Part shown: piece after piece, positions 1 to 64,000 of the stretch
How the letters are laid out: each line of letters begins with the position of its first letter
Position numbering within the stretch: the stretch's first letter is position 1
Assembly (NCBI RefSeq): GCF_963921235.1
Contig: NC_086108.1
Coordinates: forward strand, 26,040,001 to 26,104,000
Length of the DNA: 64,000 bases
Origin: Mobula hypostoma
Lineage: Eukaryota
Direction: 5' to 3'
The notes under the pieces: model-generated
What the model saw: only the letters and a program-made list of their open reading frames with translations
What the model was told of the DNA's origin: nothing
Databases searched by the model: none
Position numbers and translations under genes: made by a program

Positions 1-222
1 TGTGTCTGTTGCTAAATCCCAGTGGAAGTAGTTGAAGTTAAAGATGATCCATTGAATTTGGAATCTAGTGGGATGGAATGTGAGGATAAGGGGTACCTCA
101 TCATTTCTCTGCTCAGGAAGGGAGAGGACAACAGTAGAATACAAGAAAGCGAGGAGATGAAACTGAGAGCACTGTCAACTATGATATGTAGAAATCACAA
201 TTCAGGAAAAAGGAAGATATCC
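1..222 (-). mobile_element. Ancient Penelope-like element fragment (RT thumb/linker region)
   Basis: Aligns by eye with 43321-43550 of the young Penelope copy (e.g. ctagtgggatggaatgtgaggataaggggtacc vs ctggtggggtggtaggtgaggaccaggggaacc; aaaaaggaagatatc vs aaaaaggaagacatc). Confidence 0.65.
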
Positions 223-294
223 TAAAAGCATTGTTCATTGCCAATATAGCCGGACAGTATGGATGCAAACAACTATCTGTAAAAGACAGACATA

Positions 295-490
295 AAGATT
301 AGCTTTAATTGTCATACTGATGGTAAAACACACAATAGAATATATTCTTTTACGGACTGTGTTGTGCAGCATATAACTCTCGCCACCAGAGCTTGCCCAC
401 AACTCACCAACCCGAGCCAGATGACTTTAGAATGTGGGTAGAAAACAGAGCACCTGGAAGAAGCTCATACAGTCACAGGGAGAATGTACT
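295..490 (-). mobile_element. Degraded HE1/V-SINE-like SINE
   Basis: gaatgtgggtagaaaacagagcacctggaagaagctcatacagtcacagggagaatgtac matches the SINE core seen at 63925-64000. Confidence 0.7.
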
Positions 491-2900
491 AATCCAAGTT
501 TCCAGCACTTGGTCCATAATCTTCTGTGTCATGCCATTTCAAATACGAATCTAAATTCATTTTAAATATTGTGAAAGTATCTACATCCAAGATCCTCTCA
601 AGCAGTAAGTCTAAGGCTTTATCTACCCTCTGGGGAAAATACTCCCCAAACATCCAACCATTTAGCTCAAACCTATGCATTTTGGTTGAGGGGAAAAGTT
701 TTTCAATATCTGCCTAACGGTGGCGACCCACCTCCACTGGTGGCGTAAGTAATGTTTTTTTAAAGTTGTACTGTGATCTTCCGATTTATAATCTAAGCTC
801 CAACTAATGAAAGCAAATATTCCAAATACCTTTTAACTATCATATCTCCATGATCTGCTGGATTCAGAGACCCTTAGATGGTAGGTACATTGAGGAATAT
901 CTGTTTTATGGCCCCATTGCATATATCCTAATTTTATGAGCCAATCCACAATGTAGCATCTCACATTTATTAGTATTAAGTTTCACACAATGTTGGAGTG
1001 CTATCTTGCCAACTGATCAATATTATTCTATAGCCAAGCATACTGATCATGTACTCACATTCACAGCCAGATTATGAATTTATTTAAGCCTTCTCACTTA
1101 CCCCTGAGGTAATCCACTGGTAACAGAATTACACACACACACAAACAGCCCTTCTTTGCCATTATCCTCTGCTTCCTCTCAACAAGCCAACTTTGCATCC
1201 AGTTTTTCAAATGGCCCTGGATTCTATGGATGCTTACATTTTGAACTATTTTTAACAAAAGAGTATGACTGGAACCTTCCTGGAGATTATGTAGATTACG
1301 TCAATTTGTACTGCCTTCATTTATATACTTGGTCATCTCCTCAAATTCAATAAATGTCATTTGTCAAAATCTTCCATTAACAAATCCACAATAACTATCC
1401 TTGATTAGTTACTGCCTCTCCAAGTACAAATCAAGTGTGTCTTGCAATATTTTCCAATAGTTTTATGCCAGAAAGCCATCTCTCAGGCAAAGTGGAGATT
1501 CCGGACTAGACTGAAATCAATGAGCAATGTTTGACAGCTGTGGCAGGGTTTGAATGCCATAACCTCCTACAAAGTTATATCTTGTGACATAGGGGACAGC
1601 AGAGCTTCACTTCCAGGTGAGCTCAATGACTTCTATATTTGCTTTGACTGTCAGAACAGGGTTTGAAAACTTGGCTGAGTGGTGTAATAACACCAACCTC
1701 ACACACAATGTCAATAAGACCAAGGGACTTCAGGAGAGGGAAACCAGACAGAGATCCATGAGTCAGTAATCATCGGAGGATCAGAGGTGGAGAGGGTCAG
1801 TAACTTTAAATTCCTGAGTGTCACTATCTCAGGGGAAACATCCTGGACAATCATATAAATATTATTGCGAAGAAAGCACTGTCGTGTCTCTACTTCCTCA
1901 GGAACCTGCGGAGGTCTGGCATGGCATTGAAAACCTTGGCATACATGTGTGGTGGAAAGTGTGCTGACTCACTGCATCATAGCCTGGTATGGGAACGTCA
2001 GTGCCTTTGAGCGGAAAATCCTACAAAAGGTAATGGATTCAGCCCAGTGCATCACGGATAAAACCCTCCCAACCATTGATCACATCTACATGAAACATTG
2101 CTGTAGAAAAGCAGCATCCATCATCAAAGATCCTCACCACCCAGGCCATTCTCTTTTCTTGCTGCTGCCATCAGGTAGAATGCACAGGTGCCACAGGACT
2201 CGCACCACCAGTTTCAAGAACAGTTATTGCCTCTCAACCATCAGGCTCTTGAACAACAGGGGATAACTACGTTCATTTAAGGATTTTGTTATATTGTTAT
2301 CTCATGCTTGTTATTTATTGTTATTTATTTATATCTGCATTTGCACAGCTTGTTTACAGCTTATAGTCCCTGATGTTTACAGTTTACAGTTACTCTTCTA
2401 TAGATTTGCTAAGTATGTCCGCAGAAAAAGAATCTCAGTATTGTATGTGGTGACATATAATATATATATACTCTGATAATAAGGTTTACTTTGAATTTGA
2501 GATTTGAACCTCTGATGTTAGATTCACTAGTCTGTCAATATCTGATTTATCCCTGTTGATCTTCTTGAATAAAGGAACCACATTCACTGTGCTTCAGTCA
2601 TCTGGCATCTCTTCCATGTCCATGGATTCAAACATTTCTGATAGAATCCTTTCAGTCCCTTCCGTGTTTCCTATGGCAGTCTGGGATTAATCGACCTTTA
2701 AAACTGCTGGGATGTTGAATCCATTTTCCATCAACTCATTCCCTGATTTTCCCAATTATACCATTATTTTCCATTGTGAATTCAGGTAAGATATATTTAT
2801 CCAAGACCTGACATACATCCTTCAGCTTCATGCACAGGTTGTTACTCTGGTCCCTACTCTTTCCCTGCTAAGCTACTTACTCTTGAATTGCAGCAAATTT
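491..2900 (-). mobile_element. Old CR1 LINE (RT and 3' end), split by a Rex1 insertion at ~1470-2508
   Basis: Minus ORF 489..680 contains FPQRV and YGPSAG (CR1 ORF2 C-terminus); 2510-2620 is the reverse complement of the decayed PLFKKG..NYRPVSLTS region. Confidence 0.7.
1470..2508 (+). mobile_element. Rex1/Babar non-LTR retrotransposon, 5'-truncated and internally deleted
   Basis: ORF 1949..2266 VESVLTHCIIAWYGN...IIKDPHHPGHSLFLLLPSGR; T-rich 3'UTR, AATAA and a (TTGAA)-type tail. Confidence 0.9.
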
Positions 2901-2907
2901 GGAGGTT

Positions 2908-3555
2908 TTAGATTAGATTATGAGGACACTCGGTACTGATTTATTGTCATTTAGAAACGCATGCATGCGTTAAGAAATGATACAATGTTCCTCCAGAGTG
3001 ATATCACAAGAAAAAGGACAAACCAAAGACTAACACTGACAAGACCACAGCAGTGCAAAGCAATACCATAATTTGATAAAGAGCAGACCATAGGAACGGT
3101 TAAAAAAAGTCTCAAAGTTCTGATCAACTCCTGATAGTCCCTGATAGCAGGCGGTAGAAGAGAGGAGCTCTCTCTGCCATAAACCTCCAGGCACCGACAA
3201 CTGTCGATGCATTGGAAGCACCCGAACACGGCCGACTCACAGAAGATTTCGAGCCTCCGACCAGCCCTTTGACACCGAGAACCGAGCACCATCTCTGCCG
3301 AGTGCTTCGACCCCGTCCCGGCCACCGAGCAACAAGCAAAGCCGAGGATTCGGGGCCTTCCCCTCCAGAGATTCTGAATCACGCAGTAACAGCGGCAGCA
3401 AAAAAGGCATTTCAGAAGTTTCTCCAGATGTTCCTTCATTCTCTCACGTCTGTCTCCATCAAATCAGAATTGTGCACTGCACGCTACTTGACAGATTACA
3501 GATATCATTCACCGGAGTGGCCGCGCAAGCTGTGTAGCACCACCATCTTCTCCTC
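2908..3555 (-). mobile_element. Non-coding non-autonomous retroelement with a Rex1-type 3' tail
   Basis: Minus strand starts ggagAAGATGGtg, has a CpG-rich body, and ends aatgacaataaa...(aatct)n like the Rex1 end at 10020-10045. Confidence 0.6.
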
Positions 3556-5158
3556 CTCCATCTGTGAAAAGGTGTGGAAAGTCTTCTCATCAGAACATTT
3601 ACAATAGAGATGGCAGTACTGGGAACATAGAACGGAGATCTTATAAGAAGCAAAATCGGAGGAGATCACTGTGGAATTCAGTGACCTTGAAATAGATGCT
3701 GAAATTAAAATAATATATAGTCTTCAGGAAACCATCTAAAAGTTGTTGAACCACGGACAAACTATTCCCCACCTTTTCTAATAATAGGCAGACTGTTCTT
3801 ATTGAAGCAACAAGAAAAAACTTAGTGCTTTAAAATTGAAAGAAAAAACAGGGATTTGAAGCAGGGAATGTGAATAAATGACAATCAAAGCAGTTGTATT
3901 AGATATGAGCTACAACGCACCACCAGTTAGAATGTGAAGAGAGCTAATCACGTATTAATATGGCATCCACTACTAGAAGGACTCCTCACAGACTGAAAAG
4001 CCTTTGTAAGTGTATGTTGGCAGGTTTTGGAGTTATGAGTAGTTAATGATCTAATAGATCAGCATGATGGTGGGTGCTTTTAGAGCTCAAGAAATGGTGT
4101 AGGCAATTGCAATGGCCCAAAGCTCCTTAGGTCATAATCATTAAACACCTCATGGATACTTCCATCATTTCTGTAATTTTTCATGAAGGCACCAAATGAT
4201 ATTCCTAAATTTCTATGCAAACAGAAACTACTGGTGTCTGCACATACTGAAAGCTAGACAACATTCAGATGTGAACAAGTCTATTATTCTGCATTCTCAA
4301 AAAGACAGTTGTCTCTAACGCGTGGTACAGTAGTTGGAACTATGCATGTGATGCCTGAGATATTCAGCAAAGCAGCTTCGATCCTGACACTCCCATGCTG
4401 GCAGCTATTTGTAAATTACCCCGAGTGTAGGTAAATAGTAGGAAGGAACAAATGGGATGTGATGTGTGGAAGAATCTGTCAACCAGCTGGTGTTGGTGAA
4501 CATGGACCTGATAAGCTGAACCGATTCCTATCCTATCTAAACCTTTTGCATATATTCTCACCCAAAGTATCTTCAGTCAATCAAACCAGTCTTTTCACAG
4601 AAATAATTAGTTTTAATATAGAAACATAGGTTGAATATGGCATTCCCATTTCTTACATGCTTCTCTCCACTCACTTGGGTGCGAAAATCTAATCTATACC
4701 CAACCTTACCTAAAGTATATGATGAGACAATGCAGTTGCCTTAATAAAAGTGTCATGCTCAACTCTCTGACAACAATATCACATAGATCTTGAACATTCA
4801 TGCTTTAATTATTATTGAGATATACAAGGAAACAAGTCTTGCACAGTTAATGAGCATAAATTTTCAAAAAGCCTCAACTTGATTAAATTTACAAGGTTAT
4901 ATTCTGTTGGCAGCTTCATCTTTTGCTGTGTCGACAGTAATCCAGCAGGGAGTACAACAAACACCTTAGGACCCCATTAGAGGAGCAGCCTTACTGGATT
5001 ATGTTTGACATAAATTTATTGCAGAACCTCAGAAGAGAAACATGAATTTATTGAAGAACCTAGAAGAGACGACAACATCGATATCAAGCCTTGTGATGAA
5101 TGCTCTAAGTAATTTCTATAAAAGAAGTGAATAAACTCCTGTTCTTATGTTATAAGTA

Positions 5159-5440
5159 GGGGTGGCACAATAGTGTAGTGGTTAGCACAACGCTTTATAG
5201 TACAGACGACCGGGTTTGATTCCCAACGCTGCTCGTAAGGAGCCTGTACATTCCTTCCAAGACCACATGATCTCCGAATGCTCTGGTTTCTTCCAACCTT
5301 TGAAAGACCTACCAGTTGGTAAGTTAATTGATCATTGTAAATTGTCCTGTGTTTAGGCTAGGGTTACTGTGTGGCACGGCTCAAAGGGCCAGAAGGGCCT
5401 ACTCCACGCTGTATCTCAACAAATAAAAAATAAATAAATA
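5159..5440 (+). mobile_element. tRNA-derived HE1/V-SINE-like SINE, full length
   Basis: A-box-like tagtgtagtgg, B-box-like ggtttgattcc, V-like core, CR1-like gggccagaagggcct and an (aaat)n tail. Confidence 0.85.
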
Positions 5441-5812
5441 TACTGCTAGAATGCATGGTGTGGCCAATTCTCGATACCCACCACCCTCTCCTGTGTTTAT
5501 ACCAAGCAACAATTTCCCAGAAGATGAGATTACTTGAGACTGTAATGAATTTGGATTTCTCTGAAATCTCAGAGCTGAACATTATGTGCCGTTGCACATC
5601 AGGTCTCACTTAGGCTGGCTGGATAGAAAGATTAATGCTGACACTCCATTCTCTGAAGCATTTACATTTCAGTCGGAGGAGATCACAATATACTTGTCCT
5701 TACTAAAGGATAGTTTCCATCAAACACAACGCAGACAACCTTAATTAGATGCAATAAAATCCACTCCATTTAGCTTTAAAGTATCCTGCCCAGATGGAAA
5801 CAAATTTCTTAC

Positions 5813-5874
5813 ATCTATAACTTTCACCTTCACTGCCTCATCAGCAGCTTTCTCCAGATTTAACAAGGCTCCAC
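5813..5874 (-). other. Candidate host exon (62 nt; (G)GALLNLEKAADEAVKVKVID)
   Basis: Acceptor ttttcatttaattttgctcccag, donor GAT|gtaaga, open frame, no repeat similarity noticed; protein not recognised. Confidence 0.35.
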
Positions 5875-6369
5875 CTGGGAGCAAAATTAAATGAAAACAG
5901 AAATAAATCTGATTTTCTTGAGAGTGGGAATGTTTGATTTGAAATACAACTGACTTCAATGGAATCTATTTGAAGTTTTCAGGGTGATACTGGGAATTGT
6001 TTTTCTCAACTATAGTGAAAAGTTTAAGGGTCTGATATATATAAAAAAGCGCATTTTAAGTTTCAGAGCGATGCACTTTGTGCAGAAATAGATTATCAGG
6101 CAGATCATACACATGGTGTATATGTCCTTAACACAAGATGCTTTTCATTGGAAACATGAACTATATTTACGGATTTGTATTATTTTAACATAGGTGATAA
6201 CACTCTTTGGTTGAAACTGGTCATTAACACAGTACATGGACAAATGTGGAATCAGAGGCCCTAATAAAATTCAAGTTAATGGAGATCAGATGCCATTGCA
6301 TGGAATCAAATCTCATGTAAAGATGGCTCTTGTTATTAGAGGTCAGTCATTTCAGCCAAAGGACATCAA

Positions 6370-7782
6370 AGGTGAGCTGAATGTCTTTTTATATTTGCTT
6401 TGAATGATAGAACATTCATGAGTTCTCACAGCCCCTGGCGACCTGTATTTTATCTCTGAGGCCGAAGTGAGAGCATCCATCAGGAGGTGAATCTATGGAT
6501 GATGTACCTCGGTCAGTACTAAAGATCTGTGCTAATCAACTGTCTAGATCTTTAAACTCTTTCTGGCAGTCTGAGGTACCCACCTGCTTCAAGCAGGCTT
6601 TCATCACACCGCTGCCTAAGAAGAATGTGGTACTTAGATCCAGTGTGATGAAGTGCACTGAGAGGTTGGTCATGAAGCATATCAACTCCTACCTACGAAG
6701 TGACTTGAATTCGCTCAAATTTGCTTACTATCACCACAGCAGATGCCATTTCATTGGCTCTTCACTCAGTCCTGAAACAGCTGGACAGTGAAGATGCAGA
6801 TACCTGGATGCTCTTCATAGACTACAGTTCAGCATTCAACACCATCATCCCCTCAAAATTAACTAATAAGCTCCTAGGCTTCAATAACCCCTTAGGTCCT
6901 CAATTTCCTCAGAACTCAGTCAGTTCTGGTTGGCTACAACATCTCCACAATGCACCACAAGCCTGTGTGCTTAGCCCCTTGCTCTGCTTGCTTTATACTT
7001 GTGACTGTGAGGCTAAGTACAATTCCAATACCATATTTAAGTTTGCTGAATAAGTTTGTTGTTGGCCAAATTAGCATATAGGAGGCAGACTGAAAATCAG
7101 GTTGAATGGTACCACAACAACAATGTTGGCAAAATCAAGGAGCTGACTATTGACTACAGGAGCAAGAAACCACAAGTCCATGAGCCAATTGGCATTAAGG
7201 GACTGGAGGTGGAGAAAGTCAGTAAAATTAAGTTCCTTGGCGTTAACATTTCAGAGGATCTGTCCTGCGACCAGCTTGTAAGTGTCATTACAAAGAAGGC
7301 ACAGAAGTGCCTCTATTTTCTTAGAATTTTCCGCAGACTCGACATGTTATCTAAAACTCCAACAAACTTCTATAGATAAACTATGGAGAGTGCACTGACT
7401 GGTTGCATCACCAATGCTCATAAACAGAAAAGCCTGCGGAAATGGTGGATACAGCTTAATCCATCTCCCCAGCTGAAACAGCCTGGATACGTTCACTCAC
7501 ATCATTACTGAAATGACTCCATAACCTACAGACTTACTGTCAAGAACTTTGCAGCTCATGTTCTCAGTATTATTTATTATCTATTTATTTTTGTGTTTAC
7601 TCAGTTTGCCTTCTTTTGCAGATTGGTTGATTATTCGTCTTTGTGTGTAGCTATTCATTGCTTCTATTGTATTTCTTTGTTCTACTGTGAAACTCCGGAA
7701 GAAAATGAATCTCCGAGTAGTTTATGGTGACATATACTGTACATACTTTGATAATAAATTAACTTGGAACTTTAAACTTTGA
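6370..7782 (+). mobile_element. Degraded Rex1/Babar LINE (RT to 3' tail)
   Basis: Frameshifted ORFs with VPTCFKQ, MLFIDYSSAFNTIIP, PQACVLSPLL, KFLGVNISEDLS; AATAAA and an (AACTTTG)-like tail. Confidence 0.9.
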
Positions 7783-7961
7783 AGCACGAGTCTTTCAGGA
7801 CCACATGCTAGTCCCAACCAAATTTAGCCACTTTATCACTGACCTTTTTTATATTCTATCAGTAGTAGTGGCCATTCATTATCATTGTTGAGTGTCCACT
7901 TGCACATGCAGCCCCTCAAACAACTAAACAGTCCAGCTACTACAGAGGAGGAGGAGCGCAT

Positions 7962-10935
7962 GAAGCTGACAGATCAGAAAGTGAATAAGTCACCAGAACT
8001 GGATGGACTACAACCCAGCATTCTGAGAGAGTTAGCTGATGAGATTGTGGAGGCATTATTAGTGATCACTGAAGTCAGAAATGATTCCAGTGGACTGGAA
8101 AATTGTAAATGCCACTCCACTCTTTAAGAAGGGAAAGAGGCAAAAGACAGGAAATTATAGGCCAGTTAGCCTGACTTCAGTGGTTGGCAAGATCTTAGAG
8201 TCTATTATTAAGGATAAGGCTTTGGGGTACTTGGAGGCACACGATAAAATAGGTCAAAGTGAGCATTGTCTCCTTAAAGGGAAATCTTGCCTGACAAATC
8301 TGTTGGAATTCACTGGGGAAATAACAGGCAGGATATACAAAGCTGGGTCAGTGGATGTTATTTACTTGGATTTACAGAAGAATGTTAACAGGATGCAACA
8401 CGTGAGTCTGCCACACAAGATAAGAGCCCATGATATTACAGGAAGGGTACCACCTAGGTCAGAAGATTGGCTGACTGACAGAAAGCAAAGAATGGGAATA
8501 AAGGGAACCTTTTCTGGTTTGCTCCTGGTGACAAGTGGTGTTCCACAGGGATCAATGTTGGGTCCACTACTTTTCACATTGTATGTTAATGATTTGGATG
8601 ACAGAATTGATGACTTTGTAGCCAAGTTTGTGGATAATACACATATATAATACACCATTGTGCCAGTGCTGAAGCTTTCCACTGCCACAGGCCTGAATGA
8701 CTTCCGCCCAGTTGCATTCACCCCCATCATTGCAAACTGCTTTGAGAGACTCGTTCTATCACATCTGAAATCCTGTCTGCCCACTACCCTGGATCCCCAT
8801 CAATTTGCCTATTGCACCAACAGGTCAACAGAGGACGCCATCTCCATGGCACTTCACTCTGCCCTGACCCACCTGGACAGCCCCAACTCTTACATCAGAA
8901 TGCTGTTCATTGACTTTAGTTCGGCATTCAATACTGTGATCCCCTTCAAGCTGATCACAAAACTTCGCCAGCTTGGTATTGGCTCATCCCTCTGCAAATG
9001 GACCTTGGACTTTCTGACTAACAGTCCCCAATCAGTTAAGTTAGACAACCTCTCCTCCTCCACTCTCACCTTGAACATCGGCGTGCCTCAAGGCTGTGTG
9101 CTGAGCCCTCTTCTGTACTCCCTTTTCGCCTATGACTGAGTTCCTGTACATGGTTCTAGCTCCATAATCAAGTTCGCAGATGACACCACGGTGGTTGGCC
9201 TGATCAAAAGGAATTATGAGATGGCGAGGAACGAGGTCCAGCACCTGGCCGCGTGGTGTGCTGACAACAACCTGACCCTTAATACCCAGAAGACCAAGGA
9301 GATTATTGTGGACTTCAGGCATGCTAGGAGCAACACTCATGTCCCCATCAACATCAACAGAGCTGTAGTAGAGCGTGTATCAAGCTTCAAGTTCCTTGGT
9401 GTCTACATTTCTGAGAAACTCACCTGGTCCCTGAACTCCTCTATCCTGATCAAAAGGGCACAACAGCTCCTTTATTTCCTGTGGAGGTTCAAGAAAGCTC
9501 ACCTCTGTCCCAGGATACTGACGGACTTTTACCGCTGTACTATTGAGAGCATACTCACCAACTGCATCTCAGTGTGGTATGGCAATTGTCCCGTATTGGA
9601 CCGCAAAGCACTCCGGCGTGTGGTGAAAACTGCCCAGTGGATTATCAGCACCAAATTCCCCACCATTGAGAACATCTACCATAAACGCTGCCTGGGCAGG
9701 GAGAAAAGCATTATCAAGGATGTCTCTCACCCTAACCATGGACTTTTTACTCTCCTCCCATACGATAGGCGCTACAGGAGCCTCCGCTTCCACACCAGCA
9801 GGCACAGGAAGAGCTTCTTCCCTGAGGCTGTGACCCCGCTAAACCTCACATCGCAGCACTAAGCAGTATTGCACCCATATTGTACTGTCTCAGTACTTTT
9901 ATATTTGTGTGCTGTAGCACTTACTTTTTATTCACAGTTATTTTGTAAATAACATTATTCTTTGCATTTCTGGTTAGATGCTAACTGCATTTCATTGGCT
10001 TTGTATCTGTACTTAGCACAATGACAATAAAGTTGAATCTAATCTGCTCTAATATAGGTGAAGGTGCATGTAGTGTTGAGAAAGTAGGGAGTTTGCAAAA
10101 GGACAAACAGATTAGGAGAATGGACAAAGAAAAAAGTGGCAGATGAAATATACTGTATGGAAGTGCACGGTCAGGCACTTTGGTAGAAGGAATAAAGGAG
10201 TCGAATATTTTCTAACCAGAGAGAAAGTTCAGAAATTGGAAGTGAAAGGGGACTTGGGAATCCGAGTGCACGATTGCCTGAAGGTTTACTTGCAGGAAGG
10301 CAAATGCAATGTTAGTTTTTATATCAAATTAACTAAAATATAAAAAGCAGAGGTGTAATGCTGAGGCTTTAGCAGACATGGGTCAAACTACATTTGCAGC
10401 ACTGTCTGCAGTTTTGAGCCCAATTATCCAAGAAAGGCTGTGCAGGAATTGCAGAGAATGGAAAGAGTCCAGAGGACACTTATGAGAATAATCCCTGAAG
10501 TGAAAGGGTTAACGTATGAGGTTCATTTGATGGCTCTCTATTTGCTGGTGTTTTGAAGAATGAGGGGTATCTCATTAAAACCTGCTGAATATATATGATG
10601 GAGTGGATATTTCCAATAGTGGGAGAGTCTAGTTCCAGAGGGCACAGACTTAGACTAAAAGAACATCCCTTTGGAAGAGAGATGAGGAGGATTTTCTTTA
10701 GCCAGAAGGTGGTGAATCTGTGGAACTCATTGCTGTAATTAGTTGTGGAGGCCAAGTCATTGGTTACACTTAAAGTGGAGATTATTAGATACTTAAATAG
10801 TAAGGGCATCAATATATTTGGGAAGAAGGCAGGAGAATAGGGTTGAGAAGGATAATTAATCAGCCATGATTGAATGGTTGAGCAGACTCAATGGGCTAAA
10901 TAGCATAAATCTGCTGCTATGCCTTATGGTCATAT
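7962..10935 (+). mobile_element. CR1 LINE (RT to 3'UTR), interrupted by Rex1 at ~8648-10051
   Basis: ORF 8081..8650 TPLFKKG, NYRPVSLTS, SGVPQGSMLGP, AKFVDNT; resumes at ~10052 (IG..) through HFGRRN, FFSQKVVNLWNSL and the 3'UTR. Confidence 0.92.
8648..10051 (+). mobile_element. Young 5'-truncated Rex1/Babar LINE; RT frame 8660-9862 with one nonsense codon
   Basis: ORFs 8660..9139 and 9191..9862 share a frame (TGA 9137-9139); [35 protein letters not shown] and (AATCT) tail; possible ATATA TSD. Confidence 0.95.
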
Positions 10936-11470
10936 AACGTGAAATGTTCATCCTGTTTTAGTAGATAGCGTAGTTTATGTGAATAATTTTTCATTGACTT
11001 TATTGGGATTCACCTCAAAACTATTTGCTACATTTCTCATGAAAGTACTGTTCTGTTCTCTACTTCTCTAATTCTAGAGGTTTCGAGTGGGACAGTACAT
11101 ATAAGTAGATCTGAACTCAGTCCTTTCTAGGAATTCTATAATTAATTCTCTTCAGTCCAGTACACTCACTGAGGGTAAAGCTCATTTTTCCTTGATGCAT
11201 ATTGAGGTGGATGAATTGCGTCAGTTCTGAATTCTGGCTGTTATTGGAATGGTGAATGGTAGTCATGAAAATGTTCAGTTCAGGCATAGCGAGATTGTGT
11301 GCCGAGAACTCCCCTAGACATGCTCATTAGGAAGCATCAAATCTCATCTCAGACAGGGAACTCAGAGCAAAAGAAGACTTGGAATGAAATGAGATAGTTT
11401 TAAATCCAAGTAAGATGGGTAACAGGCAGCATCTCTTGCATTACTCTACCACTCAGTCCCTTGAACATAT

Positions 11471-11815
11471 TGTGGTGTGCATTTGGTCCATGATGACAGA
11501 CGAGAAAAACTCGTTTATCTCAACTGCCATTTTTATTGCAATAAGCATAATATTAGGCAGAGCGCCATCCCTCGGTGAGAACCAACTCAGTTACATACAG
11601 GCAGAGGAGGTGATTATTACACACCCCGGATACAAGCAGGGTGACTCACAAACACACGAGTGAACAACTGTATCACCCAAGCTAAAATGTAACAATAAAT
11701 GAACTTGAACATTTCCCCATAATTCCACGAACACATTTTAAAACAAGAACAATGAGTAGTGCTGGCTGCTAGGATTGTTGGGACGAGCTGTTCACCAGGC
11801 CCCCAGAGTGCTACA
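11471..11815 (-). mobile_element. Possible solo LTR
   Basis: TGT...ACA termini, internal tttatt (minus-strand AATAAA), CpG-richer than flanks; TSD unconvincing (atat/acgt). Confidence 0.3.
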
Positions 11816-11844
11816 ACGTGATTTTAGTTGTAACTATTAATTTT

Positions 11845-12080
11845 GAAGATTCAAAGTACAGTTTTCAACAAAGTATGTATGCAGTATACAACCTCAAGCT
11901 TCATCTTCCTGTAGGCAGCCATGAAATAAAGAAACACCATGGAACCCGTTCAAAGAAAACATCAAACACCAACTGTGCATAAATCCTGAATCATGCAAAT
12001 GGTAAAAAAAAATACAGAGAGTATTAAACATAAAACCACAGAATCCTTGAAACACTCTAGGAATATTCAGTTTTGATCAG
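11845..12080 (-). mobile_element. 3' end of a Rex1-tailed element
   Basis: aagattcaaagtacag...gcagtatacaacctcaagcttcatcttcctgtaggcagccatgaaataaag is the reverse-complement equivalent of 49135-49225. Confidence 0.6.
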
Positions 12081-12599
12081 GTTATTTCTTTATTAATTAG
12101 TTGTATTTTGGTTGAGTCAACCATTTGTAAAGAACAGAACAAATATTATGGGTTAAACCAATCAGAAAGGACAGAGGGAAAAGAGCCTGTGACACTCGTA
12201 CTAATTAGAGTTAGCAAACATATGAATTGGAAACATGTTATTCACACAGTCCCTTAAATATAGTCTTGGTAACCTTCTATCCCCATGATTAAAAAGCATC
12301 TACTCCAGCTATCTCTCCCTTATAAAGAATCAAAGGCTGATGACTGTTGATGTCCAAAGAGAGAAGAATAATCACCTCTCCTCTGTGGTAAAAGTATAAC
12401 TAACAAATTGTCGAAACAAAATTAATATTGATTGAAGTACAAAACAAGACAACTGGTTATGATGTACATCCAATAAAAGGATGGGGGAAGAAACATTGCA
12501 AGCAAGCATGTGAAATGAACAAAAAATATGAAGTAGGAGTAATTAAATATTTTATGACTTTCATTTAAATGTTAACTATAGCTGCTAATAAAGTATGAA

Positions 12600-13650
12600 A
12601 AGATCATATAGGAAATTGAATATGATATTTATAATATATATTAGACTTCCTCCTATTTCTGTAATGAAGAGCAAGAATGAAAGGAAGATTGATGGATTTA
12701 GTGTTGGGGAGTAAACGAGAATCTGAAAAAAGTAGTAAGTGTGGGGAGCTTCAGGCCAATAGCAGTCACAATCAACAACTTTTTGGATAAGGGTGCAAAA
12801 TATATGAGCACAATAATCAATTGGCAAGAAATGACAATTTAATGCGAATGGATTTATAGACTACAAACAGGAAAGATGGTACTAGCATACAAACAGGGCA
12901 GCAATGGAAGTGATGAATATTATTCAGGAGTCAAAAAAACCTTTTCAAGTGCCATGCTACATAGATTAGGCAATAGTAACATACCAAGAATACTCACGTA
13001 AGAAAATGATTAATGAAGGAGATGACAAAAATGAATGTTAAAAAAGGAAGAATCTCACAAAACAGGTAGGTAAAAAAAAATTATACAAATTCTGCTGATA
13101 CATATGTAGTGAAAGGAAGATCAAGAAAATGATGGGGTCACAAAGCGATATCAACAATGAACTCAAAGGCAACAGAAAGGAAATATTGAATGATTTTTTT
13201 GCTTCAATATTATGCCTGGAGGCAACGTGGTGAATATAATGCTTGAAAAAATTAAAATGTAAAAAATGGGAAGGGATAATAATAAGTATATCAGCGTTAG
13301 AAGGCTTAAAATTCCTGAAATGGAGGATTACAGCTGTGCATGTTAAAAACCGTTATGGAAGAGATAGAGGCACAAAGACTGACAGCCAGGAAATACCTAA
13401 AAAGAGACAGAACAAGTCCTAGTTGTTATCAGCCAATTACCTGATTGTCAGTGACAAGAAAGTTAATGGAATCCTCATTCACAAAGAGAAGCAGCTTGAA
13501 CAGGGGAGCAGAAATATTTCCGAAAGCTGGCTAAACGCATAACCCAAGGGACACTCATGAGAAACACATTTTGCTCCAGTGTGTAAGTGAGTGTTTGGGT
13601 AATTGGGAAGAAATTGATGGGCATGTGACAGAAAATAGGTTTGCAAGGAA
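12600..13650 (+). mobile_element. Very old CR1 LINE (EN to RT), heavily decayed
   Basis: Residual YRPP-like (tattagacttcctcc), YFASVF-like (tttttgcttcaatatt) and NYRP-like (ttatcagccaattacctga) traces in colinear order. Confidence 0.45.
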
Positions 13651-13654
13651 CCAT

Positions 13655-14000
13655 GAGACATAGGGTCATAGACTAATGGAAACACGCCCTTCAACTCTGC
13701 TAATCCTATTTGCTTGCATTTGTTCCATGTCTCTCTCAAACATCCCTATCCATGTAGCTGCTTAAATGCTTTTTTAATGATCTAATTTCTCCGGCAGCAT
13801 GTACCCATGACCCTCTGTATGAAAAACTTGCCTTTCAGGTCTCTTTTAAAATTTTCAGGTCTTACCTTCAATCTTCTCTGACTAGTTTTAGACTGTGATC
13901 ATTCACTTTAACTACGCCCCTCATAATCTTATACACCTCTGTAAAGTAAACCGTCAGCCTCCTGTGCTCGAGGGAAAACAGTCCCGCCTATCATCAACCT
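13655..14000 (-). mobile_element. CR1 3' end
   Basis: catagggtcatagact tail; ccctctgtatgaaaaacttgcc is the reverse complement of the FFTQRV region. Confidence 0.7.
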
Positions 14001-14010
14001 CAGTCTAGAT

Positions 14011-14061
14011 CAGGGGTTTCCAACCTTTATTATGCCGTGGACCCCAGGTTGGCCACCCCTG
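14011..14061. mobile_element. 51-bp hAT/Charlie-type MITE with 8-bp TSD
   Basis: TIRs caggggtttccaacct / aggttggccacccctg; flanks gtctagat (14003-14010) and gtccagat (14062-14069). Confidence 0.85.
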
Positions 14062-14187
14062 GTCCAGATGAATCGTCTTGACCTAAAATGTTGACTGTCC
14101 ATTTCCTTCCATACCTGATCCATTGAGTTTCTTCAGCTTTTTGTCTATTGCTCCAGATTCCAGCATCAGCAGTTTATTGTATCTCCA
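14062..14187 (+). mobile_element. Decayed Penelope terminus (host of the MITE)
   Basis: gatgaatcgtcttgacctaaaatgttgactgtcc...ccagattccagcatcagcag resembles the other Penelope termini in the window. Confidence 0.65.
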
Positions 14188-14329
14188 GACATAGCTCCAG
14201 AAAGCCTTTGCATTCGGAAACTGTACCTTGTAGATTATACTTACCTTGGAGTAACACTGAGAAAGTTCATTGAATTGCTTCTGCTGGTTGTCTTACAAGG
14301 AATGATTAAGCCGTTTAGACCTATACTGC

Positions 14330-14667
14330 CCTTTGCCTCCCTCTGGTGCTCCTTCCCCCTTTTTTGTTTCCATGGCCTTCTGTTCTCTCCTATTAGATTC
14401 ACTCTTCTCCAGCCCTGTATCTCTTTCACCAATCAACTTCCCAGTTCTTTACTTCACCGCTCCCCCTCCCAATTTTACCTATCAACTTGTGGTTCTTCCA
14501 CTCCTCCCTTCTAACTCTGACTCCTCATCTTTTTTTCTCCAGTCCAGTCCAACTGAAGAGTCTCGGCCCAAAGCGTCGACTGTACATTTTTCCATTGCTG
14601 CTGAGTTCCTCCATCATTTTGTGTGTGTTGCTCGGATTTCCAGCATCTGGAGAATTTCTTTTGTTTG
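14330..14667 (+). mobile_element. Penelope terminal region (pyrimidine-rich, decayed ribozyme)
   Basis: tctctcctattagattc...gtctcggcccaaagcgtcgactgtac...gatttccagcatctggagaatt. Confidence 0.8.
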
Positions 14668-14936
14668 AGGAAGATTAAATTCTGGGCAGGACAAAGGAGG
14701 TCAGAGGCAGCTTGTACAGCCCTGGATCACTCGTTTAAGATAGGAAGTCAGCTGACTGGTGGTGTAGTGGCAGCAGCACAAGACACTGAGACGAATGGTC
14801 CCGTGTTCAAATCCGGCCATCCGCTTTCATGCTCATTTCCATCCACGCTGGATTGAGCATCCACTACCAACTGGGCCTCATGAAAAAAAGTCACATGCTA
14901 TGGAAACAGCAAAAATGCTGCCCGATACACCACAAG

Positions 14937-15904
14937 TCATAGTCAAAGTCATAGTCATACTTTATTGATCCCGGGGGAAATTGGTTTTCGTTACAGTTGC
15001 ACCATAAATAATAAATAGTAATAGAAATAGTAATAGTAATACTACTATTAGTAGATAGTAAATAGTAATAGTCATGGAAATAATAAATAGTAATAGAAAA
15101 ATAGTACTAAATAGTTAAATAGTAATATGTAAGTTATGCCAGTAAATTATAAAATAAGTCCAGGACCAGCCTATTGGCTCAGGGTGTCTGACCCTCCAAG
15201 GGAGGAGTTGTAAAGTTTGATGGCCACAGGCAGGAATGACTTCCTATGATGCTCTGTGCTGCATCTCGGAGGAATGAGTCTCTGGCTGAATGTACTCCTG
15301 TGCCCACCCAGTACATTATGTAGTGGATGGGAGATGTTGACCAAGATGGCATGCAACTTAGACAGCATCCTCTTTTCAGACACCACCGTCAGAGAGTCCA
15401 GTTCCAGCCCCACAATATCACTGGCCTTAGAATGAGTTTGTTGATTCTGTTGGTGTCTGCTACCCTCAACCTGCTGCCCCAGCACACAACAGCAAACATG
15501 ATAGCACTGGCCACCACAGACTCATAGAACATCCTCAGCATCGTCCGGCAGATGGTAAAGAACCTCAGTCTCCTCAGGAAATAGAGACGGCTCTGACCCT
15601 TCTTGTAGACAGCCTCAGTGTTCTTTGACCAGTCCAGTTTATTGTCAATTCATATCCCCAGGTATTTGTAATCCTCCACCATGTCCACACTGACCTCCTA
15701 GATGGAAATAGGGGTCCCCGGTACCGTAGCTCTCCTCAGGTCTACCATCAGCTCCTTTGTCTTTTTCACATTAAGCTGCAGATAATTCTGCTCACACCAT
15801 GTGACAAAGTTTTCTACCGTAGCCCTGTACTCAACCTCATCTCCCTTGCTGATGCATCCAGCTATTGCAGAGTCATCCGAAAACTTCTGAAGATGATGAT
15901 GATG
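14937..15904 (-). mobile_element. 5'-truncated Rex1/Babar LINE
   Basis: Minus ORFs LQKFSDDSAI, WCEQNYLQLNVKKTKELMVD, SHPLH, RKSFLPVAIKLYN; AATAAA and (TATGAC/TTTGAC) tail. Confidence 0.9.
15008..15126. repeat. Imperfect (AATAGT)n microsatellite in the Rex1 3'UTR
   Basis: Repeated aaatagtaatag units. Confidence 0.8.
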
Positions 15905-17669
15905 ACAAGACATTATAAGGAACAACAACAATTTAAGCTAGGCCCACTTATGGAGGAATATCATTATCAAAATAATTTTGAATCTTTCAATTCTCTACTT
16001 AAGAGAACTATGGCCATGTCATCTAACACATTCGAAAGCAAGATAAATATTTAAAATAAGGATGTTAAAATGTATGAAATTGTTAGGGAGCATTCTGGAG
16101 TTAGGGTGTATGGTAAATATTAATTTCAACAGAAACCATCTTCAGGTTTGGATGTGGATTGGGGTTGATTACAAACCAGTAAACACCCATTCACTTGACG
16201 TCTGCACATGCATGAGTCCAGAGAGAGAGAATGCTGATTAACATTCATTATGGGTGTCTGGAGTGTGGGTGTGAAGAAGGAGGTTTTCGAAAATTATATG
16301 TAATTCAAAGGAAGCAGTGTAGGTACATTGTAACTATAGAATTGTCCTGCTGTTACCTTTGATATTTAGCATATAGAAATGTCATGTAATATCAGGCAAG
16401 CCACCTCTTCCAAAAGTGGTTTGAATGGCTCCTCGCTTGGCTGAATAAATGCTTCCATATCCACCTAGGTTCAGTGTCTCTTCGGTGACTTTGTTCACAG
16501 ATACAAAGAGTGCAAATGCAAAACGTGGAACTGAGTCCAAGATCAGATCTTATTAAATGACCCAGCAGCTTTGAGGGCCAACTGATTACCTCCAACTCGA
16601 CCTGCTGAGTTTTTCTAGCAGGTTATGTTTTGGTTTGTGTTGTAGCATCAGTAGACTTTTACATCTCCAGCTCCTGTTCCTTACATTCCAATGTTCAATG
16701 AAGAACAAACGCTTTGTGACTATCCCTTCCACACTATCCATGTCCACTCTCCCTCCAGGTGGGTTTGAGATACCAGAGTCTGAGGAGGCCATGTTTAACA
16801 GATTCAGGATAAGCCATGGAGAAAGTGGTACAGCTTTCACAAGGATCTTTAAGATAGTTTTCTACATCTTTGAAGTTAATTCTCCTACCAAATATTTGGG
16901 CGGTTCGGCAAATTAAGTAAATAAATGAGGAGACTATTGCTTTGATACATCATTATACTTTGTAATAAATAATCTTTCAGTAAAATTAAAGCTGTAACAA
17001 AATACTCTCATGGCATTAAAACTTCTAAATGATATAAGGTATTCTAAAAGCTATTTTGAAGTGTTAAGCGATGGGTGGCTTTCCATTGTTTCTAATCTTA
17101 CCTATTCTGCATAATATATCCTGGGAGAGAGAAACTATGGAAGAATTAAAGTTTCAGTTCAAAAGAAATTTTAAGGGAAAAATTTCAATTTACATATTTT
17201 AAGTGGCGGATGGAAATGTTCAATGTCAGCAATGATCTGACACAGCAGGAGAACTGCTGCTAAAATGTCAATAACTTGAAGAAGCCCAACTTTGTTAAAA
17301 TCAAAGGCAGACTGCAGTGATGCTCCTTCATTACATGGATGATTAATATGATTAATGAGCCCTCAGAGAGCTGAAGGAAATGTTTAGTTTGTTGAAAACA
17401 AGTGCATTTTGCATGGCCTATTTTTATTCTGCATGATAATTTACTAAAGTAAATACTGAAGGACAGTGGGGGCTTGATCTGACTGAATATTGGAGTATAG
17501 CCCCTAGACTGGACACAGGAGGTACCTAATAAAGTGGCTACTGGGTGCAAATTTGCCAATGACACGACTGCTGTTGATGGTGACGATGAGACATACAGGG
17601 TATCAAGGTGGACAACATCTGGGGGATGCAGGATGTTGTCTTCAGGTTATCACAGCTATGGCAGACACC

Positions 17670-19690
17670 AACGAGAACGTAGATGATGTCAACACAAGAC
17701 TAACCCTCGTGGTGCGGGAATGCAAGTACAAAGATATTCTGCTGAGCACATTCAAAGAAGCGATGCTTATCCGAGCATTGTTTGTTGGAGTCCAAGATGG
17801 GAGGACACAAGAGATCCTCCTGTCTGAAGAGCACCATTTGTCATAAGATAAAGCATGCACCACAGGTTGCTACTGGAAGCAGTCAAGACAGGCGTTACAC
17901 AGATTCATCCCCCTTCCAAAAATGTCAATGCTTGCCAGAGGATAGCAGCTTACAGACTCCAGAAATCATGCAAGTCTCCACAGAGGTGTCGCTGCTATGG
18001 GTAAAGTCATGCTCAATAGTGCAATTGAAAGCACCAAAAGATGGTCTGTCAGTTCTGTAAGAAGGTAGAGCCCCTCGAAAAGGTATGCTTTGCTAAGCAA
18101 CGCGCCATGAGAAAGTGGCTGAATTCAACCATCAGCTCCACATAGACAGACAGCCAAAGTAAAGAAGTGAGTACTATTTTCCAAACAAATGACTTGGGCC
18201 ATTGAAATCAGCCTCCTTACTTGGCTATACTCACACTGGACAACCGACCTGTGAAATGTGAGCTGGATATGGGGTCAGCCATCACCTTGGTGAGTGAATT
18301 ATGCTTATGCCAGATTCCAAACATGACCACCAGATTCAGTGTTCTGCAGCTGCACTGGACATAGCATGGCGGATGTGCAGTAAAAGGGGTTTGTCTGGGG
18401 ACCTATTTCACTTTTCGATGCATGTGTTCAGGGGAGGCCAATGACCTAATATGATAGGCAGAAATTGGATTAGAAGATGCCATTTCTGCTGTCCTGCATC
18501 AACCATTCTGGGGGAAACCCCACATTGAATTCTCTATTGTAAAAGCACTAGCAAGTTTTCCGTGCTGATGCTTCGGGTCAATCCTGTGGTCTGGTGGCTA
18601 AGTTCCAATTTAAAAGAATTGTTTTACAAGGCCTGCCCACCGCCATATGCATTGGTCCCAAAGGTAGAAGAAGAACCTGATTGACTGCAGAAATCTGACG
18701 GGATAGATCCACTGCAGTACTCAGAGTGGACAGCTCTGATCATACCCATCCTCAAGTCTAATGGGTCAGTTCATGTCTGCGGCAACTTCAATTGACCACA
18801 AACCCTGTGACAGAACTGAATGCATATCAATAACAACAGATCAAGGATGTGTATGCAATCCTGTCTGGAGGCCAACAGCTCTCAAAATGGGACCCAAAAC
18901 ATGCCTACAATCAGGTCACTCAAGGTGAAAACTCTCAGGAGGTTATAACAAACAATACGCATAGACGCCTATATCCCAGGACTAGTCAACTGATCGCTTA
19001 TTACAATCAGTTCCTGAATCAATTGGCTACAGTGTTAAAGTCCCTGTAATGATTACTCCTGAAGGACCAAAGCCGGGTATGGTTGTGAATTGAGCAGAAG
19101 GCATTCAAACAGCTAAAACTGATCTCAGTTCTTTGTCTGCATTAGTGCGTTATGATCAAGGAAAACCTGTAGTGATGCAGGGTGATGCCTCACCATATAG
19201 CAGTTGGGTCCGTACTTCTCCACTGAATGCCTTTTGGAATGCCTATTGCTTTTGTTTCAATGTTACTGTCGCAGATCGATTATTTGTAACTTGGCTGAGA
19301 ATCCCGGGCCATTATGTTTGGTGCATTTGTACCTATCTGCATGTCTATCAAAATCCCTTACAGATCATCAGCTTCAGCTAGGCTTAATGGGGGCATCATG
19401 AAGCATTGGATGACAACAAATGTCATCACCCAGTTGTTTGACAGTGAAGTCCTTTTCCTTGAGGCATATCAGCCAGCATATTTTGCCATTTCCTTAACAT
19501 TTGTCTGTTTTTTTATGAGACTAAGTTGTTAGTTCAATGCTCAAACCAGCACGGATGGAAACCATGCAAGGGGCTGGCCAGATTCGAACCTGAGACCATT
19601 GGTTTCGAAATCCGGTGCTGATGCCACCGCACCACCAGCAGGCGAAGTGAAGCATATCCCAGGGAAAGAAAAACATGGTGGCAACATCTC
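17670..19690 (+). mobile_element. Old Ty3/Gypsy internal region (gag-PR-RT-RNaseH pseudogene)
   Basis: gag LIRALFVGVQD..ILLSE; knuckle-like CQFCKK; protease PVKCELDMGSAITL; RT PYALVPKVEEE..YSEW..PILKSNGSVHVCG; RNaseH YDQGKPVVMQGDASPY and KHIPGKEN. Confidence 0.85.
19450..19645 (-). mobile_element. tRNA-derived SINE (second family) with 7-bp TSD
   Basis: Minus-strand tggtgcggtgg and ggttcgaatc boxes; AGTGAAG at 19443-19449 and 19646-19652. Confidence 0.8.
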
Positions 19691-21284
19691 TGTAGTAAAC
19701 CATATATATATGTTGTGACTGGGTTAACTGTCTGGACACGCCCCTCTGCTGACTGCCCCTGTGGATCCTTCCACAGAGTCTGGGAAGCTCAACGAGCCCT
19801 CTGATGCCCTATCCCGGGGAACATGCGCCAGCGCGCAGATCAACCGGCTATATGCCCTACATGTAGGTCTTTGCCACCCGGGGGTCACCCGGCTTTTCCA
19901 CTTTGTGAAAGCCTGGAACCTGCCTTACTCCCTTGAGGAGATCAGGATGATGACCAGGGACTGCCAAGTCTGCGCAGAGTGCAAACCGCACTTCTACCGA
20001 CCCGAAAAGGCACAACTCATCAAGGCCACCCGCCCCTTTGAGTGACTGAGTGTTGACTTTAAGGGCCCCCTTCTCTCCACCGACCGCAATGTGTACTTTC
20101 TTAATGTTATCGACGAGTACTCGCGGTTCCCCTTCGCCATCCCCTGCCCTGACACCACTACCACGTCAGTTATAAAAGCCCTGCGCAAGCTCTTCACTCT
20201 GTTCGGATACCCGTGCTATATCCACAGTGACAGAGGGTCCTCATTTATAAGTGATGAGCTGCACCAATATCTACTGGCTAGGGGAATTGCAACCAGTAGG
20301 ACCACGAGCTATAATCCCCGGGGGAATGGACAGGTAGAGAAGGAGAATACCACGGTGTGGAAAGCCACACTCTTAGCCCTCAGGTCAAAGGGACTGCCGG
20401 TCTCCCGCTGGCAGGAGGTCCTTCCCGAGGCACTCCACTCCATCCGCTCCCTGTTATGCACAGCCACCAATGCCACCCCTCATGAGCGGCTCTCTTCTTT
20501 TCCCAGAAAGTCAACCACTGGGACCACCCTACCAACTTGGCTGACGTCCCCGGGGCCAGTGCGGCTTCGAAAACATGCGAGGAGCAATAAATACTCCCCG
20601 ATGATCGTGAGGGTTCACTTACTTCATGCGAACCCCCAGTATGCCTACGTGGTTTTACCTGATGGGCGGCAGGCCACAGTCTCCATCCGCGACCTGACGC
20701 CCGCAGGAGCACCGGGCCCCTACCCTGAACATTCCATGGTGACTATTGACCCCGTACCCACCGATGTATGTACCCACGAGACACCACACACTCCAAACCC
20801 TACACAGACACCACACGACTCTCCCATACCGGGCGCAACGCACACGCATGAGGGATTAACAACGTCTAACATGCTGGCACCTCAAGTCAAGCCGGAACCA
20901 GCACAACTGCCGTCGCTGGTGCAATCACCACCGGTGCTACGTAGATCACAGCGACGGACTCGACTGCCTGATAGACTTAACCTGTAAATATACTTCTTGT
21001 AAATATTGTCAGTCACTTCACCCCATGGTACTCTTTTTAAGAAAAGGAGGGGGAATGTGGTAAACCATATATATATGTTGTAACTGGGTTAACTGTCTGG
21101 ACACGCCCCTCTGCTAGCTGCCCCGTGGCTCCTCCCACAAAATCCTGTATAAAGGTGTTTCGCCTTGCCCCTCCCCCTCAGTCCGGGGGCAGACACTCAC
21201 CGTGGAGGTCGTATTGTACAGCGAATAAAAGTCTTTCAGTATTTTACCAAACCCCAGTCTTTTGGAGTTATTGAAGGTGCTTCA
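19691..21284 (+). mobile_element. Internally deleted Gypsy LTR element: truncated 5' LTR (19691-~19780), integrase, PPT (21039-21055), 3' LTR (21056-21284)
   Basis: LTR starts match over ~90 bp; TG...CA ends; TATAAA and AATAAA in the 3' LTR; flanks atctc/acctc. Confidence 0.92.
19782..20987 (+). pseudogene. Gypsy pol C-terminus: end of RNase H plus HHCC and DDE integrase, one stop
   Basis: GKLNEPSDALSR; H..HPG..CQVC; SVDFKGP, HSDRG, NGQVEKEN; ORFs 19761..20045 and 20091..20987 are in frame across TGA 20043-20045. Confidence 0.9.
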
Positions 21285-21459
21285 ACCTCAAGCAGATGAA
21301 CCAATGGACGCTACATCTTGAGAAGAGGAAATTCACAATCCACTGCCCTCAACATAAACTAATCAAAGAGGCACAGAGAGGGATGGAAGCTTCTACCTGT
21401 GGTGGTTCACAAGGGTGTTCTGGTCAGTTGACCGCAACCAAGCAGGATAGACAGTTCGT

Positions 21460-21616
21460 AAACGACAGGAATTCTGTAGATGCTGGAAATTCAAGCAACA
21501 CACATAAAAGTTGCTGGTGAACACAGCAGGCCAGGCAGCATCTCTAGGAAGAGGTACAGTCGACGTTTCAGGCTGAGACCCTTCGTCAGGACTAACTGAA
21601 GGAAGAGTGAGTAAGG
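21460..21616 (-). mobile_element. Short Penelope terminus insertion with TSD
   Basis: Near-identical to 42375-42530; GACAGTTC at 21450-21457 and 21617-21624. Confidence 0.9.
21558..21593 (-). ncRNA. Minimal type I hammerhead ribozyme motif (Penelope)
   Basis: AGUC CUGACGA AGG gucucag CCU GAAA C GUC GACU: both core boxes, helices I and II, GUC triplet. Confidence 0.75.
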
Positions 21617-21879
21617 GACAGTTCATCATTTTTCTCAGTTTACCTCACATTCTCTACCTCTGCAGTTTTCATTTAAGGGGGGAGTGATGTATCATATCTG
21701 ATCGATTGTGAGAATGTGGTGAGTGTGCATGTGTCTGATCGATCATGCGGTGAATCAATTGGGCCTCCTACATGCAGCAGGCACTTTCTTGGGCATGGTC
21801 TTTTGTGTATGCATGTCTTTACGAATCAGTGGGCCCAATTCTTAGCTCCCACGCTGTAAGTTGCCCAGTGCGTACCACA

Positions 21880-22085
21880 TTACTAATATGACACAGTAAA
21901 AACTGGGATATATCCTGCCTGGTCCAGTGTTTTATTGATCTTATTGTTTTTCAAAAGTTCCAACACATTCTGTCTCTTAATATCAACACATTTAAACACA
22001 TCAGCCTGCTTAATGTTGTCCTCACAAATGTCAAGCCCCCTCTCACCGATGAATGCTGAAGCAAAGTATTCATTAAGAATGAAGA
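21880..22085 (-). mobile_element. CR1 fragment
   Basis: Minus ORF LNEYFASAF...VLELLKNNKINK. Confidence 0.7.
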
Positions 22086-24799
22086 CTTTCAAAGTTACTT
22101 AAATAAAGTACAATCCAATGTACTTATATTCATGGTTAATAATTTAATGGAACCTTGTGTTACAGGGTAAGAGGCAGTGAATACCAGTGAATGGATGTAA
22201 TCTTGCTTTACTGAAGAGAAGTACAGTATATATTAGTTATGTCCCGTATTAGGAGTACTGTTTTAATAGCTTTTAACAAATCATCTGCACTCTGTTACTC
22301 TAAGTACATACTTTGAAGTTTGATTTTATAAAACTTTCCCCGAGGCAAATTATGAGTAGCATGGCATAGACTTTGAGAACACATTAAAAGGGAATGCATA
22401 ATCAGATAAAGTTCAATGCAGGTCAGTCTAGACTGATGCAGACTGGGTATAAGAAAGGGAAGAGATGATACAGTTTAAATGCCGTTACTTTGAGCAGGGT
22501 GCAAATGTTGATGGAAGCAGCAGTGTATTTCACAAAACCTACAGTCAGGTTGATGATGTAAGTCAAAAGAAAGAACAACAAACAATCTCCTGGAAGAACT
22601 GAGAGGGTCAAGCAGCATCTGTGGGAGGAAAGGAAGTGTCAATGCTTTGGGTCAAACCCCTCATAAATGTCAGATAAAAGAACGGAAGGGGATTAAATAC
22701 AAAAGCAAGACTGTGAAAGCCATATCCTTTGTTCAAAACATCAACACACGCAACTGATGAAATAGAATTCCAAAATGGTGACATAAATCTGCAATTATTT
22801 TAGGACTGATTGAATGTTGAAATGAGTCTGGATTTGCTGCATAGATGAAACAATTAAGATGAGCAAGATGTCCTTCCTTGTGGTTATCTTGCAATGTTGC
22901 AGTCTCTGTATACAGTAACTCATTCGCCATTGTAGATCATTGTGGAACATGTTGCATAATTCTAAACCAGAAGCCATTCTAAAATCACCTACTGTAGAGC
23001 CAATTCATTATTACATGCAGATCAGTATTGTCATGTCATTTGAAACTCAAAGACAGAATTGTCAGTGTGATCCATTATTTGTCACCAGCTAACTGAAAAT
23101 GTGGGATTAGGTACCAAAATAAAACAATTACATCATTGCTCTTGTCAAAGCTGTTGAAGTGATTTTATGAATTTACTGGAAATACAGCTTTCTTGATTAT
23201 TACATTTGCAACAAGACATCAAGAAGTGTTCTGTGCACTTTATAAAGAATATCTACTGTACCTGGAAAAGCACACTTTTTTGTGGGATAAGGAATTCAAT
23301 TTCAATAAAAAATTCCTCAGAGAGGAAAATAGTGTATAGGACATCCCTATGCATACGTACCAGTGATAGTATTCATTTGACATGAGAACGCATGGAGAAA
23401 TTAGACTAATGCATTGAGGTTCAATGGTACAAGTTACATACGTACCTGGATGTCACCTTTATGATTTCATTGATACGTACAGTCATAATATTACAAGGTC
23501 ACCTATTTAGAGAGAGAGGCCTAAATAGTCCAATAATGAGAAGCAGCATCCAATTTAATGAAAACACTCATCTTTCTTTTCTTTGGCCCAGTTACTCCCT
23601 TGCATCCTGGTTTCAGCGACCCACAACCATCACTTGACTCCCCATCTTCACATCCTACCTAATTCTCAACCCTACTCACAATCTACCAACCAACTCACAA
23701 ATCCAAACTGATAAGCCATCAACCCTTCTCCAATACTTCTTCCTCCACATATTCCCACTCCCAACAATGATCCCTGGCAGCTGGCTCCCACTCCACTTAC
23801 TTTACTGAAAGTAAATTGCTCCTACTCTCAGAGGGTCATTTCCACGTAACCAGCCTCTGTCCTTCAGCTGGACTTTGTGAGCTGGAATGCTACTGAACTA
23901 AAGAATCCGCTGTCTTGAGGCATAAACGTTGCATGCTGATAATGATATCGGATGGATATTTGTAAAATGTTCTTTAATTATCTAACCAGAATCCACCTTT
24001 AAAAGAAATAGATACTTCTTAAAAATAATCTACTTATTTAAATCCTGCAGTGTTACAGTCGCAGAATGCTATTTCATTATCCCTGATTTATTTTGGATTT
24101 GCCATTACTTAAAGAAATAAGAATGAAGAATTCCTTATCATTTAGTGCCAATAAAAATCACATTATCAGATTCACTGGCCAGAAGTAACAGTGGGGGTCA
24201 AAATTGTCTCCAGTCATCCATCAATGAGTAATAAACAAGCAACCAACTATAACAAGAATGCATCTGTTTTTAATTAAATCTAGTTACCTTTTATTTATTG
24301 CCTGCAGGAGCAAAACTTAAGCCTGATAGAGTATGTAAACAGGTCTCCATGCATTAGGGTTTGAAATTGGGGTGAAATTAGCTTTCACCATTATTGACAA
24401 GATTAAATTGCTAGCCTGTTTATATAATATTCTTAATTTCCTTTCTGATTGAAGTCACTTAATAGCAGTTGGTTCAGTAAGATGAAAAGCAGACTGACCC
24501 TTTGTTGCTTCCCATTAGCTTATTTCCTGCATGTGCTTCAGATTAATTTTGCTCCCCATCATACTAAACGAGTGGTAAATAATTTAACATAGGTCTTGGA
24601 TTACTTTATCTCATGAAAGCACTAATTCTTTGGAAGAGTAAATTTTTCCAAGTTCAGTGATGTACAGATATACTTAAATATAAGTGTATAATATTTGGCA
24701 TTGGAGATCTTACACAGAAAATGAACTAACACGCTTAGAAATGTGATTGACTAGAAGTAATTGTGTATAAACTTTACTGACTACTGAATGCTATTCAGT

Positions 24800-25184
24800 A
24801 TTCAGCTTCTCCTTCCTGCCATCTGGCAAAAGGCACCGAAGTATTCGGGCTCTCATGACCAGACTATGTAACAGTTTCTTTCCCCAAGCCATCAGACTCC
24901 TCAATACCCAGAGCCTGGACTGACACCAACCTACTGCCCTCTACTATGCCTATGTTCTTATTTATTATTGATTGTAATGCCTGCACTGTTTTGTGCACTT
25001 TATGCAGTCCTGGGTAGGTCTGTAGTCTAGTGTAGTTTTTGTGTTGTTTTACGTAGTTCAGTGTAGTTTTTGTATTGTTTATGTAGCACCATGGTCCTGA
25101 AAAACGTTGTCTCATTTTTACTGTGTACTGTACCAGCAGCTATGGTCGAAATGACAATAAAAATTGACTTGACTTGACTTGACT
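24800..25184 (+). mobile_element. Rex1/Babar 3' end
   Basis: LPSGKRHRSI..NSFFPQAIRLLN; aatgacaataaa and (TTGAC)4 tail. Confidence 0.88.
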
Positions 25185-26335
25185 ATTTATCCAAACCATG
25201 CGTAAGAAGAACTTCAAGGGATATCAGACAACAAATCCCAAACAATTATAGACTATTTCAATGAAGGTGTATTTATGTAATTGTCATCCATACTGATTCT
25301 CCTGAGCATCCTAACAAACGTTGGATATTTATGCTTAGCCAACTGCATAGTTTAGCTGCAAATAAAACAATGTTGGCACAAGTTATTTTTACATGCAAAG
25401 AACACTTCATTCCTTCTTGTTGATGCTAAGTTTCCATGAGTGGGATTTTTATGGACAAAATCCCGAACCTTTGGAGTAAATCACCAGTCATCCCCAACTA
25501 TGAACACCTGAGGAAACATTCTAGCACAGTAGAATACCAGAGCTTCATTGGAAGCAATTGACCACCAACCAGTCACAATCACCTTTCAGCCCACTATTTC
25601 TACACCACCACCCCCACTCCCAGCAGTATCCTGTGGTGGCCGAGAAATGTGGAATCACAATCTTTGTGCGCTGCACAACAAACTGCCAATTGGTCTTGGT
25701 CCTGTCTGGAGCCAAAGAGGACTTGTCTTATCACATGTTTCTAAATGTAGACGTTACAGTGTTCTTCTTGGCTGATTTTATACAGGGGAGTTGAATGGGC
25801 ATGATAGACAATACACCAATGGCTTGGCACATTAAAAAGTGTGAAAATTACAGTCCTTGAAATGCCCATCAATTAAAGAAGGGTCAAGTTCAATGGAATA
25901 CACTGTATTCATCTGTTCCAATATCCCTACACATTTGTAAGACGATGGCAAAAGGTGGGAGGACAGTGGGCATCGGGGGGAAGAAATGACCACACAAACT
26001 CCAATCAGCTAGGATTTGAGCACCGTTAAGTTTTCTGCTCAGGAGGAATAACTTGAACCCTAATATTGTTGGGAGACCGAGACATTCTCGGCCAGCAAAT
26101 AGTGGCACAAGCCTTGATCTACAGGGGCAGGAGTACTTTTAATTTTCAGATTAAGTGTCAGATACTGTTTGGCATCTGTCAAGCAGCATTGGGTCATTGA
26201 TATCTTCCAGGTTTGGTCAAACTGGCAAGAGCCTTGCAATTATCCAATAAGTTTCTCCTTATCTTGAGGCACTAGTCTGAGTATGTGACAATAATTCTAA
26301 GGAAACAAAATCCATAAAGCTTTTCATTTTACTTA

Positions 26336-29300
26336 GTAACATGATGGTTAGCACAATGCTTTACAGTACCAGAGACCCGGGTTCAATTCCTACTGCTGTC
26401 TGTAAGGAGTTCTGCCCGTGACCGTGTGGTTTCTCCCAGATGCTCCAGTTTGATGGGGCAAATTTGTAGCCATTGGGATGAGTTGCAGTGCAATAAAGTT
26501 GCAGTGAAATCAAAGTGAAAAGTATCAAATACTGGTCTTAAGGTGTTGTACTTAAATGCACGCAGTATAAGGAATAAGGTGGATGATCTTGTCGTACAGC
26601 TACAGATTGGCAGATATGATATTGTGGCCATCACTGAGACGTGGCTAAAGGATGCATGTCTCTGGGAGCTGAACGTCCAAGGATACAAGGTGTATCGGAA
26701 GGATAGGAAGGTAGGCAGAGGGAGAGGTGTGGCATTATTGGTAAGAAATGATATTAAATCATTGGAAAGAGGTGATATAGGATCAGAAGGTACAGAATCT
26801 TTATGGGTTGAGCTAAGAAATAGCAGGGGTAAAAGGACCCTGATGGCAGTTATTTATAGGCCTCCAAACAGCTGCAGGGATGTGGACTACAAATTATAAC
26901 TGGAAATAGAAAAGGCTTGTCAGAAGGGCAGTGTTATGATAATTGTGGGGAATTTTAACATGCGAGTGGATTGGGAAAATCAGGTCGGCACTGGATCTCA
27001 AGAGAGAGAATTTGTAGAATGTCTGCGAGATGGCTTTTTAGAACAGCTTGTTGTTGCGCCCACTAGGGGATCGGCTGTACTGGATTGGGTATTGTGTAAT
27101 GAACCAGAGGTGATTAGAGAGATTGAGGTGAAGGAACCTTTAGGAGGCAGTGATCATAACATGATTGAGTTCACTGTGAAATTTGAAAAAGAGAAGCTGA
27201 CATCTGATGTGTCGGTATTTCAGTGGAGTAAAGGAAATTACAGTGGCATGAGAGAGGAACTGGCCAAAGTTGACTGGAAAGGGACACTGGCGGGAAAGAC
27301 AGCAGAGCAGCAGTGGTTGGAGTTTATGTGAGAAATGAGGAAGGTGCAAGACAGGTATATTCCAAAAAAGAAGAAATTTCAAGTGGAAAAGGGATGCAAC
27401 CGTGGTTGACAAGAGAAGTCAAAGCCAAAGTTAAAGCAAAGGAGAGGGTGTACAAGGAAGCAAAAATTAGTGGGAAGACAGAGGATTGAGAAGTTTTTAA
27501 AACCTTACAAAAGGAAACCAAGAAGGTCATTAAGAGGGAAAATATTAGCTATGAAAGGAAGCTAGCAAATAGTATCAAAGAGGATACTAAAAGCTTTTTC
27601 AAATATATAAAGAGTAAAAGACAGGTGAGAGTAGATATAGGACCGATAGAAAATGATGCTGGAGAAATTGTAATGGGAGATAAGGAGATGGCGGAGGAAC
27701 GGAACGAGTATTTTGCATCAGTCTTCACTGAGGAAGACATCAGCAGTATACCGGACACTCAAGGGTGGCAGGGAAGAGAAGTGTGCGCAGTCACAATTAC
27801 GACAGAGAAAGTACTCAGGAAGCTGAATAGTCTAAAGGTAGATAAATCTCCTGGACCAGATGGAATGCACCCACGTGTTCTGAAGGAAGTAGCCATGGAG
27901 ATTGCGGAGGGATTAGTGATGATCTTTCAAAAGTTGATAGATTCTGGCATGGTTCCGGAGGACTGGAAGAATGCATATGTCACTCCGCTATTTAAGAAGG
28001 GGGCAAGGAAGCAAAAAGGAAATTATAGACCTGTTCGCTTGACATTGGTGGTTGGGAAGTTGTTGGAGTCGCTTGTCAAGGATGAGGTTACAAAGTACCT
28101 GGAGGGATATGACAAGATAGGCAGAACTCAGCATGGATTCCTTAAAGGAAAATCCTGTCTGACAAACCTATTACAATTTTCTGAGGAAATTACCAGTAGG
28201 CTAGACAAGGGAAATGCAGTGGATGTTGTATATTTGGATTTTCAGAAGGCCTTTGACAAGGTGCCACACATGAGGCTACTTAACAAGATAAGAGCCCATG
28301 GAATTACGGGAAAGTTACATACGTGGATAGAGCATTGGCTGATTGGCAGAAAACAAAGAGTGGGAATAAAGGGATCCTATTCTGGTTGGCTGACAGTTAC
28401 CAGTGGTGTTCCACAGGGGTCCGTGTTGGGGCCACTTCTTTTTACATTGTACATCGACCATTTGGATTATGGAATAGGTGGCTTTGTGGCTAAGTTTGCT
28501 GATGATACGAAGATAGGTGGAGGGGCCGGTAGTGCTGAGGAAACGGAGAGTCTACAGAGAGACTTGGATAGATTGGAAGAATGGGCAGAGAAGTGGCAAA
28601 TGAAGTACAATGTTGAAAAGTGTATGGTTATGCACTTTGGCAGAAAAAAATAAATGGACAGACTATTATTTAAATGGGGAAAGAATTCAAAATTCTGAGG
28701 TGCAACGGGACTTGGGAGTCCTCGTACAGGATACCCTTAAAGTTGACCTCCAGGTTGAATCAGTAGTGAAGAAGGCGAATGCAATCTTGGCATTCATTTC
28801 TAGAGGAATAGAGTATAGGAGCAGGGATGTGATGTTGAGGCTCTATAAGGCGCTGGTGAGACCTCACTTGGAGTACTGTGGGCAGTTTTGGTCTCCTTAT
28901 TTAAGAAAGGATGTGCTGACATTGGAGACGGTACAGAGAAGATTCACTAGAATGATTCCGGGAATGAGAGGGTTAACATATGAGGAACGTTTGTCCGCTC
29001 TTGGACTGTATTCCTTGGAGTTTAGAAGAATGAGGGGAGACCTCATAGAAACATTTTGAATGTTGAAAGGCATGGACAGAGTGGATGTGACAAAGCTGTT
29101 TCCCATGATGGGGGAGTCTATTACAAGAGGGCATGACTTAAGGATTGAAGGGCGCCCATTCAGAACAGAAATGCGAAGTAATTTTTTTAGTCAGAGGTTG
29201 GTGAATCTATGGAATTTGTTGCCACGGGCAGCAGTGGAGGTCAAGTCATTGGGTGTATTTAAGGTAGAGATTGATAGGTATCTGAGTAGCCAGGGCATCA

Positions 29301-29572
29301 AAGGTTAGGGTGAGAAGGCGGGGGAGTGGGACTAAATGGGAGAATGGATCAGCTCATGATAAAATGGCGGAGCAGACTCGATGGGCCGAATGGCTTACTT
29401 CTGCTCCTTTGTCTTATGGTCTTATGGTCTTATGGTCTTCTTCCCAGTCTAAAGGCGTACCAGTGGTAGGTTAATTGGTCATTGGAATTGTCCTATAGTT
29501 AGGCTAGGGTTAAATTGGTGGCTGAAGGGCCAGAAGGGCCTGTTCCATATTGTCTCTCAATCAATAAACAAA
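26336..29572 (+). mobile_element. HE1-like SINE (26336-26451 plus 29440-29572) split by a CR1
   Basis: Head ggttagcacaatgctttacagtacc..gggttcaattcc..gatgctccagttt continues as cttcccagtctaaagg..gggccagaagggcctg, colinear with 5159-5440. Confidence 0.85.
26452..29439 (+). mobile_element. CR1 LINE, near-complete ORF2 (EN and RT) pseudogene with 3'UTR
   Basis: YLNARSI, ITETWL, YRPP, GSDHN, QHGF, DFQKAFD, PQGS, FADDTK; several stops and a frameshift in an A-run near 28650; (TATGGTCT)3 tail. Confidence 0.97.
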
Positions 29573-29789
29573 TGAAAGGAGTAACTGAGAAATCACATTT
29601 GCACATAAATAAGTTAGCTCAAGGACATCATGGATCACTGTGAAGAAAACATCATCATACAGCAGACATACCAAAACAATTTTGATTGGAAACTTTTCTG
29701 CACAGGCACTTTTCTTGATGCTGAGATACATCCTAGGATGTTCTGGGCACATCATCAGTGATATAACCTGGGGTCAGCGAGTGTTTCAA

Positions 29790-31012
29790 GTCTTTCAACA
29801 TCAGACACTCTCGCCCACTTGACCCAGTCAGGATTGATCAAGCCCTGGTGTCCCAGCAGTATTGGTCTACGGGTTACACCTCTTCATCCATAGCCATTTG
29901 GAGGCTCGCTCAGCAGCTTCTGATTTGGTCTTAGTGGCTCTTTTCTTTGCAGCCCCATATTACTTAGGAGAGAATAGGTTATGCAGAGCAAGCAGCCAGC
30001 AAAACCTGGACACCCCACCTCTATAGGCTCGCTTTGTGCCCTCCACCCCTGTCTCTGGCACTGCTCTACCAGCTCCTGGTATTTGGCTTTCTTATGTTTA
30101 GCCACCTCCTCAATCCAGCCTTCCCAAGGAACTGTCAGTTCTACCATGCCAACCTGCACTGAGATTTCTGACAGAATGACCATGTCAGGCCTCAGTGATG
30201 ATGGTGCAATGAAGTCAGGGAACTTTAATAGTTTTCCCAGTCAGGTGCTGTGGCAAGCAAGCCGTTAGTGATCTCGTTGAGGCTGTAGTTAGTCTCCAGA
30301 TTTGACAAAGGCTATGGGCTTTCTAGGTTGGTGGAAGTGCTTACTGTTATTAATAGCTGAGGAGATATTTTCTGCCATTGCCTTTAGCAGCTGGTTGGCA
30401 CCAGTGGTAGCAGCCAACTCCCAGAGCTTTTGGGCAGCTGTAGAGAATGTGTTCCAGAGTCTCTCTGCCAGGGCAGGGAGGATATGATGGTGCCTCACTT
30501 TTGCCCCAAGCAAAAAGGTTTGCTGGACTCGACAATACATCCTACACAGACTGGATCATGAACTTGATGCACTGGGGTTTTGCCTGACAGATGTCGGACC
30601 AGGAGATCTTCTGCTTCAGCACACCCTCCCATCTTGCCCAAACTCCTTGCTGCCCCATTCCTACCATCCCGGTGGTACACACTTCCTCAACAACTACTCC
30701 AATCTCTTCTGGGACAAGTTTGTGTCTGTCTCTGCCCTGGGCCCTGCCGACCAGACGACCTGTCCCTACAAGAACTGTGTGCCTTGGACATGATTCAGCC
30801 ATCTGCACTACATCCTTGACCTTCCATATCCTGCCTGCATGGACCTCAATGCCTGCTGATGAGACTTTGGGGTCACTGGAAACTTTGTACAGCAGCAATT
30901 CTCTTATACAGGAAATTATGAACTCTCTGTTCAAGCTGCTGAAGGGAAACTGCAGTTTATTCCTCTTCCCATACAAAGCAATGTTACTCAGGATACATGG
31001 GAGGACCTGCCA
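29790..31012 (-). mobile_element. HERO-like non-LTR retrotransposon fragment (CCHC and restriction-like endonuclease)
   Basis: SPANLFAWGKSE..CP..ETLEHILYSCPKAL; PDMVIL..VELTVPWE..KKAKYQEL..PIEVGCPGF. Confidence 0.8.
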
Positions 31013-31328
31013 TCTTAGAAGGTCTTTTCCACTGAGGTTGAGTGAGGCTACAACTAGAGATCATGGGTAAGGGTGAAAGGTGAAAAGCTTAAGGGGAATA
31101 GAAGGGGGAACTTCTTCTTTCGGAGAGTGCTGAGAGTGTGAACAAGCTGCTAGCAGTGGAGTTGATTTCAATAGTTAGGATAAAATTGGATAGGTACTTG
31201 GATGAGAGGGGTATGGAGGGCTATGATCCGGGTAAAGGTTGATGGGACTAGGAAGGTTAATGGTTCAGTATGGACCAGATGGGCTGAATGGCCTGTTTCT
31301 GTGCTGTACTGTTCTATAACTCTAACTA
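31013..31328 (+). mobile_element. CR1 3' end
   Basis: ggaacttcttctttcggagagtgctgagagtgtg; gggctgaatggcctgtttctgtgctgtac 3'UTR. Confidence 0.85.
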
Positions 31329-31974
31329 CAATCATTTTCTTACATCAATGACTGAGTTCCTGACTTAATCACCTTAAAAGCCTGCTGCATCTTCTTTGGG
31401 CATTCTGAGCAGCAGCAGCTGACTTAAAGACAGAATGCTCAACAATTCAGGAAGCATCCACGGACAGAGAAACTGAGGCAATATATCAGGTTAATAATCT
31501 TTCATCAGGATTTCCTTAATTCTAAATCTGATCTGCTCCTCTTTCTCTGCCCTCTAATTACACATCTTCCTCTCTTGTTCCCTCCTAATCTCCACTTCTT
31601 CCCCTTCCTTCCTCACTCTTATTCCATTCCTTGCTCCCCTCTCCCTCATGCTTCCTCTATTCCTCCTATTTCTTCTCTTTCTCACACCCCATCTCCTTCC
31701 CTATTTCCTTTCTCCTGTTCTTTCTCTTTGCCTGTTGCTCCACCCTCTGGCTGCATTATTTTGGTCCATATATACCTCCCCACTCTCCATCCCCCCTTTC
31801 ATTCTGGGAAGTTTGGAATGGATCAAAATTGATAGGATTAGGGTGAGAAGGGAGAGATTTAACATGAACACAGGGACAACCTTTTTTGCAAAGATAGCTA
31901 GAGTAGGGTTCATATGTGGAATGAGCTTCCAGAGGAAGGGGTTGAGGCAGATACTGTACATTAATAATAATTAG

Positions 31975-32290
31975 AAGAATATAAGAACATTAGAAATAGG
32001 AGCAGGAGTAGGCCATCTGGCCTGTCGAACCTGCTCCAGCATTCAATAAGATCAAGGCTGATCTGGCCATGGACTTAACTTCACCCTGCCTTTTCCCCAT
32101 AACCCTTAGTTCCCCTACTATGCAAAAATCTATTGAACCTTGTCTTCAATATATTTACTGAGGTAGCCTCCACTGCTTCATTGGACAGAGAATTCCACAG
32201 ATTCATCACTGTCTGGGAAAAGTAGTTCCTACTCATCTCCACCTTGAATTTACTCCCCTGAGTCTTGAGGATATATCCCCTAGTTCTAGA
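31975..32290 (-). mobile_element. CR1 3' end
   Basis: Minus ORF SRTRGY..NYFSQTVMNLWNSL..KGYGEKAG; agaacat-type tail. Confidence 0.88.
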
Positions 32291-33177
32291 GAGTTGGGCA
32301 GGTATGTAGATAAGAAAAGGGTCTAGGGACACATGAGGCAAATCAGGAAAATTGGACCATTTGGGCCAAAGAGCCTGTTTCATGCAGTATAAATCTATAT
32401 GAAATTCAATTTGGTCTCGTTTTCCTGTGCCATGTCAAAGATAAGTCGCTTGTATAGTATAATTCCTTAAGATGATTTAACAACCTCATCTGAAATCAAT
32501 AAACATTTACACTTCTGCTAATATTTTTGAAATTTTATGTTAAAATATTTTAAATCAATCAATTTGTTTAAGGCACTGACACCCAGCTCTTTGGAATCTC
32601 TATTTATTTTGACAGCACTCTGTGGTATGTGATGTGACATTATATATCATACATCTGTCACCCGGAATGTTTATGTGACAGGTAGCACTTCATATATGCA
32701 ACAGGCACTTTCAAAATTAGTCTGCTTCAGCGGAATTGTCATAAATTTCTCTTGTCATCGCCAGTGCATTGCCCCTTGGTCAACACTGCTGAAGATCCTC
32801 CTTGCCTTAATCCATGATACGCATCACACTTCTAGCCAATGTCAAGATAGATGATTCTCCCAGTGACATTACTCTAAAGAAGAAATCAACTGGATTTTGC
32901 AACAAAACATCTCTATACTCAGGAAAATATCACTAGCAGATATGCCAATGAATATTCAATTGAGCAATGGCAATGTTCATTAAAGAAACAGCATAGGCAT
33001 AAGGAAACTCATCAAAACTGAGTCACAAGAACAGACAGATGAAAAATAGGAGCGGGAATAAGCCAGCAGGCCCCTCTAGCCTGTCCCACAATTCAATGTG
33101 ATCTAGGCTAACCTATGCTCAGCTCTAGAAACCAAAGTAAAACATGCATTTATGTAAAAGTATTCAAATATATCAAT

Positions 33178-33995
33178 ACAACACACACACAAAATGCCAG
33201 AGGAAATCAGCAGGTCAATCAGCATCTAGGGAAAAGAGTAAACAGTCAACATTTCAGGCTGAGATCCTTCTTCAGGACTGAGAAGGAAAGAGGAAGATGC
33301 CAGAATAAAAAAAGTGGAGGAAAAGAGGCAGCTGGAAGGTGATGGGTGAAGCCAAGTGGGTGGGAAAGGTCAAAGGCTGGAGATGAAAGAATCTGATAGG
33401 AGAAGAGAGTGGACCATAGGAAAAAGTGAAGTGGGGGGACCCAGGGGGAAATTATTGGCAGGTAAGAAGAAGTAGTAGGTCAGAGTGGGGAATAGAGGAA
33501 GGGTAGGGTGAAATTTATTTTACCATCAGGTTGGAGGATACCCATGTGAAACATAAGCAGTTGCTGCTCCACCCTTAGGGGTGACCTCACCTTAGCACAA
33601 GAGGGGGCCATGGATCAACACATTGGAACCGGAATGGGATCGGTGAACAAAATTCCAACTCCCAATCCCCACGCTGACTTTTTACCTCTTCTTATCTGCC
33701 CATTACTTCACCCTTAGTCACCTCCTCCTTCCCTTTCTCCTATTGTCTACTCTCCTCTCCTATCAGATTCCTTCTTCTCCCACCCATCTGGCTTCACCTA
33801 TCACCTTCCAGCGAGCATCTTTCCCCTCCCCCTACCTTTTAAATCAGGCATCTCCCGACTTCCCTCTCAGTTCTGAAGAAGGGTCTTGGCCCAACACATT
33901 GACTGTTTACTCTTTTCCATAGATCCTTCCTGACCCGCTGAGTTCATCCAGCATTTTGTTTTGGATTTCCAGCATCAGCAGATTTTCTCTTGTTT
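33178..33995. mobile_element. Inverted pair of Penelope termini (minus 33178-~33645, plus ~33665-33995)
   Basis: aatctgataggagaagagagt and ctcctctcctatcagattc are reverse complements; a ribozyme-like box lies in each arm (33243-33280 and 33868-33905). Confidence 0.85.
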
Positions 33996-34474
33996 GAAAT
34001 ATACCATTGATACTTTATATTCTGAGGATGAAGACTTGCTCTTCCATTGCATTGTGTGATTTTTATTTGATAATTGACCTAATTGCTGCTTACAGATTAA
34101 AATTGGTTATTTATTAACAACATTAAACCCATCTTGGAAACACAGCCTACAAAGTATGGCCGTACCATCTCTGCAAAGTCTTAAAAAATGTTGAACTGGT
34201 GCTACACTATATGATAATTTTGAAATCCTTTGCTGACTATTATAATGAAACACCAGTCTAATCACGATGGCCGCATTGGAAAGTGGCAAACCTGTCTAAT
34301 AGTACGATCAACCCCACGGTCTTTTACTTAAGTAGTGACCAAGGTTTTCTCAGGTCAAGCAAACTACTTGAGAAGACTCATGATGAGGTCAGCTATCATG
34401 AAAGTGTAAGGAAGACCAGCATTTGGGTTATCCTGCTCTTGAATCTGCTTTAAGCTCTACCACTTGACAGGAAT

Positions 34475-37400
34475 TGTAGAAGATGCTTGACCAAAATGCA
34501 GAGCAGTGGAGACAATTAAGCGGAGAGCGATAACTTTAATAATAAACTTCAAATTAGCAAGCCACAAAGGGCTAAAAAGCAAGACAGTAATGATACTCAA
34601 CACAAGTAACAAAGGGCTAGGAGCAACTGATTGAAGCTGTCAGGCTCAATGGGTGAACAAGAACTGCGAAAGAGAGCTGGGTTTAAACAGGCTGAAGGTG
34701 AAGAGTTGGTAATGAGTGGCAGGTAACTCCTGTGGAGACTGGGAGGGTTTGCCTAGGCAGGCCTGACAGGGCCCTCTTCCCACCCCACAGCCGACACTCG
34801 AAGGCCCAAGACAATCCAGATGCATCCAGTGAGACTTCTTGATGAGCCATCGATCCAAAATGAAACTGGACAGCACCCAAGATCTCTCCTCCGGGCTGTA
34901 CCATTTGCAGTCTGCCAAGTGCTGCACACCCTATCCATAATGACATGAAAATATTAACCAGTGAACCATGTACATTGGACCACCCTCCACCATCCTAGGT
35001 TCCAGAGGTGCAGTCTCAAGTGGGTTGGATGGTCCATAGTCAATAGGCTTGAGGCAGGACAGGTGGAAGTTAGGTGTAATCCTGAGGGATAATGCAGCTA
35101 GAGACAGTAAGTGATGGGTAACCTTGTAAGGACCAATGAACTGGGGTGAGAACTTGCACAAGTCAGTGCGCATGGGCAGATCTCGCATAAAAAGCCAGAC
35201 ACTGTCCCCAGGCCAGATTAGTCTAGGTGGGCAGTTGCCCTGCTGGCAGTAGGCACAGTTGGCAACCAGAATGGCCCTTCCAAGCCTTCTGGCAGTGGGA
35301 ACCAGGGACCTGGCAGATGGGAACTCTACCAAAGCCCTGATGCACTTGAAATGGTTATATCCCTCTGGCAGAAGACATGTGTAGATTATGAGCAAGCTCA
35401 GCCCAGAGCAGATATGCCTTCCATGTGAAAGGATTAGAGGCAGCGACTCATCGCAGATAGTTCTCCCCTTGCTGATTGACTCTTTCTTACTGGCCATTGG
35501 TCTGTGGATGATAACCAGAGGACAAATGTACTGAGGTACAGATGAGGGAGAAGAAGGCTCACCAGAAGCGGTAGATGAATTGTGGGCCTCAGTCCAATAC
35601 AGTGTCCTGAGGAAAGCTGTAGAGGCAAACTACATGTTGGAGAACCAGGTCTGTCGACTCAGTGGCCAATGGAACTTTGTGTAGGGCAATGAAGGGAGCC
35701 ACCTTGGAAAACGAGTCTAATCACGATGGCCCCATTGGAAAGAGGCAAACCTGTGATGAAATCCATGGTGATGTGGGATCATAGGCGTCAAGGAACAAGT
35801 TGGGACCATAGTAGCCCAGAGGGCCGCTGATGGGGGGAATTATACTGGGTACATTGAAGGCAGGTAGTAATGAATTGATGTACATCTGTGATCATTGTGG
35901 GCCACCAGAACTGGTATTGCAGAAAATCGAGAGTCTGTTGTGAGCCTGGTTGGTTGGAGAACGTGAGGAATGGACCCACTTGAGTGCTTCACAGTGAATA
36001 TCTACCAGTACATACACGCAGTTGTCAGGGGTGTCAGCCAGAGCAGGCCCATGCTGTAGTGCCCATGGTGGATCTGGTTCTCAAGGTCCCAGATGATAGG
36101 AGCAAAGGTAAATGAGGATGAAATGATAGGCTGAGGGTTGATCTCCATTTCAGCTAGGTCAAATTGTTTTGACAGGACATTCATCTTCATGTTCTAGGAG
36201 GCAGGTCAGTAGGAGATAGTGGAATTCAATTGCTCACAGAAGAAGGACCAGCAAGCCTGGTGGGGTGAGTTGGCGGGTCTGTTGCATGCATATGTGATTC
36301 TAGTGTCAGTACAGATGAGGAAGGGTTCAGTGTTTTCCGTCAACCAATGTCTCCAGTTCTGCAAGGCCCATTTAGCTCCTGTCTCCTACCCCATAATTAT
36401 GCTATGTAGAGCTGAATTTGCCAGAGAAGAAAGCACAAGGATATGTCTTGCTGGGAAAGGATGGGTCCAACATCCATGTCAGATATGTCCACAAAAAGGT
36501 CCAGAGGTGTCCGAATGGTGGAGAATGGGAGCTGTGGTGGTGCCTCTAGAGGTTCCTCAAGAGCGTGGTCAGTGGCAACAGACCACGTTATTCATGAGGT
36601 AGGTGACTTAGTGAGGGAGGGGGAGGAGCGGCGATTTGGTTGTAGTTTCTGATGAAATGGCGGTGGAATTTGAAAAAGCACAAGAAGCGCTATAACTATT
36701 TGAGGGAGTGCGGTCAGGTCTGTTCAATGGCACTGTTCCCTTTCTCTGGGTCCATGGTTATTCCTTGGGGTGAAAGGATGTAACCCATGAGGGACATGAC
36801 TGGGGTGTGGAACTGCAATTTCTCCAACTTGCAGTACAGTCGGTTTTTGAGGGGACTTAAGGACTAACTGGACGTGACAGACGTGGCCTTGGAGAAAATG
36901 AGGATGCTGTTGAGGTAGATTAACACATACCAATGTAACATGCCTTGGAAGATTTTGTTAATGAAGACTTGGAAAACAGCTGGACTGTAGAAAAGTCCAA
37001 AAGGCCTTACCAACTATTTGTAGTGGCAAGTAGGTGTTCCGAACATCGCCATCCAATCATCCCCTGGTGGATACGGATCAGGTTGTACTAGCTGTGTATG
37101 TACGACCATTTGGTGAAGATCTAGTCCCTGTGGAATGTTTTGCATGTGCATTTCTATCAAGGGGAGAGGGTAGCAATTCTAACTGGTGCTACTGTTGAGT
37201 GCACAATAATCAATAGAGGGGTGAAGACTCCCATCTTTCTTTTTGTTAAAGAAGAATTCTGCACCAGCTGGTGCCTGGAATGGATGAATAAACCCATATT
37301 CAGCAATATAATTATTACTTGCTTGGATGTCAGGAGGGGAGACGGAAAACAGACAACCTCGGGAATGGTCAGTGTCTGAGAGGAGGTCAATCATGCAGTC

Positions 37401-39164
37401 ATGTGGTCTGTGAGGTGGCACTGAGGTGGTAGCATTTTGACTTCCCTTTTACTGAAGGTGATGGCTAAGTTGTGGTATTCCTGCGGGAGTTTGGTGAGGT
37501 CGAGAGTTTCCGCTGACTCCACGGATTTATGGGGCGAGGTCAACTGAGGTTGCTGACAGGTGATCCGGCAAGTGGGTTCCCAACTCAGCAGTGAGCAGGA
37601 TGGCCAGGTGAAGTGAAGGTTGGGAGTGGAGAGTCAGGGGTAACCTAAGATGAGAGGAGTGTTGGCTGAGTCAATCAGGAGGAATTGGATTGACTCGTGG
37701 TGCTCTCCAATGCTCATGTGCACAGGCTGTGTGTTCACTCTGACCATCCCAAGCCCCAAGGGACTTCCATCAATGGCCATGATGTAGAAGGGATGAGAGG
37801 CTTGGAGGGAGTCCAAGCTGTACAGAGTCTAGTCCAGAAAGTTGCCTGCTGCACTGGAATCCACCAGAGCATCATGTACATGTAGAGCCATTGGGGTGTG
37901 CAGGAGGACAGAGAGAGTGAGCCAGGCTATGGTGCTGGAACGAGAGGCCTGGGGAGCTTATCAGATAGAATGCCTCTCAAGTCTATGTGGTACTGCTGTT
38001 TCCTGGACACAGTGGGCATTTGATGTGAGGTTGATTGGCTGCTCTGCAGTAACTACACAAGATGTTAAGGGAGCTTGCCCGAGCTGCATGAATTCTGGTG
38101 GCCTTGCCAATGAGGGTCCTGCAGCGATGAGTGATGGAACAAAAGCAGGTTTCTGGTTAATGATCTGGACGATCATTCGATAAGATGTTTGTCAATTCAG
38201 AGGGCCAGAGTGGTGAAGCTTTTTGAAGTCTGTGGGCATCTCCTGTGTAGACAGTTCATCTTTCAAGTGCTCCAAGAGGCTGTAATGGTAATGGGCCAGC
38301 AGTGCTTCTGCATTCTAAACACATTTCCCCATGAGGGTCCTGAATTCCACAGTGTAATCCAGCACTGGGTGTGAGCATTGTCACAGTCGAAGTATCCAAC
38401 CGCTGCACCCCACCCCCCCGACTCCATTTCTTAGATGTTCAAAAACCTGGTGCATCTATGCAGTGAATTCCTCAATGACTGAAAATGGTGAATTTTTTGT
38501 CCCATTTAGTGGCATCCCAGGCCAGAACCCACCTAGTCAAGAAAGAAATGACAAAGGCATATTTGGTTCAGTCCGTAGAGTGCAGAGAAGGCTGGAACTT
38601 GAAATGCGAGACACACTGGGATAGTAAGCTGTGGCAACGGGTTTGTGATCTGCCAAAGTGTTCGCACACCAGAATCTGAGTCTCAGAGGGAGGAGGTTGA
38701 CTGTCGCAGGGTTGCTGTATCAAGTTATAGAGTTGCAAGTGAGTGGCAAACAGATGGTCAATAGTTTCCTGCTGCTTCTGGATTGTGTGCTCATGTCAAT
38801 AGACGACTTCCTTGTTGGGAATGTACTTGATGTCTTTGGATAGTTTGTGCATCCTTACAGGAAAGGTAGAGATGGTTTAACCCAAATGCAGAACAGTGGA
38901 GACGATTAAGCGGTGAAAAATAATTTTAATGATGAATTGCAAAATAACAAGCCACAAGGTGCCACAAAACAAGAGAGAGCTGATATGCAACATGACAAGC
39001 CAACAATATAACAGAAGGCTAGGAGCAACTGTCTCAGGCCAGCTGGTTTGATGGGTGAACAAGGACTGTAAATGAGAACTGTCTTTAAAGAAACTGCAGG
39101 AGTTGGTAACAAATTGCAGGTGATTTCCGTTAGCTGGGAGGTGCCTGCCTGTGCAGGCCTGACA
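34475..39164 (-). mobile_element. Old chromovirus (Sushi-like Ty3/Gypsy) with two diverged LTRs (34475-34768, ~38866-39164)
   Basis: Protease region, LPPHRPHDCMIDL, PAGAEFFFNKKKDGSLHPSIDYCALN, FWWPTM..C..C, PQFIGPYKV, chromodomain YSPEERSW..ILD; PPT next to 34768; both LTRs end ggcctgaca. Confidence 0.9.
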
Positions 39165-39269
39165 CTTAGTAAAATGATTATAAAGCCTTGACTCCAATTC
39201 CACTTGCACAGCAGCTCCCTACAACTTTTAATACCCTTACAGCTCAAAGATCTGTTATCTGTAATCAGA

Positions 39270-39580
39270 ATGATGGTTGACATGTTACTTGGCAACAGGT
39301 TTAGAACTAAGAGGAGGGGAAACATCTTCACTCAGGGGGTGGTAAACCTGTGGTGTTTTCTGCCACAAAGGGCAATAGAAGTCAAGCGACTGAACATATT
39401 AAGATGACAGATAAATTTCTAAATTTAAAATAAGCTAAAAGCATCAAAGCATCCCTGAAAGTATCCAAATGTAGATGGAGAAATGGGGACTATGCAAATG
39501 AAATAATCAATCAGCCATGTTTGTTTTGAATGGCATGAAAGGCTGAATTGTCTACTCCTGTTCATACTTCCTGTGTTACA
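39270..39580 (+). mobile_element. Old CR1 3' end
   Basis: NIFTQGVVNLWCFLPQRAIE. Confidence 0.75.
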
Positions 39581-39649
39581 GTTTTAGCCATGAATTTTCT
39601 CAATGACTAATCATCTTAGCTTTGGATGCTGTTGTTGGAAGAACCAATC

Positions 39650-42000
39650 TATCAGCATTGACCTTAGCAAGTTCTCACAGACTATATATTTCAATTAGAT
39701 CACCTCGCAAATTTATTAGGTCTGTAAAGCCGAGACTCATTCTACCCTATTTCTCTTTCTCTTTCCAGAAGGTATTGTACTCTATCAAAGGCATGTGCAG
39801 CCTTCTTTAGTTACAGAGCAATCCAACTGTGATTTCACCAGAGCTTTATCCAATCGTGGCAAGACTTGCTTACACTTCTACTTCAAGCCTATTGCAATCA
39901 AAGACATCAGAGCATTCATTATATCAGAATGTCACAGCCATATATACACAGAAATGCCTCTCAACCCATCAATTGCATCTCTGCAGATAAACTACAAGAG
40001 TACCAGACCACCATCACAGAATATTTTTCACCATTTAAGGACTTTTCCATTTTTCTATTCTTAATACAGTGAAGGGCTTCATTATTTGACACTAATCACC
40101 TTCTAGCTACTCACTAATTAAGGGTATTGTTTTGTACAAGGTTTATGTAATCTTTGCAACATACCTTTGCACAAAGGTTTGCTTCATCAGCGAATGGATA
40201 CATTGCAAACTGTCCTTCTGTCTAAGTGATTAATGTAAGAGCTGGAATCTCAGCACAGGTGCTTGTGACAAGCACAGTCATAACTGTTTGCCAGCCCTAA
40301 AAATGATCCAGTCATTTGCTGTCCATTAACCACTGCTTGTATATTAACCCTAACATCATGGATTCTTATTTTGCTTAAAAACCAAAAGTGAATACCCCAT
40401 ATCTAATGTGCTTTCATAAATATTACACACAATAACTTCCCTTTATCTATCATGTCATTTACAGCCTCAGATCCTCTAATAGATAAGTGAAAACCCAATG
40501 TCTCCTTCATTTAACTGTTAATCCTACCTAATTATATTGTGATTTTCATATATATAACCTTAATGATGGTCCAAGTATTCTCCTGGCTTCTAATTTCAAA
40601 CAAAGTAGCCTGTAATTTCCTGTATTCTGTCTCTCCCTTCTTTTGTAAATGGTAATGTTGTATTTCCCAGATTTTTCTGTATTGGGCCAATTACACAGTT
40701 GAAGGAAAGGTTATCGTTACTCCCCCTGCTCTCCACAATCATCATATTTGAGAAGGAGAACGTCAGGTTCAGGCAATTCATCAAAATCTTGTCCTATTTC
40801 ACTTTACCTATTAATTTAAATTTCTTTCAGTTTCTCACTCTGAAATAAAAGTCTTGGTTTTTCATCACTAATAGTAGTGTTTGTGTCTTACACATACTGT
40901 ATTTAACATTTTATGAATATTGTTTCTCCTTTTTTGTCATTTTTCCTGTCTCGGGAGCCAAAGCTTACCTTGAGCACCCTCTTTTTTTTTAATGTAGAAG
41001 TCTCAAAATTTGTTTATGGTACTTTTTGCTCATATACTCTCATTCTCTATCTTCTCTCCTTTTGGCGATCCTTTACCTAAAACTCAGTCCTGAGGTTTAA
41101 AATTCTTCTCGATAATGTTATAACTTTCTTCTTTTAATCTAAAAATCAAATTATGTAGTGAGCCATAATAGATCATTTTTCTCATGAAGCTTTTTATTGA
41201 AGCTTCTCACTGAATATACAGTAGATTTATTAAGCAATATGATATTTTTCTTCAAACATTTACCATCGCCTATGTACAATTATAGCTTATGATCTAATTC
41301 CCCAATATATCCTTGCCACCTTGCTCTTCATTAGTCAACTTATTAGTGTTTCTTTAAGGTTAGGAGTCTATTTTCAGACTAATATGTCTCTCTCAAACCC
41401 AGTGTAAATTAAGTCATATTATATTATGATCAATATCTTGTACAGAATTCCTTCCTATCATTACTAATGGATTTCAACTCATTATTTAAATCAAAATTTT
41501 AAGTAACCTATTTCTGATTGGTTCTGGGATACTCTGTTCATGGAATCCATATCATGAATCTTTTTCATTTATCCAGTCGACACAAGTTTTACATTTCATC
41601 ACAATATTTTGTCTTATTTTTGCCATTTCTTATTTTTAATTAATACTGCTCAACAGCACAGCTACCATAAGATCGAGGGTTCCCAACCTTTCTTATGTCA
41701 TGGACCCTTAATATTAATTAACCAGGGGTCTGTGAACCCCAAGTTGTGTGCCCCTATATTAGAAGGTCTACACCCTCACTAAACCTTTCCTTCAGCATAT
41801 CTAATCCTGCACGCATTGATTCAACTCCTTGATCTTCCAAACCATGACTAATAATCACTTTCATTCTCATTTATTTCCATTTTGAAACTAGGTACCATAG
41901 ATCTTTTGATCATCAGTGTCAACAATATTTTAACTATATCTTAGTGAAAGCTCTCACTTCAAACATTAGTTTGTGCCATTAACTTCCCCCAACTTGCACT
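39650..42000 (-). mobile_element. Ancient long CR1 ORF2 relic
   Basis: Reverse-complement traces of ALVKSQL (39825-39850), FADE (40180-40195) and NYR..PLFTKEG (40610-40650); boundaries approximate. Confidence 0.55.
41674..41756. mobile_element. 83-bp hAT/Charlie-type MITE (longer relative of 14011-14061)
   Basis: cgagggttcccaacctttcttatgtcatggacc...gaaccccaagttgtgtgccccta; decayed flanks cataagat/tattagaa. Confidence 0.65.
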
Positions 42001-42470
42001 GAAATATTTGTCACCACACATATCATTGTTAAGTCTAACTTTTTATCACTTTTCACCAGAGTGACTTTATTCACTAATGTACTTTATTCAGTAATAATGT
42101 TGCTGTTCCTCACAAGCATACTCTCCTTACCATCAAAGTAGTCACAGTAAAATTGATTATCTGTGTGCATACATGTCACCACACACAATGCTGCGATTCT
42201 TTTTCCTGTGGGCATATTAGCAAATCTATAGAACAGTAACTGTAAACAGGATTGATGAACAACAAACCGTGCAAGTGCAAATATAAATAACTAGAAACAA
42301 AGAATGAGTATGAAATGGCAAGATAAAGAATCATTAAAGTGAGACCATCAAAAGTGGGAACACCAGAAATAGAAACAACAGGAATTCTGCAGATGCTGGA
42401 AATTCAAGCAACACACGTCAAAGTTGCTGGTGAACGCAGCAGGCCAAGCAGCATCTGTAGGAAGAGGTGC

Positions 42471-42506
42471 AGTCGACGTTTCAGGCCGAGACCCTTCGTC
42501 AGGACT
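42471..42506 (-). ncRNA. Minimal type I hammerhead ribozyme motif (Penelope)
   Basis: AGUC CUGACGA AGG gucucgg CCU GAAA C GUC GACU. Confidence 0.78.
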
Positions 42507-42803
42507 AACTGAAGGAAGAGTGAGTAAGGGATTTGAAAGTTGGAGGGGGAGGGGGAGATCCAAAATGATAGGAGAAGACAGGAGGGGGAGGGATAGAGCC
42601 GAGAGCTGGACAGGTGATAGGCAAAAGGGGATACGAGAGGATCATGGGACAGGAGGTCCGGGAAGAAAGACAAGGGGGGGGAGGTGACCCAGAGGATGGG
42701 CAAGAGGTATATTCAGAGGGACAGAGGGAGAAAAAGGAGAGTGAGAGAAAGAATGTGTGTATAAAAATGAGTAACGGATGGGGTACGAGGGGGAGGTGGG
42801 GCC

Positions 42804-43634
42804 TTAGTGGAAGTTAGAGAAGTCGATGTTCATGCCATCAGGTTGGAGGCTACCCAGACGGAATATAAGGTGTTGTTCCTCCAACCTGAGTGTGGCTTCA
42901 TCTTTACAGTAGAGGAGGCCGTGGATAGACATGTCAGAATGGGAATGGGATGTGGAATTAAAATGTGTGGCCACTGGGAGATCCTGCTTTCTCTGGTGGA
43001 CAGAGCGTAGATGTTCAGCAAAGCGGTCTCCCAGTCTGCGTCGGGTCTCGCCAATATATAAAAGGCCACATCGGGAGCACCGGACGCAGTATATCACCCC
43101 AGTCGACTCACAGGTGAAGTGTTGCCTCACCTGGAAGGACTGTTTGGGGCCCTGAATGGTGGTAAGAGAGGAAGTGTAAGGGCATGTGTAGCACTTGTTC
43201 CGCTTACACGGATAAGTGCCAGGAGGGAGATCAGTGGGGAGGGATGGGGGGGACGAATGGACAAGGGAGTTGTGTAGGGAGCGATCCCTGCGGAATGCAG
43301 AGAGAGTGGGGGAGGGAAAGATGTGCTTAGTGGTGGGATCCCGTTGGAGGTGGCGGAAGATACGGAGAATAATATGTTGGACCCGGAGGCTGGTGGGGTG
43401 GTAGGTGAGGACCAGGGGAACCCTATTCCTAGTGGGGTGGCGGGAGGATGGAGTGAGAGCAGATGTACGTGAAATGAGGGAGATGCGTTTAAGGGCAGAG
43501 TTAATAGTGGAGGAAGGGAAGCCCCTTTCTTTAAAAAAGGAAGACATCTCCCTCGTCCTAGAATGAAAAGCCTCATCCTGAGAGCAGATGCGGCGGAGAC
43601 GGAGGAATTGCGAGAAGGGGATGGCGTTTTTGCA
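42804..43634 (-). CDS. Penelope ORF C-terminus (RT thumb, linker, GIY-YIG endonuclease), 5'-truncated
   Basis: Frame is open from the element edge: CKNAIPFSQFLRLRRICS..VPLVLTYHP..GVIYCVRCSRCGLLYIGETRRRLGDRFAEH..EQHLI..PDGMN. Confidence 0.9.
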   Translation of the reverse strand, partial: CKNAIPFSQFLRLRRICSQDEAFHSRTREMSSFFKERGFPSSTINSALKRISLISRTSALTPSSRHPTRNRVPLVLTYHPTSLRVQHIILRIFRHLQRDPTTKHIFPSPTLSAFRRDRSLHNSLVHSSPPSLPTDLPPGTYPCKRNKCYTCPYTSSLTTIQGPKQSFQVRQHFTCESTGVIYCVRCSRCGLLYIGETRRRLGDRFAEHLRSVHQRKQDLPVATHFNSTSHSHSDMSIHGLLYCKDEATLRLEEQHLIFRLGSLQPDGMNIDFSNFH

Positions 43635-44006
43635 AGAAATAGAATGAGTGTTGTTATCCTCTTTTGTTCAATTGCCTGATGATTGAGGTATCACTGAAAT
43701 TATACTCTCTGCCTTGTGGGTTTGAATTCTGTAAATGGTTTCCTTATGTGAACCCTCTCCCAACTTCTTAATACTGGGTAGTATTTACTGCTCTTAGCTA
43801 TATGAGTTGCCAGACCATTGGTTTAAGTCAGTTCACTTGCTATCTACCACAAGAAAAGTTCATCATTGCCCTGTTCTGATACAGGTGTCTGTGTGTCAGT
43901 CACTCACTCCACATTAAACAAAGTCATGAATGGGCGTTCTCCATTAAGGGAATCTAACCTAACATCCTAATTATGAGGATTCTGGTTAGCCTTTACTCTC
44001 AGGAAA

Positions 44007-44313
44007 TGTAGCTGTGGCTTGACCCGAAAGCAGAGCTGCAGAGACAATTCATCAGGAAAGTTTACTGTACTAATAGATCACAAAATAACAAGACACAAAA
44101 CAAGAGAGAACAGAAAATAAACACCACAGGCAACAAGGCATACTTTAGGCAAAGTGAGTGAAGACGAGCAGCAAATGGTTTGAGGCTAGCTGTTTTGATG
44201 AGGGAACAAGGATTGTGGATGAGAACTGGGGTTAAATAAAGTGCATGTGATGAGTCTGGAATGAGTGACAGCTGAGTGGAGACTGGGAGGTGCCTGCATG
44301 TGAAGGCCTGACA
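44007..44313 (-). mobile_element. Solo LTR related to the chromovirus LTRs
   Basis: tgtag..cttgacccgaaagcagag..gagactgggaggtgcctgcatgtgaaggcctgaca matches both LTRs of 34475-39164. Confidence 0.8.
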
Positions 44314-44359
44314 ACTACAGCCGCCTGAGGACCAACCAATAGAAAATGCCTTAGGAGAG

Positions 44360-45062
44360 GCTTCTGCTAAGATGGCACTGGTGAAGCCCTGCGACTACTT
44401 AGTGGCGGCAAACAGAACAACGAATACAACTAAGTACTTTATTAATAACACTTTTTATGGTAAAACATGGTAAATGATCACAGCAAACAATGGAGAGGTG
44501 AACGAAGGCAAGGCTGAGTTGAGGGTCAAAGCGTGCAGATGTGAGGTGAAGTCGAAGCAAAGTCGGGTCGAGTGGAGAGGAATGGGTCACAGTCGGAGTG
44601 GAGGAGAGGCAGGTGCAAGGCCTGTCCACCTAAACCAGAGTGAGCAGCTGAGACAATTCAATCTAAGCGCCAGACCAATTTGGAAAGGCTGGTTACCTGC
44701 TGAAACATGGTGGCAAGTTTCAGGCCAGAGTGTATTGAATCAACAGGCCCCAGGTCCCAGAGAGAAGAATGACCCAATGTTTGGTGTGTCGGAACTAGAG
44801 GCGGGAGTTGGGCCAGTTCTTGCTTGGTGCTCCGCGGTGTTTACTCAGCTTCATACTGAACATGCAGAAAAGGCCTGATCTGGCTACTCCAGGCTTTGTG
44901 TCTATGGACTCACTTTCATTCTGAATGCTGTTTGCTTGCTGTTATTACTGGCACTATTGTTTTATTTCTCTGAACACTGGGTGTTTGACAGTCTTTTTTA
45001 TGGGTTCTTTTTGGGTTTCTTTGCTTTTTGCCTGCCTATAAGGAGACGGAACTCAAGGTAGA
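44360..45062 (+). mobile_element. Non-coding non-autonomous element with Rex1-type ends
   Basis: Starts AAGATGGC; 3' part tatggactcac..gtttctttg..gcctgcctataaggagacggaactcaaggt resembles the Rex 3'UTRs. Confidence 0.55.
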
Positions 45063-45841
45063 ACGTCATACTCAAATGGAGTGAGTGCACAATTGGTGCC
45101 CAGTAAATCAAACTCCTCTTTCATTTCTCTCTTAAATCCCTGGTCTGTTTGAACCCACACCAGTCTGGACATGGCAGAGATCCTAATCCACTGATATTTT
45201 TTTTCTTATTACCTGGGCTTCATCTGTTCACATTCCTTCAGCAGAATCTTATTCCAATTTCTGCCTTTGTTGTTGATTGTTAAGTTCACATGAAAACAGC
45301 ATGTTCATATTGCAAAATTTTCTTCAGCTTTAAGGTGATGTCTTCAAACCTGGCACTGAGCTGACAACACATTTTTTAGAGCTTCTAGACCAGACCGAAT
45401 TGAATAGATCAATCTTCTGTGAACATTTACCCTTCTATCACTGCATTCCTTTCTCTTGCCTCCAACCCACCCCACCAATTTGACAACTTTCTATGTCCCA
45501 GAGTCTTCGGAAATTTTCCTGTCATTGCTGGAGCTTTGGTTCACCTCCATACAGGCAGCAAGTAACTTGGTCGTTTTGGAAAAGTTCAATACTGAGGCTC
45601 TGTTGACTCTGCTACCTGAGTCATTGTGTTTGCCTGATGAGGTGACCTGTTGCTGCTTTCTGAATCAAAGAGTGCAGATACTGCAAGTCATTACCTTATT
45701 AACATATATTCCTTAATTATTTGACCCGACTTCACCCAACCGTTACTGTTTTTGTTCTATCCATCCTCCCCATCTTAAAACAAGTTTGTTTGCCTCTCTT
45801 TCCAAGTTCTCACAAGAGCTTACTTTGCTTTATTCTACTCA

Positions 45842-46060
45842 GACATACAGCACAGTTACAGGCCCAGCTATCCCCATGAGCCTACGCCACCCAAATGCAC
45901 TCATGTGACCAATTCACCTCCTACCCAGCATGTCTTTGGAATCTAGGAGGAAACCAGACCACCCAGAGGAAATACGGAGAATGCACAAGTTCCTTCCAGA
46001 CGGTGGCGAAATTCAGCCCAGGTTACTGGCCCTATAACAGCATTATGCTAGCCACTATCC
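45842..46060 (-). mobile_element. HE1-like SINE
   Basis: tgtctttggaatctaggaggaaaccagaccacccagaggaa..agaatgcacaagttcctt. Confidence 0.75.
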
Positions 46061-47089
46061 CATGGTAGCTCTTTGACTTGAAGCGTTATTTTTATCTCCT
46101 TTCACAGATGTTGCTTGGCCCACTGAGTTTTTCCAACAATTTTCTGTTTCTACTTCTGATGACTCTTTCTCTGCTCTTAAGGTATCATAATGTCTGCTAC
46201 TGGGACTCAATCACACAGAACAAGAGTTCCTTGAGACACAGACATCTCTCCTGGAGATTTGCCTGATTGGGCCCCTATGGACCTCTGCTAACTTCTGCAT
46301 GCTCAAAGCTTTGACAGTTGTTATGGAACAGGAGTGACGGCAGGTTGAACAGAATAAGGCTGAAAAGAACTAGAAAAAGAAAGCAGAGACACAGCAAATG
46401 GGCTGGTATCCCTGTGAGACCAGCCGACACATCAGTCAACTGATATATGGCATTCAAAAACAAATTGTCCTTTCAGGCAGACTTCAGAGGAACACTTGGA
46501 CAGGTGTCCTTGTTGACAAGTGAACTATGAAAAGATCAACAAGATCAGACAGTTGATGTTATGTCAGCAGAACTAATATGAAGAGATTGCATTAGACTGC
46601 TAATGCATTCAAAACCTGAGCATCAAATGTAAAATAGACTAACAGTCAATATCTGATTAAATGAGATGGAAATAAAAAAGCAGGAAAGTGACAGTGCAAC
46701 AAACCAAAGACTCTTGAAGCAGCAGAGCTGATGAAGTAGCGATCAGATATAATGCTGTTAAATAATTCGTTGCAAATCTGAGAAACAACATTTCTAAGTT
46801 GCTCAACAACAACCAAACCCTCCATTTCAAGTAGATAATAAAGTCTTTACTAGATCCTGACTCATTGTTATCTTAACTGTAATTGAACTGATATGGAGGA
46901 AAATAATGTGCACATTTAAATCACAAGGCCAAAAAGAATTAAAAATAGAAATGGGAGAACTATCATTGTTCTGCAGTTTATGGCTGCTTTCTCCACAAAG
47001 ATCCAACTGGTGAAAGGACATGGATTTACTTAATTGATGCAAATTGAGAGGAGTACAGTTTTGAAATTGATTTATCGTTCTCAAAGTAC

Positions 47090-47195
47090 CATCCAACAGG
47101 TGCCAGAGCAATGCATTTCTGAATATTAATGTGCCGTATAGCGTAGCCATGCTTGATGGACTTTAGCTGTCGTGAGTGCAGGCTGGTGGATCGGG
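47090..47195 (-). other. Candidate host exon (106 nt; (A)RSTSLHSRQLKSIKHGYAIRHINIQKCIALAPVG)
   Basis: Acceptor gtcattttgtatctag; only one of three frames open; 4 CpGs; weak donor TG|gtactt; protein not recognised. Confidence 0.25.
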
Positions 47196-48077
47196 CTAGA
47201 TACAAAATGACAGCCACTCACTTAAAAGTAACACAACTAACTCCTTAACTCATGCTAAGCATCCGCTCATTCAGGCAAAACATTCTGCAATCAAGGTTCT
47301 GACTGACAGTGTTGTACTATACTTTACAAAGTAAATCCTCACATAAGGTGGAACAATTAGCAGATTATAACAATGACATCCACATCATTGATCATTACAT
47401 TTCATAGTCACAGTATAAAATCCCACCTTCCTCACTCTCAGCAGCAAACTTTACCCTCCTGACAATAACAACCCTCACCTGCTTTACAACAGCCCTTGCC
47501 CTACTACCAGCAGTACATCAGCTCTCACCTTCTTCACAAGAATAACTCTCACCCTTCTTATAAGATCTGCCCTCACTATTGACGGACACCTTTATTTCCC
47601 ATTGCCCATGGGGGATGCATTTGGATCAGCATTATGGCAGCTTCTTGTTCCACCTAATCTCTTCTGGCAGGTCTAGTGGAACTTTTCACAGGGACCATTC
47701 CCTTAAATCAACGCAGACAGCATTTGACTGACAGCTCTGTTGAAGATAAAATGTATACACTGCTTGACCTGGGTCCATGCCAAACTCATAAGACAGGCAT
47801 AGTCTTTGACAGTCACCAATCTTTCATCAATATAGATGTGACATCGTGCATGCCCTGGTAAAATAAGGCAGAAGTAGAATGACAGTGCACCTGGGCTTAA
47901 AACACCAGATATATATGTGGAAGGTACAGATGCTGAATTGGAGATCAACAACAAATATTCTTCTTAAGGACTGAATATATGACAAAGGTTCTTTGCCCCT
48001 AGTTCACATACATATTATCTCCTGCTTTCTCTGGCCTTCTTTCTCATCTCATTTGATCTCTCTTTCTGCATTTCCTT

Positions 48078-48210
48078 TTGGTGGCATGGTTGGGAGAGTG
48101 CTGTCTTGTAGTTCCAGAGACCTGGGCTCCATTCTGAATTCTGTCTGCAAAGAGTTTGTATGTTCTCGCTGTTGAAAGGTGATTCCACTGGTGCTCTGCT
48201 TTCTTTCTGT
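48078..48210 (+). mobile_element. Decayed SINE head
   Basis: ccagagacctgggctccattctg..gtctgcaaagagtttgtatgttctc. Confidence 0.6.
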
Positions 48211-48640
48211 TGTGATTGTGATCAGCCACCAGGAGAGATTGGAGCTGGAGATATAGACATTTTTGCTCTACATAACAAAATACTGGAGAGACTCTTGGAA
48301 ATACTGCATCATACTGGAGAGACTCTTGGAAGAAGAGTGACCCTATATTAAACCACATATTATATAAAGAACAAAGGTAACAAACGCACAATTTCTATAG
48401 TTACAATGCATTCATAATGCTTCCATTCAGTTGCACATAATTTCAAACATCTAGATTTTCACACCAACTCACCCAAATCACCACTGAGCTGCATTCATAC
48501 ATATGCAGATATCTCAGGTGAACGGGTGCTTCCTGGTTTGCAATCAACCACAGTCTGCATCTCCAGGAAGATCATTGTTCTGAGCTGCATTTTAAACTCA
48601 ATTTACAGTCCATATTCAGATCTGAAGAATGGTTGCTGTT

Positions 48641-48740
48641 GCTGATGAAGGGTCTCAGCCTGAAATGTCGACTGTACTCTTTTCCATAGATGCTGCCAGG
48701 CTTACTGAGATCCTCCAGCATTTCATACGTGTTACTTGGA
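48641..48740 (+). mobile_element. Penelope terminus beginning at the ribozyme core
   Basis: ctgatgaagggtctcagcctgaaatgtcgactgtactcttttccatagatgctgcc. Confidence 0.8.
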
Positions 48741-48779
48741 AAAGCATGAAGGGTTGTTAAGAATGTAGGATCAATGGAT

Positions 48780-49225
48780 GCTTGGGGGCAGGAGTCTTAG
48801 GATCCATATTGCAAGGATTGGTTGGAGAGACTGTGGACTCATTTTGGGGGACTATGAGGTTCATTTTGCATGTGTTTCTAGTTTCTGATTACTCTTTTTT
48901 TTTGCTGTTTTTGATGGGGGCAATTGATGCAGTCTGGGGCGCTTCAAGAAGGAATGCTTTGCCCTTCGGCCTGTGGCCTGGGCTAGCGGTATGATGCTGA
49001 ACGGAACTAAACTGAGTATGCTGGCCTCTTGATTTGTTGTCTGATGCTCTATGTGTTGCTCTCTCACTTTTTAACATTTGCGTAATTTGTTCTTTTTTTT
49101 CACGTGTTGGGCGTTTGATGTTTTCCATAGTGATTCTTTGTTTCACGGCTACCTGCAGGAGGGCAAATCTCAGAGTTTTATTCTGTAGATATACTTTGAT
49201 AATAAATGTACTTTGAACCTTTGAA
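48780..49225 (+). mobile_element. Non-coding element with Rex1-type 3' tail
   Basis: Ends gcaaatctcagagt...gataataaatgtactttgaacctttgaa like 7700-7782. Confidence 0.65.
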
Positions 49226-49713
49226 ATTGGTGGTTGAAGGTTAGTGTGGACAGTGGGCCAAAGAGCCTATTTCCCTTCCTATCTCTATGACTATATACTT
49301 TTGTTCTCTCATAGCTATATCTCTCTCCCCTCCTTCAGCCACTCTCTGACTTCATCCCTTTCTCTTGATAAAGGTGAATGAAGGGGAAAAGAGAGAACTG
49401 AGCAAAAGGAAGAGATTCAGAAAGATCATGTGATTCGACAGGCGCGTTCCGAAGGAAGCTGAAGAGGCAATGAAAAGGAAGGACAAATAAAGGTAGTGAG
49501 GAAGGTGGGAGGTAGCAGTGAGAGAGGAGGATCTGAGGAAGAAAGGTTGCAATTCACTGTGCCAGGAGAATGTTGAGAGTGATGCGGATAGATGCAAGGA
49601 AAGGATGAATGGTTAAAGCAGCAATGGGCAATAACGAGTCCGTAAGCAGGGAGGAGTCTGAGGAGGAGAAATGGTGAATTAACATCAGGTTAATCAATGG
49701 TTGAGAAAGGGGA

Positions 49714-50790
49714 CATAGTGTCATAGAGTCATAGAACACCACAGCAGAGAAACAGACCATTTGGTCCATCTAGTCCATACTAAACTGCTACACGAGGAAA
49801 TCTGCAGATGCTGGAATTTCAAGCAACACACATAAAAGTTGCTGGAGAACGCAGCAGGTCAGGCAGCATTTCTAGGAAGAGGTACAGTCGACGTTTCGTG
49901 CCAAGACCCTTCGTCAGGACTAACTAAAAGAAAATCTAGTAAGAGATTTGAAAGTTGGAGGGGGAGGGGGAGATCCAAAATGATAGGAGAAGACAGGAGG
50001 GGGAGGGATGGAGCCAAGAGCTGGACAGGTGATTGGCAAAAGGGATATGAGAGGATCATGGGACAGGAGGCCTGGGGAGAAAGAAAGGGGGAGGGGGAAG
50101 CCCAGAGGATGGGCAAGGGACAGGGACAGTGAGAGGGACAGAGGGAGAAAAAGGAGAGAGAGAATAAGAATGTGTGTATATATATATATAAATAAATAAA
50201 CAACCAAACAAACAAATTGATTTGTTATTCTGTTGGGTCCATTGAACCACACCTGGACCATAGCCCTCCTCACCCCTCCCATCTATGTACTTAACCAAGC
50301 TTATTTTAAATTTTGCAATCTGCTGGCAACTCATTCCATACTCATGCCAACATCTGAGTGAAGTAACCCGAAGAGTTCTGGCCTGAAACTTTGGCTGACC
50401 GTTTCCACAGATGCTGCCGACCTGCAGAGTTCCTCCAGCGTGTTGTGAGTGTTGCTTTGACCCCAGCATCTGCAGAGTATTTTGTGTCCCCCTTCGGGTT
50501 TCCCTTAAATATTTCACCTTTCACCCTTAATCTGTGTTCCACTCCCACGCAAGCTCAGTGGAAAAAGCCTGCTTGCATTTACCCTTTCTATACCTCATAA
50601 TCTTATATACCTCTATCGAATATCCCTTCAATCTTCCATGTTCGAGGGAAAAAAGTCCTAACCCATTCAACCATTCTTTGTAACTCTGGTCCTCAAGTCC
50701 TGGCAACATCCTTGTAAATTTTGTCTGTACTCTTCCAGTCTTACTCATATATTTCCCTTAGGTTGGTGACCATAACTTCACACAAAGATG
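49714..50790 (-). mobile_element. CR1 3' end with two Penelope termini inserted (minus 49790-~50215, plus ~50365-50490)
   Basis: Minus ORF VQTKFTRMLPGLE..LGLFSLE; (TCTATGAC)-like tail; 49790-50180 matches 42375-42770. Confidence 0.85.
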
Positions 50791-51089
50791 AAGGAAATTG
50801 TGAGCATTGAATGTTTGTATGATTATGGATGGAGGTGAAACATTCTCATTACTCAGTAGAAATGAGGCAGTGAGATTTCACTTTTGCTTTTTTCATTCAG
50901 GGTTGTGACTTAATCCTTTATCTTGGCTTCCCAACACTAATGGATAAACTAATTGGCTGTATCTTCTAATATTTGTTTCAGGGGAAAGTTTATATCGACA
51001 TAGATCTGACTATCTGCAGTTCAGAGCAAAAGCTTCCTGACGTAAATCGTATGGCGAGAGATACAGGCTATATTCTTTGAATCAAGATC

Positions 51090-51360
51090 CTATGGTTCAG
51101 TGCTGATCACAGGAGTTTGCATACACTTCCTGTGACCATGTGCATTTCTCCCAAGTCCCATATTTCTGTCCTACGTCTCAAAGTTGTGTGAGTGGCAGGT
51201 TAATGGGTCATTGAAAGTTGTGTGAGTGGTAGAATCTGGAAGAAATTGTTGAGAATGTGGGAACAATAAACAAATGGATATTATATTGTATCAATGTAGA
51301 TTCAGTGAGTCTAACAGCCAGTTCCATTCTATACAGCACTATGACTCCATGTCTATGACC
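51090..51360 (+). mobile_element. Decayed HE1-like SINE
   Basis: ggagtttgcatacacttcctgtgaccatgtgcatttctcc..ggttaatgggtcattg. Confidence 0.6.
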
Positions 51361-51449
51361 CTGTGACCAAGCCTAAGAACAAGTACACGATACTAGATGC
51401 ACATCAACACTAAAAGACAACATGATGTGTCTGAGACGCCACTATGGAT

Positions 51450-53218
51450 GGATACCATTCCAGTCCATCAGAAAATTGTCTCCTGCACCATCACTAATCT
51501 CATCAACGCTGAAGAACTCCCATCCACTGCCATCGAACTCATAGTTCCCTTACCTCACATAGCTTAGATTGACCTCCTACCCAAAAACCTGACTCTGCAG
51601 ATAGGCCCATTGTCTCTGCCAGCTGCTGCCCCACTGAAGTTGTGTCCACATAATCTGGCTCCATTCTATCCCCATTAGATGAGTCCTTTCCCACTTACAT
51701 CCATGACAGTTCCACATGCTCTCGATCTCCTTAACAACTTTCAATTCCCTGTCCCTGACTGCATCATTTTCACCATGGATGTCCGGTCCCTATACACTTC
51801 TAACTCCCATCAAGAAGACTAAATCTCTCCGCTTCTTTCTTAAAAAAAACTAACCACCACCCTCCTCCATCTTGTAGAACTGGTTCTCATTCTCAATAGC
51901 TTCTATGTCAACTCCTCTCATTTTCTCCATACACAGGGGATATCCATGGGCACCTGCATGGGAACCCAGCTATGCCAGTCTTCTTGTTGACTATATAAAA
52001 CAGTCCATGCTCCAAGCCTTCTCTGATAATATTCCCCAACTCTTCCTGCACTACATTGATAACTTTGCTTCATCAAATTCATCAACTTTGCCTCCAGCTT
52101 CCGCCTTGCCCTAAAATTCACTTGGTCCATTCCTGACACCTTCCTCCCTTTCCTTGATCTCTCCATCTCCATCTCTGTAGACAAACTGTCTACTTATATC
52201 TGCCTACCAATTTCATGTTGCCCTCACCCACATCTCCTTCATTTCCTGTCATCCGTGCTTACTCCATCTTCCTGTCTCCTGAACAAGGATAGAGTTTCCC
52301 TTTTCCTCACCTAACACCCCATGAGCCTCCTCATCCAACACGGCTCTCCACAACTGTTGCCATTTTCAACAGGATCCTACCACCAAGCACATCTTTACCT
52401 CCCTCAACTCTCTACTTTCCAAGGATTGCTCCCTCTGTGATTCCCTTGTCTATTTGTCCCTCTCCCACCTGCCAGATATCCCTGCAAATGACAGAAATGC
52501 TACACTTGCTCATTTATCTCCTCCCTTATCTCCATTCGGGGTCCCATACAGTTCTTCCTGATGAGGCAACACTTCACCATAAGTGTGGTCACTTATTGTA
52601 CCCAGTGCTCTCTATGAGGCCTCTTATACGTAGGAGAGACCTGTCGTAAATTGGGGAACTGCTTTGTTGACACCTCTGCTCGATCCACCAAAAATGGAAT
52701 TTCCTGTTGGCCAACTATTTTAATTCCTATCCCCATTCCCATTCCTACAGGTTAGTCCTTGGCTTCCTCTTTTGCAACAATGAGGCCACTCTCAGGGTGG
52801 AGAAGTAACACCTCATATTCTGTCTAGGTAGCCTCCAACCTGATGGTATGAACATAGATTTCTCCTTTCAGTATTTGTATTTCCCTCCTTCTTCTCCCTT
52901 CTTTTATTCCTCACTCTGACCTCTCACCTTTTCTCTCTACCTGCCTATCACCTTCCCCTACTACCCCATCCCCTTTCCTTCTTTCTTCCCTTTCTCCTAT
53001 GGTCCACTCTCCTCTCCTATCAGATTCCTTCCTCGCCAGCCCTTTTACATTTCCTACGCACCTGTCTTCACCTGTCACCCTCCTGCTATTCTCCTTCCTT
53101 GCCCACCACCTTTTTATTCTGGTGCCTTCTCCCTTCCTTGGTAGTCCTGAGGAATGGTCTTGGCCCATAGGTGATACCTGATCTGTTGAGTGCTTCCAGC
53201 ATTTTGTGTGTGTTGCCT
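51450..53218 (+). mobile_element. Degraded Penelope-like element (RT, GIY-YIG and terminus)
   Basis: LLPK..RPIVSASCCPTE, FTMDVRSLYT, MGTCMGPSYA, FLHYID, YVGET; 52280-52870 is colinear with the reverse complement of 42800-43430. Confidence 0.88.
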
Positions 53219-53221
53219 GTT

Positions 53222-53417
53222 TAAAGTTCAAAGTTCAAAGTTCAAAGTAAATTTGTTACCGAAGTCAAGGTCACCATATACAACTGTGAGATTCATTTCC
53301 TTGAGGGCATATGCATTAAATCCATAATAGAATAATAATCATAATAGAGTGCAAATGACATCAAACTATGCAAATATAAAATGAAAGAAATAATAAATAA
53401 ATAAATAAATAAATGAA

Positions 53418-53468
<51 letters not shown>

Positions 53469-53493
53469 ATGAATAAATAAATAAATAAATAAA

Positions 53494-53528
<35 letters not shown>

Positions 53529-53835
53529 TAAGTATTAAGAACATGAGATGAAGAGTCCTCGAAAGTGAGTCTATAGGTTGTGGGAACATGTCAATGATGG
53601 GGCAGTGAAGTTGAGTGAAGCTATCCCCATTGGTTCAATAGCCTGATGGTTGAGGCATAATAACTGCTCCTGAACCAGGTATTGTGAGCCCTGAGGCCCC
53701 TGTACCTTCTTCCTGATTTCAGCAATGAGAAGAAAGCATGTCCTGGGTGGTGGAGGGTCCCTGATGATGGATATTGCTTTCCTGTGACAAAGTTTCATGT
53801 AGGTGTTCTCAATGGCAGGGAGGGACGTATCCACT
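53222..53835 (-). mobile_element. Rex1/Babar 3' end
   Basis: SLPAIENTYMKLCHRKAISIIRDP; (GAACTTT)3 tail. Confidence 0.85.
53388..53530. repeat. Compound (AAAT)n(AAGC)n microsatellite
   Basis: Direct reading. Confidence 0.95.
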
Positions 53836-55618
53836 ACTTTTAAGTTTGGTGTGCAGCTTGTATCATCTAAAATGTAGTTCTTGGAATATGGAAGAGATTA
53901 TATCTTTACTTCCATGACAGCAAACAGAAGCAAAGGTACAAAGTACAAAGGTACAAAAGTAAACATCCTGTATACAGGACAGAAAGAGTGATGTGCAAGA
54001 AATTACGGGAAAATTTGGTGAGATATCAAGATCTGAAACTGTAAGTACAAATCTGACAAACATAACATCTTCTCAAAGCCTCAACTCTAATACAGTCCGT
54101 GCACTCAAGCACAATCAGGTACAACAGGGATTTAAAAAAAGACTAGCAATCATTCAAAAGATGCATTAGAAATCACTGTACCACCTACAGATTCATGTGC
54201 AGATGGACTGTTGCTTGGCAGAAAGGATAGAATTATCAAATAGAATAAAATTTTGATTCGGGATCAACTCCATGTGAAGCTAACCTGAAATTGATGGATA
54301 ATCCAAATTTATTTAGATCTGATCTTGTTTTAGTAAAGTCCTTGGTTATGATATGTCAGTGTTGCACCTCTCAGGTGTAGGCATCAGCTCCATCAAACAA
54401 TTCAGAGAATTATTTAGCAATTTTTGCAGGAAGGCAGCGGTTGATTTCACCAGTGTTATTCAGCTCATACATTTCCTAGTTTTCTTGGTTGCTAAGACTT
54501 TGAAAAGCTCTTACTGCACCTGCAGCATTTAGGAACAGCAGTGATAAAAGTTTACAGCATTCTCATAAAAGATTAAAAATCTTATTGCAGGCTGGAGGAT
54601 AGTTCCTTTCTAATGACTTCACTGCAGAAAGACGATTAGCTGCGATGAGATAGGTTTCATTTCCCATTGTTGACACCTGGAACCGTCACATTAACTTACG
54701 AATAATATGGAACACAGATTATTACAGGAATCTCTTTATCATTTCCTCTTGAGACAATGAGGCTTAAGTTTCAGAAAGCAGAACTGTTTCAGTTAATGTC
54801 TCCTCTTGTTGTTTTGAGGCAACTTTTTTTTGTTATTGATATTGATTACTGATCATTTCCAGTTATTGAATAAATTATGAGGAAATTAAATAAATGCAAA
54901 CAGGTCCTCCCCAAGTATGGCAAACTTCCACTGTCTGTTACCTGGACACTACGCAAGTTGGAAATGCCACCATTCACTGAGTTCCCAGGTGGGAGAAGAT
55001 GCACAGCAGCCAGCAAATCTATGCTGCTGATCTCCCAAATGCTCAGTTGTATGTATGGATTGTACATAGATTGGGCATTTGTAGCAAATGGTGGACCTGT
55101 GTATACAAATTCTGGGTGTTGTCCTCTTCATTGGTAGGAGTCTTCCCTTTTATTATAGATCTCCACATCAAATTTCCCTTTGAATGCTACTTAAAGCAAA
55201 TCAAGATGAAAGAGTTAATTTTCAAATATATGACAAAATTAAATTGTTAAAAAACAGTCCCCAGTAAAACTCTAATAATTTGGCACCTAATTGTTCAGAA
55301 ATCTTGCTGTAGCTACTTCACCGAATATTCCCAAGTATGAACCAGGTTTCCAGATGCACAGTCAGAGCCAGGGTGGAGGTCTATGAATGCAGAAGGGTTT
55401 GTGGCTGGAATCAGGGTTCAGAACCCTGTACATTTCTCACTCCCTTTAAAATCACCAGGTTCACTGGAAATTGAGGGTTTGGATATTAACAGGAGAAGTA
55501 GTTTTAAGGACACTGGATTATATCTAAACATTCCTGTATTTGGAAAGCAATAATGTTCTGTGAAATGATTTTGGAGTGGAAACTTTGATACCTCCATTTA
55601 GAACAACTCCCTTTCTAG

Positions 55619-55896
55619 GAGCTAGGAAGGGCGTTGAGAAAAAGGACCACAAAGGTAGTAATCTCGGGATTACTGCCTGTGCCACGTGACAGTGAGAGTA
55701 GGAATGCGATGAGGTGAAGGATAAATGCGTGGCTGAGGGATTGGAGCGGGGGCAGGGATTCAAGCTTTTGGATCATTGGGACCTCTTTTGGCACAGGCGT
55801 GACCTGTACAAAAAGGACGGGTTACACTTGAATCCCAGGGGGACCAATATCCTGGCAGGGAGATTAGCGGGGGCTACTGAGGTGACTTTAAACTAG
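55619..55896 (+). pseudogene. CR1 ORF1 C-terminus (SGNH esterase-like), with one stop and one frameshift
   Basis: VVISGLLPVPR..R*RINAWLRDW, then a frame change to GFKLLDHW..LYKKDGLHLNPRGTNILA..TLN*. Confidence 0.88.
55887..55893 (+). promoter_or_regulatory. Putative -1 frameshift slippery site T_TTA_AAC
   Basis: X_XXY_YYZ heptamer in the ORF1 frame, directly before the ORF1 TAG; the -1 frame is ORF2. Confidence 0.55.
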
Positions 55897-55901
55897 AATG
55901 G

Positions 55902-58900
55902 TTGCGGGGTTGGAATCAAATTAAAGAGGCTAGGCGTGAGGAGGTTAGTTCACAACAGAGGGATGGGAACCAGTGCAGAGAGACAGAGGGGTGTAAAGTG
56001 AGCGTAGAAGCAAAAAGTACAAAGGAGAAAAGTAAAAGTGGCAGGCCGACAAATCCAGGGCAAGCATTAAAAAGGGCCACTTTTCAACATAATTGTACAA
56101 GGGCTAAGAGAGTTGTAAAAGAGTGCCTGAAGGCTTTATGTGTCAATGCAAGGAGCATTCATAATAAGGTGGATGAATTGAAAGTGCAGATTGTTATTAA
56201 TGATTATGATATAGTCGGGATCACAGAGACAAGGCTCCAGGGTGACCAGGGATGGGAACTCAACGTTCAGGGATATTCAATATTCAGGAGGGATAGACAT
56301 GAAGGAAGGGGAGGTGGGGTGGCGTTGCTGGTTAAAGAAGAGATTGACGCAATAGAAAGGAAGGACATAAGCCGGGAAGATGTGGAATCGATATGGGTAG
56401 AGCTGCGTAACACTAAGGGGCAGAAGACGCTGGTGGGAGTTGTGTACAGGCCACCTAACAGTAGTAGTGAGGTCAGAGATGGTATTAAACAGGAAATTAG
56501 AAATGTGTGCAATAAAGGAACAGCAGTTATAATGGGTGACTTCAATCTACATGTAGACTGGGTGAACCAAATTGGTAAAGGTGCTGAGGAAGAGGATTTC
56601 TTGGAATGTATGCGGGATGGTTTTTTGAACCAACATGTCGAGGAACCGACTAGAGAGCAGGCTATTCTGGACTGGGTTTTGAGCAATGAGGAAGGGTTAA
56701 TTAGCGATCTTGTCATGAGAGGCCCCTTGGGTAACAGTGACCATAATATGGTGGAATTCTTCATTAATATGGAGAGTGACATAGTTAATTCAGAAACAAA
56801 GGTTCTGAACTTAAAGAGGGGTAACTTTGAAGGTATGAGACGTGAGTTATCTAAGATAGACTGGCAAATGACACTTAAAGAATTGACGGTGGATATGCAA
56901 TGGCAAGCATTTAAAGGTTGCATGGATGAACTACAACAATTGTTCACCCCAGTTTGGCAAAAGAATAAATCAAGGAAGGTAGTGCACCCGTGGCTGACAA
57001 GAGAAATTAGGGATAGTATCAATTCCAAAGAAGTAGCATACAAATTAGCCAGAGAAAGTGGCTCACCTGAGGACTGGGAGAAATTCAGAGTTCAGCAGAG
57101 GAGGACAAAGGGCTTAATTAGGAAGGGGGAAAAAGATTATGAGAGAAAACTGGCAGAGAACATAAAAACGGACTGTAAAAGCTTTTATAGATATGTAAAA
57201 AGGAAAAGACTGGTAAAGACAAATGTAGGTCCCCTGCAGACAGAAACAGGTGAATTGATTATGGGGAGCAAGGACATGGCAGACCAATTGAATAATTACT
57301 TTGGTTCTGTCTTCACTAAGGAGGACATAAATAATCTTCCAGAAATAGTAAGGGACAGAGGGTCCAGTGAGATGGAGGAACTGAGTGAAATACATGTTAG
57401 TAGGGAAGTGGTGTTAGGTAAATTGAAGGGATTGAAGGCAGATAAATCCCCAGGGCCAGATGGTCTGCATCCTAGAGTGCTTAAGGAAGTAGCCCAAGAA
57501 ATAGTGGATGCATTAGTGACAATTTTTCAAAACTCGTTAGATTCTGGACTAGTTCCTGAGGATTGGAGGGTGGCTAATGTAACCCCAATTTTTAAAAAAG
57601 GAGGGAGAGAGAAACCGGGGAATTATAGACCGGTTAGCCTAACGTCGGTGGTGGGGAAACTGCTGGAGTCAGTTATCAAGGATGTGATAACAGCACATTT
57701 GGAAAGCGGAGAAATGATCGGACAAAGTCAGCATGGATTTGTGAAAGGAAAATCATGTCTGACGAATCTCATAGAATTTTTTGAGGATGTAACTAGTAGA
57801 GTGGATAGGGGAGAACCAGTGGATGTGGTATATTTGGATTTTCAAAAGGCTTTTGACAAGGTTCCACACAGGAGATTAGTGTGCAAACTTAAAGCACACG
57901 GTATTGGGGGTAAGGTATTGGTGTGGGTGGAGAATTGGTTAGCAGACAGGAAGCAAAGAGTGGGAATAAACGGGACCTTTTCAGAATGGCAGGCGGTGAC
58001 TAGTGGGGTACCGCAAGGCTCAGTGCTGGGACCCCAGTTGTTTACAATATATATTAATGACTTGGATGAGGGAATTAAATGCAGCATCTCCAAGTTTGCG
58101 GATGACACGAAGCTGGGTGGCAGTGTTAGCAGTGAGGAGGATGCTAAGAGGATGCAGGGTGACTTGGATAGGTTGGGTGAGTGGGCAAACTCATGGCAGA
58201 TGCAATTTAATGTGGATAAATGTGAAGTTATCCATTTTGGTGGCAAAAATAGGAAAACAGATTATTATCTGAATGGTGGCCGATTAGGAAAATGGAAGGT
58301 GCAACGAGACCTGGGTGTCATTATACACCAGTCATTGAAAGTGGGCATGCAGGTACAGCAGGCGGTGAAAAAGGCGAATGGTATGCTGGCATTTATAGCG
58401 AGAGGATTCGAGTACAGGAGCAGAGAGGTACTTCTGCAGTTGTACAAGGCCTTGGTGAGACCACACCTTGAGTATTGTGTGCAGTTTTGGTCCCCTAATC
58501 TGAGGAAAGACATCTTTGCCATAGAGGGAGTACAAAGAAGGTTCACCAGATTGATTCCTGGGATGGCAGGACTTTCATATGAAGAAAGACTGGATGAACT
58601 GGGCTTGTACTCGTTGGAATTTAGAAGATTGAGGGGGGATCTGACTGAAACGTATAAAATCCTAAAGGGATTGGACAGGCTAGATGCAGGAAGATTGTTC
58701 CCGATGTTGGGGAAGTCCAGAACGAGGGGTCACAGTTTGAGGATAGAGGGGAAGCCTTTTAGGACCGAGATTAGGAAAAACTTCTTCACACAGAGAGTGG
58801 TGAATCTGTGGAATTCTCTGCCACAGGAAACAGTTGAGGCCAGTTCATTGGCTATGTTTAAGAGGGAGTTAGATATGGCCCTTGTGGCTACAGGGGTCAG

Positions 58901-58934
58901 GGGGTATGGAGGGAAGGCTGGGGCGGGGTTCTGA
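55902..58934 (+). CDS. CR1 ORF2: APE endonuclease and reverse transcriptase, 1010 aa, uninterrupted
   Basis: NARS, ITET, YRPP, GDFN, SDHN; PGPDG, NYRPVSL, QHGF, DFQKAFD, PQGS, FADD; frame opens at 55881 and the first AUG is at 56532. Confidence 0.97.
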   Translation: MRGWNQIKEARREEVSSQQRDGNQCRETEGCKVSVEAKSTKEKSKSGRPTNPGQALKRATFQHNCTRAKRVVKECLKALCVNARSIHNKVDELKVQIVINDYDIVGITETRLQGDQGWELNVQGYSIFRRDRHEGRGGGVALLVKEEIDAIERKDISREDVESIWVELRNTKGQKTLVGVVYRPPNSSSEVRDGIKQEIRNVCNKGTAVIMGDFNLHVDWVNQIGKGAEEEDFLECMRDGFLNQHVEEPTREQAILDWVLSNEEGLISDLVMRGPLGNSDHNMVEFFINMESDIVNSETKVLNLKRGNFEGMRRELSKIDWQMTLKELTVDMQWQAFKGCMDELQQLFTPVWQKNKSRKVVHPWLTREIRDSINSKEVAYKLARESGSPEDWEKFRVQQRRTKGLIRKGEKDYERKLAENIKTDCKSFYRYVKRKRLVKTNVGPLQTETGELIMGSKDMADQLNNYFGSVFTKEDINNLPEIVRDRGSSEMEELSEIHVSREVVLGKLKGLKADKSPGPDGLHPRVLKEVAQEIVDALVTIFQNSLDSGLVPEDWRVANVTPIFKKGGREKPGNYRPVSLTSVVGKLLESVIKDVITAHLESGEMIGQSQHGFVKGKSCLTNLIEFFEDVTSRVDRGEPVDVVYLDFQKAFDKVPHRRLVCKLKAHGIGGKVLVWVENWLADRKQRVGINGTFSEWQAVTSGVPQGSVLGPQLFTIYINDLDEGIKCSISKFADDTKLGGSVSSEEDAKRMQGDLDRLGEWANSWQMQFNVDKCEVIHFGGKNRKTDYYLNGGRLGKWKVQRDLGVIIHQSLKVGMQVQQAVKKANGMLAFIARGFEYRSREVLLQLYKALVRPHLEYCVQFWSPNLRKDIFAIEGVQRRFTRLIPGMAGLSYEERLDELGLYSLEFRRLRGDLTETYKILKGLDRLDAGRLFPMLGKSRTRGHSLRIEGKPFRTEIRKNFFTQRVVNLWNSLPQETVEASSLAMFKRELDMALVATGVRGYGGKAGAGF

Positions 58935-59624
58935 GTTGCATGATCAGCCATGATCATAATAAATGGCGGTGCAGGCTCGAAGGGCTGAATGGCCTACTCC
59001 TGCACCTATTTTCTATGTTTCTATGTTTCTGACAAATTCTATTTACTTCAAGGAGAAGCAGATTAATAATGGAAGTTTTGGAATGATTTTGCCTTTCACC
59101 AAAAAGACCAGCAACCAATGCCGATATTTAAATATTTGTGCAGATCAATTATATAAGGAAATGGAGAATATTAACACAGAAATCCAGCCATATCTAAAGA
59201 ATACAGAGGGGAGGCAGAAGACACTGGTGAACATATTGAACTTCTACTGAAACAATGATTGCATTTCTCCATACATACATATACACATACATGCTGAACT
59301 TTATGAGACAATGCAATGTTCAGGGAATAATCTTTAAAATCTTCGTCAGTGTTTACTTTTTAGCTATTCTTACATGTTAAATTTATATATCTGGTCATAT
59401 AATATTGCCTTTTCCAGGTCATTTCCAATTTCATTAACGCAAGTATCTATATTTTTGTCAATCCTGGACTTCCATAGAATCTGTTAAAAGGTCGCTCTAT
59501 TGATAACATCAAAAAGATGTGGTGACCAATCTGTTTTGACCTGTCTATATGTTTTACAGCCTAGCAGTTTAACATTGAAAAATACTGGCTCATAAGCAGC
59601 ACATCCATCTAAAACTTAAGGTTA

Positions 59625-59900
59625 TGGTTTAAGGTGGGAGGGAAGAGATTTAAATAGAATCTGAAAAATAAACTTATCACACAAAAGGGAATTGCTCTCT
59701 AGAATTGCAGAGAAGGTGGTGAAGGCAGAGACAGTAACAACATTTTAAAAGGCATCTAGACAGAAACTTGAACGAGCAGGGCATTAAGGGACATGGAATT
59801 AATACAGGCAAGTGAGATTGGTATAGATAGGATGATAGTCGGCATAAAGCAATGGGTTGAAGAGACTGTTTCTATGTTGTATAACTCTATGGCTCCATGA
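59625..59900 (+). mobile_element. Old CR1 3' end
   Basis: gagaaggtggtgaaggcag..tttaaaaggcatctagacag..gactgtttctatgttgtataactctatg. Confidence 0.7.
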
Positions 59901-60849
59901 CTTTGTGACATGAACTTGGGTCATATGAGACCAAAGCAGGTTGCGTTTAAAACACAAGTTCCCAGGAACTTTCAGCACCAATGAAGGCACATAAATCTAG
60001 CAGCATCCGGCAGACAGGGAAAGGGATTGCTGGAGATCAGAGGGTGTAGGGTGTTTAAATGGAAGGATGGTTGATTGTTAAGAGATATCATGGATAATGG
60101 TGAAGAGAAGCTGCCTGTGCTGGTGGTGGTGAGGATGTTAAGGAGTATGACTGGTTTGATAGATTGTTGCATCATTGATAAGTAATTTGATGGAGAGTGT
60201 CATCAATAGTTGGGCTATGATAATAAGGTTGATAAGCTGGTTGGGTTGTACTTGTGTCTATTCAAGAATAATGTGGAGAGTAGTGGATGTGTTTGTTATT
60301 GGGGTGGGGGGAGTCTGAGTCGTCTACTCTTGCTCTTTTCAACTTATTCTTCTGTTGTGAAACGCTGTTCACTAAACCTACAACAGACATTGCAGGATAA
60401 ATTCCAGTGAATAAACAATAAATTTAAATCTTTGAAATTCCTATGGTATTGCATTGGATATTTTTGCAAAATAACTCCATCAGACAGGCATTTTGCCATG
60501 CTGCCTCACATGAGACATGTTAGAAATGTCTTTTCAAACCTTACAAAATACAGATAATTGAAAACCACGGGACTACTAATTCAGCTGCTTGGTGAAAGTG
60601 ACAGGAGGAGTGGGAAGAACTGAGGAGACTGTGGTTTCCTGCCTGCAAAGCCCTAAATTTAAATGAATATGTTAAGCCCCATCTGATATAGATATCTACA
60701 GGTACCCTCACTATAGAGAGGTTATTCTCCATCCATCTGCTCAGCAAGGACTAACTCACTTCCCTGTCTAGACTCTGCAGCGAGGTTTAGCTGTCAATAC
60801 CCACCCCTTGAGTGGTGTGACAACCCTCTCTACCAAGGAGGAGGTATAG

Positions 60850-62850
60850 TACATTTTAGGTAATCTGATCATCTGGCTGTCCTGCTCTGATCTTCATACA
60901 GGCAGAGGCTACAGAGAAAGGGCCCAGAAGTAAGGAAAATGAAAAGGTAGTCATGGAAGGCAGAGCAGCAGCTAAAGAACTGCTCCAAGTCGAAGAACTC
61001 ATGAGAGGATATGGCGATCACAGACTTTATAAAGTCAGTTTTGGACAAGTGTGTCCAACAAAATCATTTAGAGTTTTCCCCAACAAAAAGCTATGTATGA
61101 CACAAGAAATCCAGATCAATGGTGTTCAAGTCTGGCAACCAAGTAAAAATGAGGTCCAGGTACGACCTCCAGAAAGCCATCTCACGTGCGAATTGTCAAT
61201 TCCAGACAAACTGATATCACAGAAGGATGCTCGACAGCTGTGCAGGGCTTGAATGATAACACCCCCTACAAAGTGAAACTAGGTGACATATTTGACGACA
61301 AGGTTTCACTCCCAAAAGAGCTCAATACCTTTTTGTTTGTTTTGACAAAAAATGCAGATATCTTCACAAACTAACACAGCCCTGATGACCCTGTGATTTC
61401 AGTCTCTCGGGCTAATGTGACAGCATCCTTCAAGAGTGCTAACCCATGTAAAGCTTCTAGTCCAGATGGCATACCTGACAGTACTGAAGGTCTATGCTGA
61501 TCAACTGACTGGAGAATTCACCCATATCTTTAATTTCTTACTTCGACAGTCTGATGTACTGACCTGCTTCGAACAGGCTTCAATTCTACCAGTGCCCAAG
61601 AAGACCATGGTAACCTGCCTCAATGATTATCATCCAGTAGCACTTACATCCACTGTGATGAAGTGCTTTGAGAGGTTGGTGACGAAACATATCAACTCTT
61701 CCCTGAGGAGTGAATTGAACCCGTTTCAATTTGCCTACCGGAGCAACAGGTCCACAGCAGATGCCATCTCATTGGCTCTTCCCTCAACCCTGGAACATCT
61801 GGACAATAAAGATGAATACATCAGGATATGCTTCGTTAACTATTCAATACTATCATCCCCTCAAAATTAATCAATAAGCTCCAAGACCTAGGCCTCAACT
61901 TCATTTTGTACAACTGGATCCTCGATTTCCTCACTTACAGGCCTGAGTCAGTTCAAATTGGCAACAACATCATCTCCACAATCTTCATCAGCATAGGTGC
62001 ACCACAAGGCTGTGTACTTATGCACCTGTTCTACTTGCTTTACACTTATGACCATGAGGTTAAGTACAGTTTCAATGCCATAGTTAAGTTGGTCGATTAC
62101 ACCACTATTGGTGGTCAAATCAAACATGATGCCAAATCAGTATATAGGAGGCAGATTGAAAATCTTGTTGAATACTACCACAACAACAACTCTTCACTCA
62201 ATACCAGCAACACCAAGGAGCTGATTGTTGACCACAAAAGGAGGAAATCAGAGGTCAATGAGACGGTCCTCATCGAGGGAATCACAGGTGGAGAGGGTCA
62301 GCAACTTTAAATTCCTCAATGTTATAACCTCAGAGGGTCTGTCCTAGGTCAAGCACAGACTATAAGTGCCATTACAAAGAAAGCGTGTCAGTACCTCTAC
62401 TTTCTTAGAAGTTTGCAAAAATTCAATATGTTATCTAAAACTTTGACAAACTTCTACAGATGTGTGCTGCAGAGAATGCTGACTAGTGGTAGTACTTCCT
62501 GGTGTGGAAACACCAATGACCTTAAATGAAAAAGCCGCCAAAAAATAATCGATACAGTCCAGTCCATCACAGGTAAAACTCTTCACACCGTTGAGCACAT
62601 CTGCATGGTTCAGGAACAGCTATTACCCCTCAGCCGTCAGGCTCTTGAACCAGAGGGGATAACATCATGCAACTTCACTCACCTCAACACTGGACTGTTC
62701 CCACAACCTATGGAGTCATTTCAAGGATTCCTCACCTCATGTTCTCAATATTATTACATTTTTATTTATTATATTTATTATTTTATTTGTGCTTTTCTTG
62801 TATTTTTGCACAGTTTTGCACATGGATTGTTTGGTCTTCTTGTCCGTGGT
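60850..62850 (+). mobile_element. Degraded Rex1/Babar LINE (EN end, RT, 3'UTR)
   Basis: [58 protein letters not shown]; internal deletion near 62605. Confidence 0.9.
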
Positions 62851-62864
62851 TTTTAATTTTTAAT

Positions 62865-63020
62865 TTTTTCATTTACTGAGATATAGCCCGGAATAGGCCT
62901 TTCTGGCGTAAGAGCCGCACTACCCAGCAACCCTCTAATTTAATGCTAGTCCAATCACGGGGCAATTTACAATGACCAATTAACCTACAGTCTTTGGACT
63001 GTGGGAGGAGACCCCATGAC
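62865..63020 (-). mobile_element. HE1-like SINE 3' part
   Basis: caatttacaatgaccaattaacctac..gtctttggactgtgggagg. Confidence 0.8.
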
Positions 63021-63464
63021 TACACAAACATCCTAAATTTTAACCATGTTTGATCTTCCAAGAAACATAACCCATTGAATAATGCAGAATAGACGTTGCC
63101 AGATCACTTCACTTTGCAAAGCTTTGCCTCCAGCTTCAAGCTGATAAGAACTGGAGACTGGTTCTTATAACAGAAACAAATAGAGTAAAGAATATTTGTT
63201 AAAGGTTTAGCTTCATTACCAGCAACTCTGACCCTTTGTAAAGGCTATTCAATTATGTTGGAAAGCTGGGGTTAGCAGTAATCCTCTCAGCCCTGGAAAA
63301 TGAATACCCATCACAAGATATCATGTTTTTTCAACATTGTACTTCAGTAGTAGTTTGGAACTGAGAAGACAATCTTTACTTTTAAATGCTTCTGTCGCTA
63401 TATTAAACAAAGCACTTAATTAACCATCTGTACAGCCTCATCATGCCGAAAGTCATTAACCCAA

Positions 63465-63700
63465 AGAGTTTGTACATTCTCCTTGTAGCTGTTGCTGTTT
63501 CATCCAGGTACTTCAGATATACTCTCAAAGATACGTAGGTTAAAAGTTTAAATGGTCACTGTAAACTGCCCTCGTCTCTTATTGAGTCTCAGAATCTGGG
63601 GGCATTTGATGGGGAGAATAAAATGAGCTGAGTGTGGGAGGATGCTTGATAGCCGGTGTGGGCTCAAAGGGCTGAAGAACATGTTTCCATGTTGTATGGC
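63465..63700 (+). mobile_element. Decayed HE1-like SINE
   Basis: gagtttgtacattctcc..gtaaactgccc..gggctcaaagggctgaag. Confidence 0.6.
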
Positions 63701-63786
63701 ATTCCGTGTTGTATGCTTCATTCAGGTCAGCTAAATGTCTTATAGAGGAAAATATCACCTGCCACTATCTTGGTCAATTAGAAGCA

Positions 63787-64000
63787 TTTTATTTATTTAC
63801 GGAGATATAGTGTTGAACTGGCCCTTCCTGCCTTTCGAACCGTGCTGCCCAGCAATCCTCCAATTTAATTCCAGCCCAATCCCAAGACAATTTACAATTC
63901 CCAATTAACTTACTAACTGGTGCGTCTTTGAACTGGGGGAGGAAACCGGAGCACCTGGAGGAAACCCACATGATCACAGGGAGAAGATACAAGCTCCTTA
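63787..64000 (-). mobile_element. HE1-like SINE (runs off the window)
   Basis: ggaggaaaccggagcacctggaggaaacccacatgatcacagggagaag; (AAAT) tail. Confidence 0.88.

Follow-up and report, generated by a model that had tools for sequence, protein, structure and literature searches.

The minus-strand motif at 42471-42506 is, with high probability, a minimal hammerhead located in the terminal repeat at the 3' end of a Penelope-like element (PLE) that is truncated at its 5' end and likely belongs to the Neptune clade. The full-length parent would be expected to use two such motifs, assisted by protein, for slow cutting of tandem transcripts; the lone copy seen here is predicted to be inert. Comparison with related loci supports its identification as a hammerhead by descent, a type I form that lacks helix III and appears to be built for use as a dimer. 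The window in which it lies is the whole stretch of 64,000 nucleotides from Mobula hypostoma that was analysed. The main rival reading, that cleavage hardly matters to the element, overlaps with the preferred one on what the copy at 42471-42506 is.

The letters of the motif are exactly as first annotated. Read from 42506 to 42471 on the minus strand, they include both core boxes, CUGACGA and GAAA, with GUC as the NUH triplet. Helix I comprises 4 bp (AGUC/GACU), with a possible fifth pair, U-G, and the proposal that helix III is reduced to the palindrome ACGU holds good, there being no helix III hairpin in the motif. Helix II has to be redrawn. The initial annotation gave it 3 bp, AGG/CCU, but it is better drawn as 4 bp, GGGU/GCCU, after one unpaired A. 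Over 24 aligned motifs from related loci, 96.9% of the helix II cells are paired in this register, compared with 56.9% in the earlier one, the first pair of which forms in just 2 of the 24; RNAfold gives 0.96 for the corrected register and 0.02 for the other. In all 25 sense core matches in the related loci an extra, unpaired base separates position 9 from 10.1. Since the related motifs all have an unpaired A after A9, followed by G10.1 paired with 11.1, helix II in the present motif is assigned 4 bp with a CUCG loop and a G10.1-U11.1 pair.

The published consensus of minimal hammerheads (min-HHRs), CUGANGAH-G...C-GAAAN-palindrome-NUH, has G10.1-C11.1 in more than 80% of cases (PMC4209133), as do 24 of the 25 related-locus matches, whereas the motif at 42471-42506 has G-U. 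Is this U simply a product of CpG decay, private to one copy? Contigs from four public sequencing runs (9937, 7255, 41 and 106 contigs on 510 bases, none on record as RNA) indicate otherwise. C at 11.1 makes up 20%, 29%, 6% and 39% of contig depth in runs X1, X4, X19 and X9, with U the majority, and the mirror change at G12 reaches just 2-3% in X1 and X4, all these figures being depth-weighted and biased toward the reference. The U majority in four runs implies that G10.1-U11.1 is a subfamily trait. Nor can the pair be put forward as a novelty: several published rows also have G-U at this position (PMC4209133), so that it falls inside the known range. The statement that PLEs carry minimal type I hammerheads thus describes a published kind (PMC4209133) which the present motif fits; judged by its letters, it has the min-HHR sequence features examined, with its G-U pair within the published range.

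Could such an arrangement have come about by chance inside a repeat? The folding energy of the motif is ordinary (z -0.4), and an Rfam search with E up to 5 gave 8 weak matches, none of them a hammerhead, Rfam having no model for it; both results would suit a chance origin. The loose two-box pattern, however, occurs 16 times in the window against 6.0 expected, a count reached in 0 of 100 shuffles. The full descriptor has two matches in the window, at 42502 and 21589, both on the minus strand, compared with a mean of 0.01 in 100 two-letter-block shuffles of the window.

Related loci point the same way. These were the best 80 of 422 confirmed, 57 of which have enough DNA downstream of the ORF. 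For these 57 loci the strict descriptor scored 17 in sense, 1 in antisense and 0 in shuffles. When only the two boxes were sought, with no pairing required, they were found within 500 nt after the ORF end in 25 of the 57 loci in sense and in 2 of the 57 in antisense. The 24 distinct sense matches form helix II of at least 3 bp in every case, helix I of at least 3 bp in 21, and the palindrome with UH in 19; the two antisense matches form neither helix. Covariation of helices I and II was confirmed across the 24 aligned motifs, with 94.6% of cells paired against 65.1% when shuffled and 24-36% when slid, and with 70 double-sided changes against 20. The palindrome pair covaries too (C-G 21, U-A 2 and G-C 1 of 24). 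The 24-row alignment was chosen with a pairing descriptor and its covariation applies across related elements, not inside the family of the 42471-42506 copy, so that the two-box selection, made without pairing, serves as the non-circular check. A covariance-model search for the minimal hammerhead likewise succeeded, giving 57 matches in 46 of the 80 related loci; the 10 on the minus strand are without exception upstream of the ORF match, the arrangement expected of inverted 5' repeats. One locus, L032, has the complete tandem form: motifs at 269 and 3421 (3152 nt apart) enclose a 936-codon ORF. Many of the related loci represent one coral-type family (about 13 groups by a crude rule), and the counts therefore overstate independence. 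The descriptor shuffles, the strand and position bias in the two-box placement and the covariation across distant hosts nevertheless rule out a chance arrangement, which we find scarcely credible.

Some related loci depart from the common pattern. In a coral-type subfamily C replaces U4 of the first box in five loci (L019 1314-1359, L030 4261-4306, L058 4417-4462, L067 864-909 and L080 3567-3612), a recurring core variant. L015 has an antisense hammerhead near 2030 (-), some 670 nt past the ORF end, with an 8-nt palindrome and no extra A, which probably belongs to another element. In L002-L005 and L012 (42-49% protein identity) neither the pattern nor the covariance model finds the motif in the 500 nt after the ORF end; a subfamily may lack it or have it farther off. 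Among viral contigs there were no exact matches to the motif pattern, nor was there a protein relative.

The setting of the motif is a Penelope terminus, as first proposed: it sits in the terminal repeat, on the sense strand, after a GIY-YIG ORF. The distance of about 300 nt from the stop codon given in the initial annotation measures 297 nt from the TAA (42806-42804) to the start of the motif. The RT core itself is cut off in the copy at 42375-43634, the last 276 codons remaining, and the 10-bp direct repeat that flanks it has a length reached by 5 of 5000 random flanks. The GIY-YIG match (PF01541; E 2.5e-4) scores 21.7 bits, slightly below the 22.6 cut-off. A search with the ORF found 32 longer homologs, many with RT and GIY-YIG domains (PF00078 and PF01541) in one protein, the best being a zebra-shark protein with 63-64% identity, which suggests a cartilaginous-fish host. 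The linker motif, CKRNKCYTC, lies at residue 154, and C197, C200, H219 and H241, the CCHH endonuclease motif, are invariant in the ORF alignment (A1). A CX2-5CxxC linker with a CCHH endonuclease marks Neptune and Nematis (PMC8557442), and the ORF shares 37-46% identity with loci in which the motif corresponds to the one published for Acropora Neptune. These protein marks, together with the Acropora-Neptune-type motif of the closest loci, make membership of the Neptune clade likely. The zebra-shark protein (P0001) extends beyond its endonuclease in residues 505-522, and a hammerhead core, if translated, would give its last residues, LMKG...PKRQ; to go by the protein alone, its gene model probably reads through the terminal repeat.

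Table 1. Features of the motif, its element and the other family copies in the window
Feature	Position	Strand	Remarks
Minimal type I hammerhead motif	42471..42506	-	sequence, descriptor, covariation, folding, covariance model
Helix I 5' arm AGUC	42506-42503	-	
Core box CUGACGA	42502-42496	-	
Unpaired extra A	42495	-	between positions 9 and 10.1
Helix II	42494-42491 with 42486-42483	-	G10.1-U11.1
GAAA box	42482-42479	-	
Palindrome ACGU	42479-42476	-	in place of helix III
C17	42475	-	
Helix I 3' arm GACU	42474-42471	-	
Predicted cleavage site after GUC	42474..42475	-	from hammerhead numbering as in PMC4209133
5'-truncated Penelope-like element, ~1.26 kb	42375..43634	-	
Stop-free ORF remnant, 276 codons + TAA	42804..43634	-	end of RT thumb region, CX4CX2C linker, GIY-YIG endonuclease with CCHH residues
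3' UTR rich in pyrimidines (body of the terminal repeat)	42507..42803	-	
Downstream terminal repeat including optional 35-nt tail	42373..42470	-	family copies end at 42407-42409 or 42373
Likely target-site duplication, 5' copy, 10 bp	43635..43644	-	
Likely target-site duplication, 3' copy, 10 bp	42365..42374	-	
157-nt solo terminal fragment, intact motif 21558-21593	21460..21616	-	8-bp flanking direct repeat (68/5000 random flanks)
Truncated copy	49790..50180	-	motif 49886-49921: intact core, G10.1-C11.1, mismatch at second helix II pair
Older decayed copy without tail	33170..33640	-	motif 33243-33280; changes at 15.2, 17 and helix II; inverted relative to 33700..33995
Older decayed copy with tail	33700..33995	+	motif 33868-33905, GAAA box broken
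Decayed fragment beginning at core box (48642)	48635..48755	+	no helix I 5' arm
Decayed copy	14423..14666	+	motif ~14545-14582, both boxes broken
Heavily decayed copy	14059..14176	+	motif ~14062-14097
Decayed copy	50315..50487	+	profile search
Older broken Penelope-like element	51451..53219	+	RT + endonuclease remnants 51451-52868
Decayed terminal fragment	22579..22667	-	profile search
Weak decayed terminal fragment	46101..46142	+	E 8.7e-5
Weak decayed terminal fragment	16596..16659	+	E 2.4e-4

The motif is one of several in the window. A profile covering 190 nt around it picked up 13 homologous remnants (5 minus-strand, 8 plus-strand), and a reversed-window control gave none; the family takes up about 8% of the window. 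Two of the 13 have intact motifs, 20,913 nt (20.9 kb) apart. The second intact copy, noted from the outset at 21558-21593, was found on the minus strand by the full descriptor. This copy and the six listed as damaged are all homologous to the main motif, although those at 14545 and 14062 are unscored by the covariance model and that at 48642 has no helix I 5' arm. Apart from the main motif, the copies first listed lie on the plus strand, which the initial annotation leaves unsaid, at 48642, 33868, 14545 and 14062 and on the minus strand at 21558, 33243 and 49886; the covariance model recovers 6 of the 8, 3 of which come from its training set. Five further remnants lie beyond that list, at about 50315-50487 (+), 53099-53219 (+), 22667-22579 (-), 46101-46142 (+) and 16596-16659 (+). 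The terminal repeat of the broken element at 51451-53219 has lost the 3' half of the ribozyme, that is, the GAAA box, the triplet and the helix I 3' arm.

A tandem or inverted pseudo-LTR layout is seen in relatives; the window has only an inverted pair at 33.2-34.0 kb. The partners, 33170-33640 and 33700-33995, are 75-78% identical; given that identity, they are possibly two separate insertions. Flanking direct repeats were not significant for this pair or for the 49.8-kb copy. The decayed ends of the pair face away from each other, one tailed and one tail-less, like those of published inverted PLE insertions.

Elements of other kinds are also present. A stop-free 1017-codon ORF at 55881-58934 (+), with endonuclease and RT domains, belongs to a near-intact non-LTR retrotransposon, which we take to be CR1-like, and has a broken relative at about 26519-29308 (+). 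An integrase-core ORF at 20046-20987 (+) and an SH3_Tf2-like remnant at 34931-35629 (-) are of LTR-retrotransposon type. At 8066-9862 (+) a LINE RT fragment is immediately followed by a different LINE fragment with an ALKBH8_N Pfam match, and a nested insertion is likely.

The public contigs show how the family as a whole is built. It is very abundant, as the 9937 contigs of a single run attest. Among the loose ends listed, at least 120 contigs of X1 and at least 73 of X4 end at 42373, and at least 28 and 15, respectively, end at 42407-42409. The two 3' ends are 35 nt apart and lie 67 or 102 nt after the predicted cut, with mixed, A/T-rich flanks. The optional 30-40 bp tail of PLEs is thus present in the family, with 5' truncation, and its two ends fit the tail and the internal RT starts described in PMC11167929 and PMC8557442. 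The tail hairpin is not special (z -0.66). Matches to other subfamilies break off at the two borders of the motif (42470 and 42506), and coverage in the most distant well-covered run peaks at the motif, which suggests that this is the best-kept part. Excess conservation of the motif within the family does not reach significance: of the 20 listed positions at which this copy departs from the majority in X1, none lies within the 36 nt, with about 1.7 expected. No pile-up of starts or ends was seen in the four contig runs, and contigs cannot show RNA ends.

Contig depth is greatest over the last 130 nt, and most copies are short terminal fragments. This could be read to mean that the short copies form a non-autonomous, retrozyme- or SINE-like family that replicates through small circular RNAs, the more so as animal retrozymes derive from PLE terminal repeats and occur in the sole cartilaginous fish sampled in a recent preprint (bioRxiv 10.64898/2026.07.22.740005). 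The copies, however, share 3' ends while their 5' ends are scattered (157 nt, about 390 nt and 1.26 kb), which is what 5' truncation predicts, and an open endonuclease ORF is attached to the main copy. No head-to-tail retrozyme array with at least two intact hammerheads is present in the 64-kb window, where the one close same-strand pair, 14062 and 14545, has 69% identity over 108 nt. Replication of the short copies as retrozymes is thus very unlikely, and we continue with the reading of truncated ends of a coding element.

How might such an element use its hammerhead? Folded alone, the motif is predicted to pair its core with the cleavage triplet (P 0.98), and in its native context the first box is predicted to pair upstream (P 0.81), with the last 40 nt of the 3' UTR. 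Two-dimensional folding models give -11.5 kcal/mol for the double hammerhead, -22.0 for two inactive monomers and -30.3 for the dimer minimum, nearest-neighbour energies that leave out the tertiary core, Mg2+ and protein. The upstream pairing looked like a conserved anti-core switch, being equalled in 0 of 60 shuffles here, but the figures for three other window copies were 5, 20 and 31 of 60, and none of 15 related motifs fell in the top tenth, so that the idea was dropped as a general feature.

Drawing on published PLE work, we envisage the following steps, by which the motif would process element RNA as the initial annotation proposed. A full element in tandem would give a transcript with two motifs, one per terminal repeat, whose ACGU palindromes would pair mutually to make helix III; the element's own protein would probably keep the RNA out of inactive folds and so allow a slow cut after GUC. 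At a nick in A/T-rich DNA, reverse transcription would begin within RNA that is still uncut, at a point 67 or 102 nt beyond the cut site. It would usually halt early, leaving thousands of scattered truncated ends with one motif each. With no partner nearby, the core of each such copy would fold on itself and the copy would then decay, mostly at CpG sites. Published min-HHRs show no cleavage as monomers and low cleavage as dimers (PMC4209133), and for Xenopus retrozyme dimers 1 of 9 cleaved (bioRxiv 10.64898/2026.07.22.740005, a 2026 preprint). The Poseidon element PAc of the green anole, the sole PLE reconstituted in vitro, cleaved only with its protein bound, and its two tail ends were traced to two internal RT start sites (PMC11167929).

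Insertions of the present family carry about 100 nt beyond the cut site, implying that the template is uncut (or re-joined) RNA, and on this analysis cleavage may not matter for mobility. The motif might then be kept as a folded signal (for protein binding, for RT positioning or in connection with a promoter) or be a passenger, with cleavage of little or no part in the life cycle. Ribozyme-dead PAc mutants inserted normally in vitro, and RNA-seq reads neither started nor stopped at the PAc cut site (PMC11167929); Naiad elements spread without the motif, and hammerheads may parasitise PLEs (PMC8557442); and the low dimer activity led to other functions being left possible (PMC4209133). The dominant family form also has the G-U pair at 10.1-11.1, although that pair, as already mentioned, occurs in published motifs. 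Set against this are the retention of all catalytic-core bases, the triplet and the palindrome across distant hosts while the helices covary, as selection on hammerhead chemistry predicts, and the behaviour of the lizard motif, which does cleave with its protein and responds to C3/G8 swaps (PMC11167929). A motif for which cleavage counts for little or nothing is a serious possibility, but an unlikely one, and slow, protein-assisted cutting of tandems by the parent element remains the preferred explanation.

The initial annotation further suggested that copies inside a host intron could cleave pre-mRNA if they dimerise. This finds no support here: no host exon came to light, the intact copies are 20.9 kb apart, and the double hammerhead is placed well above the inactive monomers in modelled energy. 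Composition ranking, Pfam searches with 50 ORFs picked by hand from 616 listed of at least 45 aa, and a crude splice scan revealed no host gene in the window. The lone exon-like candidate, 5874-5813 (-), has a pyrimidine tract, a CAG acceptor and a GT donor, and a PDB search with it gave no identification. More broadly, host RNA might be cut at a meaningful level by dispersed copies in host transcripts, if these paired in trans or, kilobases apart, within one pre-mRNA. The family is very abundant, in principle the palindrome would allow pairing between any two intact copies, and retrozymes are reported to be depleted from Xenopus introns (bioRxiv 10.64898/2026.07.22.740005); the three intact-core copies in the window also all lie on the minus strand, but chance alone would put all three on a single strand in 1 case in 4. 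In addition to the lack of an identified host gene, inactive folds are predicted to be favoured by 10-19 kcal/mol, even adjacent copies show little activity as dimers in published work (PMC4209133), and the copy 7,415 nt upstream of the motif has a broken helix II. We consider such cutting most improbable. The same low standing attaches to its fullest form, in which host transcripts running through the family's very many near-identical, palindrome-bearing half-ribozymes would pair in trans with the help of the element protein and be cut at GUC, giving genome-wide, dose-dependent cutting of host RNA that shapes insertion survival in cartilaginous-fish genes; if true, dispersed copies cutting host RNA in trans would add a new layer of transposon-host interaction.

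We conclude that the preferred reading, a minimal hammerhead in a truncated PLE terminus, adds to the range of the published motif a host group that the original alignment lacks (PMC4209133). That paper lists no cartilaginous fish in its Table S1 or in the text of Fig. S3, and a literature search, with most subscription papers outside it, found no report describing such a motif in these fish. The copy is also a clean example whose borders are mapped: it has direct repeats, the two tail ends are placed at 67 and 102 nt beyond the cut, and U11.1 as well as C11.1 occurs in its family. PLE hammerheads may be required for processing or may be passengers, and the abundance of the present family makes it well suited to a study of strand bias or RNA ends.

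The closest known system is the published min-HHR (PMC4209133). Shared with it are the type I form, the absence of helix III and loop 3, the palindrome at 15.2-16.2, the extra base between 9 and 10.1, the short helix I, the pyrimidine-rich 5' flank, the occurrence mostly as solo copies of truncated elements, and the inverted pairs 100-700 bp apart; the Acropora Neptune motif of that paper matches the commonest one among the related loci. Apart from the host group, the present motif differs in having helix II at the short end (4 bp) and G10.1-U11.1 for the usual G-C. Neptune PLEs with an endonuclease (EN+) have a single ORF with RT and, at its C terminus, a GIY-YIG domain (PMC8557442), of which just the last 276 codons are found here. 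PAc shares the terminal-repeat hammerhead, two 3' ends about 35 nt apart and A/T-rich insertion flanks, but belongs to the Poseidon clade and has an ORF that starts inside the motif, whereas the element at 42375-43634 has the CX2-5CxxC linker of Neptune and Nematis; protein-assisted cleavage has been shown for PAc (PMC11167929), while for the parent of the present element it is a prediction. Animal non-LTR retrozymes likewise have a type I, dimer-dependent hammerhead from PLE terminal repeats, but are non-coding tandem arrays (bioRxiv 10.64898/2026.07.22.740005) rather than dispersed, 5'-truncated ends of a coding element. The canonical type I and intronic amniote hammerheads, such as that of RECK, share the catalytic core and the type I form but possess a helix III hairpin, a longer (6-bp) helix I, tertiary loop contacts and orthologous conservation (PMC6155905), none of which is seen in the motif at 42471-42506.

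Follow-up and report, generated by a model that had tools for sequence, protein, structure and literature searches.

It has long been debated how LINEs, whose RNA is bicistronic, get their second open reading frame (ORF2) translated, and reviews call the mechanism unclear (PMC3708506, PMC5009743, PMC5381506). The same question is raised by a retrotransposon in the window, a 64,000-nt stretch of the Mobula hypostoma genome (contig NC_086108.1, positions 26,040,001 to 26,104,000), for which an earlier note had proposed that ORF1 and ORF2 are fused by a -1 ribosomal frameshift. Numbered from the first base of the window, the parts of the element are as follows.

55618..55896, plus strand: remnant of ORF1, the 3' part of a GDSL-esterase gene, 5'-truncated and broken (homology to full-length copies)
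55878..55880, plus strand: TGA closing the ORF2 (-1) frame, two codons 5' of the putative slip site (frame reading; 58/58 family A copies)
55881..58934, plus strand: ORF2 frame, 1017 codons and a stop, without ATG before codon 218 (open reading frame)
55887..55893, plus strand: candidate slippery heptamer T_TTA_AAC, which fits X_XXY_YYZ when read in the ORF1 frame (sequence reading, copy counts, representatives)
55894..55896, plus strand: ORF1 stop codon TAG, abutting the heptamer (sequence reading; TAG or TAA abuts it in 15/15 representatives)
55904..55913, plus strand: G-tract element, decayed in the window copy (GCGGGGTTGG, versus GGGGGGTGGG in most copies of the family; copy comparison)
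56184..56744, plus strand: apurinic-type endonuclease domain of ORF2 (PF03372, Exo_endo_phos, residues 102-288, E 9.8e-12)
57594..58256, plus strand: reverse transcriptase domain of ORF2 (PF00078, RVT_1, residues 572-792, E 9.9e-34)
59006..59030, plus strand: 8-nt tandem repeat (CTATGTTT) x 3.2, interpreted as the 3' tail of the element (repeat detection)

Judged by the relatives of its ORF1 and by the C-terminal motifs of its ORF2, which we take to be those of the CR1 clade, the element is a CR1-type LINE. The Pfam domains of ORF2 follow the order APE-type endonuclease, then reverse transcriptase, and the 3' end carries short tandem repeats in place of poly(A); such terminal octamer repeats are presumably a CR1 hallmark. 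Homology to the full-length copies starts at 55618, and the ORF1 frame of the window copy (L001) has just 64 open codons ahead of the TAG. The earlier description of ORF1 as an esterase holds for the full-length copies, in which it encodes 311 amino acids with an SGNH/GDSL esterase domain (PF13472, E 7.5e-16, Pfam); in the window copy, a 5'-truncated relic that only preserves the signal, ORF1 is no more than a remnant. According to a survey, only Zenon has poly(A) tails, and the esterase ORF1 is the sole ORF1 type identified in the CR1 and L2 lineages recovered there (section 15; PMC13343379).

At the junction, the ORF1 frame reads ...GGG GCT ACT GAG GTG ACT TTA AAC TAG. ORF2 occupies the -1 frame relative to ORF1 and overlaps it by 16 nt in the window. 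Its first in-frame ATG, at 56532, encodes the M of AVIMGDFN and lies within the endonuclease domain, since Exo_endo_phos spans ORF2 residues 102-288. Re-reading of the window thus confirmed the heptamer, its register, the TAG, the TGA, the -1 frame and the 16-nt overlap reported before, as well as the position of this ATG, whereas its codon number was corrected from 211 to 218 (counted from 55881). In RNA form the heptamer, U_UUA_AAC, is the slippery sequence of coronavirus ORF1a/1b. A programmed -1 frameshift at U_UUA_AAC and the adjoining stop, yielding an ORF1-ORF2 fusion, is the best reading of this junction and a probable one. Since distant relatives retain the slippery sequence and the stop without a changed base, the ORF2 enzyme is likely made by -1 slippage.

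Within family A, TTTAAAC was present in 56/58 copies and TAG likewise in 56/58, and no indel was found at the junction in 30 near-identical copies. In contigs of four public runs, which span four organism codes and three studies, no variant reached 10% at 55884-55904, and there were 19 variable places at 55812-55883. The public runs listed as carrying this sequence included no RNA run. Families B-H were fetched from the ray genome using divergent ORF1 proteins (39-61% identical to family A for the query proteins of other families). Heptamer and stop were found in all eight CR1 families (A-H), with TTTAAAC in 26/31 copies of B, 7/11 of C, 20/24 of D and 6/7 of E, and every family reads NNT TTA AAC TAR with ORF2 in the -1 frame:

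Family A: ACT TTA AAC TAG
Family B: AGT TTA AAC TAG
Family C: GCT TTA AAC TAA
Families D and E: GGT TTA AAC TAA
Families F and H: GGT TTA AAC TAG
Family G: GAT TTA AAC TAG

The 10-mer of heptamer and stop recurs in every other lineage examined. As tblastn HSP starts are unreliable in decayed copies, the ORF2 frame was determined across lineages by translating onward from the heptamer itself. Several lineages have copies in which the -1 frame stayed open for 400 to 558 codons from this point and the other two frames closed within 0-34. Most representatives of other lineages carry a -1-frame stop 1-8 codons 5' of the heptamer, and 3' of it the -1 frame is open into the endonuclease. The -1 geometry claimed for the window holds in all lineages examined.

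The most distant sequences came from metagenome contigs, which were searched with a profile built on a 13-protein ORF1 alignment with an elasmobranch profile head. The lineage recovered (lineage M) is of amniote type, with squamate proteins as its nearest named relatives. Identity to the elasmobranch profile head is 29-36% at those loci that extend to the ORF1 end and 29-53% across all 34 loci; the lineage carries NNT TTA AAC TAR with ORF2 one base back. TTTAAACTAG stands at the junction in 12/13 metagenome loci holding the ORF1 end, and the endonuclease is in the -1 frame in 8/10 of those with a same-strand endonuclease match.

Protein databases point the same way. Among ORF1 homologues whose C-terminus is natural, 76/85 end in LN, and these span rays, skates, sharks, coelacanth, frogs, turtles, lizards and a snake; in 74/76 a T-ending codon could specify the residue ahead of LN. 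Two proteins end in ELN, which is incompatible with the signal as E has no T-ending codon to place before the heptamer, and four end in QGN or FFR. A search of the ray genome with P0112, an ORF1 ending in QGN, returned only family D-like copies at 36-47% identity. The QGN ending of P0112 would fit G_GGA_AAC.

Such a pattern might also arise by chance, or from constraint on the C-terminal Leu-Asn of the ORF1 protein itself. When the proteins are aligned, the Leu-Asn is indeed conserved as strongly as the catalytic residues, with the terminal Asn invariant among 36 proteins, and for one family alone the odds of some canonical heptamer within a 16-nt overlap are estimated at about 1 in 100. Protein constraint, however, leaves the codons free. 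When codons were compared among 15 representatives drawn from divergent lineages, TTA encoded the terminal Leu in 15/15 (background, 9/105 Leu codons) and AAC the terminal Asn in 15/15 (background, 12/40 Asn codons). The preceding codon specifies six different residues (T, S, A, G, D or C), yet its last base is T in 14/15 against a background share of 26% at third positions. By comparison, the conserved Leu columns at -22, -14 and -10 each use four to five different codons, CTG, CTA, CTT and TTG among them. The X_XXY_YYZ heptamer stands in register in 14/15 representatives, the exception being the metagenome locus L145 with G_TTA_AAC. The joint chance of the codon pattern is ~2e-9 even with only four lineages counted as independent. 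The free synonymous variation that would have spoken against the proposal is thus absent, and the signal is conserved beyond coding constraint. Chance or protein-level constraint is accordingly a highly improbable explanation.

A conserved in-frame AUG ahead of the endonuclease would also have spoken against a frameshift, and none was found. Family A has its first in-frame ATG within the endonuclease domain in 41/58 copies (codon 216 in 36, codon 207 in 5), and most family B copies are without ATG in the linker. Where an upstream ATG does occur between heptamer and endonuclease, as in C, D, E and some M copies, its position varies between lineages: 13 codons 3' of the heptamer in several family C copies, codon 39 in D, codon 19 in E, and codon 5 in 6/12 lineage M copies. 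These lineages may have an independent ORF2 start there. Thus the claimed frameshift, and with it a CR1 ORF1-ORF2 fusion, gains support at the sequence level both from the synonymous-site constraint and from the lack of a conserved AUG. An AUG-less ORF2 alone is nevertheless no proof of frameshifting, since human L1 ORF2 is described as translated with neither an AUG nor a frameshift (PMC5009743, PMC3708506).

The main rival is termination-coupled reinitiation or non-AUG initiation, in which some of the ribosomes that end ORF1 at the UAR begin again close by in the -1 frame, comparable to the SART1 UAAUG coupling or the unconventional ORF2 start of L1, so that UUUAAAC-UAR-(N7)-G-tract would be a restart or tethering signal and not a slip site. 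Restart mechanisms are documented for other LINEs (PMC3708506, PMC5381506). ORF2 opens right at the ORF1 stop, and the lineage M ATG just described falls 4 codons past the heptamer. Families A, B, D, E, F, G and H, however, lack this ATG and have W, L, V or P at its position; the ATG at 55898 of family A, replaced by ATT in family B, lies in the +1 frame and runs into a stop 8 codons on; and no ORF2-frame start overlaps or abuts the ORF1 stop as in coupling of the SART1 type. The G-tract of families A, B and D contains UGGGA, which we take to be the core of the calicivirus TURBS motif 1, yet known TURBS motifs sit upstream of the stop and not downstream, which counts against reinitiation. Above all, restarting leaves the TTA, the AAC and the T-ending preceding codon, across six residues, without a reason. 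We therefore consider it unlikely, though the strongest of the competing explanations.

Other ways across the junction were also considered. Readthrough of the stop codon was excluded, as ORF1 and ORF2 lie in different frames. Transcriptional slippage seems unlikely, as the site is not a homopolymer run. For 2A-like skipping, the linker (...RPTNPGQ...) is without the final Pro with which the 2A motif ends.

Downstream of the stop, a run of at least four G begins 10 nt after the heptamer in 15/18 representatives, and G is the majority base at 55905 and 55911 in all four public runs. Structured frameshift stimulators usually lie 5-9 nt from the heptamer, so the G-tract is further away. RNAfold on 55887-56010 returned no stimulatory structure (z = -0.25), and RNAalifold on 11 lineage M junctions returned only a 4-bp CUAG/CUAG pairing without compensatory change; a hairpin or pseudoknot 5-9 nt downstream, as is canonical for frameshifting, was found by neither program. 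This bears out the earlier remark that no convincing stimulatory structure could be seen by eye. A two-tier G-quadruplex was predicted (ViennaRNA with G-quadruplex energies) in only 3/18 representatives.

With no standard stimulator found, the 10-mer and the G-tract could instead form an RNA element with another role (ORF1 protein binding, packaging or RNA stability), in which case ORF2 would be translated in some unrelated way and the heptamer pattern would be incidental. The G-tract is conserved at the nucleotide level, which would suit such a role: it is one base out relative to the frame in family C, and wherever a lineage has it in register, GGG serves as the first Gly codon. The seven bases between stop and G-tract nevertheless vary freely, and the conserved letters are exactly the best-studied eukaryotic slippery heptamer, placed in the only workable register and within the short run of codons that allows a productive -1 shift. 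An RNA element of this kind is thus an improbable account of the junction.

If programmed frameshifting operates here, a fraction of ribosomes would slip back one base at the heptamer and enter ORF2. The tRNA-Leu and tRNA-Asn would re-pair from UUA_AAC to UUU_AAA, CUA would be read next, and the junction would run ...T-L-N-L-E-W-L.... Efficiency might be raised by the adjacent stop, the G-tract or both, possibly via a bound protein; this might be a G-tract binder of the host or the ORF1 protein of the element itself. A low rate of slipping would then set a low ratio of ORF2 to ORF1.

Compared with retroviral and coronaviral -1 sites, the CR1 junction is alike in its heptamer, its register and a downstream -1 ORF without conserved start, and the heptamer is conserved in CR1 at synonymous sites. 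A low-frequency fusion of a structural protein to a polymerase, known from those sites, is predicted for CR1 as well. The CR1 junction differs in that no pseudoknot or hairpin was found 5-9 nt downstream, the 0-frame stop always abuts the heptamer, and a linear G-tract starts at 10 nt; moreover, CR1 is a non-LTR retrotransposon, unlike the viral users of frameshifting. Arteriviruses (PRRSV, with a C-rich motif) and cardioviruses use protein-stimulated frameshifting with a downstream element ~10-14 nt away, further off than structured stimulators, and the PRRSV stimulatory motif is linear and not helical, as the CR1 G-tract appears to be, although the CR1 motif is G-rich. Among LINEs, SART1 of Bombyx couples ORF1 and ORF2 through a UAAUG stop-start (PMC3708506). 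Both SART1 and human L1 are described as bicistronic RNAs whose ORF2 is reached by ribosomes that have translated ORF1 (PMC3708506, PMC5009743). CR1 differs from both in having neither an overlapping stop-start AUG nor a conserved AUG, and in having its ORFs in different frames with a canonical slippery heptamer. The Dictyostelium TRE5-A and TRE3-A elements are APE-type non-LTR retrotransposons that differ from CR1 in clade and in host, and their ORF1 is unrelated.

In the accessible literature we found no description of such a frameshift signal for CR1. A broader proposal, which we put forward tentatively and regard as possible rather than probable, is that esterase-type CR1 LINEs use a Gag-Pol-like -1 frameshift for ORF2 that would predate the split of cartilaginous fish and amniotes. 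Its signal would be unusual (U_UUA_AAC, an abutting stop and a linear G-tract at 10 nt), with the G-tract acting via a bound protein and not through a pseudoknot. Esterase-type CR1 LINEs are the dominant retrotransposons of many vertebrates. If the conserved site at the CR1 junction does act as a slip site, a major vertebrate LINE clade would solve ORF2 translation as retroviruses do, via a fusion that would tie the polymerase to the assembly of the ORF1 protein and fix the ratio of both. Binding of the ORF1 protein at the G-tract would let ORF1 levels feed back on ORF2 synthesis. An old and widespread case from cellular genomes, possibly with a new type of stimulator, would also join the short list of non-viral -1 frameshift signals, and a short reporter would suffice to test the idea directly.

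Genome annotators would likewise gain a rule for joining CR1 ORF1 and ORF2. A search with a turtle ORF1 for tetrapod gene models fusing ORF1 and ORF2 returned one chimeric Ig-domain model, which was uninformative. Two database gene models do cross the junction in the -1 frame, reading ...GFKLNLQGAGIQ... and ...DFKLDRLGGG.... Only T TTA AA(C/T) can give FKL in the -1 frame as well as LN in frame 0.

The earlier note had placed a TGA, the heptamer TTTAAAC in ORF1 register and the TAG stop at the ORF1/ORF2 junction of the CR1 element, with ORF2 in the -1 frame, and all of these were found as described. The ORF1 frame ends ...GGG GCT ACT GAG GTG ACT TTA AAC TAG. The features of the window copy are as follows.

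Features of the window copy (the first three read in the window sequence)
55878-55880, + strand: TGA closing the ORF2 frame
55887-55893, + strand: TTTAAAC, read T|TTA|AAC in the ORF1 register
55894-55896, + strand: TAG, ORF1 stop, directly after the heptamer
55881-58934, + strand: ORF2 frame (-1), 1017 codons open (translation)
ORF2 residues 102-288: Exo_endo_phos (Pfam)
ORF2 residues 572-792: RVT_1 (Pfam)
59006-59030: 8-nt repeat near the 3' end

The first ATG in the ORF2 frame does lie at 56532, within the Pfam endonuclease domain, but this is codon 218 rather than 211. The window copy is a dead relic of a signal-bearing CR1: its homology with longer copies begins at 55618, and only 64 codons of its ORF1 frame are open. 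In the longer copies, ORF1 is 311 aa long and combines a Cys-rich N-terminus with a GDSL esterase (PF13472, E 7.5e-16). The stretch ...RPTNPGQ... in the ORF2 linker (56052-56063) recalls the NPG of 2A skipping peptides, but the final Pro is missing and the likeness is probably a coincidence.

When the genome (3.48 Gb, 200 contigs) was searched with the junction DNA, 40 matches of 98-100% identity were obtained among at least 900 first-look candidates, and no junction indel was present in any of the 30 loci retrieved from these family A matches. Among 58 copies of family A, the family of the window copy, TTTAAAC and TAG were each kept in 56 and the upstream TGA in all 58. Thus, the junction geometry is no artefact of one decayed copy. 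A 27-nt in-frame deletion in the ORF2 linker (window ~56078-56104) is common to L043, L054, L059 and L060; it marks a subfamily and would fit a translated linker.

Further CR1 families, B-H, were recovered from the same genome by Pfam search and by searches with divergent ORF1 proteins of other species. Over the 3'-terminal 256 nt of ORF1, family B shares 81-84% identity with family A. In all seven families, TTA AAC stands between the preceding codon and the stop.

Codon before the heptamer and ORF1 stop in families B-H
B: AGT, TAG
C: GCT, TAA
D: GGT, TAA
E: GGT, TAA
F: GGT, TAG
G: GAT, TAG
H: GGT, TAG

Where the junction was readable without indel, the heptamer was intact in 26/31 copies of B, 7/11 of C, 20/24 of D and 6/7 of E, and the misses were single substitutions, scattered, in old copies. 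In every family the -1 frame holds the endonuclease, and most representatives have this frame closed 1-8 codons before the heptamer; it is not so in three metagenome copies, where 37 codons are open, and in one F copy with a frameshift. In some B copies a TGA interrupts the -1 frame ten codons in; as most have CGA at this place, the stop is due to CpG decay rather than characteristic of the family. In the family D linker a 16-nt sequence is duplicated in tandem, and 4 of 13 copies (L106, L110, L111, L118) lack one of the units. The absence of these 16 or 17 nt breaks the -1 frame, and a copy with 502 open -1-frame codons carries the long form; repeated slippage may account for the deletions. 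Esterase-ORF1 sequences are extremely numerous in this genome, with 29,326 first-look candidates for PF13472 and 64,149 to 129,733 for single ORF1 protein queries. At one locus (L096, G000:C63:12875716-12879651), a family C and a family H junction lie ~1 kb apart on the same strand, which suggests adjacent or nested insertions.

The heptamer is not free at synonymous positions. In an alignment of 15 representatives over the final 27 codons of ORF1, the terminal Leu was TTA and the terminal Asn AAC in 15/15; codon -3 ends in T in 14/15, although its residue may be T, S, A, G, D or C. Control columns vary: CTG, TTG, CTT and CTA for Leu at -22, CTG, CTA, CTT and TTG for Leu at -14, and all four Ala codons at -13. 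Against the background of the 57 codons upstream (TTA 9/105 Leu, AAC 12/40 Asn, T at 26% of third positions), the joint probability is ~2e-9 even with only four lineages taken as independent.

At the protein level, a Leu-Asn C-terminus was found in 76 of the 85 database ORF1 homologues in which the final esterase block is kept close to the C-terminus; the 76 are proteins of rays, skates, sharks, coelacanth, frogs, turtles, lizards and a snake. In a 36-protein alignment with a mean column identity of 31%, the terminal Asn does not vary. Two gene models cross the junction in the -1 frame (...GFKLN... and ...DFKLD...); together with the 0-frame LN, they fix the letters as T TTA AA(C/T). In contigs of four public runs (four organism codes, three studies), matched at 80% likeness, 19 positions vary within 55812-55883 and none within 55884-55904, a weaker support since these contigs are relatives of families A and B. 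A few distant esterase ORF1 proteins (P0112, P0119, P0113, P0116) end ...QGN or ...EFFR and not LN; from the residues, QGN would fit a G_GGA_AAC heptamer. CR1 ORF1 sequence also occurs in misnamed entries (P0020, P0026, P0062, P0064, P0118), under 'Pseudomonas aeruginosa SGNH hydrolase' and as '40S ribosomal protein S24', 'transmembrane protein 204' and 'ABHD14A-like' isoforms, likely through contamination or chimeric gene models.

An ORF1 profile scan of metagenome contigs gave 34 loci of a distant lineage, 29-53% identical to the profile's first sequence (29-36% for loci reaching the ORF1 end); P0115 is its nearest relative in the database, and squamate proteins come next at 39-53%. TTTAAACTAG was present at 12 of the 13 loci holding the ORF1 end, the remaining one, L145, having GTTAAACTAG. 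The endonuclease was in the -1 frame at 8 of 10 loci with a same-strand endonuclease match. In an 11-junction alignment, there is no variation in the ten columns of TTTAAACTAG and little or none in GGGGGAAGGGGA, while the bases between them and most downstream positions vary. The junction signal is real and conserved.

No conserved in-frame ATG was found across families A-E and the metagenome lineage. Family A has none before the endonuclease domain, the first being codon 216 in 36 of the 58 copies and codon 207 in 5; the codon number 207 agrees with the in-frame 27-nt deletion variant seen in 4 copies. Most family B copies have no in-frame ATG in the linker; one occurs ~13 codons downstream in several C copies, at codon 39 in D, at codon 19 in E and at codon 5 in 6/12 metagenome copies. 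In the UAGAAUG of family A, the ATG at 55898 opens an 8-codon mini-ORF in the third frame (window 55898-55924), and it is not conserved because family B has ATT there. Termination-coupled restart of ORF2 translation, the main rival, agrees with the position of ORF2 and with these sporadic ATGs near the junction, but leaves the fixed codons at the ORF1 end unexplained. On the sequence comparisons, the most likely identity of the signal is a site of programmed -1 frameshifting in CR1 LINEs. The most economical reading, tandem -1 slippage on U_UUA_AAC, would yield an ORF1-ORF2 fusion, predicted for family A as ...T-L-N-L-E-W-L... across the junction.

The earlier note saw no convincing downstream stimulatory structure by eye, and likewise no conserved helix was found by folding the window junction or by alignment folding of the metagenome junctions. 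The recurring downstream element is a G-tract, GGGGG(G)-N1-2-GGG(G), which starts 10 nt past the heptamer in 15 of 18 representatives, 9 nt in family C and the metagenome locus M147, and 7 nt in L145. A two-tier quadruplex was predicted in only 3/18. In the -1 frame the tract encodes G-x-G-(N/D). The tract is kept in family C though shifted by one base, its first Gly codon is GGG wherever in register, and the seven bases from stop to tract vary freely, which points to constraint on the RNA; constraint on the ORF2 N-terminus is a less favoured explanation. Slippage may be enhanced by the adjoining stop, by the G-tract or by both. The window tract has two substitutions (55905 and 55911), where other copies and the contigs of all four public runs have G.

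The CR1 junction signal is apparently undescribed: no paper tying CR1 to frameshifting or UUUAAAC was found in full-text searches, outside which lies early work on CR1 (Haas 1997, Kajikawa 1997, Kapitonov and Jurka 2003). A word search of a 2026 vertebrate CR1 survey (PMC13343379) gave no occurrence of frameshift, overlap, translation, start codon or slippery. In the accessible portion of a 2016 recoding review (PMC5009743), HeT-A gag is the only non-LTR link to frameshifting, and TART and L1 are treated without it. Like the CR1 reading proposed here, Dictyostelium TRE5-A and TRE3-A need a -1 frameshift for ORF2, according to the excerpted text of a review (PMC5911963); therefore, this kind of mechanism is not new for LINEs.
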